Source: a virus
Virus record (IMG/VR): IMGVR_UViG_3300049733_000058
Span: 4,532-68,531 of that record
Reading direction: 5' to 3' (one strand)
DNA: 64,000 nt
Shown here: piece after piece, positions 1 through 64,000 of the stretch
Layout: the number at the start of each line of letters is the position of its first letter
Position numbering within the stretch: position 1 is the stretch's first letter
Notes under the pieces: generated by a model
What the model was told of the DNA's origin: nothing
The model's database searches: none
The model's input: the letters and a program-made list of their open reading frames with translations, nothing else
Translations under genes and position numbers: made by a program

Positions 1-3000
1 CTAGCCCTTTCTGCTCAGTGCGATGCTGACCTCACGGTCCCTGCGGTCTACCACGTTCCTGGCGATGCGAGCGAACTCCTCATGGCCCGCAATGTTGCCA
101 CTGAAGACGACGGTGCTGCTGACGTTGACGACACTGCCTGCGGCGGACTGCATCCTTCCCGGTCGCACGTCGTAGAAGCCACCCCGGTCCATGGGCACGG
201 TGGCATATCCGAACATGGTGGCGACTCGGTCCAGAATTGCCAGGTCTCGCTTGGTGGGTCTGCCGTGGTGCAGCGGGATATACGCCTCCCCGCCAGTTTC
301 AGGTTCAGCCCACAACCGCCAGGTGCCACCCTTGGCCATCTGAGCGACGTGGTGCTCACCACCCCGTGCGAACGACTTGATGATTCCACCCTTGGCGGCA
401 CCCATGGCCGCGATGTTGGCCTGGTCGGCCACTCGCATCCCTGCGATCTCGAGGTACTGGCGCAGGGTGATAGTCTTGTCATTCAGGTTGTCCCACATGG
501 TCTTGTACTCACGCAGTTGCGAAAGTGAAAGACCGAAGTCAGTCGCCAGTTTGACTTCGTGGTGGGTGGGCAGTTTGTCAACGGCTTCGCCAAAGTCTGT
601 GATCTTGTGGCGAGCGAGGTAGTCGATGACGTCGATGACCAGTTTCAACTCATGCTCCGGCAAGCCGAAGGTGCGGACCAGTTCCTTGGCAGCCTTCTCG
701 CCGCCCTGGATCAGAGTGACGAACATCTCCCCCACCTGAGCCTCGGTCAGTCCCGTGCTTTGAACAAGTGTCTGCATGGAGAGACGGAAGTGATCCTGTA
801 CGGCGGGCATCTGTGCGTTCAATGCTGTTTCCAGAGCGGGTGGGATGCTGGAGGCCAAGGTCCACCCGAACTCGGTGGCGATCCTCCCCGCCTCTTCCGG
901 TGTGATGCCCATGGCCTGGGCGATGCGCTCCTTGGTGGCGGCTTCACCCAGGAAGGTGATGATGGGCGCCATCTCCATGGCGGCTGCCATATCCTTGGCC
1001 TTGAATGGGTCGGCCGCTGCCTTGGCGATGAGGTCTGCTTCGATGGCCAACTTCAACCGCATCTCCCGCATGGCGTTGGTGGCGTTGTTGACCATTTCAA
1101 TGACGGCTTCGCTGTTCTTGCCCAGGAGCACGTCAATGGCGTTGGCCGCAGCGTTCGGCCCCGCCATGGCAATTTCCATCAGCGTCTCGGCATTGAGGCC
1201 CCGGCGCATCAGTTCCTGGATGCCTTCTACGAACCTACCGCTGGTGTTCAGTTGGGCGAACAGGTAACCCCGTAGTTCCTGCTCACCCTCGGCCCCGGCG
1301 TGCTCAATGGCGCCCACGATGCTGAAGTCCTTGCGGAAGGCACCGACGATATCTGCCACCGTCTTCTCGATGTACTTCCTGTATTGCTCGATCTGCTTCT
1401 GGGACTGTTGGATGGCCTGCCCTGTCTGGTTGAGGATGGGACCGCCAGCAGCCGAGGCCAGGTTCTGCCATTCCTCCCGTACCATCTTGAGTTCTTCACG
1501 GGACAGGCGCCCACTGTTGAGCAGGTCCTTTCCAAGCATGTTGCTGACGTTGTTGACGGCTTTGCCCAAGTGGGGCAGTTGTCCGGCCAGGTTTCGGTAG
1601 ACCTCGGCAGTGGGGCGAGCACCATCTCGCCAGAGTTGCATCCAGACGTTGGTGGAAATCTTGTTGAGTTTGGTCTGCTTCTCGACAAGTCGGTTGAGTT
1701 CCTTGGTGGCCTCGATGTTGGCGACGCCCTTGCCGATCACGTCGGGCAGAAGGCTGCCTGCCCCTACAATGTTCAACAACTCGTGACCCACGCCTTGCAG
1801 CACACCCTTGGTGGTGCCCCACACACTTTGATATTGCTGCATCGCATCGGCGGAGGAGTTCTGTTCCTTGCGGACGGCGGCTATGGCCCTCTCCAACCCG
1901 GACCAGGTGTTCAGGTTGAAGCCCTGCGTCAGTTGCGCAAGGTTCATGCGAGCGTTCTGCTGGGCCTGGTTCAGTGCGCCGAGGCCAACGGTCAGCCCGA
2001 GGAAAGCGGCCGGAAGCCCGATAGCGAGTCGTGGAATCCACCGTGCTATCGCCTGGAGGCCGCTGCCGGTGCGGGTCAGCATGGTGGCCACACGTTCGGT
2101 GACCAACCCGGTGCGGGCGAGGATGGCGGTCAGCCACGTCAAGGCGGTGCCCGTGGTACGCACACCACCTGGAATTCTAGTGAACACAGAGAGCAGGCCC
2201 AACTTCTGAGACTGCAACTTCTGGGCCGAAGCACCCATCATGTTGCTGGTATTCGTGAAGAGGGTTCCTGCTCTGGCGTAGCGACTGGCAGCCAGGACGA
2301 TGCTGTTGCTACTGGCCTGCCATCTCATTCCGAAGTTCGTGACCCAGTTGCCTGCGGCCTGGACGACCTTGCCCAGCCCAGCGGTGGCAGCCCGCACGGC
2401 GATGGACTTCAGCACGAACATGCCCAGCACCCCAACCACCACCATCAGCGCACTGGAAAGCCCACCCAGGAGGGCGATAGCGGTCTTCAGTGGGCCAGGC
2501 AGGACGTTCCATGCACCGGCCATGAAGGTCACCACCTGCGCCATGGCCTTCACCACGGGCAGGAACACCGCACCGATTTCCAGGCCGATGGACTTCAGTT
2601 GATTTATCATCAACTTGATCTGCATGCTGGCCGACTGCATCTGCTGCTTCAGAGCGTCGTTGGTGGCTCCCGTGGTCTCCTTCATCTGCTCTTGCACACG
2701 GTTGTAGGTCTGGCCTTCGTTGGCCATCAATGCCAGGGCACCCCGAGCGGCTCTGATCTCGTCGAACCACTCCAGCAATACGCTGATGTTGCCGCCGCTG
2801 GCCTTACGTAGTTCTTCCATGACGGCGTGCAAGCCCCGGCTGGCCACCGCCTGCTGAAGCGTCTGGCTACTGAGCCTGGACCATGCTGTGGTCAACGCCT
2901 CGCTGGGCTGAATCAGGGACTGCACCATGCGGTTGAGGCTGGTGCCGCTCTCTGCGGCGCTGATGCCAGAAAGGGTCATCGTCGCCAGGGCGGCGTTGGC

Positions 3001-3693
3001 GTCCTGGATCGGGATACTGGCCTGCGAGACCATGCCCACGTAGTCACCGGTGGTGGCAGCCAGTTCGGAGAAGGTGACGACACCAAGGTTCACCGTCTGG
3101 AACAAAATGTCGCTGACCTTGGCTGCCTGATTGGCAGACATGCCATAGGCGTTCAGAACGCTGGTGATGGCACGGCCTGCTTCGGCAGTGGTGGAGAGGC
3201 CAGCGGTGGCAGCCTTGGCAGACTGGAATAGAACCTGCTGTCCGGCGGCGCCAACGAACCCTGACGATGCGATGTCGTAGTACCCCTCCGCCAGTTCCTT
3301 GGCAGACTGAGGCAGAATTCGAGACATTGCTATGATTTGTGCTGTAGTTTTACCGAAACCTTCTCGAACTGTGTAGTCAATGGTGGCGACGTTGCGCATC
3401 GCCGATTCCAATTGGATGGCTCCGTAGGTGGCACCGACCAGGCTCACCCCCAGTCCGATGCCAGCGTTACGGATGCGCCGAGCGGTGCGCTCCATGCCTG
3501 CCACCACACCTTGGAAGGTGTTCATGACAGACTTGCCAACGTTCTGAATTCCCTGGAGGGTGGCGGCGAAAGTCTTGCCTGCGGTGTCCGCCTGGGCGAA
3601 GCCCTTGACGATACCTACCGGATCGGCGTCAAGAACGACCTTGATGCCGACGACCGCAGCACTACCGCCTACCAAGTTTCCTAAACCGGCCAC
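1..3693 (-). CDS. tape measure protein
   Basis: 1230 aa Ala/Gly-rich helical protein with TP901-type core (AKELAEGYYDIASSG...TVNLGVVTFSELA); C-terminal WAEPETGGEAYIPL typical of actinophage TMPs; follows tail chaperones. Confidence 0.95.
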   Translation of the reverse strand: MAGLGNLVGGSAAVVGIKVVLDADPVGIVKGFAQADTAGKTFAATLQGIQNVGKSVMNTFQGVVAGMERTARRIRNAGIGLGVSLVGATYGAIQLESAMRNVATIDYTVREGFGKTTAQIIAMSRILPQSAKELAEGYYDIASSGFVGAAGQQVLFQSAKAATAGLSTTAEAGRAITSVLNAYGMSANQAAKVSDILFQTVNLGVVTFSELAATTGDYVGMVSQASIPIQDANAALATMTLSGISAAESGTSLNRMVQSLIQPSEALTTAWSRLSSQTLQQAVASRGLHAVMEELRKASGGNISVLLEWFDEIRAARGALALMANEGQTYNRVQEQMKETTGATNDALKQQMQSASMQIKLMINQLKSIGLEIGAVFLPVVKAMAQVVTFMAGAWNVLPGPLKTAIALLGGLSSALMVVVGVLGMFVLKSIAVRAATAGLGKVVQAAGNWVTNFGMRWQASSNSIVLAASRYARAGTLFTNTSNMMGASAQKLQSQKLGLLSVFTRIPGGVRTTGTALTWLTAILARTGLVTERVATMLTRTGSGLQAIARWIPRLAIGLPAAFLGLTVGLGALNQAQQNARMNLAQLTQGFNLNTWSGLERAIAAVRKEQNSSADAMQQYQSVWGTTKGVLQGVGHELLNIVGAGSLLPDVIGKGVANIEATKELNRLVEKQTKLNKISTNVWMQLWRDGARPTAEVYRNLAGQLPHLGKAVNNVSNMLGKDLLNSGRLSREELKMVREEWQNLASAAGGPILNQTGQAIQQSQKQIEQYRKYIEKTVADIVGAFRKDFSIVGAIEHAGAEGEQELRGYLFAQLNTSGRFVEGIQELMRRGLNAETLMEIAMAGPNAAANAIDVLLGKNSEAVIEMVNNATNAMREMRLKLAIEADLIAKAAADPFKAKDMAAAMEMAPIITFLGEAATKERIAQAMGITPEEAGRIATEFGWTLASSIPPALETALNAQMPAVQDHFRLSMQTLVQSTGLTEAQVGEMFVTLIQGGEKAAKELVRTFGLPEHELKLVIDVIDYLARHKITDFGEAVDKLPTHHEVKLATDFGLSLSQLREYKTMWDNLNDKTITLRQYLEIAGMRVADQANIAAMGAAKGGIIKSFARGGEHHVAQMAKGGTWRLWAEPETGGEAYIPLHHGRPTKRDLAILDRVATMFGYATVPMDRGGFYDVRPGRMQSAAGSVVNVSSTVVFSGNIAGHEEFARIARNVVDRRDREVSIALSRKG

Positions 3694-3988
3694 GATGCGC
3701 TTCCTCGTTTAGTCGCAGGAACACGTAGATGTGGTCCCTCTGCTTATCAGGAATCTCATCCCTGGCAGCGGAGAGCGTCTCGCAGCCTAGACAGTTGACG
3801 GTGTGTGCGATGTAGGGATCGACGGTATGTGGCTGGCCCTTGTCGTTGAGCCACTCGTCTGGGAAGGTGCCGCAGTTAGGGCACCTCTCTCCCGCATGCA
3901 ACTCGTATTCGATTGCGGCTTCCTGGTCGTGCTCGTCCCAGGACAAGAACTCCGAATGTGGTATGCCCATCTGATTGCAAAGGCGCAT
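3662..3988 (-). CDS. tail assembly chaperone, -1 frameshift extension (gpT-like)
   Basis: Open in the -1 frame from the GGGAAAA slippery site at 4021-4027 (GKRLKRDPRYRLEMRLCNQMG...); lies between chaperone and TMP. Confidence 0.85.
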   Translation of the reverse strand: MRLCNQMGIPHSEFLSWDEHDQEAAIEYELHAGERCPNCGTFPDEWLNDKGQPHTVDPYIAHTVNCLGCETLSAARDEIPDKQRDHIYVFLRLNEEAHRGRFRKLGRR

Positions 3989-4014
3989 CTCAAGGCGGTA
4001 CCTCGGGTCTCGTT

Positions 4015-4605
4015 TCAGCCTTTTCCCAGGTCAATGACCGATGCGTGGAATTGTGCGTTCTGGGCTGTGGTCAGCAGCGCACCTAGTTCGGCAGCCGACC
4101 AGTCTGGATCGTCGTAGATCTCCTGCACTTGCTCCAGGGTGAGGTCTGGCTCGACGATGGCCTCGGCAATCAGAGCCGGAGGGAAGGTGTCGCTGTTCCA
4201 CTCCAGCATGTCCGGGTCTTGGCCGTAGGCCTCTGCCTTCTGCTTCTGCTCATCCGTGGGTGGGTTGGAAAGCAGGAGGTCTTCGTAGCGCTTGCGACCG
4301 ATACTACGGAAGACGAACACAACGGATCGCTCGGTCGCCGCCTTCTCAGCCTTTTCGTAGGCTGCCTTGGCGTCCTTGAGTCGGTGCTGCACGCCCGTGT
4401 CCTCCGGCCCTGCATGCTCTACTTCGATCTCTGCGTATCGAAGATCGTTTTGGGCCTTGATGAACTCTTCCCCGATCTCGCTGTCCAGGCAGAGCCGCAG
4501 TGTGCGAGTCACCGGCTTCTTCATGGACTTGAGATGGTCGAACGTCTGCGGACGACTCTCTTGTGTCTTGGTGGTCACGTTGCTTGGCTTTCCCGAGTTG
4601 GACAT
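4015..4605 (-). CDS. tail assembly chaperone (gpG-like)
   Basis: 196 aa between tail tube and TMP; ends CTG GGA AAA GGC TGA. Confidence 0.85.
   Translation of the reverse strand: MSNSGKPSNVTTKTQESRPQTFDHLKSMKKPVTRTLRLCLDSEIGEEFIKAQNDLRYAEIEVEHAGPEDTGVQHRLKDAKAAYEKAEKAATERSVVFVFRSIGRKRYEDLLLSNPPTDEQKQKAEAYGQDPDMLEWNSDTFPPALIAEAIVEPDLTLEQVQEIYDDPDWSAAELGALLTTAQNAQFHASVIDLGKG
4021..4027 (-). other. programmed -1 ribosomal frameshift site GGGAAAA
   Basis: + strand ttttccc; X XXY YYZ heptamer in the correct phase; -1 frame joins ORF 3662-3988. Confidence 0.85.
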
Positions 4606-4648
4606 TTGACCCCCTATCTCGGCTTAGTGCCCTTCTGCATGACTGGTG

Positions 4649-5125
4649 TTACGTCATCGTCTTGTCGAACCCAGGGACAGCCGTCGGCGTGTACGTGATC
4701 TGGTACTTGGCGGCTTCGTTGTCCGCCGTGTACTGCCGAGCGTTGCTGGCCACCTGGACCGGCCAAACGTCACACTTGTCACCCGCTGCGGGAGACGCAC
4801 CTGCGATTCCCTTGTAGAGAATGACAACGTAGCCGTTTGTCCCCTTGGCCTGCGCCGTCGAGATCGCGTTCGTGGTGTCGTCTTCGTAGAAGATGAGGTT
4901 CGAGTCTTCGGTGGTGTCCTCACCGGAGACACTGGCCACGAACGTTGAACTCATGTCCGGAGCAGCAATCGGGTTGTTGCTGAACGTGAACCCGTTGATC
5001 TCGGCCAACTGCGTGTCGAGACGGGTGCCGCCGTTCACTTCCGCTGCCGTGGGGATCAAGGTCGGTGACGCAATGGTGAGGACGAAATAGAACCTCGTCT
5101 TGCCTTTCCGCATGAAGCGGACCAT
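4649..5125 (-). CDS. major tail (tube) protein
   Basis: 158 aa Thr/Ala-rich (GTNGYVVI...AAGDKCDVWPVQV), resembles actinobacterial tail tube proteins; synteny. Confidence 0.8.
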   Translation of the reverse strand: MVRFMRKGKTRFYFVLTIASPTLIPTAAEVNGGTRLDTQLAEINGFTFSNNPIAAPDMSSTFVASVSGEDTTEDSNLIFYEDDTTNAISTAQAKGTNGYVVILYKGIAGASPAAGDKCDVWPVQVASNARQYTADNEAAKYQITYTPTAVPGFDKTMT

Positions 5126-5156
5126 CGCTCACTCCTTGCTCGTTGCTGATGGGGTT

Positions 5157-5402
5157 CTACTGGTCGCCCTCGGAGGGCTTTCCAGCCGGTGCGGGGGCCG
5201 GGGATGACTCCGCTTCGAGAACCCAGCCGCGGGGTTCCCAAACCTCTTCGAACGCTTCCTTGGTGACGGAGGCCGGAGGACCTTCCACCGAGGGGTTGGA
5301 AATGGTGACCCACTCCGGGCTAGGGTCGGGAGGATCGAGAGTGGCATTGGCTGCCGCCGCCATCTCCCGAGCCTTTTCTGCCTCTGAACTTGACTTGGTC
5401 AT
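5157..5402 (-). CDS. small hypothetical virion-cluster protein
   Basis: 81 aa; start overlaps stop of upstream gene (ATGA). Confidence 0.6.
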   Translation of the reverse strand: MTKSSSEAEKAREMAAAANATLDPPDPSPEWVTISNPSVEGPPASVTKEAFEEVWEPRGWVLEAESSPAPAPAGKPSEGDQ

Positions 5403-5830
5403 GCTTGTGGCACCACCTTGATTCGGTACGTGTCAGGCGACTCGTACAATCGGTCACCGCTCTTCACTATAGCCCCAAGGCCAGAAGCCCACCTGTGCGC
5501 CACTGAGAACCCATCCGGGACCATGGCGACAAGATAGTCCCCATCGGCGTCTCTGCCAATCAGCAGGCTCCGGGTGAGGTCTGACATCCAGCGGGTCTGC
5601 TTGGGGGTGCTGCCCACGTTAGTGATCTGGAACACAATTTCCATGTCGTTGTCGGGGGTGGCCCACGGGCCATCGTTCCTGGTTCCGATCAGGTACACGA
5701 TGGCGTAGGGCAGTTCCAAGGTGTTGACCTTGGGCACATCGTGGTCTCCGACTTGCTGTCCGCTGTACTCCTTTAGCCATTCGACCATGTAGGCAGCCAC
5801 GTCTTCTCGGTTGACGAACGTGTCGCTCAT
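5399..5830 (-). CDS. tail terminator / tail completion protein
   Basis: 143 aa, LPYAIVY...FQITNVG pattern; synteny upstream of tail tube. Confidence 0.7.
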   Translation of the reverse strand: MSDTFVNREDVAAYMVEWLKEYSGQQVGDHDVPKVNTLELPYAIVYLIGTRNDGPWATPDNDMEIVFQITNVGSTPKQTRWMSDLTRSLLIGRDADGDYLVAMVPDGFSVAHRWASGLGAIVKSGDRLYESPDTYRIKVVPQA

Positions 5831-6207
5831 GTTGCCAGTCCTCTCACGATCTGCATGATGGCCTGGGTGTATTCAGGACCGACTTCCTGCATGGCGGGGC
5901 GGAAGTGCGGCTGCGGCGGCTGTGCGTAGTTGCGGCCCAGACTGTCCACGCCCACAAAGCCGAATTCCAGGCGCCGTGCATAGGCGTCGTCACTGGCGAC
6001 GACCACCGTGTACCCGCTGACGTCGGCGTACAGCCTCGCCCGGTAGCCTCCGGTGTCCACTGGTGCCCGGTCCTGCACAGCCCTCAGCAACTTGTGCGAG
6101 AACTCCTGGGCCAGCGCTTGCATCTCTTTCCGCATGCCCGACCGCATGATGTACTGCCACTTCGCTCGAAGTCTGTCCAGCCCCTCAATGCTGACGGAGA
6201 TGTTCAC
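5827..6207 (-). CDS. HK97 gp10-like neck/tail completion protein
   Basis: APVDTG...YARRLEFG...QPPQPHFRPA motifs; start re-called to GTG at 6207 (GTGA overlap). Confidence 0.8.
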   Translation of the reverse strand: MNISVSIEGLDRLRAKWQYIMRSGMRKEMQALAQEFSHKLLRAVQDRAPVDTGGYRARLYADVSGYTVVVASDDAYARRLEFGFVGVDSLGRNYAQPPQPHFRPAMQEVGPEYTQAIMQIVRGLAT

Positions 6208-6617
6208 AGGCTGATCTGCCCAGCGAACTCGCGCTGTTCCATCTGGCAGGTACGGGCAGCCTGCATGCTGCTGCGGTCCACCGACACGATGGTGAACACG
6301 GTGTCGTTGATCTGTGGATCCCGCATGCACACGTCCAGGATGACGTAGTCGTTCACCATCAGGGGCGGGCAGGTCAGCGGCACGTACAACGTGTATCGGA
6401 GATAACTGGCAGTACCACCACCTTCAGGAGTCTCGTTCGGATAGGCGTTGATGACCAGTACCAGTGCCTTGCCCTGATACAACTGCACGTCGGGAGCAGA
6501 GGTGTACTTCCCGGTGTGGTTGTCGAAGATGTCGTTGGCCTGGCCTCGGGCGATGGTGACCTGGTCAGTCATCTCACCTTCGACGAAGCGAGTGATGGGG
6601 CTGAGGTCAATCGGCAT
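6204..6617 (-). CDS. head-to-tail stopper (DUF6093-like)
   Basis: MTDQVTIARG...YQGKALV...YTLYVPL; start re-called to ATG at 6617. Confidence 0.7.
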   Translation of the reverse strand: MPIDLSPITRFVEGEMTDQVTIARGQANDIFDNHTGKYTSAPDVQLYQGKALVLVINAYPNETPEGGGTASYLRYTLYVPLTCPPLMVNDYVILDVCMRDPQINDTVFTIVSVDRSSMQAARTCQMEQREFAGQISL

Positions 6618-6885
6618 TTCCCATTGCCTCCAGTACGTCAGCGATGGTCTGAACGATGTAGTAGGTGACGTTACCCTCGTCACCCCACCCCAGGCGAGCC
6701 AGGGCTATTGCTTCCAGTTCTTGCACGTTGATTCTACGTACCAGGTCCGCCAGCGCTTGGTACGGGACCGGAACCGCGATCTCCAGCACCACTACGGAAG
6801 GCAAGCCAAGCGTCGTAGCGCTTCCTGGCGTCGACTCCGACGGGGTCTGTTCTGGCTTCGTAGAAGACTGGGACATCCTCGTCAC
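6607..6885 (-). CDS. hypothetical protein
   Basis: 92 aa, coupled to neighbours in the head-tail operon. Confidence 0.55.
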   Translation of the reverse strand: MTRMSQSSTKPEQTPSESTPGSATTLGLPSVVVLEIAVPVPYQALADLVRRINVQELEAIALARLGWGDEGNVTYYIVQTIADVLEAMGNAD

Positions 6886-7118
6886 CCCTCAGTTGCTCGT
6901 GCGGATCCAGCAGGTCCCAGATTTCTTCCGGGATTCCGAACGGGTACGCCTGGCAGTGACCCGGCCGAAGGGCTTGGTCCCTCGGTACGTTCCTCTTGTC
7001 CAGCCGGGTGCAACTCTGACAGATCGGCGTTGAGAACGACATTGGCATCTTGCACCACACTTCCGTTAAAAAGTTCTACGATGATGGGGTCATATACAGG
7101 TTTGCGGGCCATGACCAC
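6882..7118 (-). CDS. hypothetical protein
   Basis: 78 aa filling the gap between the MuF-like gene and the next gene. Confidence 0.45.
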   Translation of the reverse strand: MVMARKPVYDPIIVELFNGSVVQDANVVLNADLSELHPAGQEERTEGPSPSAGSLPGVPVRNPGRNLGPAGSARATEG

Positions 7119-7121
7119 AGC

Positions 7122-10100
7122 CTAGCCCCCGACCCTCGGACTGACGGTGTCCACCACCCGGCGGAGCACCACCTTGGTCACCTTGTCCTGCATCATCTGA
7201 CTGAACTCTGCCTTCTGCTCCTCCAGTTCCTCATCGCTGAAGTCTAGTTCCAGGCCGTACTCCTTGATGAGGTTCTCAATTACCCGCTTGGAAGGCGTCC
7301 ACCGGGGCGTTACGCTGACGACCTCAAACGTTCCCTTGGTCAGCGCTTCGAGGTTTCGACCCACGGTGGTGGCAGTGAGGTCTGCAAGCCCGAAGTCCTT
7401 GTCAACTACGGGCAGTCGTTGAGCGCCGCCTTCAAGTTCTACGAAGATCCCTCGGGTGAAGGGCTTGTCCAGGTGCGAGTACGTGGCAGCCATCCAGTCC
7501 TCTTCGGTGAAACTGCTGAAGGGTAGTTCGAATGTGTTGCCCACCTTCATGAGTTCTTCGGCATGCGCCTGCTGTGGTGTGTTGCCCACCGTCTCGTAGG
7601 TGATGCCTCTGAACATCTTCTTCTTGTCTGGATATGAATATTTCTCCCACATCTTGTCCAGGTGGATGGCGGCGGCAACGTCCCGGTCGTTGTAGGCAAC
7701 TTCAGGGCGGGCGATGCCGTGCATTTCTTCCCAGGCAGCCCGAATGGTGGTCACCTGAGAATTGTCTTCGGCCCAGTAGTGCAGTACCGAGGTGTCTAGC
7801 GTTTCACCTTGGTAGTGACGGTACGGGAAGAGAGCCTCCTGCATGGCTTGGGCAGTGTCCTCTTCGCCGTCAAAGGTTCTGGCGATCCTCAGCGCCCTCT
7901 TCTTGAAGTCGTCTGTCATGTTGCTGGGTACTTCGTGGTTGAAGACTCGCTCAATCACGTCACGCTGGTCGGCAACGACTTCTCCACCTACGGGGCGGGC
8001 CTGGTCCACCATGCGGGCGGCTTGACGCCCCAACAATTTTTCGTCGTAGAATCCACCAATAATTCTTGAAAGATTGGTGGGGTCCCGGTGGTACAAGTAG
8101 TGGCTCATGTTTTCTGAGATCATCTCGTCGATGTTCATGGCGCCGTACTCGCCGGTGATCCTCACGATGTTGCGCTCTACTGCTCGCAGGTTGTTCGGTG
8201 CCTGGTTGATGCGTAGTTCGTCCCGCAGTACCACCTGTCGACGCCACGCCATGAAACTACTGCCCAGCGGGTCACGGGTCTTGTAGTCAAACGGTAGGGC
8301 GGCAATATCTGTCAGCCGTTGTTCGATGTACTTGGGGTTGGTGATCCAGTGCAGGTTCAGGCTGGTGCGGTCGGCGATGACGTCCACCAGTTCATGGATC
8401 TCTGCTTCAGTCAGGTGGTCTGTCAGCCAGTGGGCGGTCTCGTGCAGCATGAGCCGATCGAAGATGTTGTCGCCGGTATACCTCCGCCCGGTGGGCACGA
8501 CCCCGGACCGAGCCTCGTAGCGGATGATATCAGAGACGTCGGCCTGGGTCTTGGCATAGTTGAACGCCCATTCTGCGTGGACGTTGATGTTGCCTTGCAA
8601 GTATGAGAACTGCCCTGCGTTGGCAACGTAGGCTCGGTCGGTGGTGATGCGAATGCCGGGCATGTCTTCCAGATTCGGAAAACGTTTGCGGGTGTACAAC
8701 TGCAAACGGAGCGACTCCTTGACGAAGTCATCATCCACGGCGTTCAGCAGGGTGTTGGGACCCAACATCTGCTCGGCTTCGTCAAAGAGTTCGATGAAGA
8801 ACCTGGTCTCACCTACTCGGAACGAGGTGGGGCTCTCCTCTACGGCAAGCCGCTTCCAGTTGGCGATGGTGGCGTACTGCTCCGGCTCCAGTCTGGTCAC
8901 GCTGTACGAAGTGGGTACGAACTTGCGGGTGGCGATCTCAAAGTTGGTGACCAAGCGCTCCCAGTTGCGCTGGATGACAGCCAGTGCCTCACCCCTGGCG
9001 ATGAAGTACGTCTGGAATCTACCGAAGTAGTAGTCCAGGTCAAACCCGCCCTTGATGGGCGCCAGCGGATCCACCAGGCGCATGTGTCGGCCCTTGCGGT
9101 ACATCTCATGCGACTTGGCGATGAGATCATCCATGGTGAGGTGCTGGGCAGCCTTGCCAATCTTCTGATAGACCTCCAGGTACTCAGCCTTCACTCCGGG
9201 CGGCAACCCTTGGAATCCGAAGGGATTGAGCACTCCGCTGCTGGACCAGTCTCGGTAGACGATGCCTTCCCGTGCTTCGACGTTGTTGATCCAGTTGCGC
9301 AGGTGCAGCAGTTTGAGTTGGATCTGTCTCGGCCCGTCGCTGGGCAGAATGTCGGCCAGGTACCGCAGCGCACGCTCATCCACTGGGTTGGTGAACTTGT
9401 TGCCCATAGCGGTGACCACACGGTCCAGCGCTTCGGCTCGGGAGACCGGCCCTTCGCCTTCGATGCTGCTGGAGAACATCTTGCGCATGGTCTCAACGGT
9501 GCGGTCCCAATTCGGAATAGCATCGTCCAACTTGGTGAAGCCCAGCCGGTACGACATCAAGTGCATGCTGGCAAAGCCCTCGTCCACCAGTGCCTTGACT
9601 TCCTGCGCTCGCAGCGCCAGGACGTTGGCAATGTCGTAGACGTTCCACCCGAAGATTTTCATGTTGGTGGCAACGCTGCGCAGCCCGTCCTGGTCGAAGT
9701 GCAGGCGGCTGAGGAAGCGCACGTTGCCCCGTTGCAAGGCTCGGAGGAACGGATTGTTCTCTACGGCCCGCAGCCCACTGAACCGAATACCACCAAACAA
9801 CGTAGACTTGATACCTGCGCCGGTCTCTTCTGCCAGGTGGCGGCTGCTGACCTGGATGGTCTTGAACACTTCCACCGGGTTGGTCATCACCCATCGGAAC
9901 AGACCGCTGTAGGTACCGTCAAAGTTCTTGGTCAGCAGGTTCTGGAGGGAGAGGTCTTCCACCACCCGCTTGACGGCGTCAATGGGAATGCGGAGGTTGG
10001 CGCTGATATCAAAGATGGACTTGTTGAAGATGCGCCACTCCACCTTGGCAGAATGGAACTTGAACTGGCGCACCACGTAGCCCAGGTCACGAGCCACCCG

Positions 10101-12206
10101 TGCTGCCCCGAACGTCCGGGCGGCGGTATAGATATCACGAGGGTCAAACGTCAGTTGGGCGCCCCGTGCAATGATCTGCTCGGTGAGGTCTTTGGCCAGT
10201 GGCCCGGTGACCAAGCCTTCTTCAGTCAGGCGACGGGCGACGCCGTAGGCAAGGTCTCTGGGCTTGAAACCAAGTGGGCTGGCGTGACTGCCGAGGAAGT
10301 CCACGAGGTGGTCGGCGACCATGCGGGCGGACATGTTGTGAATCACGTCGCCACGGGTCAGCATCAGGTAGTGGGTGAATTCGTCGGCGAGATTGTCGGC
10401 AACCTCCTTGGGCATGCGAGTGATGAAGTTGAAGGTGACGTTCAGCGGCCCCTTGGGTACGATGCGAATGTTGCCCACCAGTGCGCCATGCTCGTCGATT
10501 TCCACAATGGCCCGGAAGATGCCATTCAAGAAGTTCTTGGGTAGGGCGCTGATGTGCCCACCGATGGAGCCATCTTGATACATCTTGATGACGCCTCGGT
10601 AGGCGGTCTTCGGGAAGAACGAGAGGGACTTGATCAACCCCGTAGGTGTGAAGTTGACGTGTCCCCGCAGCCAGTCGAAAGGGTCAAGGCGTAGGCGTTC
10701 GCCCCAACTGGTCCACGTCATGCTGACCTTGCTGGCGAACTGCTCACCTCCCGGTAGTTTCAACAGCACCCGGTGTACCAGGTTGCGGCGCTGAATCTCG
10801 GCGTTGATGACGCTGCGCAGGTTGGCTCGGTTTTCTCGGCTGCGCAGCATCTTGTTGGTGGATTCAAACAGCAGTTGCAACTGCTCTTCATCACGGTGCC
10901 CCGGTAGGATGGTGTTGAGAAATCGCTTGGCATCGTCCCCGACGTGCTCGGCGTGGTACAGGATGCGGTCACCCGCAGCCCGGAGCCGGTCGATTTCAAT
11001 GGGCAGGCTGGACCACTCCGGTCCACCCGGCCATGCCCGTTGCACCTTGAATTCCAAGGGACGGCGGGTGCTGATGTCAATGGCCCGTGCCCTGGCGATG
11101 ACCACCTCGTCCCAGTTGGGCAGGAAGCGCTCCTGCAAGGTGAGCGCACGGTTGAACAAGGTCTGTGCGGTCATGTCGCCTTGGGCAATCAGCCTGCGCA
11201 GGTGGTTGAGCCAGTCCTCGAACAGTTGGCTCCCTAGAAAGCGCACCCCCGCTGCCGCTGCCATGTTGCTGACGGCGCTGGCTGCGTAGGCACTGAGCCC
11301 GGTGACCGCTGCGCCCAGGACCACACCCTTAACCGCTTTCGCAACCTTGGACTTTTGCCTCGACATTTTTTCTCGATCATCCTTCTTAGTGGAAATCGAG
11401 AAACGTCGAACACAATGCGGATGGGCAATGGGATTGGCCCGTGCGTCTTCAATGCTGACCCGCAGGCCGTTGGCCTTCAGCGGATCGGCGTGGTAGGTCC
11501 AGCCACAGTCGGGGCCGTCGTGCACGATGATGGTGACTTGCTTGCCCTTCAACCTTTCACGCTCTGCCCCGGCAAGGGCGCCTAGGTTGTGCAACTTCTG
11601 AGCGTAGGCGTCACCCTGCAACCGAGCGTAGCGTTCCAGACCCCACTGCCGCCCGTCACTGCCCATAGCAGCCTTGACGCCGTACCTCCGGTCGATGTTG
11701 ACCTGGTTCATTTCCAGGACGTCAGGGCCAAGCGCTCCACCCCGACCAGCCTTGAACATTGATTTGCCCAGGTAGTTGGTCGTCCTGCCGAAGCGCTTGC
11801 GGCGGCTCTGGGTGTCTTCCCACACATGGTTGACGAAACGCTCGCTGTCTCGGGCAGCGTAACTGCGAGCGTTGCGCATCTTCATGTAGTGTTCGAGACT
11901 CAGCCGCTGCACGGCCCCTCGGTCAGTAGGCAGCATGACGAAGTCCGGCGACGTGCTGCGGGCGCCTTCCAGGTAGATCTTATCGAAGAAGCCGGTGCGC
12001 AGGCGGTCCAGGTGCGTGTCGTTGGCGTCTCGGAGTTCTTGCTTGACCTCTCGGGTAATCAGGCTGACGGCCCGACGTCGGGTCATGTCCTGGACTGTGA
12101 ACTCATTTTTGATGACTGTGTTCTGCCACTTGAAGATAATACGCCCCACTGATCGGTCAGGTCGAAGCAGGGCGTCTACAAATTCGCTTCCGGCTACCAC
12201 CGGCAT
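7122..12206 (-). CDS. MuF/minor-capsid-like polyvalent protein with HExxH metallopeptidase-like and ADP-ribosyltransferase-like C-terminal domains
   Basis: 1694 aa in the head operon; N-terminal DGPDCGW...HPHCVRRF (MuF-type); LHETAH plus downstream EMISE; C-terminal FRG...FSSFT...LEAL..GTFEV (R-S-E ART pattern). Confidence 0.75.
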   Translation of the reverse strand: MPVVAGSEFVDALLRPDRSVGRIIFKWQNTVIKNEFTVQDMTRRRAVSLITREVKQELRDANDTHLDRLRTGFFDKIYLEGARSTSPDFVMLPTDRGAVQRLSLEHYMKMRNARSYAARDSERFVNHVWEDTQSRRKRFGRTTNYLGKSMFKAGRGGALGPDVLEMNQVNIDRRYGVKAAMGSDGRQWGLERYARLQGDAYAQKLHNLGALAGAERERLKGKQVTIIVHDGPDCGWTYHADPLKANGLRVSIEDARANPIAHPHCVRRFSISTKKDDREKMSRQKSKVAKAVKGVVLGAAVTGLSAYAASAVSNMAAAAGVRFLGSQLFEDWLNHLRRLIAQGDMTAQTLFNRALTLQERFLPNWDEVVIARARAIDISTRRPLEFKVQRAWPGGPEWSSLPIEIDRLRAAGDRILYHAEHVGDDAKRFLNTILPGHRDEEQLQLLFESTNKMLRSRENRANLRSVINAEIQRRNLVHRVLLKLPGGEQFASKVSMTWTSWGERLRLDPFDWLRGHVNFTPTGLIKSLSFFPKTAYRGVIKMYQDGSIGGHISALPKNFLNGIFRAIVEIDEHGALVGNIRIVPKGPLNVTFNFITRMPKEVADNLADEFTHYLMLTRGDVIHNMSARMVADHLVDFLGSHASPLGFKPRDLAYGVARRLTEEGLVTGPLAKDLTEQIIARGAQLTFDPRDIYTAARTFGAARVARDLGYVVRQFKFHSAKVEWRIFNKSIFDISANLRIPIDAVKRVVEDLSLQNLLTKNFDGTYSGLFRWVMTNPVEVFKTIQVSSRHLAEETGAGIKSTLFGGIRFSGLRAVENNPFLRALQRGNVRFLSRLHFDQDGLRSVATNMKIFGWNVYDIANVLALRAQEVKALVDEGFASMHLMSYRLGFTKLDDAIPNWDRTVETMRKMFSSSIEGEGPVSRAEALDRVVTAMGNKFTNPVDERALRYLADILPSDGPRQIQLKLLHLRNWINNVEAREGIVYRDWSSSGVLNPFGFQGLPPGVKAEYLEVYQKIGKAAQHLTMDDLIAKSHEMYRKGRHMRLVDPLAPIKGGFDLDYYFGRFQTYFIARGEALAVIQRNWERLVTNFEIATRKFVPTSYSVTRLEPEQYATIANWKRLAVEESPTSFRVGETRFFIELFDEAEQMLGPNTLLNAVDDDFVKESLRLQLYTRKRFPNLEDMPGIRITTDRAYVANAGQFSYLQGNINVHAEWAFNYAKTQADVSDIIRYEARSGVVPTGRRYTGDNIFDRLMLHETAHWLTDHLTEAEIHELVDVIADRTSLNLHWITNPKYIEQRLTDIAALPFDYKTRDPLGSSFMAWRRQVVLRDELRINQAPNNLRAVERNIVRITGEYGAMNIDEMISENMSHYLYHRDPTNLSRIIGGFYDEKLLGRQAARMVDQARPVGGEVVADQRDVIERVFNHEVPSNMTDDFKKRALRIARTFDGEEDTAQAMQEALFPYRHYQGETLDTSVLHYWAEDNSQVTTIRAAWEEMHGIARPEVAYNDRDVAAAIHLDKMWEKYSYPDKKKMFRGITYETVGNTPQQAHAEELMKVGNTFELPFSSFTEEDWMAATYSHLDKPFTRGIFVELEGGAQRLPVVDKDFGLADLTATTVGRNLEALTKGTFEVVSVTPRWTPSKRVIENLIKEYGLELDFSDEELEEQKAEFSQMMQDKVTKVVLRRVVDTVSPRVGG

Positions 12207-12210
12207 GGCG

Positions 12211-12540
12211 CTACCTCACATCGGGGCGATCAATGACCGTGACGCCGTAGTGCTGTGAGCCGTTCGGCCCGGTCATGAATTCCTCCAGATGCTTTTGAGC
12301 CGATTGAAGGTTGGCTCCCCACCCGATGCTGATGCCACCAATCGACATGTTGGTGGGCTGGTCCAGTGTGAGGACGGTGATCCGTGCTCGGATGGACTCT
12401 TCGATGGCGGCGTTGACCGCCTGGGTGTGGTCACTGCTCGTGGCCTCCAGGCGGTCAACACGCTCGTTGAACTCGGCGTCACTTTCCAGTTCGCCAATCC
12501 AGGACCGAGCATACGCCAGTTCGTCGCTAGTGGCTGGCAT
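12211..12540 (-). CDS. head-to-tail adaptor
   Basis: 109 aa from MPATSDEL; MSIGGISIGW motif; synteny after capsid. Confidence 0.65.
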   Translation of the reverse strand: MPATSDELAYARSWIGELESDAEFNERVDRLEATSSDHTQAVNAAIEESIRARITVLTLDQPTNMSIGGISIGWGANLQSAQKHLEEFMTGPNGSQHYGVTVIDRPDVR

Positions 12541-12820
12541 CGTCTTCCTCGAGAGCGGTGATGAGATCCGCCTTCTTCTGGGACGTGGGCTCCAGGCCAC
12601 GGTTCTTGACTTCTGACGCCAACTCCTTGGCCGTCATGTCGTCGTATTCGAGACCGGAGAGGTCGTGCTCGACTTCCTCTTCACCCGGCCAGGGCTCGAA
12701 AGCCCTCTCGTTGATGTCGCCGTCCTTGACACCGGGCGGCAGGTCCTCGTCCGGACTGACCAGTACGGCGCTGCCGTCTTCAGTCAACACGGTTACGGTG
12801 CGGAGTCGCTGTCGGGGCAT
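12527..12820 (-). CDS. small protein with SAP/HeH-like motif
   Basis: YDDMTAKELASEVKNRGL...KKADLITAL; typical gene downstream of actinophage capsids. Confidence 0.65.
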   Translation of the reverse strand: MPRQRLRTVTVLTEDGSAVLVSPDEDLPPGVKDGDINERAFEPWPGEEEVEHDLSGLEYDDMTAKELASEVKNRGLEPTSQKKADLITALEEDDASH

Positions 12821-12841
12821 GTGATTTCCCTTCTTGTGGTC

Positions 12842-12878
12842 GGGCCGGGGCTAGGGGGTCAAGCCGAGACCCCGGCCC
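12842..12878 (-). terminator. GC-rich hairpin after major capsid gene
   Basis: gggccgggg / ccccggccc 9-bp inverted repeat; no clear U tract. Confidence 0.4.
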
Positions 12879-12892
12879 TTCCACAATCGCTG

Positions 12893-13942
12893 TTAGGCGA
12901 CGTCTGCGACGATCAGTGCCTTCGGCGCTGCCATGGTGGGCAGTGCGACGGCAGTCGCCAGCGTGGACGTCTGGACGGGGTGCTCCTGGGTAAGGGTCAG
13001 AGCCACGATCCCAGGCATGGCGGTCTGATCGATCAGACCCTTGCCTGCCAGCACGATCGACTCGGCAGTGACACCGTAGAACGTCTCCCCCATGGGGGTG
13101 CCCGCCGGAGGCAGGCCGAGGACGAACTGAGGGTCCAGCACCGAGGTCTGTGCAATCGTGCCGTTGGCCTGGCCCACCCGGACCTTCACGTCGTACGTGG
13201 AGATCGGAGCAATTCCGTTGGCGGCGAGTACGGCGTCCACGACGTCCCGGTTGATCCGGTTGGGCGTGGTCCCGGCGAAGGCCACGGCCTGACGGAACTC
13301 AGCGTTCATCATCAGGTTCGAGACCCGAGCCTGGCTCATGAGCCAGGTGCCGGGGGTGGTGCCGTTCTCGTCCACGTAGAACTCCGTCCACGTGAGCAGG
13401 TCCGTCAGGGGCTTGGCGTTGGTCGTGTCCGTCCACAGGGCGATGGGAGTCACCTTGTGGTTGGCCGGGAGGCCGAAGTCCGCCTCGATCTGGAGACCGT
13501 TCTCGTTGAACGTCACCTTGCCCGTGGTGAGCAACTGACCCCTGGCCAGTTCGATGCGAGCCTGGACGGAGCGGACCATGAGTTCGCTGTCGTCGTAGAT
13601 CGCATTGATCAGCGGGTCGTTGGTACCCCGGTCCAGCGTGCGCAGCCGGAGCATCTCCTCTTCACCGAGGGGGATCGCCCGGCTGACCGGGGGGATCTCA
13701 CCACGGATCCGAGTGATGCCCGGACGCCCGGTGAACGGTGCCGGGGTGTCCCATGCACGGTACTCGGCCGTCTCCACATCGTTCAGCGTGCCCTGCCGAA
13801 TCCGGTACTCGAGGTCCGGAATCTGCCTGTTGGGCAGCCAACGGTCGAGGGTGAACTGGTTCTTGAGGACCTCGTTGTCGTAGGCACGAACGTAGTGGGT
13901 CAGTTCGCCAACGTCGACGAGATCGTAGAGGATGTTCGGCAT
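12893..13942 (-). CDS. major capsid protein (lambda gpE-like family)
   Basis: 349 aa; AEYRAWDT, GEIPPVS, RIELARGQLLTTGKV, DFGLPANH motifs; follows scaffold and decoration genes. Confidence 0.92.
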   Translation of the reverse strand: MPNILYDLVDVGELTHYVRAYDNEVLKNQFTLDRWLPNRQIPDLEYRIRQGTLNDVETAEYRAWDTPAPFTGRPGITRIRGEIPPVSRAIPLGEEEMLRLRTLDRGTNDPLINAIYDDSELMVRSVQARIELARGQLLTTGKVTFNENGLQIEADFGLPANHKVTPIALWTDTTNAKPLTDLLTWTEFYVDENGTTPGTWLMSQARVSNLMMNAEFRQAVAFAGTTPNRINRDVVDAVLAANGIAPISTYDVKVRVGQANGTIAQTSVLDPQFVLGLPPAGTPMGETFYGVTAESIVLAGKGLIDQTAMPGIVALTLTQEHPVQTSTLATAVALPTMAAPKALIVADVA

Positions 13943-13956
13943 GTGTCATCCACCCC

Positions 13957-14379
13957 CTACACGTACTTGATCCAGGAAGTGACTTCCACCTTACCGGCGG
14001 CGTCCACTTCACCCTTGTTGTTGCCGGTACCCGTGAAGGCAGGCAGACGGTTCTCCCGCACGACACCCGTCCAGAACAACGCTGCACCACAGTCCGGATC
14101 GGTCAGGGCCGTGACCTTGACCTCTTCGAAAAGGTGCCCCACCAGGGTCTGAGTCCCGTCGAGGGCAGCGTTGTTGTAGGGGCCGTACTTCCCCGATGCC
14201 GTGATCACGCCGAGAGCAATGCCGCTGGGCAGGTAGCCCTGGGCGATGTGCTCTGCGTCGAACGTTGAGATGTCCAACGTGATCGGCAGCATGGAGTCGA
14301 GACCCATCCGCATGCGAATCCACGACTTGTCGGAGGCCTTGTTGAAGCCCTCCGATGAGGTCGCAATCTGCGTACCCAC
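13957..14379 (-). CDS. head decoration protein
   Basis: 140 aa; GYLPSGIALGVITASGKYGPY...DGTQTLVGHL. Confidence 0.8.
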   Translation of the reverse strand: MGTQIATSSEGFNKASDKSWIRMRMGLDSMLPITLDISTFDAEHIAQGYLPSGIALGVITASGKYGPYNNAALDGTQTLVGHLFEEVKVTALTDPDCGAALFWTGVVRENRLPAFTGTGNNKGEVDAAGKVEVTSWIKYV

Positions 14380-14412
14380 TTAGTTTCCTCCTTTGTGGGC
14401 AGACGGTTGGGG

Positions 14413-15147
14413 TTAGCCCTTTGCGAGTTCGGGGTGCCGCTCTGCCAGCCGGTTGGACGCACGCTCTGCGGCGCTGCCCTTGGGCTTGGACTTCGGCTGC
14501 CTCCCTGGATCGCTCCCTGGGACACGGGACTTCGGCGGCGTCTCGTCTTCGTCGTCGCCACCACCACCATCTCCGCTGAACAGTTCCGGCCACTCCTCCT
14601 GGAAGGTTTCTACGGCTTCCTTGATGTCGTCGGCGTCCGGCTCGTCATCCACGTTGAGACCGATGAGGCGTACTGCCCCTTCGGCCCGCTTGGGATCGGC
14701 ACCCTTCGCCAGCAACCGCCGCTCCACCTTGAGGTTGAGGCGTTCCTGTGCGACTTCAGCCTTCTGGCGTTCGTTCTCGGCCTTTGTGGCCTGGTTGCGC
14801 TCACGCTCCTTGGCCAAGTCCTTTTCCTCTTCCGAGGAGCCGTCCTTGACCTTCTGGAATGCGGCCTTCATGTCGTCGACAGAATCGAAGCCAAGTTCCT
14901 TGGCCATGTCCTGCCGAGCCCGACGCTGGGCCTGCCCGACCCTCTTCTTGACGATTGCTTCGACCCTGTCCTCGCCGAACTGCCGTCCCTTGGCTTTGGG
15001 CGGTGGCTTTTCGTCGTCGTCGGTTTCATCGTCGCCGTCGTCGGTGTCGTCGTCAGCACCGTCGTCGTCCCCGTCGTCCGCACCGCCCGAAACAATGGGA
15101 ACCCATGTTCCGTCGATCCAGATTCCGAGTGCCTTGTACTTCAGCAT
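14413..15147 (-). CDS. capsid scaffolding protein
   Basis: 244 aa acidic/coiled-coil with EEWPELF motif; between portal and capsid. Confidence 0.85.
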   Translation of the reverse strand: MLKYKALGIWIDGTWVPIVSGGADDGDDDGADDDTDDGDDETDDDEKPPPKAKGRQFGEDRVEAIVKKRVGQAQRRARQDMAKELGFDSVDDMKAAFQKVKDGSSEEEKDLAKERERNQATKAENERQKAEVAQERLNLKVERRLLAKGADPKRAEGAVRLIGLNVDDEPDADDIKEAVETFQEEWPELFSGDGGGGDDEDETPPKSRVPGSDPGRQPKSKPKGSAAERASNRLAERHPELAKG

Positions 15148-15190
15148 TATGCTGCCTCCATCGGAGTGGGTTTTGGGAACTGTAACACCA

Positions 15191-16939
15191 TTAGAACGCA
15201 GGCGGTATCGCTGCCTCTTCAGGCAGGATAAACGGCGTCCCGCCTGGCACTTCTTCCCCTTCTACCGGGGTGCCGCCCACCGGCTGCCCGATACTGTCCA
15301 GCGGTACTGGATCCAGGCCCAGCATGGCTCGGCTGGCGTTGATGTCGCCGCTGGCTTCGGCCACGGTCTTGGCGCCCTCGTAGTTCTGCGACATGATGCG
15401 GATGACTTCCCGTTGGATGTCGTCGATGGGGTAGCCCGCCTGCATCAGCAGGCTGACGCCAGTTTCCAGGCTGATGGCGTGGTTGGCGATCAGGTTCCAG
15501 ACGATGGTGCTGGTCTCCTGCTTGTCGGCAGGCAGGTATGCACCGAAAGCCAGGTGAGGCTGCACGAATTCGTCCACAACTCCGTTTTGCATGAACATGC
15601 GCAAAACGAACCTGAGCAACATATCGTACTTGTCCTGTCGCACGAGCCGCATGTGCCTTACCATGTTGCTATGTGGCTGGAAAGACAATGTGAGCACGAT
15701 GCCGCTGGGGACCTTGCTTGGGTCAATGCGACCCAGCAGAGTATTCGGGATACGACCGTTCACACTCATGCGGTCCAGGAGGGACTCCTGATACTTGAGC
15801 AGTGCGTCGAGCGAACGGCTCGTGTCCAGGAGTTCCGCACCGTTCTCGCTCTCGAATACCTGACCCGGCCCGTATCCCGTCACCTTCCCTTCCTCGTTGC
15901 GGCCCAGCGTGCCTCGGACGCTCAGTGGTGGGGTGCCGGTCGTGGCACTGGCGGCGGCTAGGTCGGTCTCGCAACCCTGCACGTCGTCAATGATCTGGAG
16001 GATTGGGCTCAGGGTGCTGGTCCCGTAGTGCTCGTCTTCTGCCACGGTGTTGGGCAGGTGCACCACCGGGATGAAGTCGATCTCCAGGTCGGTCTCCGGC
16101 TTGATCTCGGTGCCGGTGCTGTTGCTGAGATCGTCAATGTCACCGTTGAGGTTCTCGTCGTTGCCGATCTCCCACTCCCGCTCGAACATCCAGCAGGATT
16201 CTGTGTGGGGCTTGCTGTTCCATGGCAGCGTGGTCGTAGTGGTGGTGGGACGCATCTCCCAGGTGATTCGCCTCAGGAATTTGCGCTTCCGGCCTCCCAC
16301 ATTTTTCTCGTACTCCCAGGCTATGTGAATTCGTTTCGGCCAGTCGCTGTCGTTCTCCCAGTCGTCCAGCACCGGGAAGTAGAAACCAGGGTCGTACACT
16401 CGTAGGCGGGGCCGCTCGTTCTGCTCGCTCCAGCCGAGGACGTACACGGCGTCGCCCAGTTTGATGGCCTTGCGCTCGGCCTCGTTCAACTTCAGGAGAA
16501 AGCGCTCTTTCTGCATCCAGTCGGTGATGAGATCGAAGACTGCCGTCGCCGGTCCTGAGACCTCGTTCTCCGACGGTGGGGCACCTTCGACCGGCGGACC
16601 AATCTGCTCCAGGGCTGCTTGCTCATCTGTGTAGCCATCCACCTGTAGGTTCTGCTCGTCGCCAATGATGCTGGAAAGCACTGCCTCCACCACCAGATAC
16701 GGGTCCCCATACTCTCGGCGCCCTTCCTTGACCTCTTCGTCTTGGGTGTTCAGCCAGCGGCGGGCGCTGGTGCGGTAGTAGTCCTCCAGAATCGTGTACG
16801 CCGTCAGGCGGCGTCCGTGTTCCTGTGCCCAGTTGGGCACTGCCATGCCGTGGTGGATGGTCAGGCGGTTCTGGAACGTCTTCTTGTAATCCAGGAAGGA
16901 CCACGGATCGACAATTGATTCGAGCGTTCCCCAGGTCAT
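15191..16939 (-). CDS. portal protein
   Basis: 582 aa directly after terminase; LGDAVYVL, YDPGFYFP, IDFIPVVHLPN, PSGIVL. Confidence 0.9.
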   Translation of the reverse strand: MTWGTLESIVDPWSFLDYKKTFQNRLTIHHGMAVPNWAQEHGRRLTAYTILEDYYRTSARRWLNTQDEEVKEGRREYGDPYLVVEAVLSSIIGDEQNLQVDGYTDEQAALEQIGPPVEGAPPSENEVSGPATAVFDLITDWMQKERFLLKLNEAERKAIKLGDAVYVLGWSEQNERPRLRVYDPGFYFPVLDDWENDSDWPKRIHIAWEYEKNVGGRKRKFLRRITWEMRPTTTTTTLPWNSKPHTESCWMFEREWEIGNDENLNGDIDDLSNSTGTEIKPETDLEIDFIPVVHLPNTVAEDEHYGTSTLSPILQIIDDVQGCETDLAAASATTGTPPLSVRGTLGRNEEGKVTGYGPGQVFESENGAELLDTSRSLDALLKYQESLLDRMSVNGRIPNTLLGRIDPSKVPSGIVLTLSFQPHSNMVRHMRLVRQDKYDMLLRFVLRMFMQNGVVDEFVQPHLAFGAYLPADKQETSTIVWNLIANHAISLETGVSLLMQAGYPIDDIQREVIRIMSQNYEGAKTVAEASGDINASRAMLGLDPVPLDSIGQPVGGTPVEGEEVPGGTPFILPEEAAIPPAF

Positions 16940-18288
16940 CGTCTACCTGCCAATCGGTAGTCGTCGGCTTGCGACTGATTGATTCGGGTCTTGGCCACCA
17001 TCATCGTGTGCATGGCCCAGTTCAAGGCGTCCATGCGGTCGGGTGACCAACTGTCGTCTGGATCCTTGGCGTCCCAGGTGGTCATTTGCTCTTCCAGTTC
17101 GGGGAATGACCCAATGTGGTGAACCCTACCCTTCTCGTACAGGTTGGCGACAGGTTCAGCCCGACGGTCCTTCCCCCGTGAGGTATGCGCCACCCGTACC
17201 GGCAGCGTGTCCTCGTACACCTGAATGCTGTGCTGCACCATCTCACCGCCGAAGTTGATTTCGGCGACGATGAAGTTGGCCTCCCAGTCGTAGTAGGCCT
17301 CGATTGCCCGCTTGGCCCATTCTGCGGTGGTGCCGTGCAGGCTGTAGTCGGCGAGGACGAAACCGTGGGTCATGGCCGTCAGTCGGGGCGGGCAGTTGTA
17401 CCAGTATTCGCCATGCGTCATGGCGGCGACCACAATTCCGGTTTCGTCGCCCATCTTGCTGCCAGCGGGGTCCACGCCGACGCAGATCACGTCGTAGTCG
17501 TCGGGGGTGTGCATCAGCCCGATGCGATTGTCCTCGATCCAGGCAGGCTTCCACAAGGCGCCTTCCACGTCTTCCAGGTACTTGCCCAGAAGTTCCTGCT
17601 GGCCCAGGCGGGTGCCTTCGTAGTCGGTGTACAGGTCTTTCTTGACCTGCGAGTCCAGATATGGATTGTCTGCCGTAGTGGCGTGGGTAACTCGGCAGTC
17701 TTCCCGCTGCATGAGCGTCTTGATCAGCCGCCTTGATTTCGGCGTTGTGCTAACCACCACGTGAGGCCTCGGCCCAACACGTAGTCCGTATCGCATGTGC
17801 TGCCAACAGTCCTCGAGATATCGCCAGGCTGCCAACTCTTCTGCCCAGACAAAACAACGGTTACCACCCGATCGGAGCCGCTCGACATCTTCTGGGGTGT
17901 GGGCTCCGAACATCTTGCACTCTGCGCCATTCGGATACTTGACAATGGTGCCTCCGGGAGTGACTCGCAATTTCAGGTCGGCCTGGTGGGCTCGAAGTCC
18001 AGAAGGCCCATTGACACACGACGTAACGCCGTCACCAAGTGTCGGGGCGATGATTGCAGCCCAGTGGCCACCAGGAACATGGGGTAGGCAAGGTGGTCCA
18101 GAAAGATGTTCGTGCATGTACCGGGCAGCAGCAGCAGTTTTCCCGCTGCCACGCCCGCCCAGTAGCATCCAGATAAACCAACGGCCCTCGGGTGGAATCT
18201 GATGGGATAGGGCGATCCAGTCATCTTCCGGCGGGTGCAGGATATCCGCTGCTACGGCCCACGGCGAGCGAAGCCGGACCTGGCTCAC
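16936..18288 (-). CDS. terL: terminase large subunit
   Basis: Walker A GGRGSGKT, Walker B WAEE, STTP coupling motif, nuclease VGVDPA...SPDRMDA. Confidence 0.97.
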   Translation of the reverse strand: MSQVRLRSPWAVAADILHPPEDDWIALSHQIPPEGRWFIWMLLGGRGSGKTAAAARYMHEHLSGPPCLPHVPGGHWAAIIAPTLGDGVTSCVNGPSGLRAHQADLKLRVTPGGTIVKYPNGAECKMFGAHTPEDVERLRSGGNRCFVWAEELAAWRYLEDCWQHMRYGLRVGPRPHVVVSTTPKSRRLIKTLMQREDCRVTHATTADNPYLDSQVKKDLYTDYEGTRLGQQELLGKYLEDVEGALWKPAWIEDNRIGLMHTPDDYDVICVGVDPAGSKMGDETGIVVAAMTHGEYWYNCPPRLTAMTHGFVLADYSLHGTTAEWAKRAIEAYYDWEANFIVAEINFGGEMVQHSIQVYEDTLPVRVAHTSRGKDRRAEPVANLYEKGRVHHIGSFPELEEQMTTWDAKDPDDSWSPDRMDALNWAMHTMMVAKTRINQSQADDYRLAGRR

Positions 18289-18653
18289 GCAACATCCTCG
18301 GTGATCCAGACCTTGATCTTGCGTCCGCCAGTCAGGTCGTCATTGGGGATCGTTTCGGTCTTTCCTGCGATGTTCACCTTGAACTCGGCGTCGTACCAAC
18401 CCGGAGTGTCGGTATCACCTGCGGCCCAGTCGTAACGCAGAATTGCGTTGGGCGCATCCTCAACGAAGCCGGGACTTCCGTCGATCTTGGGCGGGTCGGT
18501 GGCGTCACCTTCGGCTCGGAGGAAGAACGTGATGGGTGTTGACGGTTGCAGGTCGGGCAGTGGAACCTTGTGACCATTGACCCGAGTGAAGGCTGCAATC
18601 TTGAGGCTGGGCAGCCGGTCACCCTTGCCAATCTTGAAAAACTCTTCCATCAT
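18285..18653 (-). CDS. BppU-N-like small structural protein
   Basis: 122 aa; IGKGDRLP, LRYDWAAGDTDTPGWYDAEF...ETIPND. Confidence 0.6.
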   Translation of the reverse strand: MMEEFFKIGKGDRLPSLKIAAFTRVNGHKVPLPDLQPSTPITFFLRAEGDATDPPKIDGSPGFVEDAPNAILRYDWAAGDTDTPGWYDAEFKVNIAGKTETIPNDDLTGGRKIKVWITEDVA

Positions 18654-21600
18654 GTCCTCATTTCCGTGAGGATGTGGCTCTGCATCAAGCGAGCCTGCAC
18701 ACCGCTCTGGACGAAGGCTATGTCAGTGTCGCCGCTGTTGAGGATCCGCACACTAATCGGTCCGCCGAAGGCCACCAATGGAATGGCATCATCTACGGTG
18801 ATCACCACCACGGCCCGGACCACTGCGGTGGCCTGTACCGGACCCACCACCACCGTCGCATTGACGACCACCAGGGCCACTACGGGCTGCACGGTGCCCA
18901 CAGCGACCACCGGGGTCATCACTGCCAGGCCCGTGGCGTGGATCACAATGCTGGGGACCGTCGCCAGGGCAGCCACGTTGATGGTGGCGACGCTTGGAAT
19001 TGCCGTGATGGTCACTGCCTGGACGGTGGCCAGAGACTGAACTCGGCTGACGGCGACCGTCTCGCCTGCTCCAGCCTGAACGGTAACTTGCTGAACCGTC
19101 GCCACTGCCGCTGCTGGAGTTCCAACGATGATGGCAGTGGTGTTGATGGTGACAGGGCGAACCGTGGCTGTGGCTTGCACCAAGTTCGGTGCGGGGACGG
19201 CAGTCGTAGAAATTGTGACGGGCTGAACAGTGGCGGTAGCCGGTACCCGCCCCGGCGTGACAGTGGCACCACCCCCGGCCTGAATTGCCACGGCTTGCAC
19301 GGTGGCTATCGCCGATGCGGGTGCGACAATCGCAGCACCCGTGAGGTTGATGGTGACGGTGCGAACTGTCGCTACTGCGGCCACCACGTTCGGGGCAGGC
19401 GTGACCGCTGCCAGAACCGTCACCGACGGCACCGTCGCAGTGGCGGATACCTTGGGTGGAGCCGCCAGGGCAGGAACCGTGATGGATACCGTCGGGACGG
19501 TCCCGGTCGCCACCACGGGAGTGCCGCCGAGCACAAGAGCCGTGGTGGAAATCGTGATGGCTGGCACCGTAGCAGTTGCCGCCACTCGGTTGGGTTGGAT
19601 AGTCGGTACAGCGCTGATATTGACGGGCTGGACCGTGGCGATTGCCGCCACCGTAGAGGGTTGAGCCAGTGCAGCGGGGGCAGCGGAGGCCACCCTCACG
19701 GTGGCGGTCGCCGCTACTGGTCCCGGCGCAACGGTTGCAGTAGCGGAGATCGTGATGGTTCGTACTGACGCAGTTGCCGTCACTGCGAGTGGTGTGACCG
19801 TAGTGCCAGCACCGGCCTGAACCACAACGCTGGGAACGCTGGCCGTGGCTGCCACTGGAGTTCCAGCAGTGACCAGCGCCGTCGTGTTGATGGTCACGGC
19901 TCGGACAGTTGCCGTCGCCGCAACCACATTCGGAATTGCTGCCCCGGAGAAGTTGATCGTTACGTTGCGAACCGTGGCTGTGGCTACAACCGGAGTCCCC
20001 GCAACGATTACGGCTGTCGTGTTGATGGTGACGGCTCGCACCGTAGCCGTGGCTGCTACTGGAGTCCCCGTGGTGACAACCGCAGTGGTATTAATAGTAA
20101 CACTAGGAATACTGGTCGTTGCAGTGACTGTGCTAACCGGAACGTCGGTCGCTCCCCCAACATCAATCGTGACAGCGGGGACCGCAGCCGTTGCGGCCAC
20201 GGTCGTCGTGGGGACGTTCGCCGTTGTGAGGACAAAGACTGAGGGCAATCCACTGGTGATCCACGGCGGGTTGGTCTGCGTGTTGACCGTGGTGCCATCC
20301 GTTGCAATGGAATATGGCGGGCCAATCGTGGTGCTGGGTTGGTCAAGTTTGATGACGACGTAGGCACCGAGGGTGCCCCACTGTTCGGAGACCGCAGCGA
20401 GGGCTTCTACCTGCCCGTCGGACATGTCCGAAGCCCATGCCGCCCCGGTGTAAACGTCTCCATCCCAGAACTGGCCAGAGGAGATGGCGCTGTTCCCGGC
20501 ATCAACAACGCTGTCGGCTTTCGTATTGGAGAGGTTCTCGTGAACCCAGACCCCGGTGTCGTATCGGTAGATATGCCCACGAGGTTGCACTGTGCCGCTG
20601 GCCTTGGAGATCACCAGCAGCACCCAGCCGTGCGCCGCCAGAATCGCAGTAGTTCCAACGTGGTTGGTGCCGTTGGTTTGGAGCCGTAGGAAGTTGTCGG
20701 CACCGTTCCTGGAGAATTGGTACCTGTTCGCAGTGCCAGGACCAAGCCTGAGGATGCCCTGATTTCCAGAGAGGGCGTCTTCGGTGGCGGCTCGGCAGAT
20801 CACCGCAATGGTGAATGGACCGGTGATGGCACTGTTGTCGATATTGAAGTTGATTCGATCAGCAGCGGCCCTGCTGAACGTGCGGTAGTTGGTGGAAGAC
20901 GGCTTGGCGTAGGGCCGTACCGGCTGCACGAGGAACGAGGTCGGAATCGAAGGTGTGACAGTGCGGACGGTGGCCGTTGCCACCACAGTTGAAACTAGAA
21001 CGTCCGTGTTCCCAGCAGTTTGAACTGTTACAGCCTGGACAGTTGCAGTGGCGGCAACCGGACTGACGGGCACGTCTTGATTGCCACCGGTAACCACGGT
21101 GACACTAGGGACCGAGGCAGTTGCAGCCACCACATTCGGCGTTGCGATGCTAACGGCGACCGGTGTGACAGTTTGTACGGTTGCGGTTGCAGCCACTGTG
21201 GCGGGTGGGACACTCCCCGTGGCTGAGATCGTCACTGTACGAACAGTTGCGGTTGCTGACACCGTGGCCGGAGCAGCAGCCACGCCAATTGCGATAGTGA
21301 CTGCGGGCACGCTGGCGGTCACACTGACCTTGGCCGGTGTGACTGTCTGTGGAATTGAGATCGTCACGCTGGGAACACTGGCCGTCGCCGCAACCCTGCC
21401 CGGCGTGACGGTAGTTGGTCCAGCACCGGCTCGCAGGTACACCTCGTCGTAGACCCACTGACTCGTGCCTACGTCGTAGACCATGCCCAAGTAGACATTT
21501 CCACTACGGGTGTAAACGTTGGCGCTGGCGAGCGTCGAAGTTACGTCTTGAAGAACCCTCTTTACCCCGACCCACCCGCTGCCCGTGTCCTGGCTCCAGT

Positions 21601-23194
21601 ACGGCTCAGAGAATGAATCAACATAGACGAAGGATTTGTTCGTCCCGTCGTAGGGCGCACCACCCATCGGCCCCACTTGGTCGGTGTTTCCGATGGTTTG
21701 TTGCTTTGGAGACCCACCCACGTTCGTCACGGTCCACGTCGGCGTGTCGGCGTCACTCGCAACTGCGACTGACGAGTTGTGGAATCCACCAACCTGGAAC
21801 CGATAGAACGGCACGCAGATCTGGTTCCCACTCGACAAGAACGCCTGCCCGCTGGAGTGCTGCACATCATCAAGTGAGGCAACGAGGTACAACGCCTGGC
21901 TCGAAACGGTGTATGCAGCCGTTGCCGGGGCGGTGCCACCGAGGTTGTCGGTGGACTTGACGCACCGGCCCATGATGAAACTGGAGTTGCTGGCTCCCTG
22001 AACTGTTGCACCTCTGGTCCAGAACAGATGCACTCTGTCTGAACTGGCAAGCAACGCACTGTCAACACTTTCTGACTGCTGGGTTGTCGCCGTAGAGCCG
22101 AACCCAATGTCGGTCGTCGCACCCCAGGAACCGCTGGAACGCCGACGAGCCGCAACCCGGCCGTAGGTCTTGCCCATGTTGGTGACGCCAGCGATGTTGT
22201 GGAACGAGATCAGATCTCCGTTGCTACGCCGAGCCACGGCGCATCCGTAGTTGATCGGCGTCGTCGTACCGTGCGCATGAGAACTTGCTTCAAGCGTGTC
22301 GGTGCTCATGTCCAAGGACCGGCCTGACACCTGTGCAGCAGGGCCAGTGGTCAATCCCGCACCAACGACATACAGCGTGTCGCCCACCTGATGGGCGTGG
22401 ACGCTTGCCATCGACGACGTATGACCGAACATAGTGACCCCAGCAGCAAACGATGAGGTCGGGTCGGTCGCCTTGTAGTACACAACGTTGGTGCCTTCAA
22501 TGCCGATGACGTACACATTCCCGGCCGACGAGATGAATGGACCATTCCAACCGATGCCGTCCGAAGGCCCGGTGAAGTTCGCAATCGCCTGCGGCAGAGA
22601 GGCGTAATCCTCAGAGGTGAATTCGTCAACCTCGACCTGACCTACCGTGCCTACCGATCCAATGGTGACACCAAATCCGCACGAGCCAACGCTGGCGCCA
22701 ATTTTCATCCGATTGACGTGCGTTCCACCGTTGATGTAGGCAGCCCAAGAGTAGTAAGCATTGCTGGTCCCGAAGCCCCCGCTTTGACGTATCTCGAACG
22801 TGAACGGCGCAGAAGGCAACGTCACTTGAAGTTCTGTGCCCGTCGCCTGAGCGGTCCAGGTGCCAGCAGTGGTCATGCTTCCGAACTGCACGAACGCCGT
22901 CCCGGCACTGGTGATGCGCAACCGAGCGCCGTAGTAGGTAGTAGCCGCGAACCCGATGAAGGCGTACACGGCGTTGTCCGTGCCGCTGGCCGGTGCTGTG
23001 AACGTCTTGACCGTGACGACGGTGCGCTTCTGGTTGCTGGCGGATTGTGAGCAGCGAGCCAGGTTGGTGGTGTTGGCAGAAACTGCCCGACAGGCGTTGC
23101 TGACCACCTGAAGATCGCCGTTCTCGGTCCAGGACTGATCCGGGCCTAGAGTGGTGCTGTCCGCAGTGTTGAAGGATTCATTGGCAACGCTCAT
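18650..23194 (-). CDS. large repeat-rich virion fibre / adhesin-like protein
   Basis: 1514 aa; N-terminal beta-rich domains, internal LamG-like block (FTIAVICR...WVLLVIS...FWDGDV), many ~23-aa Px-VAATATVxxVTI repeats. Confidence 0.7.
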   Translation of the reverse strand: MSVANESFNTADSTTLGPDQSWTENGDLQVVSNACRAVSANTTNLARCSQSASNQKRTVVTVKTFTAPASGTDNAVYAFIGFAATTYYGARLRITSAGTAFVQFGSMTTAGTWTAQATGTELQVTLPSAPFTFEIRQSGGFGTSNAYYSWAAYINGGTHVNRMKIGASVGSCGFGVTIGSVGTVGQVEVDEFTSEDYASLPQAIANFTGPSDGIGWNGPFISSAGNVYVIGIEGTNVVYYKATDPTSSFAAGVTMFGHTSSMASVHAHQVGDTLYVVGAGLTTGPAAQVSGRSLDMSTDTLEASSHAHGTTTPINYGCAVARRSNGDLISFHNIAGVTNMGKTYGRVAARRRSSGSWGATTDIGFGSTATTQQSESVDSALLASSDRVHLFWTRGATVQGASNSSFIMGRCVKSTDNLGGTAPATAAYTVSSQALYLVASLDDVQHSSGQAFLSSGNQICVPFYRFQVGGFHNSSVAVASDADTPTWTVTNVGGSPKQQTIGNTDQVGPMGGAPYDGTNKSFVYVDSFSEPYWSQDTGSGWVGVKRVLQDVTSTLASANVYTRSGNVYLGMVYDVGTSQWVYDEVYLRAGAGPTTVTPGRVAATASVPSVTISIPQTVTPAKVSVTASVPAVTIAIGVAAAPATVSATATVRTVTISATGSVPPATVAATATVQTVTPVAVSIATPNVVAATASVPSVTVVTGGNQDVPVSPVAATATVQAVTVQTAGNTDVLVSTVVATATVRTVTPSIPTSFLVQPVRPYAKPSSTNYRTFSRAAADRINFNIDNSAITGPFTIAVICRAATEDALSGNQGILRLGPGTANRYQFSRNGADNFLRLQTNGTNHVGTTAILAAHGWVLLVISKASGTVQPRGHIYRYDTGVWVHENLSNTKADSVVDAGNSAISSGQFWDGDVYTGAAWASDMSDGQVEALAAVSEQWGTLGAYVVIKLDQPSTTIGPPYSIATDGTTVNTQTNPPWITSGLPSVFVLTTANVPTTTVAATAAVPAVTIDVGGATDVPVSTVTATTSIPSVTINTTAVVTTGTPVAATATVRAVTINTTAVIVAGTPVVATATVRNVTINFSGAAIPNVVAATATVRAVTINTTALVTAGTPVAATASVPSVVVQAGAGTTVTPLAVTATASVRTITISATATVAPGPVAATATVRVASAAPAALAQPSTVAAIATVQPVNISAVPTIQPNRVAATATVPAITISTTALVLGGTPVVATGTVPTVSITVPALAAPPKVSATATVPSVTVLAAVTPAPNVVAAVATVRTVTINLTGAAIVAPASAIATVQAVAIQAGGGATVTPGRVPATATVQPVTISTTAVPAPNLVQATATVRPVTINTTAIIVGTPAAAVATVQQVTVQAGAGETVAVSRVQSLATVQAVTITAIPSVATINVAALATVPSIVIHATGLAVMTPVVAVGTVQPVVALVVVNATVVVGPVQATAVVRAVVVITVDDAIPLVAFGGPISVRILNSGDTDIAFVQSGVQARLMQSHILTEMRT

Positions 23195-23826
23195 GCGACT
23201 GCGTACCCTTCAGCGTTCATCCAAGTGTGGGTGCTGCGCATGGCTTTCCACTGGGCCATGGTCTTCTCGTTGAACACACCCGGTGCAGCCGGGAAGGGTG
23301 GCGTGTACACAAGATGGATGATGTTGGCCATGGGAGTCCCACCTTGACGGAGGCCCTCGCAGACGTTCAAGCCCACGGTGATATCGTTGTTGTCGTACGA
23401 TTCCCACAGGCTCTCGGTGATGATCCAGCGGAAGTTGCTGCTGCCGGTGACCTGGTTGAGCGTCTGGTTGAACGACTGCCCACTGGCCAGGTCGGCATTG
23501 ATGAGAATGACACCGCCGCCCAGCACTTCACCCCGGCTATTGGCGAACGGACTGTTATCCACACCCCAGCAGTTGTTTCGACCTCTGGCTTTCAAGGCTT
23601 CAGTGAGGAAGTTCCCCGGCCCACAACCCAGGATGATCACCCGGTCGGCGGCAGCAATGCCACGGGCGATCAGAGCGTCGGCCCGATGGTGGATCTCGTT
23701 CTCGGGGTTGTCGATTGACCAGGTCCGGTCATCACCCATTGTGACGACCGAACCATCGGCTTTGGTGATGCTATAGAAATTCAGCCAGTCTGAGCGATTC
23801 GCCCAGGTACACCCAGGCCGAGGCAT
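23191..23826 (-). CDS. class I SAM-dependent methyltransferase-like protein
   Basis: Motif I VIILGCGPG, motif II WGVDNS, INADL. Confidence 0.6.
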   Translation of the reverse strand: MPRPGCTWANRSDWLNFYSITKADGSVVTMGDDRTWSIDNPENEIHHRADALIARGIAAADRVIILGCGPGNFLTEALKARGRNNCWGVDNSPFANSRGEVLGGGVILINADLASGQSFNQTLNQVTGSSNFRWIITESLWESYDNNDITVGLNVCEGLRQGGTPMANIIHLVYTPPFPAAPGVFNEKTMAQWKAMRSTHTWMNAEGYAVA

Positions 23827-23829
23827 GGC

Positions 23830-24510
23830 CTACGCAGCGAACAGAATGGTGACCATCCCCAGCGAGTTCAACTGCACCGTGAAGGTCCCGTTGGTCACGT
23901 TGTAGCCCGAGCCACTGCCGAAGTAGATGGCGCAGAACAGCGACGATGAGATCGTCGTGTCGAACACCACCGCACCGAAGATGGCAGCAGCGAACGAACC
24001 CGTGATGGTCCAGTTGGGGTCGGTGGTGTTGTCGAACATCACCGTGCCGTTGGGCGACTGGGTCAGCGTCTTGTTGGCCAGCGTATATCCACCCGCCGTG
24101 TACCCCGTGCCGCTTGCCTCGTTGGCGTTGTAGGGCGCCGCCGTCTGGACGGTGTCGGTGTAGTACGACGTGGCGGCAATCGAGTTGTTGTACAGCGCCA
24201 TCTTGATGGTGTCGGCCAGATAGGCGAAGGCCAACTGGGTGGCGTCGTACACGTCCAGTTGGATGGCCGTGTAGATACCGCTGGCAGTCGGGAAGGCCCC
24301 ACCGCTGACGCCCCGGCGCAGAATCTCGATCTGCTCGGGGGAGAGTTCCCGGCGGACCTCTTCGCTGATGACGGTGGCCCGGATGTGCGGTGCGAACACC
24401 ACGGCATCTTGACTGTCATCCCAGTGCCGGATCTCCTTGCCAGCGAGAACGTTGGGGTTCTCGGTGTGGAAATGCGGGATGATGAGGTCCCGAGGCTTGA
24501 CGAGGTTCAT
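23830..24510 (-). CDS. putative structural protein associated with fibre gene
   Basis: IKMALY...NEASGTGYTAGGYTL...VTNGTFTVQ pattern seen in phage fibre-associated proteins. Confidence 0.55.
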   Translation of the reverse strand: MNLVKPRDLIIPHFHTENPNVLAGKEIRHWDDSQDAVVFAPHIRATVISEEVRRELSPEQIEILRRGVSGGAFPTASGIYTAIQLDVYDATQLAFAYLADTIKMALYNNSIAATSYYTDTVQTAAPYNANEASGTGYTAGGYTLANKTLTQSPNGTVMFDNTTDPNWTITGSFAAAIFGAVVFDTTISSSLFCAIYFGSGSGYNVTNGTFTVQLNSLGMVTILFAA

Positions 24511-24512
24511 GG

Positions 24513-24785
24513 TTACCCTTCCTGGATACCGATACCCGTGCGGGTACCGACCTGCTCACCCACCTGGCGCCAGTATTGGACACCGGCGACGAGGTTGTCT
24601 CGTGCTTCTTCGTAGACGGCCCGGAGATCCTCGTCGTAACCACTGGGCTCGCCCCGCTTGCGGCGGGTGGTGCAGTCTTCCATGTAGGCCTCTTCGGCCT
24701 CCTTGTATTCAGCGTAGGCCTCGTCGTGCCACTGCTGAATCTGGTCGTCGTCCTCTGCTTCGTGGGCAGCGAATTCCGGCATCAC
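24513..24785 (-). CDS. hypothetical acidic protein
   Basis: 90 aa, coupled to upstream gene. Confidence 0.55.
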   Translation of the reverse strand: MMPEFAAHEAEDDDQIQQWHDEAYAEYKEAEEAYMEDCTTRRKRGEPSGYDEDLRAVYEEARDNLVAGVQYWRQVGEQVGTRTGIGIQEG

Positions 24786-25045
24786 TTACTCCCTGCGAAA
24801 CGACCATGCGAATCACGCAAGGTCTGACGGTTGGTACGACGGGCTGCCTTGCGAGCAGCCCGCCCGAGTCCTCGTTGCTTCAGGAATTTATTCTGACCGA
24901 CACGGTGGCCGATCAGCGCCCCGGCTGCGGTACCTGGTCCGGGAGCGACCAGTGTTCCAGCCACACCACCCCACACAGCGCCAGAGGTTCCAGCACTGCG
25001 ATAGGCATTGCTGCGGAGCAGTTTGACGTGTGCTTCACCAGCCAT
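24782..25045 (-). CDS. small basic protein with glycine-zipper segment and C-terminal NRQTLRDSHGRFAGSK
   Basis: Start re-called to ATG at 25045 (TGATG overlap); 87 aa. Confidence 0.65.
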   Translation of the reverse strand: MAGEAHVKLLRSNAYRSAGTSGAVWGGVAGTLVAPGPGTAAGALIGHRVGQNKFLKQRGLGRAARKAARRTNRQTLRDSHGRFAGSK

Positions 25046-25365
25046 CACTTGCTCCCGGCGAAACGGCCCTGACTGTCCCGCAAGGTCTGACGGTTGCGAC
25101 TGGCCTTGCCCTTGCCGCCCAGTTTCTTGGCAGCCCGCAGGCGAGCCAACGCCGCAAACCCCTTGCCCGCCGCGTATCCAACGACGAAGGCGCCACCACC
25201 AGCGGCAATCGCCTTGGCAGCGGCGGGAGTGCGGTAGTAGGCCATCTGGGCGTGGTTCGGATACTTCCACCCGTTGTTGACGTAGGTCTGCCGCATCGAC
25301 TCCCGAGCCAACTGCCTGCCGTAGCGGGTGGGCCTGGTGGTCGCACGTTCCTTGACGACCCGCAT
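25045..25365 (-). CDS. small basic protein with C-terminal NRQTLRDSQGRFAGSK
   Basis: Start re-called to ATG at 25365; 106 aa. Confidence 0.65.
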   Translation of the reverse strand: MRVVKERATTRPTRYGRQLARESMRQTYVNNGWKYPNHAQMAYYRTPAAAKAIAAGGGAFVVGYAAGKGFAALARLRAAKKLGGKGKASRNRQTLRDSQGRFAGSK

Positions 25366-25366
25366 C

Positions 25367-25540
25367 TCAGTGACTGCCGGGGTTGGGAGTTCCTGTGTGG
25401 ATGTCGTGGCCCTTGGGTAGTGAGGGCTTGAACTTCTTGGACTGGTTTCCGCCTGTGCGGAAATTGCTGGTGGGCTTGGTGTTCCGACCAGCGGCGACGT
25501 TCGTCGTTGTGGTCGGGCGACCGCCCTTGGCCTTGGCCAT
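25367..25540 (-). CDS. small basic protein
   Basis: AGGAGG RBS before ATG at 25540; MAKAKGGRP..., 57 aa. Confidence 0.65.
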   Translation of the reverse strand: MAKAKGGRPTTTTNVAAGRNTKPTSNFRTGGNQSKKFKPSLPKGHDIHTGTPNPGSH

Positions 25541-25791
25541 GATTGCCTCCTGATCAGGGTAGGTGGCCGGAACGGTAATTGGCCGCGAGGAAGAGTGCAA
25601 GCCAGGCTACTGTGGTGGTTGTGGCCTGCTGCGAAGGTTGGGGTTACTTCTGCCGTATCAGACAGTGATTGGTTCGAATCCAATAGCCAAGGTTCATAGC
25701 CTGGCTGGGGGGTTGGCCCCCATGTGTACCTCGCCGTTTGGTTCTCAGGTCACCAAGTCGAGAAAGGAGGCCGGTGTCATAGGAGCGGAAG

Positions 25792-25820
25792 AGCCCTCGC
25801 CACTGGGGCGGGGGCTTTCT
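25792..25820 (+). terminator. hairpin with short U tract
   Basis: agccctcgcc-actgg-ggcgggggct-ttct; the U-G wobble favours the + strand. Confidence 0.5.
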
Positions 25821-25821
25821 G

Positions 25822-25992
25822 CTATCTGGGTGGCACGTTGGGCGGCACCCAGTCCATGACCGGCGACTGTTCGGCAGTGCGCTTGTGCTTCTTCGGGGGC
25901 TTGGGTGGGCGCTGCCCGCCTTGAATCACGTTGCGCTCGGTCTCTTGCTTGCGGGCACGCTCGGGGGCGCTGTCCAGATTTCGCTTGGTCAT
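25822..25992 (-). CDS. small basic hypothetical protein
   Basis: MTKRNLDSAP..., ATGA-coupled to upstream gene. Confidence 0.5.
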   Translation of the reverse strand: MTKRNLDSAPERARKQETERNVIQGGQRPPKPPKKHKRTAEQSPVMDWVPPNVPPR

Positions 25993-26351
25993 ACCAGAAT
26001 CCTGTTCCGTCTGATCAGGCCACGGATGGCCTTGATCTTGGACTCGTTGGCGTGGGGGTCGAACACTTGCAGGCCGTTGTACCGAAACTGCTCGGCCAAC
26101 TCGTGAATGATGCGAAACTGCATGCAGGTGTAGGCCTCGATGACGATGTCGGCCTCGGTGTGGCTGGGCTTGACTACGAAATGCTCGCCGTACCACGGCA
26201 GACGTTCCCCGGATTGGTTCGAGTTCATGGGTGGGGGCACCATGTCACAGTGGACTTCCAACCTACTGGGCGGGGTCGTCTTGAGTGTGAATTGCCATCC
26301 CGGGCACGTCATGCTTTCCAATACGTGCGCCACTTGGTCTGCTCTCAACAT
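25989..26351 (-). CDS. hypothetical protein
   Basis: 120 aa; IHELAEQFRYNG...FDPHA resembles a common actinophage small-protein family. Confidence 0.6.
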   Translation of the reverse strand: MLRADQVAHVLESMTCPGWQFTLKTTPPSRLEVHCDMVPPPMNSNQSGERLPWYGEHFVVKPSHTEADIVIEAYTCMQFRIIHELAEQFRYNGLQVFDPHANESKIKAIRGLIRRNRILV

Positions 26352-27258
26352 CGATGACGTACTCCTCCCCGGCTGAATCTAGGGCCAGCATGTGGTCACG
26401 CACCACCGCAGGCATGATGGCCTTCTGCACGTTGGTGATGGCCAAGCGCTCATCCTGGAAAATGCGCTGGATGACCATGGCAAACAACCTACCTTGTTCT
26501 TCTGCCACACGAACTTGACGCTCGGCCACACCGGCAGCCAATGCGGCTTTTGATGAGGACACCAGACGATCACGTTCTTTGTGGTACAGGTCGATCCACA
26601 CGCTGGGCTGCACGCCAGTGGCTTCGGTGTACTGGGTCAGCAAGCGCTTGTCCTCAAAACTGTTGATCAACTCGGCCAGCCACTCCACGTGTCCAGAACT
26701 CCGTTGCACTTCTTGCAGCAGGGCAGTGTTGGGGTCCATGTTCTGGTTGGGTCTGCCGTACATCTCCATCAGGTCGGTGGCAATCTGGCGCTGCACGGCA
26801 ATCTCGTGGCTTTCGGTCAAGCCACCGTGGTCTCGGCATGACCCGTAACCGGGGTGGGCCGTGCCCCAACCCGCACTACGGCAGCAGATACCCGGCCCAG
26901 ACGATGACCTGCCCGTGCGCTGCGCACCGCAGATCTTCTTGTTTCTCTTTCTGTCGGCCGGGGTCTTGGGCGCACGAGGGTCAACCTCACCCTTCTTGAA
27001 CGTTTGGTACTTGTCGGTGCGCTTCAAGTTCTTGGCTCGGTCTTTGGCCCACTCGCCTTTGTAGTTTCCACGCACCACCGTGTACTTGCCGGTTTCCGGG
27101 TGCACGCCGGAGTAGTCCACGCCCGGTATCCCCTCTTTCTTGCGTCTGCCCCGTTGGGGCTTGGGCGTCGTGGTGGTCACGGTCTGACGACCGCTCCCAC
27201 GTGTTCCGGAAACTGTGTTGGGGCGGCGCTTGGGGTTGGCGACGGGCTTGCGAGCCAT
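26263..27258 (-). CDS. putative terminase small subunit (Cys-rich HGG motif)
   Basis: AGGAG RBS before ATG at 27258; ICGAQR...CCRSAGWGT...CRDHGG followed by helical region; first gene of the late arm. Confidence 0.65.
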   Translation of the reverse strand: MARKPVANPKRRPNTVSGTRGSGRQTVTTTTPKPQRGRRKKEGIPGVDYSGVHPETGKYTVVRGNYKGEWAKDRAKNLKRTDKYQTFKKGEVDPRAPKTPADRKRNKKICGAQRTGRSSSGPGICCRSAGWGTAHPGYGSCRDHGGLTESHEIAVQRQIATDLMEMYGRPNQNMDPNTALLQEVQRSSGHVEWLAELINSFEDKRLLTQYTEATGVQPSVWIDLYHKERDRLVSSSKAALAAGVAERQVRVAEEQGRLFAMVIQRIFQDERLAITNVQKAIMPAVVRDHMLALDSAGEEYVIDVESRPSGARIGKHDVPGMAIHTQDDPAQ

Positions 27259-27433
27259 TTGTGTGCTCCTGATGGGGCGAGTGGGCGGTTTTAAGGGTAG
27301 CCGTTTCGGTGCGTTGAGGGGCAAAACCGCAGGTGGGGACGTGTATGAAATCTGTTTTAATTGTACAAGGTAAACTAACTCTCCCACATGGCGCTCTCCG
27401 TACCTCTCTCTTTATGGCGTAAGACAGATAAAT

Positions 27434-27450
27434 AACACATGTCATGTGTT
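27434..27450. promoter_or_regulatory. palindrome AACACATG-T-CATGTGTT in AT-rich divergent intergenic region
   Basis: Perfect 8-bp inverted repeat between the divergent late and early arms. Confidence 0.4.
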
Positions 27451-27527
27451 TTATTGGGTTGTGATGCGAGTCTGCGGCTGCTTGCAGTTAGCCATGTGGG
27501 AGAGTAAATTGCCAATAGACAAATTAT

Positions 27528-28292
27528 ATGGAGGATTTCATGGGTTTCGTACGAGGTCAAGAGAGAAATCGGACAACGTTGAAGATTCATGTGGTGGGTC
27601 TGGCGACGTTGGAGGATGTGTACGGCATTGCGAGGATGCCCATTCCCTATAGGCCGAAACTGGATTTTGAGGATGGGCTGGACTGTAGGTCTGCGGATGA
27701 TGTATTCACATTGCTGTGGCGCTACACGGACCCAGTCAGACTTTCGCGATGGACTACCGCGAATCGAAAGTTGCAGTCTGGCAAGGATCACGGCGAGAAG
27801 TTGCTGGATGAATTCTATGCCCGTAAGGTCAATCGCATTGTGCTGGAGAAGGGCAAGCAGGTACCGCCGTGGTTGAAGGATGCGCTGGCAGAATGGGACC
27901 GGGATCCGTTCAATGAGATTCATCGTCTGGAGCCTGTACGCAGTGTGCCACCTGGTATCAACAGAGATGATCTCAGTTATTACGAGGCCAAGGCGTGGCG
28001 ATTGGTCTATTCGTATCTGAAGACATTGAAGTGGCCGCAAAGGTTGTACGTGTGGCAGCCAGTCGGTACTGGGAAGGATCTCAACAAGCGCAAGTCTGAT
28101 GCGGAGCGTGCAGGAGAGACCACGACGAAACAGGGCAGTAGGGTACCGAAAGCAAGGTATCCGACCCCAGAGGAACTGGAGCAGTTGCGCACTGGGAAGA
28201 TCACCATTGATGACTTGCCCTGGCGTCAGTTCAATACCAAGGGTAGGCAGGCAGCGTGGGATGCCAACGAGATCGGGAGGACAGAACGATGA
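27528..28292 (+). CDS. hypothetical protein
   Basis: 254 aa ORF, coupled to the RuvC gene. Confidence 0.7.
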   Translation: MEDFMGFVRGQERNRTTLKIHVVGLATLEDVYGIARMPIPYRPKLDFEDGLDCRSADDVFTLLWRYTDPVRLSRWTTANRKLQSGKDHGEKLLDEFYARKVNRIVLEKGKQVPPWLKDALAEWDRDPFNEIHRLEPVRSVPPGINRDDLSYYEAKAWRLVYSYLKTLKWPQRLYVWQPVGTGKDLNKRKSDAERAGETTTKQGSRVPKARYPTPEELEQLRTGKITIDDLPWRQFNTKGRQAAWDANEIGRTER

Positions 28293-28807
28293 TCGTCATG
28301 GGCATTGACCCCGGTGAGACCACGGGCTGGGCAGTGTGTGAGTTCATGGCTCGGGGGAAGTTGGAAGTTGTCTCTTGTGGTGAACTCAATGGTGAGGAGT
28401 TGATCTCTGACGGCATTGACATGACCATGCCGGGGGCTGGGAACTACAGTCACCACCGGGCGATCTGCATGGCGCTGATGGAGATACTGGTAGCGCATGA
28501 TTGTTCTGTTGTCGTGGTAGAAGACTTCGTGCTGCGGCAGTTCACTACTATGGATCGGGCAGGCATCGGGCCGCATGGCATCATCAACATGTTGGAAGTG
28601 TGGCTGTACGACATCATGATGCCTGCTGGGGAATGGCTGGGGGACGTGGTGTACCAGACACCCAGTCAGGCCAAGGGCGTCATGACAGACCAGCGAATGA
28701 AGTCTTTGGAACTATGGCAAAGAGGACTTCCACATGCGACGGATGCAGTTCGGCATTGTGAGGTGTTCAGGCGGAAGACGCAAGGAATAGGGCGAACAGG
28801 GAAGTGA
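28289..28807 (+). CDS. RuvC-like Holliday junction resolvase
   Basis: MIVMGIDPGETTGW, VVVEDF, HATDAVRH; start re-called to 28289. Confidence 0.85.
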   Translation: MIVMGIDPGETTGWAVCEFMARGKLEVVSCGELNGEELISDGIDMTMPGAGNYSHHRAICMALMEILVAHDCSVVVVEDFVLRQFTTMDRAGIGPHGIINMLEVWLYDIMMPAGEWLGDVVYQTPSQAKGVMTDQRMKSLELWQRGLPHATDAVRHCEVFRRKTQGIGRTGK

Positions 28808-29046
28808 GAATCGGCAAGTCGTTTCTCTTTCAGGGCCAGCCCTGTGGCGTATGCTGGTGCCAGCACCAAGTACCCGCCCACCGGGGGCGGGGGTGTGGCC
28901 CGGCGGTTAGGCGCCGGGGGCTACGGGCAACGCGCAGGCGCCCGCCATTGCACTGCGCAGCCGCCGCCTGGTGGCTAGTAACCGTGTGCGCTGTAAAGGC
29001 ATCCGTTCGCCGCACCTGGTACGGCAGCAGGGTACACGTAGCAGTT

Positions 29047-29065
29047 CCATCCGGCCAAGGGTGGG
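29047..29065. repeat. 19-bp repeat, inverted copy at 29774-29792
   Basis: ccatccggccaagggtggg versus cccacccttggccggatgg: exact reverse complements. Confidence 0.9.
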
Positions 29066-29122
29066 TCTGGGTACAGTCGGGGTGGGAATCCATCCGACCT
29101 GGGCTCCCGAAAGGTAGGAATC

Positions 29123-29752
29123 ATGGCCGAGGTTACCAAGGAACTGCGGGTGAAGGCGTGCAACGCCTACGTTCAGGCCAAGCGGGACGGCAAGTCCAAC
29201 GTGGAAGCCAAGGGCGTGGCGCACAAGATCGCCAAGGTTGGCCACTCGCTCCTGGATCTGTCGTGGTACGCCACGAAGTTCGAGGCTCTGGGCACGTTCG
29301 CCCAGGTGGCGGAGGGCGAGACCGCTCAGGCGATCGTGGCGCTCCGTGGTGGGGCAGGCTGGAACGGCAAGCATGTGGGCCAGCGGCTCGCATGGGGGCC
29401 GATCAGCATCTGCCTGGGGTGGTTCAACCCCAGCGATCCCAGCACGGCGGGCGAGAACGCAGTGCAGCGCCTGTTCCCGATCTGCACCAAGGTGGTGGCC
29501 GGTGTTCCGGTTGCGGCCGAGGGCACCCGATCGGGCAAGGGCGGGCGTTGGCTGGGCGATGACGCTTCACTCTACGTCGGGAACCACAAGGGTCACGGCG
29601 TGGAGGAAGAGCGGCCTCGTGCAGTGGACCGCAAGGCACTGCGGGAAGGCGCCGACGAATACCAGGGCAAGGTGGTGGCGTTCGCCGCTGGCCGCAAGGC
29701 TGCGGCTCGCCGCCCCCGGAAGCCCAAGGCCGCACCCGCAGCCAAGAAGTAG
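29123..29752 (+). CDS. hypothetical protein with basic Lys/Ala/Pro tail
   Basis: 209 aa; GAAAGGTAGGAAT leader; strong GC3 codon bias. Confidence 0.8.
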   Translation: MAEVTKELRVKACNAYVQAKRDGKSNVEAKGVAHKIAKVGHSLLDLSWYATKFEALGTFAQVAEGETAQAIVALRGGAGWNGKHVGQRLAWGPISICLGWFNPSDPSTAGENAVQRLFPICTKVVAGVPVAAEGTRSGKGGRWLGDDASLYVGNHKGHGVEEERPRAVDRKALREGADEYQGKVVAFAAGRKAAARRPRKPKAAPAAKK

Positions 29753-29843
29753 CCACAAGGGAGGGCATTCGTGCCCACCCTTGGCCGGATGGGGCAGGGT
29801 GGTTCTACAGTGGGAAGTACCCGCTGGAAAGGTAGGAACTACC

Positions 29844-29999
29844 GTGGACTTCAAGTACGAGTTCGTCGGTATGACGAAGCGGTACGCCAAGTACGAGCCC
29901 CTCCCCGATCAGGGGATCACTGGGTCGTTCTACCTGGCGACCGAGCAGTACGAGGCGCAAGGCAAGCCCGAAGCCCTCGTTCTGACCCTCAGCATCTAA
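29844..29999 (+). CDS. small beta-rich protein (likely paralog of 36286-36471)
   Basis: GTG start after GAAAGGTAG; 51 aa. Confidence 0.7.
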   Translation: MDFKYEFVGMTKRYAKYEPLPDQGITGSFYLATEQYEAQGKPEALVLTLSI

Positions 30000-30124
30000 G
30001 GACCGGAACACCTCGCGGCAGTCAAACCGGAGCCGGTTCGCCAGTGTGGCATCGCTGTTGACAGGAGCGGTGCCCACTGTAGAACTACCCACCCCAACAA
30101 CAAAACAGAAAGGTAGGAACTGCA

Positions 30125-30379
30125 ATGATGGGTGAACTGTACCTGGTAGGTGGTGAGCCGATTCCCCCGGTGCAGGGGGATACGCATCGCACGCCCTTCC
30201 AGCGATACCTGTACGCCTCCCGTATAGCCAACCTCAGTGGTGAAGGCGATCTGCCTTGCCCTTCGTGTGGTGCTACGTGGGAAGCCCACATGGTCATTCA
30301 TGTACTGGGTTGTGACTACATCCAGTGGGTGAACGCCCTCGGAATGTGGGAAGCACAGGCCACACCTGACATGTTGTAG
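30125..30379 (+). CDS. hypothetical protein (CxxC)
   Basis: GAAAGGTAG leader; TTGACA at 30058. Confidence 0.65.
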   Translation: MMGELYLVGGEPIPPVQGDTHRTPFQRYLYASRIANLSGEGDLPCPSCGATWEAHMVIHVLGCDYIQWVNALGMWEAQATPDML

Positions 30380-30384
30380 AAGTG

Positions 30385-30422
30385 GAAGGGCTTCGTTCAG
30401 AAAGTTTTGGGCGAAGCCCTTC
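30385..30422 (+). terminator. hairpin after 30379
   Basis: gaagggcttcg / cgaagcccttc 11-bp inverted repeat. Confidence 0.45.
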
Positions 30423-30635
30423 TGCTGCAACACGAGCCGCTTCTTTATTGGGCGTGTCGGAAGCGGGTTATCTCAAAAGAAGCAAGAGGGAGGGGGGTAC
30501 CCCGGAAATAAGGGGAGGGGGGCCGGTGAGGCGGGTTCCAGATATTTTTCGCGATACCACAGCGTTATGGCGAATCATTTCTGGGCGCTACCATGGTGGT
30601 AGCGTACCCAACAGAAAGGAAAGGTAGGAACTGCA

Positions 30636-31028
30636 ATGAACAAGGACGTTCCCAAGGGCACGTTCAGGTTCGAGGTGGAAGTGGGCAATGGCTCCCTGAC
30701 CGCCGAAGACCTGGCCTGCCTGCACTGGGCCTTCACCCAGCAGACGTTCCCGGACACCGGCGATTCCGACTGGTTCCACGAGACCCGCTTCTACCAGCCC
30801 TACGAACAGGGCGGTGGAGCGACCACCGTGCGCTGGATCGGCACCGGTGATCCGTACATCGCCTACATGCGGGAAACCATCTGGGCGGCGCTCGGCGTGC
30901 CCCACCCGCCGAAGGCAGAGTTCACCGGTTGGATCTTTACGGATTGGTACACCGACAGCATGACCGGCGTGTACGAATCCCCCATCTGGCGGCTCCCCAA
31001 CGGCGAGTTCTGGATGGTGGAGCCCTAA
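30636..31028 (+). CDS. hypothetical protein
   Basis: 130 aa; GAAAGGTAG leader. Confidence 0.75.
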   Translation: MNKDVPKGTFRFEVEVGNGSLTAEDLACLHWAFTQQTFPDTGDSDWFHETRFYQPYEQGGGATTVRWIGTGDPYIAYMRETIWAALGVPHPPKAEFTGWIFTDWYTDSMTGVYESPIWRLPNGEFWMVEP

Positions 31029-31069
31029 CCACCACCCACCCAACCCGAAAAGAAAAAGGAGGTGATCTC

Positions 31070-31216
31070 ATGGGAACCATTGCGTTTCTGCTGACGTTCG
31101 TAGCGTACTGCTTCCTGGCGTGGCTGCTGTGCCGCCTGTTCGACTACATGTGGCAGTTGCACCGAACCCGCCAGATGATGGGCGTAGCAAGAACGTCGTT
31201 CCAGGTACTACCATAG
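31070..31216 (+). CDS. small membrane protein
   Basis: Perfect AAGGAGGTGATC RBS; hydrophobic N-terminus. Confidence 0.65.
   Translation: MGTIAFLLTFVAYCFLAWLLCRLFDYMWQLHRTRQMMGVARTSFQVLP
31185..31214 (+). promoter_or_regulatory. promoter with GAAC-N3-GTTC operator
   Basis: TAGCAA-GAACGTCGTTC...-TACCAT, 18-nt spacer. Confidence 0.7.
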
Positions 31217-31248
31217 TACCGAAACAACCACACAACAGAAAGGTAGCA

Positions 31249-31500
31249 ATGGCAACCGAACTGACCGCTGGCCAACTGGCGGTGGAGAGCGCTGACGTGC
31301 TCCTGCTGCCCGACGTGAAGACGGCCCGAGAAGCCTACGTGGAACACAAGCACGAGGCGTTGGGCCAACTGCTCGGGTGGCTCGTGGACGGTGCGTACGA
31401 CGAACCGTCGTTCGACCCACACAAGTTCATGAACCGCCTGAACTGGCTGCTGGCTGATCTCGGCTACACCATGGATCAGCCCACGGAGCCCCGGCTCTAG
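31249..31500 (+). CDS. hypothetical protein
   Basis: Start re-called to ATG at 31249 after GAAAGGTAG. Confidence 0.75.
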   Translation: MATELTAGQLAVESADVLLLPDVKTAREAYVEHKHEALGQLLGWLVDGAYDEPSFDPHKFMNRLNWLLADLGYTMDQPTEPRL

Positions 31501-31506
31501 CCACCC

Positions 31507-31536
31507 GCCTCCGGCAGTTTCACCGCTGCCGGGGGC
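31507..31536 (+). terminator. hairpin after 31500
   Basis: gcctccggcag / ctgccgggggc stem. Confidence 0.45.
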
Positions 31537-31538
31537 AC

Positions 31539-31568
31539 TGGCACGAAGGTGCCTCGGCCCAGTACAAT
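31539..31568 (+). promoter_or_regulatory. promoter with degenerate operator
   Basis: TGGCAC-GAAGGTGCCTC...-TACAAT, 18-nt spacer. Confidence 0.6.
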
Positions 31569-31604
31569 GGGCTGGAAATACAACAACACAGAAAGGTAGG
31601 TTCC

Positions 31605-31802
31605 ATGACCAAGTTCCGTGTCGACAAGGAAGTCGTGTACACGGAGATGCAGGTGCTGGACGACGAAGAGGGCAACGAATACGAGGTGCTCTTCATCGAG
31701 GCGAAGTCCATGCAGCCGGGCGGTACTTCGTGGTACCGCTTCTACCTGCCGCCGGGCAAGACCTTCGGCGGCGATCTCACGGTAGGTGATCATGCCGACT
31801 GA
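31605..31802 (+). CDS. hypothetical protein
   Basis: 65 aa; GAAAGGTAG leader. Confidence 0.7.
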   Translation: MTKFRVDKEVVYTEMQVLDDEEGNEYEVLFIEAKSMQPGGTSWYRFYLPPGKTFGGDLTVGDHAD

Positions 31803-31950
31803 ATGCCAGGGCACCTGGCGGGATTACCACGGCCCGCTCGAGGCAGAACTACCCGAAGGCAAGTGGTTGATGGTGTGCGATGGGTGCGGTGAGATCGTTA
31901 TGTATCCTGCATCCATCACCCTAGTTCCTGGGAGGGAACGTGCTACCTGA
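31792..31950 (+). CDS. small CxxC protein
   Basis: MPTECQGTW...VCDGCGEI, 52 aa; fills the gap, below the ORF-track cutoff. Confidence 0.5.
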   Translation: MPTECQGTWRDYHGPLEAELPEGKWLMVCDGCGEIVMYPASITLVPGRERAT

Positions 31951-32212
31951 CGAGATCAAGCAACGGGTGGATGCGGCAGCGCATCAGACCCTTCGCATGG
32001 AACCCGACATCGTGCCGTTCATGGGCGTGCAGTGCATGCAGATCTCCTGCGAAGACTGGCAGTTCCTCATGCCCATGGCGGGTGCGAACTGGGCGGCGTT
32101 CCGCATCTACCGGCCCGAGCAGGACGACTTCGACTACTTCGCCATCACCGACATCGAAGACGCCACGTACATCGTGGAGAAGTTGGTGCCTCCGGACCCT
32201 AGCACGAACTGA
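31940..32212 (+). CDS. hypothetical protein
   Basis: 90 aa, GGAGG RBS. Confidence 0.65.
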   Translation: MLPDEIKQRVDAAAHQTLRMEPDIVPFMGVQCMQISCEDWQFLMPMAGANWAAFRIYRPEQDDFDYFAITDIEDATYIVEKLVPPDPSTN

Positions 32213-32229
32213 TTTCCACCTGCTATACT
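32200..32229 (+). promoter_or_regulatory. promoter with GAAC-N3-(G)TTC operator
   Basis: TAGCAC-GAACTGATTTC...-TATACT, 18-nt spacer. Confidence 0.7.
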
Positions 32230-32265
32230 GCTTTCAGCACCACACCAACACAGAAAGGTAGACAA

Positions 32266-32445
32266 ATGATCCGAGAGATCCAAGGCCGGGAACTACAGCC
32301 CGGCCACGTGATTGCCCTGCCCATGGGGCGAACCGCCACCGTGCGGGAAGTCAAGGTGGGGCGTGTGTTCGCCACTTTCGTGACCGAACACGGTAAATCC
32401 CGGGTCGGCCTGAACGACCCGGTGCTGCTGGAGGTGGACGAATGA
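32266..32445 (+). CDS. small beta-rich hypothetical protein
   Basis: MIREIQGRELQPGHVI..., 59 aa after GAAAGGTAG; not in ORF track. Confidence 0.7.
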   Translation: MIREIQGRELQPGHVIALPMGRTATVREVKVGRVFATFVTEHGKSRVGLNDPVLLEVDE

Positions 32446-32744
32446 ACCACCAGACAAGAATCCTCAAGGCGATCGAGGCCAACCTCGAAGGCTGGGAGCC
32501 CAGCCTGGAGATGACCTGGGATCAGACCGTGGCCAGCAACGTGGGCTTCGTCGGCAGCGTGTGGCCGGGTGAGATCACCGCCCGGTACCGCTTCCACTGC
32601 AACTTCCAGGCCGACTACGCCACCTTCGCACCCGTGAAGCCCAACGGGCAGATCAGCGACCGGAAGATCTACGCCAATTTCCACCAGCACGCCAAGGCGG
32701 AAGAGGCCATCATGCAGGTGGTGAAGACACTGTGCGGCTGCTGA
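32442..32744 (+). CDS. hypothetical protein
   Basis: 100 aa, ATGA-coupled. Confidence 0.7.
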   Translation: MNHQTRILKAIEANLEGWEPSLEMTWDQTVASNVGFVGSVWPGEITARYRFHCNFQADYATFAPVKPNGQISDRKIYANFHQHAKAEEAIMQVVKTLCGC

Positions 32745-32828
32745 TGATCGCCCTGTCCGTCGCCGTGGTGGTGGGCGAGTTCTTGGCCTTCCTGTGGTGG
32801 ATGCGCCACGAAAGGAGGTACTGGCACG

Positions 32829-32987
32829 ATGACGAGTGAACGCCCCGCCAAAGAAGTCATGCCCCGGCTGCTGCGCCTGGGCATCGCCCGCAATCGGCAG
32901 CACGATCACGAGCCTCGTACGGTGACCATCACCGATGACGAAGCCCTGGATCTCTACAACTACATCAGAGAACTGGAGGACAACTGA
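32829..32987 (+). CDS. hypothetical protein
   Basis: AAAGGAGG RBS; MTSERPAKEV..., 52 aa. Confidence 0.55.
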   Translation: MTSERPAKEVMPRLLRLGIARNRQHDHEPRTVTITDDEALDLYNYIRELEDN

Positions 32988-33274
32988 TGGCTTTCCCCGG
33001 ACCCGGAGCAGAGATCCACTACAACGAAGCGGGTGAGCCCACCGGCTGGGACTATCCGTCCTATGAGCCGCCTGAGCCCGACCCCTACGAGGAATCCGCA
33101 GCGGATGCCGCTGCCGAAGCGGCGTACTTCTACGCCATGGACGAAGAGGGCGCATCCGACGACGAAGCCTGCAACTTCGCCCGGTATTACGTCCGGCACG
33201 CCAAGGGCCGAACCGAGACGCTGGAGTTCTTCTGGCGCTCTTGGGTGGAGACCAAGGAGGCGAAACTGACGTGA
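32987..33274 (+). CDS. hypothetical acidic protein
   Basis: 95 aa, TGATG-coupled. Confidence 0.65.
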   Translation: MAFPGPGAEIHYNEAGEPTGWDYPSYEPPEPDPYEESAADAAAEAAYFYAMDEEGASDDEACNFARYYVRHAKGRTETLEFFWRSWVETKEAKLT

Positions 33275-33471
33275 GACAGCGCAACCTTCTGGCCGTGCGG
33301 CTCGTGCTGGAGGATCATCCGGAGGGGTTGTATCCATTGCAGATCATGCGTCGCACCAGAATGCTCAGCGGAACGCTGTACCCGGTGCTGGCGCACCTGG
33401 AGCGTGAGGGCGAGATCACCAGTGAGCGCCACGACGATGGGCGGCGTCTGTACCGAAAGGTAGTTTCATGA
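33271..33471 (+). CDS. PadR-like winged-helix regulator
   Basis: LYPLQI...SGTLYPVLAHLEREGEITS...RRLY; GTG start at 33271. Confidence 0.8.
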   Translation: MRQRNLLAVRLVLEDHPEGLYPLQIMRRTRMLSGTLYPVLAHLEREGEITSERHDDGRRLYRKVVS

Positions 33472-33665
33472 AACTGAAGAAGGGCGACCCCGTGATCGTC
33501 GTCGTGGCAGAAGACCCGGTGGACATCGAGTTCGCCGGTGCCTACGAATCAGCGGGGGATTGGCTGGTGACGATACGCCAAGGGGAGAAGTTCTGCCACA
33601 TTCCCAAGGAGACGGTGAAGTGCATCTACCAGCCCATCGATTCTGAGACGCTGGCAGGAACATAG
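33468..33665 (+). CDS. hypothetical protein
   Basis: 65 aa; GAAAGGTAG leader. Confidence 0.65.
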   Translation: MKLKKGDPVIVVVAEDPVDIEFAGAYESAGDWLVTIRQGEKFCHIPKETVKCIYQPIDSETLAGT

Positions 33666-33681
33666 TTCTACGCACTACCCT
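33652..33681 (+). promoter_or_regulatory. promoter with GAAC-N3-GTTC operator
   Basis: TGGCAG-GAACATAGTTC...-TACCCT, 18-nt spacer. Confidence 0.7.
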
Positions 33682-33709
33682 GGTACCAACAACAACAGAA
33701 AGGTAGAAC

Positions 33710-34189
33710 ATGACCACGGATTTCGACCCCAGCACGATCGTCGTTCCTGACTACGGCGATTTCCTGCCCGCCTACATCAAGACGGCGTGGGTAGAAGAGG
33801 ACCACAAGGCCATTCTGGACTGGGTGGTGTTCGGTCCGGAAGACGCCGAGCAGGCGCCCGAGGACACCCCTGAAGATCGCTACCACGACTTCATGGTGTG
33901 GTGCGGTCAGCGGAAGGCTCGGTGGTACGTCAACACGTACTTCACCCACGAGGCCTACGGTGGCCCCGAAGAAGGCGGCTGGTGGTACACCATCCACGCC
34001 CCGGCCGAGCCCAAGGAAGCACTGATCTTCCAGCCCATCGGTCCGTTCGACGACTACGTCAAGGCGTGTGAGGTCAGTGCTTTCATGCTGCCGATCCTGC
34101 GGGCGCAGCACCCCGGCGAGAAGTCGTACACCATCGTCGAACGCCACCGGGCTCGCCTGTACCCCCGCTTCAAGCCCCACTACTGCTGA
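33710..34189 (+). CDS. hypothetical protein (AYGGPEEGGWWY motif)
   Basis: 159 aa; GAAAGGTAG leader. Confidence 0.75.
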   Translation: MTTDFDPSTIVVPDYGDFLPAYIKTAWVEEDHKAILDWVVFGPEDAEQAPEDTPEDRYHDFMVWCGQRKARWYVNTYFTHEAYGGPEEGGWWYTIHAPAEPKEALIFQPIGPFDDYVKACEVSAFMLPILRAQHPGEKSYTIVERHRARLYPRFKPHYC

Positions 34190-34638
34190 TGGCCAGGTGG
34201 CGGCTCTCGAAGTTGAACGTGCCCGGTTGGTGCATGGAATGCGAAGGGCACAGCCTGCCCGTGTTTGACAACGAGTTTCACGGGGAGGGGTTCGTCACGG
34301 TGTACCACGATCTGCGGGTGCATAGGTCGTTCAACGCCGACCTGCGGGGCGATGGGTTCAAGGTCGTCACGCATGGTCGTGACGTCACGAACAACTGCTT
34401 CGCCGCCTTCGTGTACCCGCCGTGGCTGCTGATCAAGCGCTGGAACGACCCCGACGTCGGTCCTCTCGCTCGTCGAGATGCCGGGTGGTACGCCGTCTAC
34501 GAAATGCGGGACGGCCAACGGATTCCCTGTGTGAACTGCCGTAGTCGGGCAGCCCAAAATCTCCTCTACACCAGCGATCTCCACATACATCACACAATGA
34601 AGGTGCCCGATGCTTACGGCTATATCTGGCAAGACTGA
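34189..34638 (+). CDS. hypothetical protein with two CxxC motifs
   Basis: 149 aa, TGATG-coupled. Confidence 0.65.
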   Translation: MARWRLSKLNVPGWCMECEGHSLPVFDNEFHGEGFVTVYHDLRVHRSFNADLRGDGFKVVTHGRDVTNNCFAAFVYPPWLLIKRWNDPDVGPLARRDAGWYAVYEMRDGQRIPCVNCRSRAAQNLLYTSDLHIHHTMKVPDAYGYIWQD

Positions 34639-35014
34639 GGTCAAACGATCTCGCACCCACGGCTGGGGTGTGTTCCTCACCAAGGACGTTCGGAAACACG
34701 AGATCATCGAACGCTCTTTGGCGCTCGCAATTCGGGACACACACATTCGGAAACCGGATCGTTGGTCACCCCTGACCACCCATGCCTTCCACCCGGCGGG
34801 GTTCCGGGAATTGTGGATCTGCACTGGCACGGGCAGTTTCTACAACCATCGCAATCCGGCCAACGTGCACTACGAGTACATCGAAGCCAACGACGACACC
34901 AAGGCCGACTGGATGGAGTTCCGGGCGGTGGGCTACATGCCCAAGAACACAGAACTGTTCATCAACTACAACGGAGAGTGGGACGATGCCACAGAAGTCA
35001 CTTTCAGCCAGTGA
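34610..35014 (+). CDS. SET-domain protein-lysine methyltransferase
   Basis: SRTHGWGVF (GxG), GSFYNH...ANV (NHS-like), FRA...KNTELFINY (ELxxxY). Confidence 0.85.
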   Translation: MLTAISGKTEVKRSRTHGWGVFLTKDVRKHEIIERSLALAIRDTHIRKPDRWSPLTTHAFHPAGFRELWICTGTGSFYNHRNPANVHYEYIEANDDTKADWMEFRAVGYMPKNTELFINYNGEWDDATEVTFSQ

Positions 35015-35042
35015 GCACCTGCGCAAGTTCGAACGGGAGTGG

Positions 35043-35198
35043 ATGACGGACCTGATCGCCGATCACCCCGACGTCAGTCCCGACGAGTTGTACTGGGATG
35101 GCCTGAAGGCATACCTTGCCACCGACGTGGAGCCTGCCGCTCTGCGCAAGGAGATCGCCCGGATGGCGGGCGTGTCAGTGGACGAGGACGGGTTCTGA
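35043..35198 (+). CDS. hypothetical protein
   Basis: MTDLIADHPD..., 51 aa. Confidence 0.5.
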   Translation: MTDLIADHPDVSPDELYWDGLKAYLATDVEPAALRKEIARMAGVSVDEDGF

Positions 35199-35386
35199 TG
35201 CGAATCATCATTGAGACCAAGACCGGCTGGGGACGGAAGCAGAAGCACCGCTGCGTGATCGTGGCGGGCAACAACGAGCCGCTGGTGTGGAGCGAGAAGT
35301 ACCACAACCTCAGCGATGTGGAAACCATGGTCACGCTGTTGAAGGCCGAGGTTCCCACGGCGAAGGTCGAATACATCACGGTGTAG
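35198..35386 (+). CDS. YegP/DUF1508-like small protein
   Basis: VIVAGNNEPLVWSEKY motif; 62 aa. Confidence 0.6.
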   Translation: MRIIIETKTGWGRKQKHRCVIVAGNNEPLVWSEKYHNLSDVETMVTLLKAEVPTAKVEYITV

Positions 35387-35413
35387 CAGGAAGATACTTC
35401 CGCACGCTAAGGT
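35384..35413 (+). promoter_or_regulatory. promoter with GAAG-N3-CTTC operator variant
   Basis: TAGCAG-GAAGATACTTC...-TAAGGT, 18-nt spacer; palindrome preserved. Confidence 0.7.
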
Positions 35414-35447
35414 GTGCGCAGCACAACACCACAACAGAAAGGTAGAA

Positions 35448-35663
35448 ATGGACCAGGAGATCCGCCAGGCGGTGGAGGAACTCACGCCGCCTGGGTTTCA
35501 GGAATTCATCCTCAGGTACCTGGAAGCAGCCGAGGAAATGGGCGGCGTGCTGCAACTGGATCGCCCGTTGGTGCGGGTGAATCGGGCCGATGGTGGGCAG
35601 GTGGCTACGGTTGATCTGCCCGCTGCCGAGACGTTCATCATCACGCCGCCGGAGCGTGGCTAG
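35448..35663 (+). CDS. hypothetical protein
   Basis: Start re-called to ATG at 35448 after GAAAGGTAG. Confidence 0.7.
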   Translation: MDQEIRQAVEELTPPGFQEFILRYLEAAEEMGGVLQLDRPLVRVNRADGGQVATVDLPAAETFIITPPERG

Positions 35664-35892
35664 GGAAAACCTGGGCCTCACCGTGAATGGGCTGCCGCTG
35701 GATGATGGCGCTGGCCTGTGGGTGCCCGAGAACTGCTTTCCTGGTGCGACTTCCCGTGACGCCCGTGTGACCGAACGGTGGCACAGCGATAGCGTGAAGA
35801 CACCGGGGCAGGTGCACCGCAAGAAGACCCGGAAGAAGAAGCCCCCGACCCGAGAGCAAATGCTAGAAAGGATGCGCCGTGGGCTCGGCTGA
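35656..35892 (+). CDS. hypothetical basic protein
   Basis: GTG start overlapping upstream gene. Confidence 0.5.
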   Translation: MARENLGLTVNGLPLDDGAGLWVPENCFPGATSRDARVTERWHSDSVKTPGQVHRKKTRKKKPPTREQMLERMRRGLG

Positions 35893-36202
35893 AGAACTGA
35901 TCGCAAGGCTCAGAGACGACATCGCCAAGGAGTACTTCCACCCAGCGGGCGATGCTTGCTTTGACTACCACATGGAAGGTGACCTGATCATGACCGAGAT
36001 CCGACCCCGGTTGGAATCGGACAACGGATACGACTGCGCCATGCATGCCCTGCACATGGGGATGCTGGCCGATGCAGCGGCCATCAGCAAGATGCTGGCC
36101 GAGGACGAAGACCCGGTGGCGGTGGACCCCGAGTTGATCATCCGGATCCTCAACACCGCCGAGAAGGAGGACTTGATCGAATGGCGCTCCCTGCCTGACT
36201 AG
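35879..36202 (+). CDS. hypothetical protein
   Basis: 107 aa. Confidence 0.6.
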   Translation: MGSAEELIARLRDDIAKEYFHPAGDACFDYHMEGDLIMTEIRPRLESDNGYDCAMHALHMGMLADAAAISKMLAEDEDPVAVDPELIIRILNTAEKEDLIEWRSLPD

Positions 36203-36206
36203 CCAC

Positions 36207-36236
36207 TTGCAGGAACGTCTTTCCATCAACCACAAT
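36207..36236 (+). promoter_or_regulatory. promoter with GAAC-N3-(G)TTC operator
   Basis: TTGCAG-GAACGTCTTTC...-CACAAT, 18-nt spacer. Confidence 0.65.
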
Positions 36237-36285
36237 GTTACTGGCACCAACGGGGTGCCGGAACAACAGCAAAGGGAGAATAGAA

Positions 36286-36471
36286 ATGCCCACGAGTCCC
36301 AAGAAGACGGTCACGATTCCGATGACCAAGACCAAGGAGACCAAGGGAACCTGGCACTACGCCGCCGATGACGACACGGCGATCGCCAGCAACATCTACG
36401 TCAGCAAGGTCGGCCTCGACAAGATCGAGAACGCCGAGAAGATCGAGGTGACGATCACGAAGGTCTCGTAG
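36286..36471 (+). CDS. small beta-rich protein (likely paralog of 29844-29999)
   Basis: MPTSPKKTVTIPMTKTKETKGTWHY..., 61 aa. Confidence 0.75.
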   Translation: MPTSPKKTVTIPMTKTKETKGTWHYAADDDTAIASNIYVSKVGLDKIENAEKIEVTITKVS

Positions 36472-36579
36472 CCGCTACCTCCCCTGAACGCCGCCCCGTT
36501 CAGGCTGGCGGCTACGATGAAACCCGGTGGGTCGGGGAAGGCGTATTCCTACCTTTCCGCTGACCCCGGCCCTACCGGG
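36466..36579 (+). ncRNA. candidate structured RNA with anti-RBS sequence
   Basis: Stems 36466-75/36508-17, 36483-90/36497-504 and 36523-37/36564-79; contains ATTCCTACCTTTCC, the reverse complement of the early-gene leader. Confidence 0.6.
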
Positions 36580-36604
36580 AATTCCCAAATAGAAAGGTAG
36601 CAAC

Positions 36605-37075
36605 ATGATTCTCGGATTCACGGGCACCCGTCAGGGCATGACGGAAGCCCAACTGGAAGCCGTGTCGTTCACGCTGACCTGCTACCGCCCGGATTGGGTG
36701 GTGCACGGTGGATGCGTGGGCGCCGACCTGCAATTCGCCGATCTGGCCCTGCGCCTGGGTGACATCCGGAGCGAAGTGTGGCCTGCGGACATCGGTGCAC
36801 CACTGCCGGATTGGCTGGTGCAGACCGCCATTGAGATCAAGCCTGCCAAGGCTCCGCTGGTGCGCAACCGTGACATCGTGACGGCCAGCGAGATGATGAT
36901 CGCCTGCCCTGCGCAGCCGGACGAGATCCAACGTTCTGGCACCTGGGCCACCTACCGCTACGCCCGAGCCATGGGCAAGCCTGTGAAGTTGGTGGCTCCT
37001 AGCGGCTACGTCACCATGCACCCGGTGAAGGGTTGGAAAGACCCGTTCACCGGCAAGGTTCGAGACCCTCTGTAA
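36605..37075 (+). CDS. SLOG-superfamily (DprA/YspA-like) protein
   Basis: LGFTGTR, VHGGCVGAD, RNRDIV, SGTWAT. Confidence 0.8.
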   Translation: MILGFTGTRQGMTEAQLEAVSFTLTCYRPDWVVHGGCVGADLQFADLALRLGDIRSEVWPADIGAPLPDWLVQTAIEIKPAKAPLVRNRDIVTASEMMIACPAQPDEIQRSGTWATYRYARAMGKPVKLVAPSGYVTMHPVKGWKDPFTGKVRDPL

Positions 37076-37233
37076 TGCCCGTTCGCCGGTGCGCCGTGTG
37101 TCAGGCAGACCTGCCTCGCAACGACGAATTCGTCGTGTGCAGTGACGAATGCTGGGACGTGCTGGAAGGCAAGGCGACGCCGCAACAGATCGAACACATC
37201 CTGACAAAATCAGCCTACTACACAAGGAGTTAG
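37075..37233 (+). CDS. small zinc-ribbon protein
   Basis: CAVC...CSDEC; 52 aa. Confidence 0.6.
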   Translation: MPVRRCAVCQADLPRNDEFVVCSDECWDVLEGKATPQQIEHILTKSAYYTRS

Positions 37234-37236
37234 CAC

Positions 37237-37872
37237 ATGCGAAGAGTCCTGTTAGGAATCCTGGCCCTGGCGTTGGTGGCGGTTACGTTCGTCACCAGTG
37301 AGGAGCAGGCCAGCGAGGCGAACCACTGCGACCCCCGAGGGATCATCAAGTGCCACGCCACGCTGTACCCCAACCCGAACTTCTACTTTGCCGAGCAATT
37401 CTACGACGGCGCCATCCACTGCGCCGTGGCAGAAGGCTGGCTGACTTCATACGCCGGGGCGTCGCTGGGGAATCCGGGTGGCTACTCGCCTGCCTTCTAC
37501 GGTGAGTTCACCGGCAGCACCCGGCAAGGCCCGTTCTGCTCGTTCTGGGAGGACGCAGGCAAGGGCTGGATCAGCGTCAACGTCACGCTGTGGCGGTGGA
37601 ACGACGGGTGGATCTATCCGCAGTTCTGCACTTCTACCGGCTGGCAGTCCAACCAGTTCGACGGTATATCGCCAACGATGACGGTCTCGCTGGGTAGCAA
37701 GTGGTACGACCCACGGCTCCAGCAGTGGCGGACGACGCCCTACAGCGTGGCTGGAACTTCGTGTGCCGGATGGGGTGGCCGGTTCCAGGTGCAGGCAGAG
37801 TTCTACATCGCCCGTAACCTGGGGATGCGGTACGCCTCGCTGTGGACAAGCCCTGAAGTACGAGGAGGATGA
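37237..37872 (+). CDS. secreted Cys/Trp/Gly-rich protein
   Basis: Signal peptide MRRVLLGILALALVAV...ASEA; AAGGAG RBS. Confidence 0.75.
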   Translation: MRRVLLGILALALVAVTFVTSEEQASEANHCDPRGIIKCHATLYPNPNFYFAEQFYDGAIHCAVAEGWLTSYAGASLGNPGGYSPAFYGEFTGSTRQGPFCSFWEDAGKGWISVNVTLWRWNDGWIYPQFCTSTGWQSNQFDGISPTMTVSLGSKWYDPRLQQWRTTPYSVAGTSCAGWGGRFQVQAEFYIARNLGMRYASLWTSPEVRGG

Positions 37873-37873
37873 C

Positions 37874-38005
37874 ATGCAAAACCGCAACCGATTCGACGGC
37901 CCCACCGAGCAGGACCGCCGGGACGAAACCAAGTTCCTGTGGATCCTGGTGGCGTGCCTGGCCTTCGTGATCATCGTGGCCGGTATCGCCATCGCCACCG
38001 TCTGA
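37874..38005 (+). CDS. small membrane protein
   Basis: GAGGAGG RBS; C-terminal hydrophobic helix. Confidence 0.6.
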   Translation: MQNRNRFDGPTEQDRRDETKFLWILVACLAFVIIVAGIAIATV

Positions 38006-38166
38006 TGGTCCGCTTCGAGATGAGCGCCACTGTGACCGCAGTGGTGCACGACCACTTCTTCGTCGAAGTGGCGGATAAGACCCTCATTCGTGTGTACCTT
38101 CCGCCCCACGCCGATGAACCCAAGGTGGGCCAGAAGGCCACCGTTGCCGTGGAGGTATGGCAGTAA
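38005..38166 (+). CDS. hypothetical protein
   Basis: MVRFEMSATV..., coupled at both ends. Confidence 0.55.
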   Translation: MVRFEMSATVTAVVHDHFFVEVADKTLIRVYLPPHADEPKVGQKATVAVEVWQ

Positions 38167-38324
38167 TGGAGAAGTTCACTATCACGGTCAGTGGTGAGGA
38201 CATCACCGACCTGGACTTCATTCGAGAGCGCTGCGTGACCGCAGTGGAGGAAGTGGTGGAGGAGAGCAAAGGCCGCTTCGATGCTGAGGTGGTCGTGGAC
38301 TGGGAGTGGGGCGATGCTGAGTAG
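38166..38324 (+). CDS. hypothetical protein
   Basis: MEKFTITVSG..., 52 aa, TAATG-coupled; not in ORF track. Confidence 0.55.
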   Translation: MEKFTITVSGEDITDLDFIRERCVTAVEEVVEESKGRFDAEVVVDWEWGDAE

Positions 38325-38520
38325 GGAGCAATTCCTCAAGCGCACGGCGTTCCGGTTCCGTGCGAAGACCGCAGCCAGCCGGGGTCTCAACGAGCGGGAG
38401 GAGGCCCTGGCTGCATTCGTCTATGACGAGGCGTGCGAGGAAATCGTGCGGTCCATCATGGAGGGAATGCGAGAGGCTTGGTACGGAGTGCCCCCGTGTG
38501 AGGAGGCTGAAAGTGGCTGA
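38314..38520 (+). CDS. hypothetical protein
   Basis: MLSREQFLKR... Confidence 0.55.
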   Translation: MLSREQFLKRTAFRFRAKTAASRGLNEREEALAAFVYDEACEEIVRSIMEGMREAWYGVPPCEEAESG

Positions 38521-38851
38521 CAAGCAAGTGGAAGAGGTCTGGCTTCAGATGATGCTGTTCCAGCGTGACCTGTGGAGCCAGGCGGTCAAGGAGTTCGAGA
38601 AGGGCGAACTGGGGCGGGCGATGATCTTCATGCGGGAGGCGGCTGCCCTACTGTTCCACGGCAAGCAGGAATATGCCGGGGTGGCTGCCCGAGCGCTAGG
38701 GCAGGAGGGCTACACCGGCGAAGACCTGCGGTTGCTGCATGAGCGTATGCGGCCAGAGATCGAACACTTCTATCTACTGTACAGCATCGAACAAGGAGAC
38801 AACGGTGAAACTGCGCAAACTTCAGAAGGTCAACGCCGAACGAGCGATTGA
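38513..38851 (+). CDS. hypothetical protein
   Basis: GTG start after AGGAGG. Confidence 0.6.
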   Translation: MADKQVEEVWLQMMLFQRDLWSQAVKEFEKGELGRAMIFMREAAALLFHGKQEYAGVAARALGQEGYTGEDLRLLHERMRPEIEHFYLLYSIEQGDNGETAQTSEGQRRTSD

Positions 38852-39143
38852 GTGGCACAAGCCCGGTCACGCCGAATGGACAGGCGGCGACTGGGGCAAC
38901 GCCATGGGTGGCGAATGCGGTGAGGCCCAGAACGTCATCAAGAAGATCCGCCGCTTGGAGTGCGGCCTGGCTACGGAGCCGCCCTTCGAGGTAGACCTGG
39001 TGGCAGAGTTGGCCGAGGAATTGGCCGACACGCTCCTGTACGTGCTGCTGGTGGCGGAGCACTTCGGCATTGACATGACCATCGCCACCCGCTACAAGTT
39101 CAACAAGGTGTCGGAGGAGAAGGGATTCGAGCAGCGCATATGA
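38805..39143 (+). CDS. MazG-like nucleotide pyrophosphohydrolase
   Basis: GECGEAQNVIKK...LAEELADTLLY...KFN; AAGGAG RBS before GTG at 38805. Confidence 0.9.
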   Translation: MKLRKLQKVNAERAIEWHKPGHAEWTGGDWGNAMGGECGEAQNVIKKIRRLECGLATEPPFEVDLVAELAEELADTLLYVLLVAEHFGIDMTIATRYKFNKVSEEKGFEQRI

Positions 39144-39337
39144 GAACGAGCACGTTGATGGCTGCGGGGTTCCTCGCTGCGGGAACAGGCTATTTGGTTG
39201 GCCTGAGCCTATATCGGGACATTAACGTGCCACCGGCACCCAAGTTGATCAAAGAACCACAGCAACAAATACAACCAGAACCTGATTGGTGCCAGGAGTT
39301 CTTCGGGCCGCTGGCCTATTGGCTCTGTCAGGAATAG
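39140..39337 (+). CDS. small membrane-anchored protein
   Basis: N-terminal hydrophobic helix; ATGA-coupled. Confidence 0.55.
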   Translation: MRTSTLMAAGFLAAGTGYLVGLSLYRDINVPPAPKLIKEPQQQIQPEPDWCQEFFGPLAYWLCQE

Positions 39338-39351
39338 CAAGGGAGAAAGGT

Positions 39352-39690
39352 ATGGCCAAGAGCCGCAACCACGGCGACATGGAAATCTGCACGGGCTGGA
39401 ACCGCCACAAGATGGACCCGGCTCCGGGCAGTGGGCGCAAGGTCCAGTTCGGCATCCCGGTGTACTGGCGCTGCGATCGCTGCCACACCGAGCGGGTGGA
39501 CGTGTACAGCGTCACGGGCAAGAAGATCAGCCAGAAGTATTACCGGCCCGACGACTACCAGGAGCACCTGGAAGACGTCCGCCTGGAAAGCCCCGAGGAA
39601 AAGCGGGTCCGGGCGTTCAAGATCATGCGGCAAAAGCCCGCAAAGCGGTCACCCCGTAAGGGGAACCTTCGGTTGGTGAGAACCGCTTAG
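39352..39690 (+). CDS. hypothetical protein (CxxC)
   Basis: MAKSRNHG...WRCDRCHTER; start re-called to 39352. Confidence 0.65.
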   Translation: MAKSRNHGDMEICTGWNRHKMDPAPGSGRKVQFGIPVYWRCDRCHTERVDVYSVTGKKISQKYYRPDDYQEHLEDVRLESPEEKRVRAFKIMRQKPAKRSPRKGNLRLVRTA

Positions 39691-39719
39691 GTCGCATAGG
39701 CTCTGCACCGCAAAGGTAG

Positions 39720-40298
<579 letters not shown>

Positions 40299-40325
40299 GG
40301 TACTAACCCGACGAGGAGAGGAGAA

Positions 40326-40682
40326 ATGGCCAAGGACAAAGACCTGGAAGTCGGCATCATTTTCATTCCGCTCAAGGAATGGAACCAGATGCTGAGAACA
40401 CTCGAATCCATTGACCGTCGGATGGAGACGGTCATCAGGTTAGAAAGGAAGCAAATGGCAGAGATCGAAGACCTTCAGACCGAGGTATCGCAGAACACGG
40501 ACCTGACGGGTTCGGTGGTCGCCCTGGTCAACGGCTTGGCCGACCAGTTGGAAGCAGCGATTGCCAACGCTCAGGACCCCGAGGCTGCGGCGAAGGTGCA
40601 GGCGGTCGTGGACCAGATGCGTTCGAACAACCAGGCGTTGGCCGACGCAGTCGCGGCGAACACCGAGGTGAATCCCCTGTAA
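40326..40682 (+). CDS. coiled-coil hypothetical protein
   Basis: 118 aa heptad-rich; strong RBS. Confidence 0.7.
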   Translation: MAKDKDLEVGIIFIPLKEWNQMLRTLESIDRRMETVIRLERKQMAEIEDLQTEVSQNTDLTGSVVALVNGLADQLEAAIANAQDPEAAAKVQAVVDQMRSNNQALADAVAANTEVNPL

Positions 40683-40690
40683 CCTGGGGG

Positions 40691-40930
40691 ATGGATGCTT
40701 CACCGAGGGCGGTAGCCCGGAGAGCCCGGAGGGAGAAATGGTTTTGGATTGCCAACCTCCCGGTCTGTGCGGCGTTGTACTTCGGGCTGCCGCCCAAGGT
40801 GATGGGGCTGTACATCGCACTGGTTTCGGTACACGCCCTGGTCAAGACCTGTGCCACCGAAGAACAGGCGGCTGAAGCAAGGGAGGCCGCAGATGCCCAA
40901 CAAACGAATGAGGTCGATAGCGAAGAATAG
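40691..40930 (+). CDS. small membrane protein
   Basis: Two short hydrophobic segments. Confidence 0.55.
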   Translation: MDASPRAVARRARREKWFWIANLPVCAALYFGLPPKVMGLYIALVSVHALVKTCATEEQAAEAREAADAQQTNEVDSEE

Positions 40931-41069
40931 GCGCCACGTCTACGAAAGACTCAAGGGCAAGGGGTTCAGCAAGGCCAAGGCAGCCAAGATCGCCAACGCG
41001 GGCAAGACCAAGAAAGGGCGGAGCCGCATGGCGAAGAAGGCAGCCCGGACCCGCAAGCGGAGGAAGTGA
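40893..41069 (+). CDS. very basic small protein
   Basis: YERLKGKGFSKAKAAKIANAG...RKRRK; GGAGG RBS. Confidence 0.65.
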   Translation: MPNKRMRSIAKNRRHVYERLKGKGFSKAKAAKIANAGKTKKGRSRMAKKAARTRKRRK

Positions 41070-41281
41070 TGGCCCGCTTGAAGGCAGCCCGCAGGAAGAA
41101 GTTGAAGAAGTCGCAGTTCGGTTTGCCGGGTAGCCGCAAGTACCCGATGCACGACCGCAAGCATGCTGCGAATGCCAAGGCCCGAGCGACGCAGCAGTAC
41201 AAGAAGGGCCGCATCAGCAAGTCCACCAAGAACAAGATCCACGCCAAGGCCAATCGGAAACTCAGGCGTGGCAAGAAATAA
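41069..41281 (+). CDS. very basic small protein (DUF6582-like)
   Basis: FGLPGSRKYPMHDRKHAANAKAR. Confidence 0.7.
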   Translation: MARLKAARRKKLKKSQFGLPGSRKYPMHDRKHAANAKARATQQYKKGRISKSTKNKIHAKANRKLRRGKK

Positions 41282-41298
41282 GTTCTGGGTGGTACCAT
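41269..41298 (+). promoter_or_regulatory. promoter with GAA(C)-N3-GTTC operator
   Basis: TGGCAA-GAAATAAGTTC...-TACCAT, 18-nt spacer. Confidence 0.7.
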
Positions 41299-41334
41299 AC
41301 AGTAGTCACAAAAACACAACAGAAAGGTAGTGCA

Positions 41335-42246
41335 ATGGAAAAGGACGAAGTCCTCAGGAAGGTCCAGGCACTTCTGGACAAGGCGGAAAGCACCGGCTTC
41401 ACAGCCGAGGCTGACGCTGCCCGTGCCAAGGCCGACCAGTTGATGCTGGCCTACAGCATCGAAATGTGGGAACTGGACAAGCGGCGCAAGCCCGAGCAGC
41501 GGGCCACGCCGGAGATCCGCAAGTTCCACATCTGCATGAGCGACAACCCCGTCAGCGAGCAGTTGGAAGGCGTGTTCATGACGCTGTGCAACCACTGGCG
41601 GGTTCGCAGCGTGTACTACGGCTTCGGTCGCACGCCTCGCAAGGGGCAGTCGCCCTGGGAGCAGTACGCCAAGGTGGTCGGTTTCCCACAGGAACTGGAC
41701 TGGCTGGAACTGATGTTCACCACCATGCGGCTGCACATCGGGACCAACCTGGAGCCCAAGCCCGACCCGGCCCTTGACTTCGAGGACAACCTCGTCAAGA
41801 TGAAAGAGGCGGGTATGAAGTGGGAGCGCATCCACGAACTGCTGCGGCCTGACGTGCCGTGGTCCCGCACCCACGGCGTTCGCTACACGAAGATGTATAC
41901 CGACCACTGCCTGATCAACGGCAAGGAGCGGATGTACACCAGCCCGCTCACATATCAGCGGAACTTCGTGGAGGGCTACCGCATGCAGATCTCCAGCCGC
42001 CTGTGGGACATCAGGCAGTACCGGCAGGATCCCAGTGGCAGCGGCAACGGCATGGAACTGATGCTGCGGGACAAGAAGGTGCTGATCGACGAACTGTACG
42101 ACGAGACCTTCAAGGATCTCAAGTCCCGCAAGGCCAAGAAGATGACCTTCGACCGCAACGCTTGGTCCGCTGGTCAAAAGGCCGGGGCCACTGCCGATCT
42201 GGGGCAGGAGCGTATGGGCCGAGGGCCACGGGAGATTGGGCAGTGA
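41335..42246 (+). CDS. DUF2786 domain protein
   Basis: LRKVQALLDKAEST.FTAEADAARAKADQLMLAYSI. Confidence 0.85.
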   Translation: MEKDEVLRKVQALLDKAESTGFTAEADAARAKADQLMLAYSIEMWELDKRRKPEQRATPEIRKFHICMSDNPVSEQLEGVFMTLCNHWRVRSVYYGFGRTPRKGQSPWEQYAKVVGFPQELDWLELMFTTMRLHIGTNLEPKPDPALDFEDNLVKMKEAGMKWERIHELLRPDVPWSRTHGVRYTKMYTDHCLINGKERMYTSPLTYQRNFVEGYRMQISSRLWDIRQYRQDPSGSGNGMELMLRDKKVLIDELYDETFKDLKSRKAKKMTFDRNAWSAGQKAGATADLGQERMGRGPREIGQ

Positions 42247-42470
42247 CGTGGACGCCTACGCATCGTTCAGGTTTCTGCACCTGCTTCTAGACGCCACTTT
42301 CCAGGTGTGCTTCGAAAGTACGCCGTTGGTGCCCGGTGCCTACTGGGTCGTGCCCATGGCGTGCAGCCGAGAACTGTCGGGGCGTCAGCATCCGCACTGG
42401 CACTGCATGTACATCATGGGATATCAGGCACACCAAGCAGGATTCACATTCGACACCAGTCCGGAGGAAC

Positions 42471-42830
42471 ATGATGACACTGGTTATGTTGTTGAAGCCA
42501 GACGAACCAACCGTCGCCATTACGAATCTTGAGCCCACCCTGGAGAAGTTGCGGGCGTTGGTGCACTGCGAATGGCTGGAACCGCTGTACCTGCCCGACC
42601 GTATCGTGATGCTGTTCGACGAGGAAGCCCGCCTTTCCAGCGGTCACCAGGTGAACCTCACGGCGACGCTCTTTGCGGCACGCTATGGCCATGGCATCAT
42701 GGGCGGGATCCTAGGGCCAGTGTTGGTACTAGGGCAGGCCGACGGCCGAGGGAGGTTCACCGACTTACCAGGCTCAGCACTGGATGTGGTGGCGGACATC
42801 GTAGGGGGTCTTGAAATTGCGGGAGGCTAA
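42471..42830 (+). CDS. DUF3846-like protein
   Basis: TLEKLRALVHCEWLE...FDEEA...VNLTAT...ILGPVLVLG. Confidence 0.75.
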   Translation: MMTLVMLLKPDEPTVAITNLEPTLEKLRALVHCEWLEPLYLPDRIVMLFDEEARLSSGHQVNLTATLFAARYGHGIMGGILGPVLVLGQADGRGRFTDLPGSALDVVADIVGGLEIAGG

Positions 42831-42831
42831 G

Positions 42832-43278
42832 ATGGCAGACCTGATCTTCCCCAACGAGGAATCAGAACTTCTCTATGAGTCAGGTACCCCCAACGACGTG
42901 CTGGAAAAGGAAGGGCGCTGGGCCAGGTTGTACCTGGGAGCGCACGGTGGCAGTATCATCGTCAAGCAGTTCGACGGCAGTGTGGATCACTACGTGTACA
43001 CCGACGACGGTGTCATCAACTCTGCGTGGATCGCCTTTGAGAAATCCATTGAGGTCCGGCAGCCAGACTTCGTGAACGACCACTGCATCTTCCCGGTCAA
43101 TGGTCACTGGGCCTGGACCCGCCCTGACCCCGAGCCGGGGGACACCTGCCTGATCACCTTCTACCCCGACCGGGTGGAGGCAGTACAGACCATGCGTTCC
43201 TACTTTGACGAACTGCAAGAATGGTGGGAATCGCATGGTGGCGAGTGGGAACTGATCGGTCCTGATGACGAGGATTGA
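42832..43278 (+). CDS. hypothetical protein
   Basis: GGAGG RBS; 148 aa. Confidence 0.65.
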   Translation: MADLIFPNEESELLYESGTPNDVLEKEGRWARLYLGAHGGSIIVKQFDGSVDHYVYTDDGVINSAWIAFEKSIEVRQPDFVNDHCIFPVNGHWAWTRPDPEPGDTCLITFYPDRVEAVQTMRSYFDELQEWWESHGGEWELIGPDDED

Positions 43279-43281
43279 GAT

Positions 43282-43310
43282 TTGCAAGAACTCAGTTCGT
43301 CCGGTAATAT
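43282..43310 (+). promoter_or_regulatory. near-consensus promoter with perfect GAAC-N3-GTTC operator
   Basis: TTGCAA-GAACTCAGTTC...-TAATAT, 17-nt spacer. Confidence 0.8.
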
Positions 43311-43345
43311 GTCCATAACATCCACACACAAGGAGAAAGAGCAAC

Positions 43346-44023
43346 ATGGCATCATTGCGTGAGTCCCTCATGCCGCTCGGAAAGCGTGCGGTGAAGTTGC
43401 GTGACAAGGACGGCCTGCCCTGGTTCGAGATCGCCCAGCAGTTGGAGGTCCCGCAGGGCAAGGCTCTCGCCGCCTACGAAGTGGCATCCTGGCCGGACGC
43501 CAAGGTGTTCAAGGGCACCGAGGCCAAGGTGGCGGCGGAGATCGTCCGGCTGCGTGACAAGGAGGCCCTGAGTTGGGCACGAATTGCCGCACGGGTGGAC
43601 GTCACCGAGGCCCGCTGCCGCACCATCTACGAAGAGACCAGCGGCAAGGCGCACCGGGGCAACCGGATCGGCAAGGGTGGCCGGTACCCCAGCGACGTCG
43701 AACGCCCGGCGACTAAGGCTCCGGCCAAGGCCACCGGCACCACCAAGAAGGCCGCAGCCAAGAAGGCTCCGGCCAAGGCCGAAGGTGGCGGCGGTCGAAG
43801 CGTCAACAAGCAACTGGCCATCCACCAGATGTCGAAGGACCAGTTGACCGCTCGCCTGACCGGCAAGGTCATCAAGTTCGACCACAACGGTCGGGTCAAG
43901 ACCATGAAGGTGGGCGAGGTCGTCAACCTGGCGAAGAAGGGCGGCAACCTCACGGTGGCCGACGCCAAGGGCAACGAATTCACCTTCAACATCAGCGAGG
44001 ACTTGGTGGACGCCAAGTCCTGA
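43346..44023 (+). CDS. tandem-HTH DNA-binding protein with Lys/Ala-rich linker
   Basis: Two LRDK.xLxW..IA repeats; KAPAKATGTTKKAAAKKAPAK linker. Confidence 0.75.
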   Translation: MASLRESLMPLGKRAVKLRDKDGLPWFEIAQQLEVPQGKALAAYEVASWPDAKVFKGTEAKVAAEIVRLRDKEALSWARIAARVDVTEARCRTIYEETSGKAHRGNRIGKGGRYPSDVERPATKAPAKATGTTKKAAAKKAPAKAEGGGGRSVNKQLAIHQMSKDQLTARLTGKVIKFDHNGRVKTMKVGEVVNLAKKGGNLTVADAKGNEFTFNISEDLVDAKS

Positions 44024-44046
44024 CCCTCCCGAGCGGAGCGGAGAAG

Positions 44047-44086
44047 GAGCCCCCGGCTGGGAAACTGGCCGGGGGCTCTTGCATTT
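44047..44086 (+). terminator. intrinsic terminator
   Basis: 14-bp stem gagcccccggctgg / ctggccgggggctc, GAAA tetraloop, followed by ttgcattt. Confidence 0.75.
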
Positions 44087-44114
44087 GCGGGAACACTGTG
44101 GCACCGGCTAGCAT
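44085..44114 (+). promoter_or_regulatory. promoter with GAAC half-site
   Basis: TTGCGG-GAACACTGTGG...-TAGCAT, 18-nt spacer. Confidence 0.55.
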
Positions 44115-44147
44115 TGCTCAGTTTCTCGATTGACAAGGTAGGACACG

Positions 44148-44654
44148 ATGACAGAATTCGACCCTTTCCTATGTCCTGAATGTGGCGTAGACAAGCGGCT
44201 CAACGGGGCGGGCTACGTGGTCCACGAGCCGGACTGTTCCATAGGCCGTGAGAAAGAGAAATGGCGTATGGACTACTGGGAGCGGATGATCGCTCTCGAT
44301 ATAAAGACAGCAGAGGCCAAGCGTGAGCGGGCCGGTGAAGAGAAAGAAAGAGAGCGCAGATTGACAGCACCCAAAGGTCATCAATTCATCCTGCTACGGA
44401 GCGGGCACAACAATCCGAAAGACCCCAACGACTGGTGCTGGCTCATCCAGTGCGAATGTGGTTTCAAAGACCTGGCCTGGTCCTACGACGATGCTGACCA
44501 AGCCCGTGCTGACCACCGTGCGGACTACGCCGCCAGCGCCCCTACAGCGCCGCCTAAGCCGCCTCGCAGGGCAGTACCGGCGCCCAGTACCCCCAAGCCT
44601 GCGAGGCAGCGCATACAGCAACAGCAAATCAAACCGAAGAGGGTGATCTACTGA
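44148..44654 (+). CDS. hypothetical Cys-rich protein
   Basis: CPECG...HEPDC, CECG. Confidence 0.65.
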   Translation: MTEFDPFLCPECGVDKRLNGAGYVVHEPDCSIGREKEKWRMDYWERMIALDIKTAEAKRERAGEEKERERRLTAPKGHQFILLRSGHNNPKDPNDWCWLIQCECGFKDLAWSYDDADQARADHRADYAASAPTAPPKPPRRAVPAPSTPKPARQRIQQQQIKPKRVIY

Positions 44655-45304
44655 TGGCGAAAGCGGAGGGTACTCGAGATCAGTGCCGCCATTGCGGAGA
44701 GCCGCTGCTCTACTGGCACTGCGACGAAAAGACGGAACGTTGGGGTCAGATGGTGTACCGGAGCGAGAAGCCCCGGTGGTGGCACACCAACGTGGATCCG
44801 GAACGTTCCGTGATGGACAGCATCTACCAGGACAGCAAGAAAGGTCCGCTGGGTGCGTATTGCAAGATCAAGCCCCTGGCTCAGTGGGAGTCCATTGAGG
44901 AATACCAGAACGTTCGTGGTCAACTTGGTGAGCCGGTCAACTACTGCGTGGTGCTGAAGGGCGAGTGGCCCCAGCAGTTCTGCATGAACCCGGTGCAGGA
45001 TACCGACCTGTTCATGTGTGGCGTGCATGCCAAGAAAGAGCGTGAGCGTCGGCTGGCCAACGAGCAGCGGCGGGAGCGCACCGAAGCCGCGGAGGCACAC
45101 ACCGATGGTGGCGAGGAGGTGTGCAAGAGAATCCTCGAGAACTGGGGTCTGAATGTTAGCATTGCCGGGTACCGCTTTGACGGATACGTGAAGGTGCAGC
45201 ACGAGGATCTCGAAACCCTGCTCCAGTCACTGGAGGAGGAATACCAATTGCTACAGCAAAGGAGGAAGCGTGCCTCGAACAAGAGCAAAAGCAACGCAGC
45301 GTGA
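44654..45304 (+). CDS. hypothetical Cys-rich protein
   Basis: CRHCG, C...C...CGVH; TGATG-coupled. Confidence 0.7.
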   Translation: MAKAEGTRDQCRHCGEPLLYWHCDEKTERWGQMVYRSEKPRWWHTNVDPERSVMDSIYQDSKKGPLGAYCKIKPLAQWESIEEYQNVRGQLGEPVNYCVVLKGEWPQQFCMNPVQDTDLFMCGVHAKKERERRLANEQRRERTEAAEAHTDGGEEVCKRILENWGLNVSIAGYRFDGYVKVQHEDLETLLQSLEEEYQLLQQRRKRASNKSKSNAA

Positions 45305-47063
45305 TGAGAAACTCTGGGTGGAGTTTCCATACGATTACAGCCTGGTTCAGAAGGTCAAGTCCATCGGCGGCGCCCGGTACGTCAAGCCCGAAAAGGGAGG
45401 ACCCGCCTGGTCTATGCCTCTGCACCTGGAGACAGCACGGCGTCTGCGGCGTCTCTTCGGCGATGAAATCCGCTTCAGCAACGAACTTGAAGACTGGGGC
45501 AGAGACATCGTCGAATTGGAGGACCGTCTGGTGGCGCTGGCCATGGCCGAGGATGGTGAACTTGACCTGCTGCCCGATGTGCTGCCGGAGATGTACGACA
45601 CCCTGTACCCCTTCCAGCGAGCAGGCATTGCCTTCGGGGTAGAATGTCCCTTCCCCTTAGTTGCTGACCAGCCCGGTCTGGGGAAGACCCGTGAAGCCAT
45701 CGGCATCATCTTCGAAGCGGGCCTGGACTACGGCAAGCATCTGGTCATTGCGCCCAAGACCTCACTGAACACAGTGTGGTTCGAAGAGTTGCGGGAGTTG
45801 CAGCCCTATGCGATCTGGGTGGCGTCGGGCAGTCGGGGTGAGAAGCAGCGGGCCATCGATGAGTTCATGGAATACGACGAGCCCGCTTGGCTGATCACCA
45901 ACCCGGCCACCATCCAGTTCACCAGGGTACGGGGCAAGAAGGATCAATACTTCTCCCAGTTCCCGGCGCTGTTCGACTTCCTGTGGGACAGCATCATCCT
46001 GGACGAATGCCACAAGGCGGGCCTGCGTGACCCCAAATCCATGACGGCCCGTGGTCTGTACGCTCTGCCCCTGACCGAAGGTGGCAAGCGTCTCGCCCTC
46101 AGCGGCACGCCGATGGGTGGCAAGCCCATCAACCTGTGGCCCATTCTGCACTGGTTGGACCCAGAGGAATTCAACAGCCGGTGGGCCTGGGCTGAGCACT
46201 GGTTGCAGATGTACGACAACGGGTGGGGCACGCAGATCGGTGAGGTGAAGCCCGAACTGCAAGAGGAGTTCGACCAGTACATCACCCGCTTCATGCTGCG
46301 GCGCACCAAGTTGGAGGTGTTCAGCGAACTGCCGCCGAAGCAGTACGTGCCGGTGTGGGTGGACATGACCGCCAAGCAGGCGAAGCAGTACAAGGAATTC
46401 GCCCTGGCGGCAGAGGTCAAGATCGAAGAGGACCACCTCACCGCCACCAGCATCCTGGCCGAGTACATGCGGCTGAAGCAGTTTGCCATCTCCTACAGCC
46501 ACATCGAATGGATTGACCGAGCCGAAGGCGTCTACAAGGTAGTGCCGGATGGCTACGAAGACAGTCCGAAACTGGAAGCACTGGAGGAGTTGCTGGAGGA
46601 GCGGGGTGTCTTCGACGAGAAGCAGGACGTGGATGAGCAGATCGTCATCTTCAGCCAGTTCAGTGTGGTGGTGGACTGGATCTGCAAGTGGCTGTACGAA
46701 GCCAAGGGCATTGAGCCGCTACGCATCACAGGCAAGGTGACCGAGGCGGGCAGGCAGGAAGCCACCGGCAAGTTCCAGAACAAGGAGGCCAAGGTCATCG
46801 TTATGACCACAACGGCGGGCGGCGTGGCCATCACCCTGGATGCTGCCGACACCGTCATCTTCATGGACGAAACCTGGGTGCCCGACGACCAGGAGCAAGG
46901 CGAGGACCGCATCCACCGGGTCAGCCGAATTCACCAGGTCACTTGCTACTACATCCGCACCAACGGTACCATTGAGGAATACATCGAGAAGAAAGTACAG
47001 AGGAAACAGAATGTCAACAACATCATCCTCGATCTCCGTCGGGAAGGCCTCCGTGCCCTCTGA
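45270..47063 (+). CDS. SNF2-family helicase/ATPase
   Basis: DQPGLGKT, ILDECH, LSGTP, IFSQF, QGEDRIHR. Confidence 0.93.
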   Translation: MPRTRAKATQRDEKLWVEFPYDYSLVQKVKSIGGARYVKPEKGGPAWSMPLHLETARRLRRLFGDEIRFSNELEDWGRDIVELEDRLVALAMAEDGELDLLPDVLPEMYDTLYPFQRAGIAFGVECPFPLVADQPGLGKTREAIGIIFEAGLDYGKHLVIAPKTSLNTVWFEELRELQPYAIWVASGSRGEKQRAIDEFMEYDEPAWLITNPATIQFTRVRGKKDQYFSQFPALFDFLWDSIILDECHKAGLRDPKSMTARGLYALPLTEGGKRLALSGTPMGGKPINLWPILHWLDPEEFNSRWAWAEHWLQMYDNGWGTQIGEVKPELQEEFDQYITRFMLRRTKLEVFSELPPKQYVPVWVDMTAKQAKQYKEFALAAEVKIEEDHLTATSILAEYMRLKQFAISYSHIEWIDRAEGVYKVVPDGYEDSPKLEALEELLEERGVFDEKQDVDEQIVIFSQFSVVVDWICKWLYEAKGIEPLRITGKVTEAGRQEATGKFQNKEAKVIVMTTTAGGVAITLDAADTVIFMDETWVPDDQEQGEDRIHRVSRIHQVTCYYIRTNGTIEEYIEKKVQRKQNVNNIILDLRREGLRAL

Positions 47064-48069
47064 GCCGCTGTTCGTTGTCCGCACCAGTGAGCGGGTCGAC
47101 TTCACTCGGTGCAGGCAGCGGTGGTGGTGGGCCTACCAAGACAGGCTCAAGCCCATACAGAACGCACCGGCCCTGCGCTTCGGTGACTTGATTCACCAAG
47201 CCCTGGCCGTGTGGTACAAGCCCAGCAAGCCGGGGAAGATCCTGCGGGGCGTCAAGCCCTGGATCACCTTTGACAAGGTGTATCAGCAGCAGTTGGAGGA
47301 CAACCTCAGCGAATTCAACATTCGGCTGGAGGACGAAGAGGAGTGGGTCAATGCCAGGGATCTCGGCAACGAGATGCTGCGTAACTACGTTGATCGGTGG
47401 GGGCGTGACGAACGTTATCGTGTCCTCTCCCCTGAGCAGCCCATCCAGGTTGATCTGTATATGGCTGACGGCAAGTATCTGTGCACTTACGTCGCTCAGT
47501 TGGACGTCGTCGTTCAGGATATGGAAACGCTCCAGTACGGCCTGATGGAACACAAGACCGCAGGCACCATTCGCACTGACCACCTTGACCTGGACGAACA
47601 GGGCGGCACGTACTGGGCAGTGGCGCCGTTCTGGCTGATGGAACGAGGCATCCTCAAGCCGGGGCAGGACTTGGACTTCATCCTGTACAACTTCCTGCGC
47701 AAGCAGAAGAAAGACACCCGCAAGCAAGACGCTGACGGCGCCTACCTGAACTTGGACGGTAGCGTCAGTAAGAAACAGCCTGCCCCACTGTTCCAGCGGG
47801 AGAAGATGTACCGAGGGCAGAACGAGCGCATTGCGCTCCTGCAACGCCTGGAGCAGCAGGTGTTGGAAATGCGGGGCGTAGCCGCTGGTGAGATCGACTG
47901 CTACAAGACGATCCTAGGTGGTTGCCGTGGAATGTTTGGCTGCGCCTACCGGGATATGTGCGTTGTCCACGAATCCAACGGCGACTGGGAGGCGGTCCGA
48001 GACGCTACAATGTCAACGTGGGACCCATACTCAGCACATGAACTAGAACAGGAGAAGGACAGTGGCTAA
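47053..48069 (+). CDS. Cas4/RecB-like PD-(D/E)xK exonuclease
   Basis: FTRCRQRWWW, LRFGDLIH, QLD...MEHKT, C-terminal C...C...C; GTG start at 47053. Confidence 0.85.
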   Translation: MPSEPLFVVRTSERVDFTRCRQRWWWAYQDRLKPIQNAPALRFGDLIHQALAVWYKPSKPGKILRGVKPWITFDKVYQQQLEDNLSEFNIRLEDEEEWVNARDLGNEMLRNYVDRWGRDERYRVLSPEQPIQVDLYMADGKYLCTYVAQLDVVVQDMETLQYGLMEHKTAGTIRTDHLDLDEQGGTYWAVAPFWLMERGILKPGQDLDFILYNFLRKQKKDTRKQDADGAYLNLDGSVSKKQPAPLFQREKMYRGQNERIALLQRLEQQVLEMRGVAAGEIDCYKTILGGCRGMFGCAYRDMCVVHESNGDWEAVRDATMSTWDPYSAHELEQEKDSG

Positions 48070-48895
48070 CCGACCATCAGCGATTGTTCCTGTCACAAAG
48101 ATCGAGAGTCCATTCGCACGTGTCCTGATCTACGGCGACCCCGGCTGTGGAAAGACACCCCTGGTGGGTACGTCACCCCGTGGGCTCATCCTCAGCGCCG
48201 ACCCCTACGGCACCATCAGCGCCGCCCTGACGGGCAGCAAGTGTGACCGCTGGGACGTGCGAGACCACAACGATCTGGACGAGGCGTACCAGTTCTTCCG
48301 GCACGGGGGCTGCGACGACTATTCCTGGGTGTGGCTGGACAGCGTCACGTTGTTCGAAGAACGTGGCTTGGACAGCATCATGGAAGACCTGATTAGCAGT
48401 GGCAAGACCCATCGCAAGGTGTACCTTCCCGACCGCCCGGAGTACGGGCAGAACCAGAACAGGATCAAACTGTGGGTGCGGGGCATGGTGGACCTGCCCA
48501 TCAACTTCGGGCTGACGGCGCACATCATGCGAGTGGAGGATGAAGACGGCAACGTCATCATGAAGCCCTCAATCCAGGGCGTACAGGGCAAAGTGTCAGA
48601 CACGATTTGCGGCTACATGGGCATCGTTGGTTATATGTGGGCCGCTCGCAAGGAGGGGGAAATCCGGCGAGGCTTGCAGGTCTTCAAGGACAGCAAGCGG
48701 GTAGCGAAGGACCGCTACGGTGCCATCCCCAACGGCAAGATGTTCAACCCCACAATTCCGAGACTGGAGGAGTTGATCAGGAAGAAGTTGCCCGAGCCGC
48801 CTACACCTCGAAAGCGCACTGGCGTGAAGCGTGCGGCGCCAGGTAATGTGCAACGTAACCGCACAGCAGCACAACGAAACAGAAGGAGCACTTGA
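48062..48895 (+). CDS. AAA ATPase (Sak4/AAA_24-like)
   Basis: YGDPGCGKT, WLDSVT, AKDRYG; between exonuclease and SSB. Confidence 0.85.
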   Translation: MANRPSAIVPVTKIESPFARVLIYGDPGCGKTPLVGTSPRGLILSADPYGTISAALTGSKCDRWDVRDHNDLDEAYQFFRHGGCDDYSWVWLDSVTLFEERGLDSIMEDLISSGKTHRKVYLPDRPEYGQNQNRIKLWVRGMVDLPINFGLTAHIMRVEDEDGNVIMKPSIQGVQGKVSDTICGYMGIVGYMWAARKEGEIRRGLQVFKDSKRVAKDRYGAIPNGKMFNPTIPRLEELIRKKLPEPPTPRKRTGVKRAAPGNVQRNRTAAQRNRRST

Positions 48896-48896
48896 A

Positions 48897-49700
48897 ATGG
48901 CAGTCATCAAGTACGATGTCAGTGAGTCCGACCCCGGCTCAGCCAAGGGTGGGGCGCAGTCCGTACCCAAGCGGGGCGTGAAGGTAGTCAAGATCGAGTA
49001 CATCAAGGACCGGCGCCCGGAGAAGAACGACTTCGAAGTCAAGGCCACCATCGCCCAGGGGGACAACAAGAACTACCCCTACTGGGACTACATCAACTTC
49101 GGTGAGTCCAGCGTGTGGAAGATGGACCAGTTCCTCATGGCCATCGGCGTGGCCGATGCAGACAGCAAGCGCAAGGGGCAGTTCGACCCGGCCAAGCAGA
49201 AGGGCAAGTTGGTCAAGGTCGACACCAAGGTGGAGAACGACGACGACGGCGAGCCGGTGCGCAGCAAGATCCGGGCGTGGCTGGGCATGGCCGACGACAG
49301 CGACGACGAGAACGACGACGATATGTCGGATGACGACAACGACTCCGACACTTCTGACGACGAGAACACCGAGGATTCCGACTCCGACAGCGACACCGAA
49401 GACGGTGACGACTACGACGGTTGGGAACTGTCGGATCTCCGGGCCGAGTTGAAGGACCGTGGGTTGGACACCAAGGGCGGCAAGTCCGTGCTGATCACCC
49501 GCCTGCGGGAAGACGACGGCGCCAGCGACGAGAGCGGGAACGGCGACGAAGATGACGCCGACCGGGACTACGACAACTGGGACGCCGCCGACATCAAGGC
49601 CGAACTCAAGGAGCGAGGCCTGAACGCAAGTGGTCGCCTGCCCACCCTGATCCAGCGGCTGAAGGATTCCGACGGCCAGGAATCAGCGTTCGACTCGTAG
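48897..49700 (+). CDS. ssDNA-binding protein (DUF669-like) with acidic linker and two SAP-like domains
   Basis: N-terminal OB-like region; Asp-rich linker; LSDLRAELKDRGLDTKGGKSVLITRL and ADIKAELKERGLNASGRLPTLIQRL. Confidence 0.75.
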   Translation: MAVIKYDVSESDPGSAKGGAQSVPKRGVKVVKIEYIKDRRPEKNDFEVKATIAQGDNKNYPYWDYINFGESSVWKMDQFLMAIGVADADSKRKGQFDPAKQKGKLVKVDTKVENDDDGEPVRSKIRAWLGMADDSDDENDDDMSDDDNDSDTSDDENTEDSDSDSDTEDGDDYDGWELSDLRAELKDRGLDTKGGKSVLITRLREDDGASDESGNGDEDDADRDYDNWDAADIKAELKERGLNASGRLPTLIQRLKDSDGQESAFDS

Positions 49701-49841
49701 TTCTAACCCCTCGGGTGGACGCCGCCCCGTGCGCCATCCGCCAGTCACGGATAAGCGGTAGGAGGGGTTAGCCGGGGCTGCCCTGTGAGTGCATCTCGCC
49801 CCTCGCCTGGTGCGCTCCGGGGTGGCCCCGCTACGTTGTCG
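49691..49841 (+). ncRNA. candidate structured intergenic RNA
   Basis: Stems 49703-12/49762-71, 49773-83/49820-30 and 49787-95/49809-17 with several G-U pairs; shares ACGCCGCCCCGT with 36488-36499. Confidence 0.5.
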
Positions 49842-49871
49842 GGTCAACTTGTACAGAGGAGCATAGAAATC

Positions 49872-50174
49872 ATGTCTACGGCGAGCATACAACATCTGTC
49901 GCCAGAGGAATTCTACCGCACCTCGAACATGGCGCTTGTGGCCTTCTTGAAGATGCAGGGCCACGCAGCACAGACGGTTCGTTGGGAAGGGGAATCCTGC
50001 TACTGGTACTTCGACAAATCGGATCCGCTGCTGGATGTAGTGGATACCTACATGTCAGGAGACGCTTTAGTGGAACCTCGTGAGTACAACCGTGTATTCG
50101 GACTGACCAAGAAGGAGTTGGCAACGGACGACGCCCCTGAGCGATTTCACCATGACCAACAGCGTTCTGCCTGA
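49872..50174 (+). CDS. DUF5659-like small protein
   Basis: FYRTSNMALVAFL...YWYF...ALVEPREY; AGGAG RBS. Confidence 0.6.
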   Translation: MSTASIQHLSPEEFYRTSNMALVAFLKMQGHAAQTVRWEGESCYWYFDKSDPLLDVVDTYMSGDALVEPREYNRVFGLTKKELATDDAPERFHHDQQRSA

Positions 50175-50201
50175 CCGCTAACTACATTCAGGGGGTTAGC
50201 G

Positions 50202-53018
50202 GTGAAGGTAGGCCCGCAGACGATTGCCGTCCTTGAGCCTTACCTAGAAGACCAAGGACCAAACAGTTCAAATGAGTGGGGCATGCATTGCCCCTACCAT
50301 GACGACAGCAAACGCTCGGCTTCACTCAACGTGGAGAAGGGCGTCTTCTATTGCCAGGTGTGTGACCGGGGTGCTACGGCACGGGAGGTCGCCCAGGCAA
50401 TCAAAGATGGGAAGGTGCTGAATGAACGTAGCGTATCGAAAGGTCCCGCTGCGAGAGGGAACGGCAAAGAGAACAGTCCCCTTAGTGAAGCACGAGTGCC
50501 AGGTTGGGCGTCTGCACTGCTGGGCAATTCTGACGCCCTCGAGAAGTTTCAGCAGAGGCGGGGTATCGATCGATCGATCATCGAGGCTTACAGCATCGGG
50601 TGGGACAGAACGAACAGAGCGTACACTATTCCGATTCAAGACGAGCAGGGCACGCTCATCAATGTCCGACGTTATTCACTCGATCCAGGTGACCGTCGGA
50701 AGATTTGGTCGGTTAACGGGCATGGATCTCCGACTCTCTATCCGATTGAGGGATGGGAGCACTGGGGAAAGCAAGTCATCATCTGCGAAGGAGAATGGGA
50801 CGCCCTCTTCACAACGCAGCAAGGCTTCGACTGTGTGACCCGCACCGGGGCAGCCAAGGTGTGGAAGCCCGAGTGGAACCACTACTTCATCGGGAAGGAT
50901 GTATTCATCTGCCACGACATGGATACGGCGGGGCAAGAGGCCAACCAGGTCGTAGCGGAGAGCCTGGCTCAGACGGTGGGCATACCCAGCATCCGCATCG
51001 TCACGCTGCCCTACCCGGTGGAGCCCAAGGATGGAAAGGACCTGACCAACTACTGGTTGGATGGCTACAAGGCCAGCGACTTCTCTCTGCTGATGGCGGG
51101 CGCCACCCATTACCAGCAGCAAGGGGAGGCCGAGCAAGAGATCATTGACCTGGAAGACGTCACGGTCCTGGACAGTTTCGACCCTGCCAACATGGGCAAG
51201 CGGTTGCGGATGAAGGTGACCATCGTCGGCAAGGCCACCAACAACTACATTCTGCCGCACGTCATCGACATGCACTGTGACCAGAAGGCGGGCAGTAAGT
51301 GCCAGACCTGTTGCATGGGTCCGGAAGCCGCCCTGCACAACGGGCAGTACACCATGGAGATTCCAGCGGAAGACCCCATCCTGTTGGAGTTCCAGAACAG
51401 CAGCAACAATCAGGTGGCTGACTTGTTGCGCCAGCGGTTGGGCGCCGAGAAGTGCAACCGTTTGGAGAAGGACGGGCTGAAGTTCCACAGTGTTGACGAG
51501 ATCTACGTGCGGCCCAGTGTGGACATCAGTAGCAGTGCACGGGTGGACCACGTCAAGCGCAGATTCACAGTGGTGAACCAGCACGCCATCATGCCCAACA
51601 ACACCGTGGAAGTTGTGGGCGCCATGTACCCCAATCCACGTTCGCAGTACAACGAGTTCCTGGCGTGGGAGTTGCAATCCACGTTGACCAGTGTTGATCA
51701 CTTCGAAGTCACGGAGCAGGCCAAGCGCCACCTGCGTCGGTTCCAACCCCGTGAGGGTCAGACCCCGTTGGCCAAGGCGTTGAGCATTGCCCACGACCTC
51801 GGCGAGAACGTCACGCATATCTATGACCGTGACGATATGCACGTCTTCTTTGATCTGATCTACCACAGCGTTCTGATGTTCACGTTCTCAGGGCGCATGG
51901 TAGAGAAGGGCTGGCTGGAGGGCCTGATCGTTGGCGACACTCGCACGGGCAAGTCAGAAGTCGGCAAGGTTCTGACTCGCTACTACGGTGCTGGAGAATT
52001 CGTCAACGGTGAAGCAGCCAGCGTGGCCGGTATCCTGGGTGGTGTCCAGCAAATTGGCAGAGACTGGATCATCACCTGGGGTGCCGTGCCACTGAACGAC
52101 CGGCGCCTGGTGGTGCTGGACGAGGTCAGCGGTTTGGAACTACCGCAGTTGGCGCAGTTGTCCGCCATGCGCTCCAGTGGTGAGGCGCAGATCACGAAGA
52201 TTGTTTCAGAGTCAACCCCGGCCCGCACTCGGGCAGTATGGATGGGCAACGCTCGCAATGGACGGCCCATGAGTGACTTCACCTACGGGGTGCAGGCCAT
52301 CCGTCCGTTGATCGGCAACAACGAAGATGTGGCCCGATTCGACATCGCCATGACCGTCTCCGAAGTAGATGTGCCGACCGAGGTCATCAACGAGCGGAAG
52401 AACGAGAACACGTCCAGCCGGAGGTACCCCTCTGCCGCCTGCCGCACTGCCGTGAACTGGGCGTGGACCCGCAGGGCTGAACACGTCAAGTGGGCACCCG
52501 GTGCTGAGGACGCCGTGCTGGCGGCTGCGTCAGCCATGGGTGGGCTATACCACAGCGACCCACCACTGGTGCAGGCAGCCAACGTCAGGTTGAAATTGGC
52601 CCGCATCGCCGTGGCTCTGGCCTGTCGTACCGTCAGCACGGACAAGGACTTCGAGGTAGTCATCGTCAAGAAGCAGCATATCAAGGATGCCGTGGCATTC
52701 ATGGACATGCTGTACGGGAACCCACGGTTCGGCTACAAGGACGTCAGCGAGGAGAACGTCAAGGACCGGCTGCGGGCGCAGGATGCTCTCGATAAGATCA
52801 AGGCGTACTTGATCAGCAAGCCGGGGTTGAGTAAGTTCCTCCGTGAGTCCGAGGGGCACTTCCGACGGCAGGACCTGGAGGACATTCTGAACTTCTCCAA
52901 GGAGGAGGCCAGCGCCACGGTCAATCGCCTGCACGACGCACGCATGATCCGCCGCACACAAGCCAACATCCATCTCAACAGTGAACTGCAAGAACTCATC
53001 AGGGAGATTGAAGAATGA
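50202..53018 (+). CDS. primase-helicase (CHC2 zinc finger + TOPRIM + MCM-like AAA+)
   Basis: CPYHDD...CQVC; ICEGEWD, CHDMD; GDTRTGKS, VVLDE, ARFD. Confidence 0.9.
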   Translation: MKVGPQTIAVLEPYLEDQGPNSSNEWGMHCPYHDDSKRSASLNVEKGVFYCQVCDRGATAREVAQAIKDGKVLNERSVSKGPAARGNGKENSPLSEARVPGWASALLGNSDALEKFQQRRGIDRSIIEAYSIGWDRTNRAYTIPIQDEQGTLINVRRYSLDPGDRRKIWSVNGHGSPTLYPIEGWEHWGKQVIICEGEWDALFTTQQGFDCVTRTGAAKVWKPEWNHYFIGKDVFICHDMDTAGQEANQVVAESLAQTVGIPSIRIVTLPYPVEPKDGKDLTNYWLDGYKASDFSLLMAGATHYQQQGEAEQEIIDLEDVTVLDSFDPANMGKRLRMKVTIVGKATNNYILPHVIDMHCDQKAGSKCQTCCMGPEAALHNGQYTMEIPAEDPILLEFQNSSNNQVADLLRQRLGAEKCNRLEKDGLKFHSVDEIYVRPSVDISSSARVDHVKRRFTVVNQHAIMPNNTVEVVGAMYPNPRSQYNEFLAWELQSTLTSVDHFEVTEQAKRHLRRFQPREGQTPLAKALSIAHDLGENVTHIYDRDDMHVFFDLIYHSVLMFTFSGRMVEKGWLEGLIVGDTRTGKSEVGKVLTRYYGAGEFVNGEAASVAGILGGVQQIGRDWIITWGAVPLNDRRLVVLDEVSGLELPQLAQLSAMRSSGEAQITKIVSESTPARTRAVWMGNARNGRPMSDFTYGVQAIRPLIGNNEDVARFDIAMTVSEVDVPTEVINERKNENTSSRRYPSAACRTAVNWAWTRRAEHVKWAPGAEDAVLAAASAMGGLYHSDPPLVQAANVRLKLARIAVALACRTVSTDKDFEVVIVKKQHIKDAVAFMDMLYGNPRFGYKDVSEENVKDRLRAQDALDKIKAYLISKPGLSKFLRESEGHFRRQDLEDILNFSKEEASATVNRLHDARMIRRTQANIHLNSELQELIREIEE

Positions 53019-53098
53019 CAGATCATAGATATGGCGCTCTTAACCCCCGGTGGAAGGGCGGTAGTTCACAGCGTGGTTCGGACGGGAGGTTCATCTGA
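53015..53098 (+). CDS. 27-aa micro-ORF, possible HNH endonuclease remnant
   Basis: MTDHRYGALNPRWKGGSSQRGSDGRFI; ATGA and TGATG coupling at both ends. Confidence 0.45.
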   Translation: MTDHRYGALNPRWKGGSSQRGSDGRFI

Positions 53099-53835
53099 TG
53101 GTTTCAGCGGCGATACTCGGTTGTGGGCCTGCCGGGTTACTGGCGGCGGATGCCTGCGCCCTCATGGGGATCGAATTCACCATCTACACTGACGACATCA
53201 AACCCAGTCGCATTGGTGGGGCACAGTTCTTGCACCGGCACATTCCGTATCTCAACACCATGGAGCCGGAGGCACTGGCTGAGTTCCGACACATGGGCAC
53301 GGCGGCGGGCTACGCCAAGAAGGTCTACGGCGATCCCTTTGCTGAGACCAGTTGGGAGGCCTACCCCACGGGCCTGGTTCCCATATGGTCCATGCAGAAA
53401 GCCTACGACCTCTTGTTTCGTAGGTACCGCAGTCACATGATCAAGCGGGAGATCGACATTGCGGCGCTGTACCGACTGAAAGAAAACTGGATCTTCAGTT
53501 GCATCCCGGCGCCTGCCCTGTGCGAAGATCACCCTCGGTGCCAGTTCGTCAGGCAGGACGTGTGGATCGTGGACGCCCCTGCCGCCCAGGAACACACCGT
53601 GGTCTACAACGGCTACGACGGGTTCAGTTGGTATCGGTACAGCAGTCTGTTCGGCAATGCGTTCTATGAATATCCCATGCCGAGGACAGGTAGTTTCAAG
53701 ATCAGCAAGCCGCTCCGTACCACCTGCCCCGGTCCTGACCGGCCTGGGCTGTACCGGCTCGGGCGCTACGGCGCCTGGGAGAAGAAGGCTCTCATCCACC
53801 ACGCTTACGAAAAGACTCTGGAGGTCATCGGGTGA
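53098..53835 (+). CDS. FAD/NAD(P)-binding oxidoreductase (UDP-galactopyranose-mutase-like)
   Basis: AILGCGPAGLLAA Rossmann motif, GAQFLH, C-terminal LGRYGAW. Confidence 0.7.
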   Translation: MVSAAILGCGPAGLLAADACALMGIEFTIYTDDIKPSRIGGAQFLHRHIPYLNTMEPEALAEFRHMGTAAGYAKKVYGDPFAETSWEAYPTGLVPIWSMQKAYDLLFRRYRSHMIKREIDIAALYRLKENWIFSCIPAPALCEDHPRCQFVRQDVWIVDAPAAQEHTVVYNGYDGFSWYRYSSLFGNAFYEYPMPRTGSFKISKPLRTTCPGPDRPGLYRLGRYGAWEKKALIHHAYEKTLEVIG

Positions 53836-54461
53836 AGTGCACCGAGTGCAGCCGCATTGTGGAGCCAGTGGTCGCCATAGATATTGACGGCGTGCTGGCC
53901 GAGTACCACGAACATCTTCTGACCTTCATGGACGGGTACTTCGGTCGCACCATGCAGCGAGGGTGGAACGGCAGTGGTGACTGGGAGGACTACCTCAACT
54001 TGGATTCCAAGTCATACCGAGAAGCCAAGTTGGCCTTCCGCCAAGGCGGGATGAAGCGCACCATGCCCAACATGCCCGGTGCGTTCAGCATCGTGTACAT
54101 GGCGGTGGCTCGTGGGGCAGAGGTGTGGATCACCACCACCCGACCGTGGAACCGCCTGGACAGTGTGGACCCGGATACCCAGGAGTGGTTGCGTCGCAAC
54201 CATATCGACTACAGCCACCTTCTGTACGACGACCACAAGTACACCCGCCTGGCGCAGATCGTGCAGCCAGACCGGGTGGTGTTCGTGCTGGACGACCTTC
54301 CGGAGCAATGGGTCAGTGCAGAAGCGATGTTTCCAGGACGAGCCTTCTTGCTGACCCGACCGCACAACCTGGCAGCGGGCGAGAAGCCACGCCGTGTGGC
54401 AGACTTGGGTGCAGCACAGCAGCACATGATTCGTAATATCGAGACTTGGAGGGACATGTGA
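53832..54461 (+). CDS. HAD-family phosphatase (5'-nucleotidase-like)
   Basis: AIDIDGVL, ITTTRP, K, VLDD. Confidence 0.85.
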   Translation: MKCTECSRIVEPVVAIDIDGVLAEYHEHLLTFMDGYFGRTMQRGWNGSGDWEDYLNLDSKSYREAKLAFRQGGMKRTMPNMPGAFSIVYMAVARGAEVWITTTRPWNRLDSVDPDTQEWLRRNHIDYSHLLYDDHKYTRLAQIVQPDRVVFVLDDLPEQWVSAEAMFPGRAFLLTRPHNLAAGEKPRRVADLGAAQQHMIRNIETWRDM

Positions 54462-55240
54462 AAGAGCGCATCAGTACGTCATATCTGGACAAGGTCAAAC
54501 ACAACTTCGGAGACCAGGCAGTGCTGCCGTACACCCATCTCCGTGCGGCGCTGGTGGTAGGCACCGACCGGCACCGCAGCATCGGGCGGGCCGTGGTTCA
54601 AGAACTCTCCCGCTCTGGCATGAAGGACGTGTGGGCGCCAGGCAAGAAGGACTTCAATGTGCTGTCTCCGGCGCAGATGAAGAACTGGCTGTGGAACCAC
54701 GACTTCATCGATACGCTGGTGTTGTGTCAGGGGTACACCCACCTGGCTTGGTTCGAAGACCAGATGCCGGATGACCTGGTTAAGCAAGTGGAAGTCAACC
54801 TGACGGGCACCATGCATGCCCTCAGTGCATTCGTCAACCGCACCATGAGCGAGCGGCACACTCGGAAGACGATCGTGTGTGTGGGCAGTATGGCTCACAA
54901 CCATGTGCTGAACGCCAGTGCGGCGTACTGCGCCAGCAAGGCGGGGGTGGCGCATCTCGTTCGATGCTTGGGCCACGAGTTGACGCCCAAGGGTTTCTAC
55001 ATCTACGGGGTTCACCCCGGCAACGTGCAGGGAACACCCATGGCCGAGGACACCATTCAGGGCATCGTGGAATACCGGCACGTTGAGCATGATGTTGCGC
55101 AGGAGTACTGGGCCAGTGGTCTCCTGATGCCACGCTTCTTGAGGGCGGAGGACGTGGCTACCACCATTCGCAACCTTGTGCTGAGCGACAACGGTTATCA
55201 GTCCGGCACGAACATCGAGTTGTCTGGAGGAATGAGGTGA
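54458..55240 (+). CDS. short-chain dehydrogenase/reductase
   Basis: VVGT...SIG, VNLTG, GS, YCASK (YxxxK), VHPG. Confidence 0.9.
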   Translation: MKERISTSYLDKVKHNFGDQAVLPYTHLRAALVVGTDRHRSIGRAVVQELSRSGMKDVWAPGKKDFNVLSPAQMKNWLWNHDFIDTLVLCQGYTHLAWFEDQMPDDLVKQVEVNLTGTMHALSAFVNRTMSERHTRKTIVCVGSMAHNHVLNASAAYCASKAGVAHLVRCLGHELTPKGFYIYGVHPGNVQGTPMAEDTIQGIVEYRHVEHDVAQEYWASGLLMPRFLRAEDVATTIRNLVLSDNGYQSGTNIELSGGMR

Positions 55241-55722
55241 CCATTGAGGAATACCTGACAAGGGTCTGGTCGCACTGCAATCAGTTCAAGGAGGAAGGGC
55301 ACTGGTATCGGGAAGTGGTGGAGCCGTGGGCTGTGGGCATTGCCCCGGTCAAGGCCGAGGAGTACGGCATCGAATGCTGGAAGCGGTTGGGGAGCCGGGG
55401 ACTGATGGTGGACATCAGTGCGTGCTACTACCGCTGGCAGCAGTTGATGACGAACGGGAAGGATGGCGAGAACCTGGACAATGCCCTGGTGGATATGTTC
55501 GGATACAGCGCCATCTACTGCATCTGCCTGGCGCACGAGCACCACATGCCTACCGGGCACTACCCGCAGATCAACCAGTTTGCCCACCGTTCGGCATGGT
55601 CCCTGAACGAGTGGCTCATCGAACATGTGTGGGACCACCCCGTACAGAACCACCGGGTGCTGACTGCCAGTCGTCAGGTGGCGGTGCAGTTGGCTCGCAA
55701 CGCATGGAGGGAATATCACTGA
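55237..55722 (+). CDS. all-alpha nucleotide-modification-associated protein (DUF1599-like)
   Basis: KAEEYG...ENLDNALVDMFGYS. Confidence 0.55.
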   Translation: MTIEEYLTRVWSHCNQFKEEGHWYREVVEPWAVGIAPVKAEEYGIECWKRLGSRGLMVDISACYYRWQQLMTNGKDGENLDNALVDMFGYSAIYCICLAHEHHMPTGHYPQINQFAHRSAWSLNEWLIEHVWDHPVQNHRVLTASRQVAVQLARNAWREYH

Positions 55723-55865
55723 TGGCCATGTTCATCGTACCCGTCTGCGTGTGTTTCCACCCGCTGGATGCGCACGACGCCAAGACCAATGAATGCATGC
55801 TGCATGGTTGCAGTTGCCCCCGGTTCGAAGCAAGCGGACAAGTGCAGAAGGTGGAAGCCAGTTGA
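55722..55865 (+). CDS. small Cys/His-rich protein
   Basis: CVCFHPLDAH...C...GCSCPRF. Confidence 0.6.
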   Translation: MAMFIVPVCVCFHPLDAHDAKTNECMLHGCSCPRFEASGQVQKVEAS

Positions 55866-58800
55866 AGTTTGTTTCACTACATCATCACAGCACGTATTCG
55901 TTCTTGGACGGGTACGCACTGCCAGAGGCTCATGTCCGGAGGGCGGCTGAACTGGGCATGAGCGCTCTGGCGCTGACCGAGCACGGGAACATCTCCAGCC
56001 ACGTCCCGCTGGAGCAAGCCGCCGTCAAGGAAGAAGTCAAGCCGATCTTCGGGTGTGAGTTGTACACGGGGCCGGTGGACGAGGAACACAGAGGGCAGCG
56101 CAAGAACCACTTGACAATTCTAGCGGAGACACAGGATGGGTATAGAAATCTACTACGACTTGTTTCCAGAGGTTGGGCAGAGGGTTTCTACTACGAGCCC
56201 ACTGTTTCGGGCGGAATGCTTACGGACCACGCCAAGGGCCTCGTTGTTCTCAGCGGCTGCCAGGGTTCTTTACTGGCAACTAGCCTTCTCGGTGGAAAGA
56301 ACGTTACAGAAGCAGATGCATCTTACGCACGAGCGAAACGTGTGGCCGGGAGGTTCAAGAGAGTTCTGGGCGACAGTTTCTATCTGGAGGTACAGGCTTT
56401 TCCTGAACTGGAGAAGTCGCGGCAAATCAATCAGGCGTACGAACGCCTCGGCAAGGAACTGAAGATCCCGCTGGTGGTGACCGGCGACGTGCACTACACC
56501 CAGCCGTCCGAGGCAGAAATGCAGCAGATCCTCCACAACGTGCGGGGCGGCGGCAAGAAGACCATGGAACAGCAAGCCAGGGAGTGGGGGTACGACGTCC
56601 CCCTGTGCCACCCGCTCACTGACCAATCCGTCTACGAACGACTCCGAGCGTGCGGGCTTACCAAGCGGGCAGCCGAGCAAGCCATCTACGCCACGGCAGA
56701 AATCGCAGAAAGGTGCAATGTCAAACTGCCTAAACTCGATCCGTTGCGATACCCAGGTGAGGAACCCAGCGAACTTCTCTGGCGTAGATGGCTGGATGAA
56801 GGATGGCGCTACCGCGGTATCCATACTCTTAGTCCTCGTACTCGTGCTCGATATCGTGGTCGTCTGCGTTACGAGATGGAGATCATTGAAGGCAAGGCGG
56901 GATTCATCGAGTACTTCCTCGTGGTCAGTGACATTGTCAAGTTCGCTAAGGATCACGGGATCCCGGTCGGTCCCGCCCGAGGTAGCGCTGCTGCGAGCCT
57001 TGTCTGCTATTTGTTGCGGATCACCGAGGTTGACCCGCTCCTATTTCCTAACCTCGTCTTCGAACGGTTCATTGACACGACTCGTCACGATCTCCCCGAC
57101 ATCGACCTTGACTTTGATGGTGACCGACGAGGAGAGATCCGCGAATACGCTCAAGCAAAGTACGGAGACGAGTGCGTGGGTAACATTGGAACTGTTACCA
57201 ATTACAAGAGCAAACTTGCTCTCGACGATGTGGCTCGCGTCTACCGCATCCCAAGTTGGGAAGTCGACCGAGTCAAGGAACTCCTGATAGAACGCAGCAG
57301 CGGTGACCTGCGGGCCAGTGCCACCATTGAGGACACTGCCGAGTACTTCCCGCAGGCCGCTGCCGTGTTTGAGGAGTTTCCCAACCTGCGCAAAGCCATG
57401 GATATCGAAGGCAACTACAAGGGGCTGGGGATGCATGCTGCTGGACTGGTGGTGGCTAGTCAACCGTTGACCGATGCCTGCGCCATCTACACCCGTGAGG
57501 TGCCCAAGGGTTCCGGCAACTGGGTGGAGGTCATCAGCGCCGATAAGTACGACGCCGAATACCTGAACATATTGAAGATAGACGCACTAGCACTGGACAC
57601 CATGGGCATGCTGGGCATCGCCTGTGGCATGTGCGACATGAACCTGGAGGACTTGTATGCCATCCCGCTTGACGACCCAGAGACTCTCCGAGGGTTTGAG
57701 GAGAATGACGTCGTCGGTATCTTTCAGTTCGATGGAAGAGCCCAACGAAACGTTTCAGCAGAACTGGGTACTAAGAATTTTGACGAGATCGCTGACGTAT
57801 GCGCACTGGCTCGACCAGGACCCCTACATAGCGGGGCGACGGCTGAGTATATTGAAGTCGCCCGAGGTCGGAAGCAGCCGAGACATCTTCACCCTCTACT
57901 GGACAACATCACAAAGAACACGCACTATCAGATTGTCTACCAAGAGCAGATACTTCGCATTGTTATGGAAATCGGGGGCTTCGACTGGACCCACGCTGCC
58001 TACATCCGGAAGATCATCAGCAAGAAAATCGGAGAGCAAGAGTTCAACCGGCAGTGGGGCCGTTTTTGGGAAGGGGCGCAGGCCCGAGGCATCAGTGAAG
58101 CCGTAGCCAAGGAGATCTGGAACGCATGCATCACAGCGGGGTCGTACGCCTTCAACAACGCCCACACCGTCAGTTACGGAATGATTGCCTACTGGACGAT
58201 GTGGTTCAAGCGTCACCACACCCAGGAGTTCTACGTGGCAGCACTGACCAAGTACGGCCACAAGGAGAACAAGTACAAGCAGAAGAAGCATGTGGAACTA
58301 CTGCGAGACGCAGCCAAGCATGGCCTGTACGTGGAACCCCCGGAGATCGGATTGAGCGGGCCGTCGTGGCAACCGTGCGGTGCTGACGCCATGGGCCTGC
58401 GGGCGGGCCTGACGCAGATCCCCCGTATTGGCGACAAGGTCGCCAAGAAGATTCTGGCGTGGCGGGAGTCCAAGGACACATTTGACATCGGCGGGTGGTA
58501 CGACCTCACTGAGATTCCCGGCATTGGCGACAAGATGGTGGAGAGCATCATTGACTTCGTCGGGAAGGAAGACCCGTTCGACATCTACGCCCTTGAGAGG
58601 TCAATAGCCAAGGTGAAGAAGGAGATTGAGAATGGAGAGTTGGGGCCGGTACCTGTCCCGACACACACAGCCCTGGAAGTGCCGTACTCCCAAGGGCGGG
58701 ATGAGGAGATCGTCTGGCTCGGTCAGGTCATTCACCGCAACCTACGGGACTTGTTCGAACTTCACTACTCGAGAACGGGTGAGACGCTGGACCCCAAGGA

Positions 58801-59032
58801 CGTCCGGGATCCAGGACTGAAAGACTGGGTCGTCATGCTTGGGCAGGATGGCGACGAGTTGCTTAGTATTACGGTGGACCGCTGGCGCTACCCCAAGTTC
58901 AAGCGGGCAGCCTGGGGTCTGCACCTCAACAAAGATCTCGTACTTGTACGGGGAATCAAGAAGGGCAACCAGAGCCGTAGAGCCATCTACGTCTCGAACA
59001 TGTGGGTCATAGACCCAGAAGGAGCACAGTGA
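55862..59032 (+). CDS. dnaE: DNA polymerase III alpha subunit
   Basis: PHP motifs LHHHSTYSFLDG and ALTEHG; GPARGSAAAS, PDIDLDF, LKIDAL, YAFN; TTG start at 55862. Confidence 0.97.
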   Translation: MKFVSLHHHSTYSFLDGYALPEAHVRRAAELGMSALALTEHGNISSHVPLEQAAVKEEVKPIFGCELYTGPVDEEHRGQRKNHLTILAETQDGYRNLLRLVSRGWAEGFYYEPTVSGGMLTDHAKGLVVLSGCQGSLLATSLLGGKNVTEADASYARAKRVAGRFKRVLGDSFYLEVQAFPELEKSRQINQAYERLGKELKIPLVVTGDVHYTQPSEAEMQQILHNVRGGGKKTMEQQAREWGYDVPLCHPLTDQSVYERLRACGLTKRAAEQAIYATAEIAERCNVKLPKLDPLRYPGEEPSELLWRRWLDEGWRYRGIHTLSPRTRARYRGRLRYEMEIIEGKAGFIEYFLVVSDIVKFAKDHGIPVGPARGSAAASLVCYLLRITEVDPLLFPNLVFERFIDTTRHDLPDIDLDFDGDRRGEIREYAQAKYGDECVGNIGTVTNYKSKLALDDVARVYRIPSWEVDRVKELLIERSSGDLRASATIEDTAEYFPQAAAVFEEFPNLRKAMDIEGNYKGLGMHAAGLVVASQPLTDACAIYTREVPKGSGNWVEVISADKYDAEYLNILKIDALALDTMGMLGIACGMCDMNLEDLYAIPLDDPETLRGFEENDVVGIFQFDGRAQRNVSAELGTKNFDEIADVCALARPGPLHSGATAEYIEVARGRKQPRHLHPLLDNITKNTHYQIVYQEQILRIVMEIGGFDWTHAAYIRKIISKKIGEQEFNRQWGRFWEGAQARGISEAVAKEIWNACITAGSYAFNNAHTVSYGMIAYWTMWFKRHHTQEFYVAALTKYGHKENKYKQKKHVELLRDAAKHGLYVEPPEIGLSGPSWQPCGADAMGLRAGLTQIPRIGDKVAKKILAWRESKDTFDIGGWYDLTEIPGIGDKMVESIIDFVGKEDPFDIYALERSIAKVKKEIENGELGPVPVPTHTALEVPYSQGRDEEIVWLGQVIHRNLRDLFELHYSRTGETLDPKDVRDPGLKDWVVMLGQDGDELLSITVDRWRYPKFKRAAWGLHLNKDLVLVRGIKKGNQSRRAIYVSNMWVIDPEGAQ

Positions 59033-59349
59033 ACAGAACAGAAATGGCACAGTACATCGCCAACCAGACGGGGCACCCCCGCAGCGAAGTGCTGGACATC
59101 ATCTCGGCCATGCAGGAAGTGGTCACCGACACCCTGCGCAACGGGGAGACGGTGGTGCTGACGGGCTTCTGCAAGTTCGCCAAGCAGGACGTCCCGGCCA
59201 AGAAGGCACGCAAGGGCATCAATCCGTTTACCCAGGAACCCACCACCTTCAAGGCCAAGCCCGCCACGGTCAAGGTGAAGATCACACCCCTGAAGAAGAT
59301 CAAGGAAGACGTGGCTCGCAAGGGTCGCACCCGCAAGGCGATTCACTGA
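59029..59349 (+). CDS. HU/IHF-family histone-like DNA-binding protein
   Basis: VNRTEM...VVLTGFCKF...ARKGINPFTQE...KVKITP. Confidence 0.93.
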   Translation: MNRTEMAQYIANQTGHPRSEVLDIISAMQEVVTDTLRNGETVVLTGFCKFAKQDVPAKKARKGINPFTQEPTTFKAKPATVKVKITPLKKIKEDVARKGRTRKAIH

Positions 59350-59352
59350 CCT

Positions 59353-59403
59353 GGTGGGGCTAGGGGGACGACCCGCATCAGGAAACGAAACCCTGGCCCC
59401 ACC
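59353..59403 (+). promoter_or_regulatory. 13-bp stem hairpin between HU and thyX
   Basis: ggtggggctaggg / ccctggccccacc. Confidence 0.4.
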
Positions 59404-59424
59404 ACCTACATCCACAGGAGCGAC

Positions 59425-60414
59425 ATGAGCAATCTTGAAAAGTACGTGGACAAGGCCATGTTCCCGGCAGCCCCGATGGAAAGCACGACGCCGCAGGTTC
59501 ACATCATCTGGATGACGCCGGACCCACTGGGCGCCATCGCTGCTGCCTGCAAGATGTACGAAGGCAAGCCGGTCAAGCACTTGTCGGAAGTAACCGACAA
59601 TGACCGCTGGCACTACTGGGAGCAGGTGCAGGAGACCCACCTAAAGGCACCGCTGGAGTTCGTACAAATCCACTTCTTCATTGAGGGGGTGACCCGTGCG
59701 TTCACACACCAACACGTCCGCCAGCGCACTGCGGTCTATGCTCAGGAGTCACTGCGATTCGCAGTCAAGGAAGATCTTGCGGCAGAGGTCAGATATCCTC
59801 CTAGCCTGCTTGATCCTGCTCTCAGTCCTTCCGAGCGCAATATTCGACAGCAAGCCTGGGACGAAACCATCGAGTCCATCCAGCGGGGGTACCAAGGGCT
59901 CATCGCCAATGGCGTGCCCGCTGAGGACGCCCGAGGGTTGCTGCCGCACGCCGTCACGACGAGGCTGCACTACCGCACCGATCTTCGGAACCTGATTGAC
60001 CACGCTGGCAATCGTCTGTGCACCCAAGCCCAGTTTGAATGGAAAGAAGTGTTCATGGGCAAGGAGGGGCTGATCGAAGCCATCCGGAACTACCAGCCGG
60101 ACTGGTCCTGGTGCAACGGCCTGCCCCAGTACGGGATGGACAGCAACATCGGTGTCCGGAACGTGGTGGACATGTGGAACGAGATGTTCCGCTGGCAGTA
60201 CCAGAAGATCACCGACGACGTGTTTGTCCCAGTGTGTTACCAGTTGGGCCACTGCCCTTTCCAGGCAGACTTCGACCGTGGCTGCACCATCCGGCCACGA
60301 GTGGAATCCTTCGCTGCCAAGGGTGTGCCCAGCGAACGGTGGGAGACTTCGGAGATCCACCCCATCAAGCGTGAGGAATGGCTGGCCGACCCCAAGGCTG
60401 GCTGGGTGGCCTAG
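59425..60414 (+). CDS. thyX: ThyX-like flavin-dependent thymidylate synthase
   Basis: GVTRAFTHQHVRQR...QESLRF, EDARGLLP, RLCTQAQFEW. Confidence 0.85.
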   Translation: MSNLEKYVDKAMFPAAPMESTTPQVHIIWMTPDPLGAIAAACKMYEGKPVKHLSEVTDNDRWHYWEQVQETHLKAPLEFVQIHFFIEGVTRAFTHQHVRQRTAVYAQESLRFAVKEDLAAEVRYPPSLLDPALSPSERNIRQQAWDETIESIQRGYQGLIANGVPAEDARGLLPHAVTTRLHYRTDLRNLIDHAGNRLCTQAQFEWKEVFMGKEGLIEAIRNYQPDWSWCNGLPQYGMDSNIGVRNVVDMWNEMFRWQYQKITDDVFVPVCYQLGHCPFQADFDRGCTIRPRVESFAAKGVPSERWETSEIHPIKREEWLADPKAGWVA

Positions 60415-60528
60415 CGGTTTACCAGGCAGCCCACGAAAACGCTGGGGCGCCGTTACCGCTGGGAGTGGTGCCCAGCACTGCCCCCGGACTATGCCACCCT
60501 TAGCGGAGTTCAAGTACGGGCAAAGCGG

Positions 60529-60714
60529 TCATTTGGTGTCATCGCCGTCTTTGCCATTTCCCTTGAGACGGCTGCCCACCGAGACGCCCATCAGGGCCAG
60601 TCCGGCGACGATCAACCCATTGTTGGGGATCTCCGGACCAAGGGCCTCCCCGATGATGAGCCCAGCGCCAAGCACAAACATCAAATCCGTGCGCTTGACG
60701 CTGGGCATCTTCAT
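60529..60714 (-). CDS. small two-TM membrane protein (holin/antiholin-like)
   Basis: Two hydrophobic helices, charged C-terminus, after endolysin. Confidence 0.6.
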   Translation of the reverse strand: MKMPSVKRTDLMFVLGAGLIIGEALGPEIPNNGLIVAGLALMGVSVGSRLKGNGKDGDDTK

Positions 60715-60717
60715 CTC

Positions 60718-61512
60718 TCAAGCCTTGTACTGGCTGGCGAATTCCACGCCGATCTGAGCCTTGGTGCTGGCCTTCAATGCGGCCATGGTAGCGGCATCCA
60801 CCTTGCGCACCGGGAACCCACCGAACTGGTAGCCGATGTAGTTCAACTCGTCCAGCGGTAGGCCGTAGGCCCGAGGCTGTCCCATGACGCTGAACTGCAC
60901 CAGCCCGCCGATGCCGTGGCAGTACTCCACCCGGCCATCGATCAGATCACTGAACACGCCCCACATGTCTCCTCCATCTTCTTCGACAGCCTGAGTGGGC
61001 GTGTCGAGTCGTGAGCGGCGGTCGATCTCCGCCACCATCGGAATGAAGTTCTCCCCGCAGCAGGCCGTAGCCCACTGCGTCCCTGCGGTCCACCATGTGT
61101 GCGGCATGACGATGCTGCCCTGCGTGGCGAACCCGTTGTCTCGGCACCACTTGATCTCCCGAGCGAAGGCGTTGATCAGTTCCTCTGTCGGGAAATGGTT
61201 GAACGGTGGGTGGAAGTATCCGATGGCACACATGGCGATCGTGTGACCGTTGTGTCCACCGGTGGCTGCACCCATGGCCCCGTAGGGCCGAGCCTCGGCA
61301 GTGGCTCCACCGATGAACCCCATGGTGTGATATGCCAAGGCGTTGTAACCAGAGGCGATCTCACCACGTTCGATCATGCGGAGCACTGCCGGATCGTAGT
61401 TCCATGGGCAGGCAGCACTGGCGGTGTGGTGGATAGCGAAGCCGTCGGCCACTCCCATCCGAGGGAAGTAGGCGACAACGTCACTCCACTCGTAGCGGGG
61501 GTGGTCAGCCAT
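60718..61512 (-). CDS. endolysin, N-acetylmuramoyl-L-alanine amidase (Amidase_2)
   Basis: IHHTA, LAYH, GAATGGHN, MPH...TACCG. Confidence 0.9.
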   Translation of the reverse strand: MADHPRYEWSDVVAYFPRMGVADGFAIHHTASAACPWNYDPAVLRMIERGEIASGYNALAYHTMGFIGGATAEARPYGAMGAATGGHNGHTIAMCAIGYFHPPFNHFPTEELINAFAREIKWCRDNGFATQGSIVMPHTWWTAGTQWATACCGENFIPMVAEIDRRSRLDTPTQAVEEDGGDMWGVFSDLIDGRVEYCHGIGGLVQFSVMGQPRAYGLPLDELNYIGYQFGGFPVRKVDAATMAALKASTKAQIGVEFASQYKA

Positions 61513-62024
61513 CAGTCGATCGCAATGATCAGGACGCCGATGGCGATGGCCACCAGTGAGATGACGGCGATGACGTACAGGAGTGTCATATCGACGACAC
61601 CTTGTTCGCCACCGAGGGCTTTGGCCGTTGCCGGGTCAACCACCGTGGGCTCCTTGTGGAAAGCGTCCTGCGGTTCGACATTGCTGTAGCGCTGCAAGTC
61701 GCTGGGCGTGTACTTCTCCTCGTGGTTCTGACCGAAGTCGCTGGCAGCCTTCACGACCCGTTGGGTCAGGGCAGCACCACCGGCGATGAAGATCGCAGCC
61801 ACAATCTTACTGGCCCAACTCAGCGTGTCCAGGCTCTTCTCCCCCAGAAACTGGTCCTTCGCCCAGTCCGTTTCCGCTACTAGGAACACCGCTGCGAACG
61901 AGATCACCAGGGCTGCCAGCACCTTGAACCACTGCTGGTTCTCCAGGTTGTCCGGCGCCACCCCCTTCGCCATCTCCGTCAGGCCGTACACCACTCCCAT
62001 CAGGATCAGTGCGTTGACTGTCAT
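61512..62024 (-). CDS. holin-like membrane protein
   Basis: 3-4 hydrophobic helices; GGAGGAGG RBS before ATG at 62024. Confidence 0.7.
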   Translation of the reverse strand: MTVNALILMGVVYGLTEMAKGVAPDNLENQQWFKVLAALVISFAAVFLVAETDWAKDQFLGEKSLDTLSWASKIVAAIFIAGGAALTQRVVKAASDFGQNHEEKYTPSDLQRYSNVEPQDAFHKEPTVVDPATAKALGGEQGVVDMTLLYVIAVISLVAIAIGVLIIAID

Positions 62025-62151
62025 TTCTTGCCTCCTCCAGTTCACGCTGTAGTGCCATGATCTGCGCTTGTGCGAAGACCAGATCTTCGGTTGTCTGCGC
62101 CAGGCGGTCTCGGTACACCTGCATGAGATCGCTGACTTGAAGGGTGCTCAT
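61807..62151 (-). CDS. short coiled-coil protein with long out-of-frame overlap into holin
   Basis: ATGA-coupled start; N-terminal 45 aa heptad-like. Confidence 0.5.
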   Translation of the reverse strand: MSTLQVSDLMQVYRDRLAQTTEDLVFAQAQIMALQRELEEARNDSQRTDPDGSGVRPDGDGEGGGAGQPGEPAVVQGAGSPGDLVRSGVPSSGNGLGEGPVSGGEEPGHAELGQ

Positions 62152-62414
62152 TTCTCCACCTTCTCTATCTCCTTCTGTACATTCTTCAGGGCTTGGTCCA
62201 ACTGGCCTAGCACATCTTTGGCCTCTCCGATGGCAGTTTCCAATGGGGCCACGAGTTCTGCACCCATCTGCCCTGCGGTCACCCTGTTCTGGATGTCCGT
62301 CAGGGTAGCCTCGGCCTGTTCGGTAACGGCCTGCAAGTTGACGATCTGTGTTTGCGCTACTTGTTCCAACTGTCTCAACTGTTGGGCCAAAAGCGGATCT
62401 GTTTCTGTGGTCAT
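62148..62414 (-). CDS. coiled-coil hypothetical protein
   Basis: MTTETDPLLAQQL...; start re-called to 62414. Confidence 0.65.
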   Translation of the reverse strand: MTTETDPLLAQQLRQLEQVAQTQIVNLQAVTEQAEATLTDIQNRVTAGQMGAELVAPLETAIGEAKDVLGQLDQALKNVQKEIEKVEK

Positions 62415-64000
62415 GGTGAGCACTCCATCACTGAGAGGTAGTAGGACGAGTTGCCATCGGTGTTGACCGTCTGCGTGCTGGTTGCCCACAGGATACGGAA
62501 TGTGTAGTCCCACGGTGGCCCACCGGCAATCGTGTTGAAGTAGATGTCCTTCATGCCGTGGATGTTTCCTGGGGTGCCGGTGTTGATAAACGTCCGGGCG
62601 ATGGTGTGGTACGTCACCAGGTCGTCCACACCAAGTTCAACTGCTGCGCCAAGTCCACCCGTGATGAAGACGTTGTTCATCCCGGCTCTGATCAACAAGT
62701 GCGATTCTGTATGGCGTTTGCGAATGGCGACTCTACACTGGTTGGCAGGCTCGGCGGGCAGGGTGCTGGTGGTGCTGTTACTGGCGGCGATTACGGTGGT
62801 GCATTCCTCGTGCACCATGCCGACCGTCGTGGAAGTGGTATCGTAGAAGTATTGACGATCAGCGGTCACTGTGAAAATGCGCTCGTCGCTAGAGTCGATC
62901 CCGGCGCTTTGCAGGGACATCGTGGCGGCGGTTGCTGCGGTGCCACCTGAGGGGTAGCCGGAGTAGAAGTTCAGAATCTTACGGTCTACGTCCTGGCCGT
63001 TGAGGCTGTTGGTAGCGTAGATCTGGCTGGCGGCTTCACCGTCGGTGCCGTTGTACATCAGGATCTGCGGCACGATGTCGCTGTACACCGAGACCCGAGG
63101 CGCACCGCTGGGGCCGGTCTCAATATCCGTGAAGATGGTGCTGCTGGCGAACAGCCTGATGTCGTCCACCCGGTGCTGCTCGTTGGTGGCCGGAACTTCG
63201 ATGGCGATCAGTACGCTGGCGAACCGAGCGTTGGCCGAAAGCGGGCCAGCACTAGAAACCTGCACGCCCCGCCAGTGATTGACGTAGTCGTCGTACTCCG
63301 CCGAATAAGTGTTGATCAAGGCGCCGGAGGCGTCGTAGATTCTCAGGTCAATGCGACACTTGCGAGAGGTGACAGCAGACCGGAAGAAAGCATTCACCGA
63401 ATATGACACGCTGGGCTGTACAGCGAACCCGCTGGTGCCGGTCGGCGTGTGCATGGACATATCAGTGCCACCGGTGGTGCATTGCAGGTTGAAGGCAGCC
63501 ACCCCTGCCCTGAACTGACCGGCGGTGGTGGTGCGGGTGAGCGTGCAGTTGGTGGCGGTCCAGCCAGTGGTGTTGGTTTCAGCGCCAGGGTTCGTGATCA
63601 GGTTGCTGCCGATCACTCCGACCATGGTGCTGCCCTTGACGAACGTACCTTCCACGATGCCTCGAACCAGGACGTTGCCAAACTCAGCGAAGCCGTCAGC
63701 GTTGATCGTCCAACCGGTGACGCCTGCGGTGTAGGTCGTGCTGCGGAGGTACTTCCCGACTTCTAGGTTCAGAGCAGCCAACTTGGCAGCCGTTACAGAA
63801 TCAGCATTGAGTTCGCTGGTGGTGATGGCATTGGCCCCGATCTCGGCAGCGGTCAGTGTGTTCGCTGCGATCTGACCGGCAGTGATCGTATTGGCTGCGA
63901 TATCTCCTGCCTGAATGGTATTGGCGGCAATCTCTGTTGAAGTGATGGTGGCTGCTTGAATTTGTCCTGCCGTGATGGTGTTCGCAGCAATCTGTCCAGA
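62411..64000 (-). CDS. tail fibre / minor tail protein (5' truncated by window)
   Basis: Frame open to 64000; 10-aa repeats (ANTITAGQIA, ANTIQAGDIA, ANTLTAAEIG); GWTINADG.AEF; CBM-like NLITNPGAE domain. Confidence 0.85.
   Translation of the reverse strand, partial: SGQIAANTITAGQIQAATITSTEIAANTIQAGDIAANTITAGQIAANTLTAAEIGANAITTSELNADSVTAAKLAALNLEVGKYLRSTTYTAGVTGWTINADGFAEFGNVLVRGIVEGTFVKGSTMVGVIGSNLITNPGAETNTTGWTATNCTLTRTTTAGQFRAGVAAFNLQCTTGGTDMSMHTPTGTSGFAVQPSVSYSVNAFFRSAVTSRKCRIDLRIYDASGALINTYSAEYDDYVNHWRGVQVSSAGPLSANARFASVLIAIEVPATNEQHRVDDIRLFASSTIFTDIETGPSGAPRVSVYSDIVPQILMYNGTDGEAASQIYATNSLNGQDVDRKILNFYSGYPSGGTAATAATMSLQSAGIDSSDERIFTVTADRQYFYDTTSTTVGMVHEECTTVIAASNSTTSTLPAEPANQCRVAIRKRHTESHLLIRAGMNNVFITGGLGAAVELGVDDLVTYHTIARTFINTGTPGNIHGMKDIYFNTIAGGPPWDYTFRILWATSTQTVNTDGNSSYYLSVMECSP

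What the first reader, a model, noticed from the sequence alone, without database searches (positions are those of the whole stretch)
36466..36604. Candidate phage RNA carrying the exact antisense of the shared early-gene ribosome-binding motif
Seen: the intergenic region folds into two domains. The second is a ~15-bp stem (36523-36537 with 36564-36579, one U-G pair favouring the + strand) whose apex contains ATTCCTACCTTTCC (36545-36558). That is the reverse complement of GGAAAGGTAGGAAT. It pairs 13/13 with the leaders at 29109-29121, 29826-29838 and 30618-30630, 12/12 at 30108, and at least 9/9 with eight more GAAAGGTAG sites, including the next gene's RBS at 36592-36600. An alternative local pairing (gggaagg 36535-41 with cctttcc 36552-58) could hide the anti-RBS. 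Inference: either a trans-acting sRNA that shuts off translation of about 12 early genes at once, or a cis anti-SD switch on the SLOG gene. The longest complementarity is to distant genes, which favours trans action.
Basis: partly seen in the sequence, partly recalled or inferred. Interest (0 to 1): 0.85.

Follow-up and report, generated by a model that had tools for sequence, protein, structure and literature searches.

The report
Phage hairpin complementary to early ribosome sites
An uncultivated phage carries, between two early genes, a strongly conserved RNA hairpin whose open loop is the exact complement of the special ribosome-binding motif used by twelve of its early genes, which suggests an RNA that switches those genes off, though no expression data exist yet.

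Summary
GAAAGGTAG occurs 12 times on the + strand, always 2-8 nt before a start codon, and once in reverse at 36549-36557. That reverse copy lies in the 14-nt apical loop of a stable + strand hairpin (36523-36579) and matches four leaders over 12-13 nt. The hairpin core is the longest exact match (46 nt) between the window and its nearest relative, a 12.4-kb contig that is otherwise about 71-88% identical. The two stem differences keep pairing.

Two more distant relatives use other start-site motifs (AGGAGGTAG, AAAGGAGCC). Each carries the complement of its own motif in intergenic hairpins. Cluster K mycobacteriophages show the same layout: their single reverse 'start-associated sequence' sits in the loop of a covarying hairpin.

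Evidence against: no RNA data exist. Four related genomes with repeated motifs have no non-RBS reverse copy. Three of 15 sampled cluster K phages keep the motif but not the loop.

Best reading (about 0.45): an anti-RBS regulatory RNA element. Whether it acts in trans or in cis is unresolved. It would be a new variant of a known kind.

The parts
36207..36236 (+). Promoter-like element of the phage's recurrent early type: -35-like TTGCAG, inverted repeat GGAA-N5-TTCC, then a -10-like CACAAT. It would drive the transcript that carries the hairpins.
   Evidence: Same architecture upstream of at least six motif-bearing leaders in the window, and in L150 and L151. Assignment as a promoter is inference. 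The generic sigma-70 scan did not call it.
36243..36259 (+). Short 5'-leader hairpin GGCACC...GGTGCC.
   Evidence: Read from the sequence. Also present in L150.
36286..36471 (+). 61-aa ORF of unknown function, first cistron of the unit. Its own Shine-Dalgarno (AAAGGGAG, 36271-36278) lacks the TAG of the shared motif.
   Evidence: ORF. No Pfam or PHROG family. Loop duplex with its SD is only -7.8 kcal/mol. The L150 homologue has GAAAGGCAA.
36464..36520 (+). Hairpin 1, which starts at the stop codon of the 61-aa ORF.
   Evidence: MFE and centroid folds. L150 keeps the outer stem with a C-to-T change (G-C becomes G-U) but has a different, shorter apex.
36523..36579 (+). Hairpin 2: 15-bp outer stem with one bulge, a 4-bp inner stem, and a 14-nt apical loop.
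   Evidence: The 46-nt core 36529-36574 is the longest exact match between the window and L150. The covariance model scores 92 bits on + and 22.9 on -.
36545..36558 (+). Anti-RBS sequence ATTCCTACCTTTCC, the reverse complement of GGAAAGGTAGGAAT.
   Evidence: Unpaired probability 0.88. Duplex energies with the 12 sites are -12.8 to -21.3 kcal/mol.
36592..36600 (+). GAAAGGTAG ribosome-binding motif of the next gene, 33 nt after the loop. This is the candidate cis target (9 bp).
36605..37075 (+). 156-aa gene downstream, SLOG-like. The only family hit is PHROG 289, 'GTP-binding domain'.
   Evidence: E = 2.4e-9. No Pfam hit. Relatives at 34-44% identity in 10 IMG/VR loci.
29109..29121 (+). Target site, 13/13 complementary to the loop. 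RBS of a 209-aa ORF.
   Evidence: -19.9 kcal/mol.
29826..29838 (+). Target site, 13/13. RBS before a GTG start.
   Evidence: -21.1.
30108..30119 (+). Target site, 12/12. RBS of an 84-aa ORF.
   Evidence: -18.8.
30618..30630 (+). Target site, 13/13. RBS of a 130-aa ORF.
   Evidence: -21.3.
31238..41330 (+). Span holding the other seven distant 9/9 sites (31238, 31591, 32253, 33455, 33698, 35437, 41322). Each precedes an early ORF of 59-303 aa.
   Evidence: -13.2 to -16.1 kcal/mol. Nine of these genes were scanned. Eight have no Pfam or PHROG family at E<=0.001; the 159-aa ORF at 33710 hits two function-unknown PHROGs. 41335-42246 carries DUF2786.

Best explanation
Hairpin 2 (36523-36579, + strand) is a functional RNA element that shows a 14-nt single-stranded loop able to pair with the phage-specific extended Shine-Dalgarno motif GAAAGGTAG(GAA) of twelve early genes. 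It is transcribed as part of the unit 'promoter-like site 36207-36236, 61-aa ORF, hairpins, SLOG gene'. It may be trimmed out of that mRNA. Pairing of the loop with an RBS (9-13 bp) would block 30S binding or trigger cleavage, and so lower translation of the motif-bearing early genes. The effect would be strongest on the four genes at 29.1-30.6 kb. The adjacent SLOG RBS could be hit in cis. Shown: the complementarity, the fold, the strand preference, the sequence conservation, and the recurrence of 'own motif, own anti-motif in a hairpin' in other lineages. Inferred: transcription, pairing in vivo, repression, and trans action.
For: (1) Exact complementarity of 9-13 nt to all 12 motif sites. 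These are the top-ranked duplex partners of the loop across + strand windows.
(2) Stable two-hairpin fold, z = -5.0, with the loop unpaired. G-U pairs favour the + strand.
(3) Purifying selection. The 46-nt core is the longest exact match in the 12.4 kb shared with L150, where flanking segments are 71-88% identical. The two stem differences are an inserted A that fills the bulge and a C-to-T that gives G-U. Both preserve pairing, and the 1-nt indel rules out a conserved ORF.
(4) The loop tracks the motif across lineages. G003 (DnaE 64% identical) uses AGGAGGTAG (7 forward) and has CTACCTCCT twice on the same strand in intergenic two-hairpin elements. One copy is in a loop and one is paired to a motif copy. 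Both-strand expectation is 0.12 in 17.6 kb. L243 uses AAAGGAGCC (6 forward) and has GGCTCCTTT in the apex of a roughly 24-bp hairpin, matching 10-11 nt of 5 of 6 sites.
(5) An independent parallel. In cluster K mycobacteriophage Anaya, the single reverse start-associated sequence noted by Pope 2011 (PMC3203893, passages read) lies in the 10-nt loop of a hairpin in the gp96-gp97 gap. The element is present in 133 records. In the 15 I aligned, 7 of 29 predicted pairs show compensatory changes. In Adephagia it lies in the gp92-gp93 gap, where late transcription is reported to start (PMC11373665, section 19 passage).
(6) The first cistron of the carrier transcript has a variant SD without TAG in both the window and L150.
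Against: - No transcript evidence of any kind. No RNA run was listed.
- Only one close relative exists, so covariation in the window's own hairpin rests on two changes.
- Four related genomes with a repeated start-site motif lack a non-RBS reverse copy. G004 has 7 forward and 0 reverse in 58 kb. In G005 the one opposite copy is an ordinary RBS. G006 and G007 have 5 and 3 copies, all on the early-gene strand, and none opposite.
- In cluster K, 3 of the 15 phages I aligned (Amohnition, Amgine, SirPhilip) keep 15-18 forward SAS but have a non-complementary loop in the homologous hairpin. The paper reports no reverse site in TM4 or Pixie.
- Both reversed copies in G003 are followed on the - strand by GTG and ORFs of 61 and 72 aa. 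They could therefore be leftward RBSs, although the translations look like antisense noise.
- The L243 hairpin folds at least as well on the - strand.
- The carrier unit has the same promoter type as its presumed targets, so no temporal logic is evident.
- Rfam has no match.
Confidence: 0.45

Rival explanations
1. A cis-only switch. The loop folds back on the SLOG gene's own Shine-Dalgarno (36592-36600) 33 nt downstream and forms a pseudoknot. This sets or couples SLOG translation to the upstream ORF. The match to distant genes arises only because they share the same RBS motif.
For: 9/9 complementarity at short range (-12.8 kcal/mol). A 12-nt linker after the stem is kept at similar length in L150. 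Hairpin and target lie on one transcript. Cis pairing needs no accumulation of a separate RNA.
Against: The own site is the weakest of the 12 partners. The conserved 5' part of the loop (ATTCC) pairs only with distant sites. In the nested folds the SLOG SD is open (0.76 unpaired). In G003 element B the next motif-bearing RBS is about 320 nt away, behind a strong GC hairpin. In Anaya the element is about 200 nt from the next gene, whose RBS is not an SAS. Pseudoknot energy was not computed.
Confidence: 0.2
2. A structural RNA element with another role, such as a U-tract-less terminator or attenuator, a processing or stability hairpin, or a protein-binding operator. On this reading the loop's likeness to an anti-Shine-Dalgarno sequence does not act by pairing with RBSs.
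For: It sits right after a stop codon as one of two tandem GC-rich hairpins, like the G003 elements. Cluster K relatives keep the hairpin with unrelated loops (3 of 15), which shows such a hairpin can persist without the anti-motif.
Against: There is no run of T after either hairpin, and the terminator scan finds nothing there. Terminators usually keep structure rather than 46 nt of exact sequence. This reading does not explain why three lineages each carry the complement of their own different motif.
Confidence: 0.2
3. A DNA-level site, for example an operator-like palindrome for the regulator that may bind the GAA-N5-TTC repeats in the early promoters, or an origin or nick site. The reverse motif would then be incidental.
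For: The apex contains GGAA-N6-TTCC, which resembles the GGAA-N5-TTCC repeat in the early promoter-like elements.
Against: The spacing is N6, against N5 in all promoter copies I listed. G-U pairs and the better + strand fold point to RNA. A DNA site does not predict motif-matched loops in other lineages.
Confidence: 0.08
4. Chance. One reverse copy of a 9-mer happens to fall in a hairpin.
For: About 0.1 reverse copies of the 9-mer are expected per strand. Four of the related genomes have none.
Against: The match extends to 13 nt. A given 13-mer is expected about 0.001 times in 68 kb (my arithmetic; counts). It lies in a loop, in the most conserved 46 nt, and the pattern recurs in G003, L243 and cluster K.
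Confidence: 0.04

Closest known systems
Start-associated sequences (SAS/ESAS) of cluster K mycobacteriophages (Pope et al. 2011, PMC3203893; Adephagia paper PMC11373665; passages read)
   Same: A phage-specific motif that extends the Shine-Dalgarno sequence. It has 11-19 copies, 3-7 nt before starts of non-structural genes, in one orientation. It is often preceded by a promoter with an inverted repeat (ESAS). [quoted passage not shown] Here I find that this copy lies in a hairpin loop on the sense strand. The window has the same three-part layout: promoter-like element with GAA-N5-TTC repeat, motif before the start, and one reverse copy in a loop.
   Different: The motif sequence differs (GGGATAGGAGCCC against GAAAGGTAG). 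The phages are unrelated and the host of the window is unknown. The cluster K element stands in a long gap near the right genome end, where late transcription starts. The window's element stands inside the early region between two early genes. The function of SAS is still described as undefined. In the passages returned by my keyword searches of those papers, I found no statement that the reverse site forms a hairpin loop. I did not read the papers in full and could not see supplements or figures.
c4 antisense RNA of phages P1 and P7 (Citron and Schuster 1990, as summarised in PMC12197685, passage read; Rfam RF01695 named in PMC2864571)
   Same: A phage RNA encoded on the same strand as its target. 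Its loops pair with complementary sequences around a ribosome-binding site and block translation.
   Different: c4 controls one operon (ant) for immunity. Here about 12 RBSs share the target. There is no sequence or structure match to RF01695 or any Rfam family. That c4 is processed from its transcript is my recollection, not from a call.
C-rich-loop sRNAs of Gram-positive bacteria (RsaE, RNAIII; Geissmann et al. 2009, PMC2790875, abstract and passages read)
   Same: Unpaired C-rich motifs in hairpin loops pair with Shine-Dalgarno sequences of several mRNAs and prevent formation of the initiation complex.
   Different: Those are host sRNAs with a 4-nt UCCC core that target ordinary SDs. Here the loop is 13-14 nt and specific for a phage-private extension (…TAGGAA) of the SD. 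It is predicted to bind the motif more tightly than a 16S tail would (using recalled 16S tail motifs).
T4 RegA translational repressor and RegB nuclease (recalled, not from any call)
   Same: A phage-encoded factor that acts on the ribosome-binding regions of many early mRNAs at once to shut them off.
   Different: Those are proteins. Here the proposed effector is an RNA loop.

Membership tests
c4 antisense RNA (Rfam RF01695) or any Rfam family | Match to the family covariance model at its gathering score | tested here: not met
   No family reaches its gathering score in the 64-kb window. At E up to 10 on 36200-36700, only sub-threshold chance hits appear: miRNA models at 16-17 bits, against gathering scores of 70-84.
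Intrinsic (Rho-independent) terminator | GC-rich hairpin followed directly by a run of T/U | tested here: not met
   After hairpin 1 comes GATGAAACCC, and after hairpin 2 comes AATTCCCAAATA. The terminator scan of 28000-42000 reports no site at 36460-36600 on +. U-tract-less terminators cannot be excluded.
Trans-acting base-pairing sRNA | Accessible seed complementary to target mRNAs | tested here: met
   Loop unpaired probability is 0.88. There are 9-13 contiguous pairs with 12 RBSs, at -12.8 to -21.3 kcal/mol.
Trans-acting base-pairing sRNA | A discrete, stable transcript with its own promoter and terminator, or defined processing sites | tested here: inconclusive
   No promoter of the phage's recurrent type lies between 36300 and 36520. 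No U-tract terminator is present. No RNA run was listed. Processing cannot be tested with these tools.
Cis SD-sequestering element (thermometer or riboswitch-platform type) | The gene's SD is paired to an anti-SD in the default fold | tested here: not met
   In the MFE and centroid folds, and in the ensemble, the SLOG SD is open. A loop-SD pseudoknot is possible but nested folding cannot assess it.
Cluster K SAS/ESAS system | The 13-bp consensus GGGATAGGAGCCC before start codons | tested here: not met
   The window's motif is GAAAGGTAG. It resembles SAS in layout, not in sequence. I did not search the window for the SAS consensus itself.
Cluster K SAS/ESAS system | Layout: many same-strand copies 3-7 nt before starts of non-structural genes, promoter with inverted repeat upstream of a subset, and a single reverse copy away from any start | tested here: met
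   12 forward copies 2-8 nt before starts, at 29.1-41.3 kb. A promoter-like element with GAA-N5-TTC lies upstream of at least six of them. There is one reverse copy with no start codon after it on the - strand.
Protein-coding ORF across the hairpin | Reading frame conserved in relatives | tested here: not met
   A 50-aa - strand ORF (36475-36627) spans the hairpin, but L150 has a 1-nt insertion inside it.

The most novel reading that the evidence does not exclude
Phages that mark a set of early genes with a private, extended Shine-Dalgarno 'start-associated' motif also encode a matching hairpin RNA. Its loop imitates the 16S rRNA tail but fits the private motif better. By competing with ribosomes it shuts off the whole marked gene set at once, doing with RNA what T4 RegA does with protein. 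The same principle would explain the so far unexplained start-associated sequences, and their lone reverse copy, in cluster K mycobacteriophages. There the hairpin lies where the late transcript begins.
Probability: 0.3. Interest if true: 0.85.

Novelty: new variant of a known kind. Interest (0 to 1): 0.68.

Why it matters
If true, one short RNA loop would control about a dozen phage early genes through a private ribosome-binding code. No phage RNA of this kind came up in my two searches.

It would also give a concrete, testable answer to a question open since 2011: what the start-associated sequences of cluster K mycobacteriophages are for. The papers I read still call their role undefined. 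The test is simple because the prediction is base pairing. Change the loop, lose repression. Change the motif to match, regain it.

For genome annotation, it suggests a cheap rule for finding regulatory RNAs in uncultivated phages. Look for the single reverse copy of an over-represented start-site motif and ask whether it sits in a hairpin loop.

If it is false, the hairpin is still the most conserved non-coding element of this phage's early region and needs another explanation.

Tried and rejected
- GenBank phages: no match to 35000-38000 (megablast) or 36235-37075 (blastn).
- tRNA and tmRNA: none.
- Rfam: nothing at gathering score or at permissive thresholds.
- RNA evidence: no RNA holder was listed for 33000-40000.
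- IMG/VR scans with the 14-mer, with a leader-plus-motif 15-mer, and with an 18-mer of the loop gave only single chance hits or nothing. I inspected nine of the loci holding two or more copies of the 8-mer or 9-mer, and none was a relative.
- SLOG-gene relatives (10 loci at 34-44% identity) carry no motif and were not informative.
- DnaE relatives G001 and G002 (about 50% identity) share no early genes and have no repeated start motif.
- The gene upstream of G003 element B has no relative in IMG/VR other than itself.
- A covariance model built from the window and L150 found no further homologue in 31 sources, 552 kb in total.
- A genome-contig scan with the DUF2786 alignment found no prophage relative, so the host stays unknown.
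- Rejected as a promoter: TACCTT in the loop resembles the -10 boxes, but it directly abuts the TTCC repeat instead of lying 6 nt away.
- Rejected as a - strand RBS: no ATG, GTG or TTG follows the reverse motif within 12 nt in the window, L243 or Anaya.
Supplements are closed and I did not request them. The SAS site tables of Pope 2011 and of the 2025 K4 paper are in figures or supplements I could not see. The ZoeJ transcriptome paper (PMC6452893) is not held.
- Complex prediction, structure prediction and the protein-homology searches were not used. The question is about RNA.
Full report
**What the window is.** The window is bases 4532-68531 of a 68.5-kb IMG/VR virus record rated complete, with 60% G+C. 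Large ORFs on the - strand occupy the left part. A + strand array follows from about 27.5 kb. It holds many small ORFs without known families and then replication genes: SNF2 helicase, primase-helicase and a DnaE-type polymerase. GenBank phages hold nothing similar at the DNA level.

**The observation.** GAAAGGTAG occurs 13 times, where shuffles expect 0.21.
- Twelve copies are on the + strand between 29109 and 41322. Each lies 2-8 nt before an ATG or GTG that opens an ORF of 51-303 aa.
- The thirteenth copy is on the - strand at 36549-36557. The whole record gives the same 12 and 1.
- On the + strand, 36460-36610 folds into two hairpins (-70.6 kcal/mol, z = -5.0). The reverse motif occupies the 14-nt apical loop of the second hairpin.
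- The - strand folds less well (z = -2.8). A covariance model of the hairpin scores 92 bits on + and 23 on -, because G-U pairs become A-C.
- The complement of 36545-36558 matches 13, 13, 13 and 12 contiguous bases at 29109, 29826, 30618 and 30108, and 9 bases at the other eight sites.

**Context.** Upstream of at least six motif sites lies a recurrent promoter-like element. It consists of T(G/A)GCAn, an inverted repeat GAA-N5-TTC, six bases, then TAnnnT, followed by a CA-rich leader of about 15-20 nt.
- One such element (36207-36236) precedes a 61-aa ORF (36286-36471). The SD of that ORF is AAAGGGAG, not the shared motif.
- The two hairpins follow its stop codon. Then come the GAAAGGTAG site at 36592 and the SLOG-like gene.
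- No promoter of this type stands directly before the hairpins, and no run of T follows either hairpin.
- The element is therefore most simply part of an operon mRNA rather than a free-standing sRNA gene. This is inference.

**Conservation.** One metagenome contig (L150, 12.4 kb) is a close relative. Its DUF2786 protein is 82% identical, and alignable DNA is 71-88% identical.
- It has the same gene order, 7 forward GAAAGGTAG and one reverse copy, and the same two-hairpin fold.
- The longest exact match between the two sequences is 46 nt, at 36529-36574. That is the core of hairpin 2.
- The stem differs by an inserted A opposite the base that bulges in the window, and by a C-to-T change that turns G-C into G-U. 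The 1-nt indel rules out a conserved ORF.
- Hairpin 1 keeps only its outer stem.
- This is good evidence for selection on the nucleotide sequence of hairpin 2, but it rests on a single comparison.

**Does the loop follow the motif in relatives?** I searched IMG/VR with DnaE and with an alignment of DUF2786 proteins. For each relative I looked for a repeated start-proximal 9-mer.

| Lineage | Motif | Same-strand copies | Opposite copies | Nature of the opposite copies |
|---|---|---|---|---|
| G000 (window) | GAAAGGTAG | 12 | 1 | apical loop of hairpin 2 |
| L150 (close relative) | GAAAGGTAG | 7 | 1 | same loop |
| G003 (DnaE 64%) | AGGAGGTAG | 7 | 2 | intergenic two-hairpin elements |
| L243 | AAAGGAGCC | 6 | 2 | one ordinary leftward RBS, one in a hairpin apex |
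| G004 | CTAGGAGGT | 7 | 0 | none |
| G005 | GAAGGGAGC | 6 | 1 | ordinary RBS of an opposite-strand gene |
| G006 / G007 | AAGGAGGTC | 5 / 3 | 0 / 0 | none |

- G003: the both-strand expectation is 0.12 in 17.6 kb. Both copies lie just after stop codons. In one, the anti-motif is in the loop of a 7-bp stem ahead of a strong GC hairpin. In the other, it is paired with a motif copy, and the + strand fold is far better than the - strand fold (-63.8 against -44.2 kcal/mol).
- L243: the hairpin-apex copy sits on a stem of roughly 24 bp and matches 10-11 nt of five of the six sites.
- G004: its motif is itself a small palindrome, GAACCTAGGAGGTTC.

Three lineages (counting L150 with the window) therefore carry the complement of their own, different motif in a hairpin, and four genomes do not.

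Caveats. Both G003 copies are followed on the - strand by GTG and ORFs of 61 and 72 aa. These look like antisense noise but cannot be dismissed. The L243 hairpin folds slightly better on the - strand.

**An independent parallel.** The layout matches the start-associated sequences (SAS) of cluster K mycobacteriophages.
- The SAS is a 13-bp motif with 11-19 copies, 3-7 bp before starts of non-structural genes. About half of the SAS-bearing genes also carry an upstream inverted repeat (ESAS), later read as a promoter.
[quoted passage not shown] They leave open whether an RNA or a protein binds the SAS (PMC3203893, passages). Later papers still call the role undefined.
- I fetched Anaya. The reverse copy (one mismatch) lies in the 385-bp gap between gp96 and gp97. 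On the sense strand it forms the 10-nt loop of a long hairpin that follows another hairpin (z = -4.0 and -6.0).
- The 121-nt element is present in 133 cluster K records. I aligned 15 of them, chosen for spread of identity. RNAalifold predicts 29 pairs, 7 of which show compensatory changes, with many G-U pairs.
- The loop is CCTCCTATC in 12 of the 15.
- In Adephagia the element lies between gp92 and gp93. That is the gap where 'late transcription appears to initiate' (PMC11373665, section 19 passage). Whether the start is upstream of the hairpin is not stated in what I read.
- Against an obligate link: Amohnition, Amgine and SirPhilip keep 15-18 forward SAS but have other loops in the homologous hairpin. 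The paper lists no reverse site for TM4 and Pixie.

**Mechanism.**
- The loop is predicted to be open, with mean unpaired probability 0.88 in a 501-nt context.
- Across 40-nt windows of the + strand, its best duplex partners are the four extended RBSs (-18.8 to -21.3 kcal/mol). The other eight sites give -12.8 to -16.1.
- Each value is stronger than the duplex of the same site with recalled 16S-tail motifs (a rough comparison only).
- The SD of the carrier's first cistron pairs poorly (-7.8 kcal/mol).
- The most economical reading is that the loop competes with 30S subunits for the marked RBSs.
- The SLOG RBS, 33 nt downstream, is the weakest partner but the closest. A cis pseudoknot is geometrically possible with the 12-nt linker. 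I could not compute it.
- Nothing here decides between trans and cis. The conserved ATTCC part of the loop, which pairs only with distant sites, leans toward trans. With only one relative that point is weak.

**Comparison with known systems.**
- The element works like the P1/P7 c4 RNA, where loops pair around an RBS on the same strand. It also works like the C-rich-loop sRNAs of Gram-positive bacteria, which block SDs of several mRNAs.
- It is not a member of any Rfam family.
- It resembles the SAS/ESAS system in layout but not in sequence.
- It lacks the run of U that defines an intrinsic terminator.
- Two literature searches for a phage RNA directed against a shared early-gene RBS motif found none. 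These cover only the open-access library.

**Verdict.** I put about 0.45 on an anti-RBS RNA that acts at least partly in trans. I put 0.2 on a cis-only switch and 0.2 on a structural element with another role. The remainder goes to a DNA-level site or chance. I rate it a new variant of a known kind, with interest 0.68. The score reflects the clean base-pairing prediction, the recurrence across unrelated phages, and the link to the unexplained SAS system. It is tempered by the lack of any expression data and by lineages that do without the reverse copy.

Noticed in passing
window 30050-41310 (for example about 31185-31215, 31540-31570, 32200-32230, 33645-33675, 35385-35415, 36207-36236, 41270-41300): A recurrent early promoter-like element: T(G/A)GCAn, inverted repeat GAA-N5-TTC, six bases, then TAnnnT, followed by a CA-rich leader. 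The same element occurs in L150 and L151. The layout resembles the ESAS promoters of cluster K phages and suggests an unidentified regulator that binds the repeat.
   Followed up: partly
window 39625-39760: A structured non-coding stretch (-56.7 kcal/mol, z = -3.1) that contains CAAAGGTAGGAG. It holds a 32-nt exact match to L150 (39724-39755) just before the GTG at 39753. It may be a second regulatory RNA or leader. The loop of hairpin 2 pairs with it at -16.1 kcal/mol.
   Followed up: partly
L219 39790-39910 (Mycobacterium phage Anaya, record 59789-59909), and 132 other cluster K records: A two-hairpin element with compensatory changes holds the lone reverse SAS in its second loop. Some annotations place a hypothetical protein over it (Angelica gp92, Validus gp103, Ageofdapage gp98) while others leave it empty (Anaya, Adephagia, CrimD). 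It may be a non-coding RNA that is sometimes annotated as a gene.
   Followed up: yes
L242 4330-8970 (IMG/VR record G004): The repeated start-site motif of this relative is a palindrome, GAACCTAGGAGGTTC (7 of 8 sites). Each Shine-Dalgarno sequence could therefore be half-hidden in its own 6-bp mini-hairpin. This record has no reverse copy.
   Followed up: partly
window 12215 and 16947 (- strand), 28242 and 44137 (+ strand): A few genes outside the early set, including the 1694-aa and 582-aa ORFs on the - strand, also have GGTAG 2-10 nt before the start. The TAG after the SD may therefore be a wider habit of this phage. Its role is unexplained.
   Followed up: no
L139 584-769 and 7526-7744 (- strand; IMG/VR record G003): Each reversed motif copy in G003 is followed on the - strand by GTG and an ORF of 61 or 72 aa that is antisense to the upstream gene. 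The translations are Pro/Val/Ala-rich and look spurious, but the coincidence is unexplained.
   Followed up: partly
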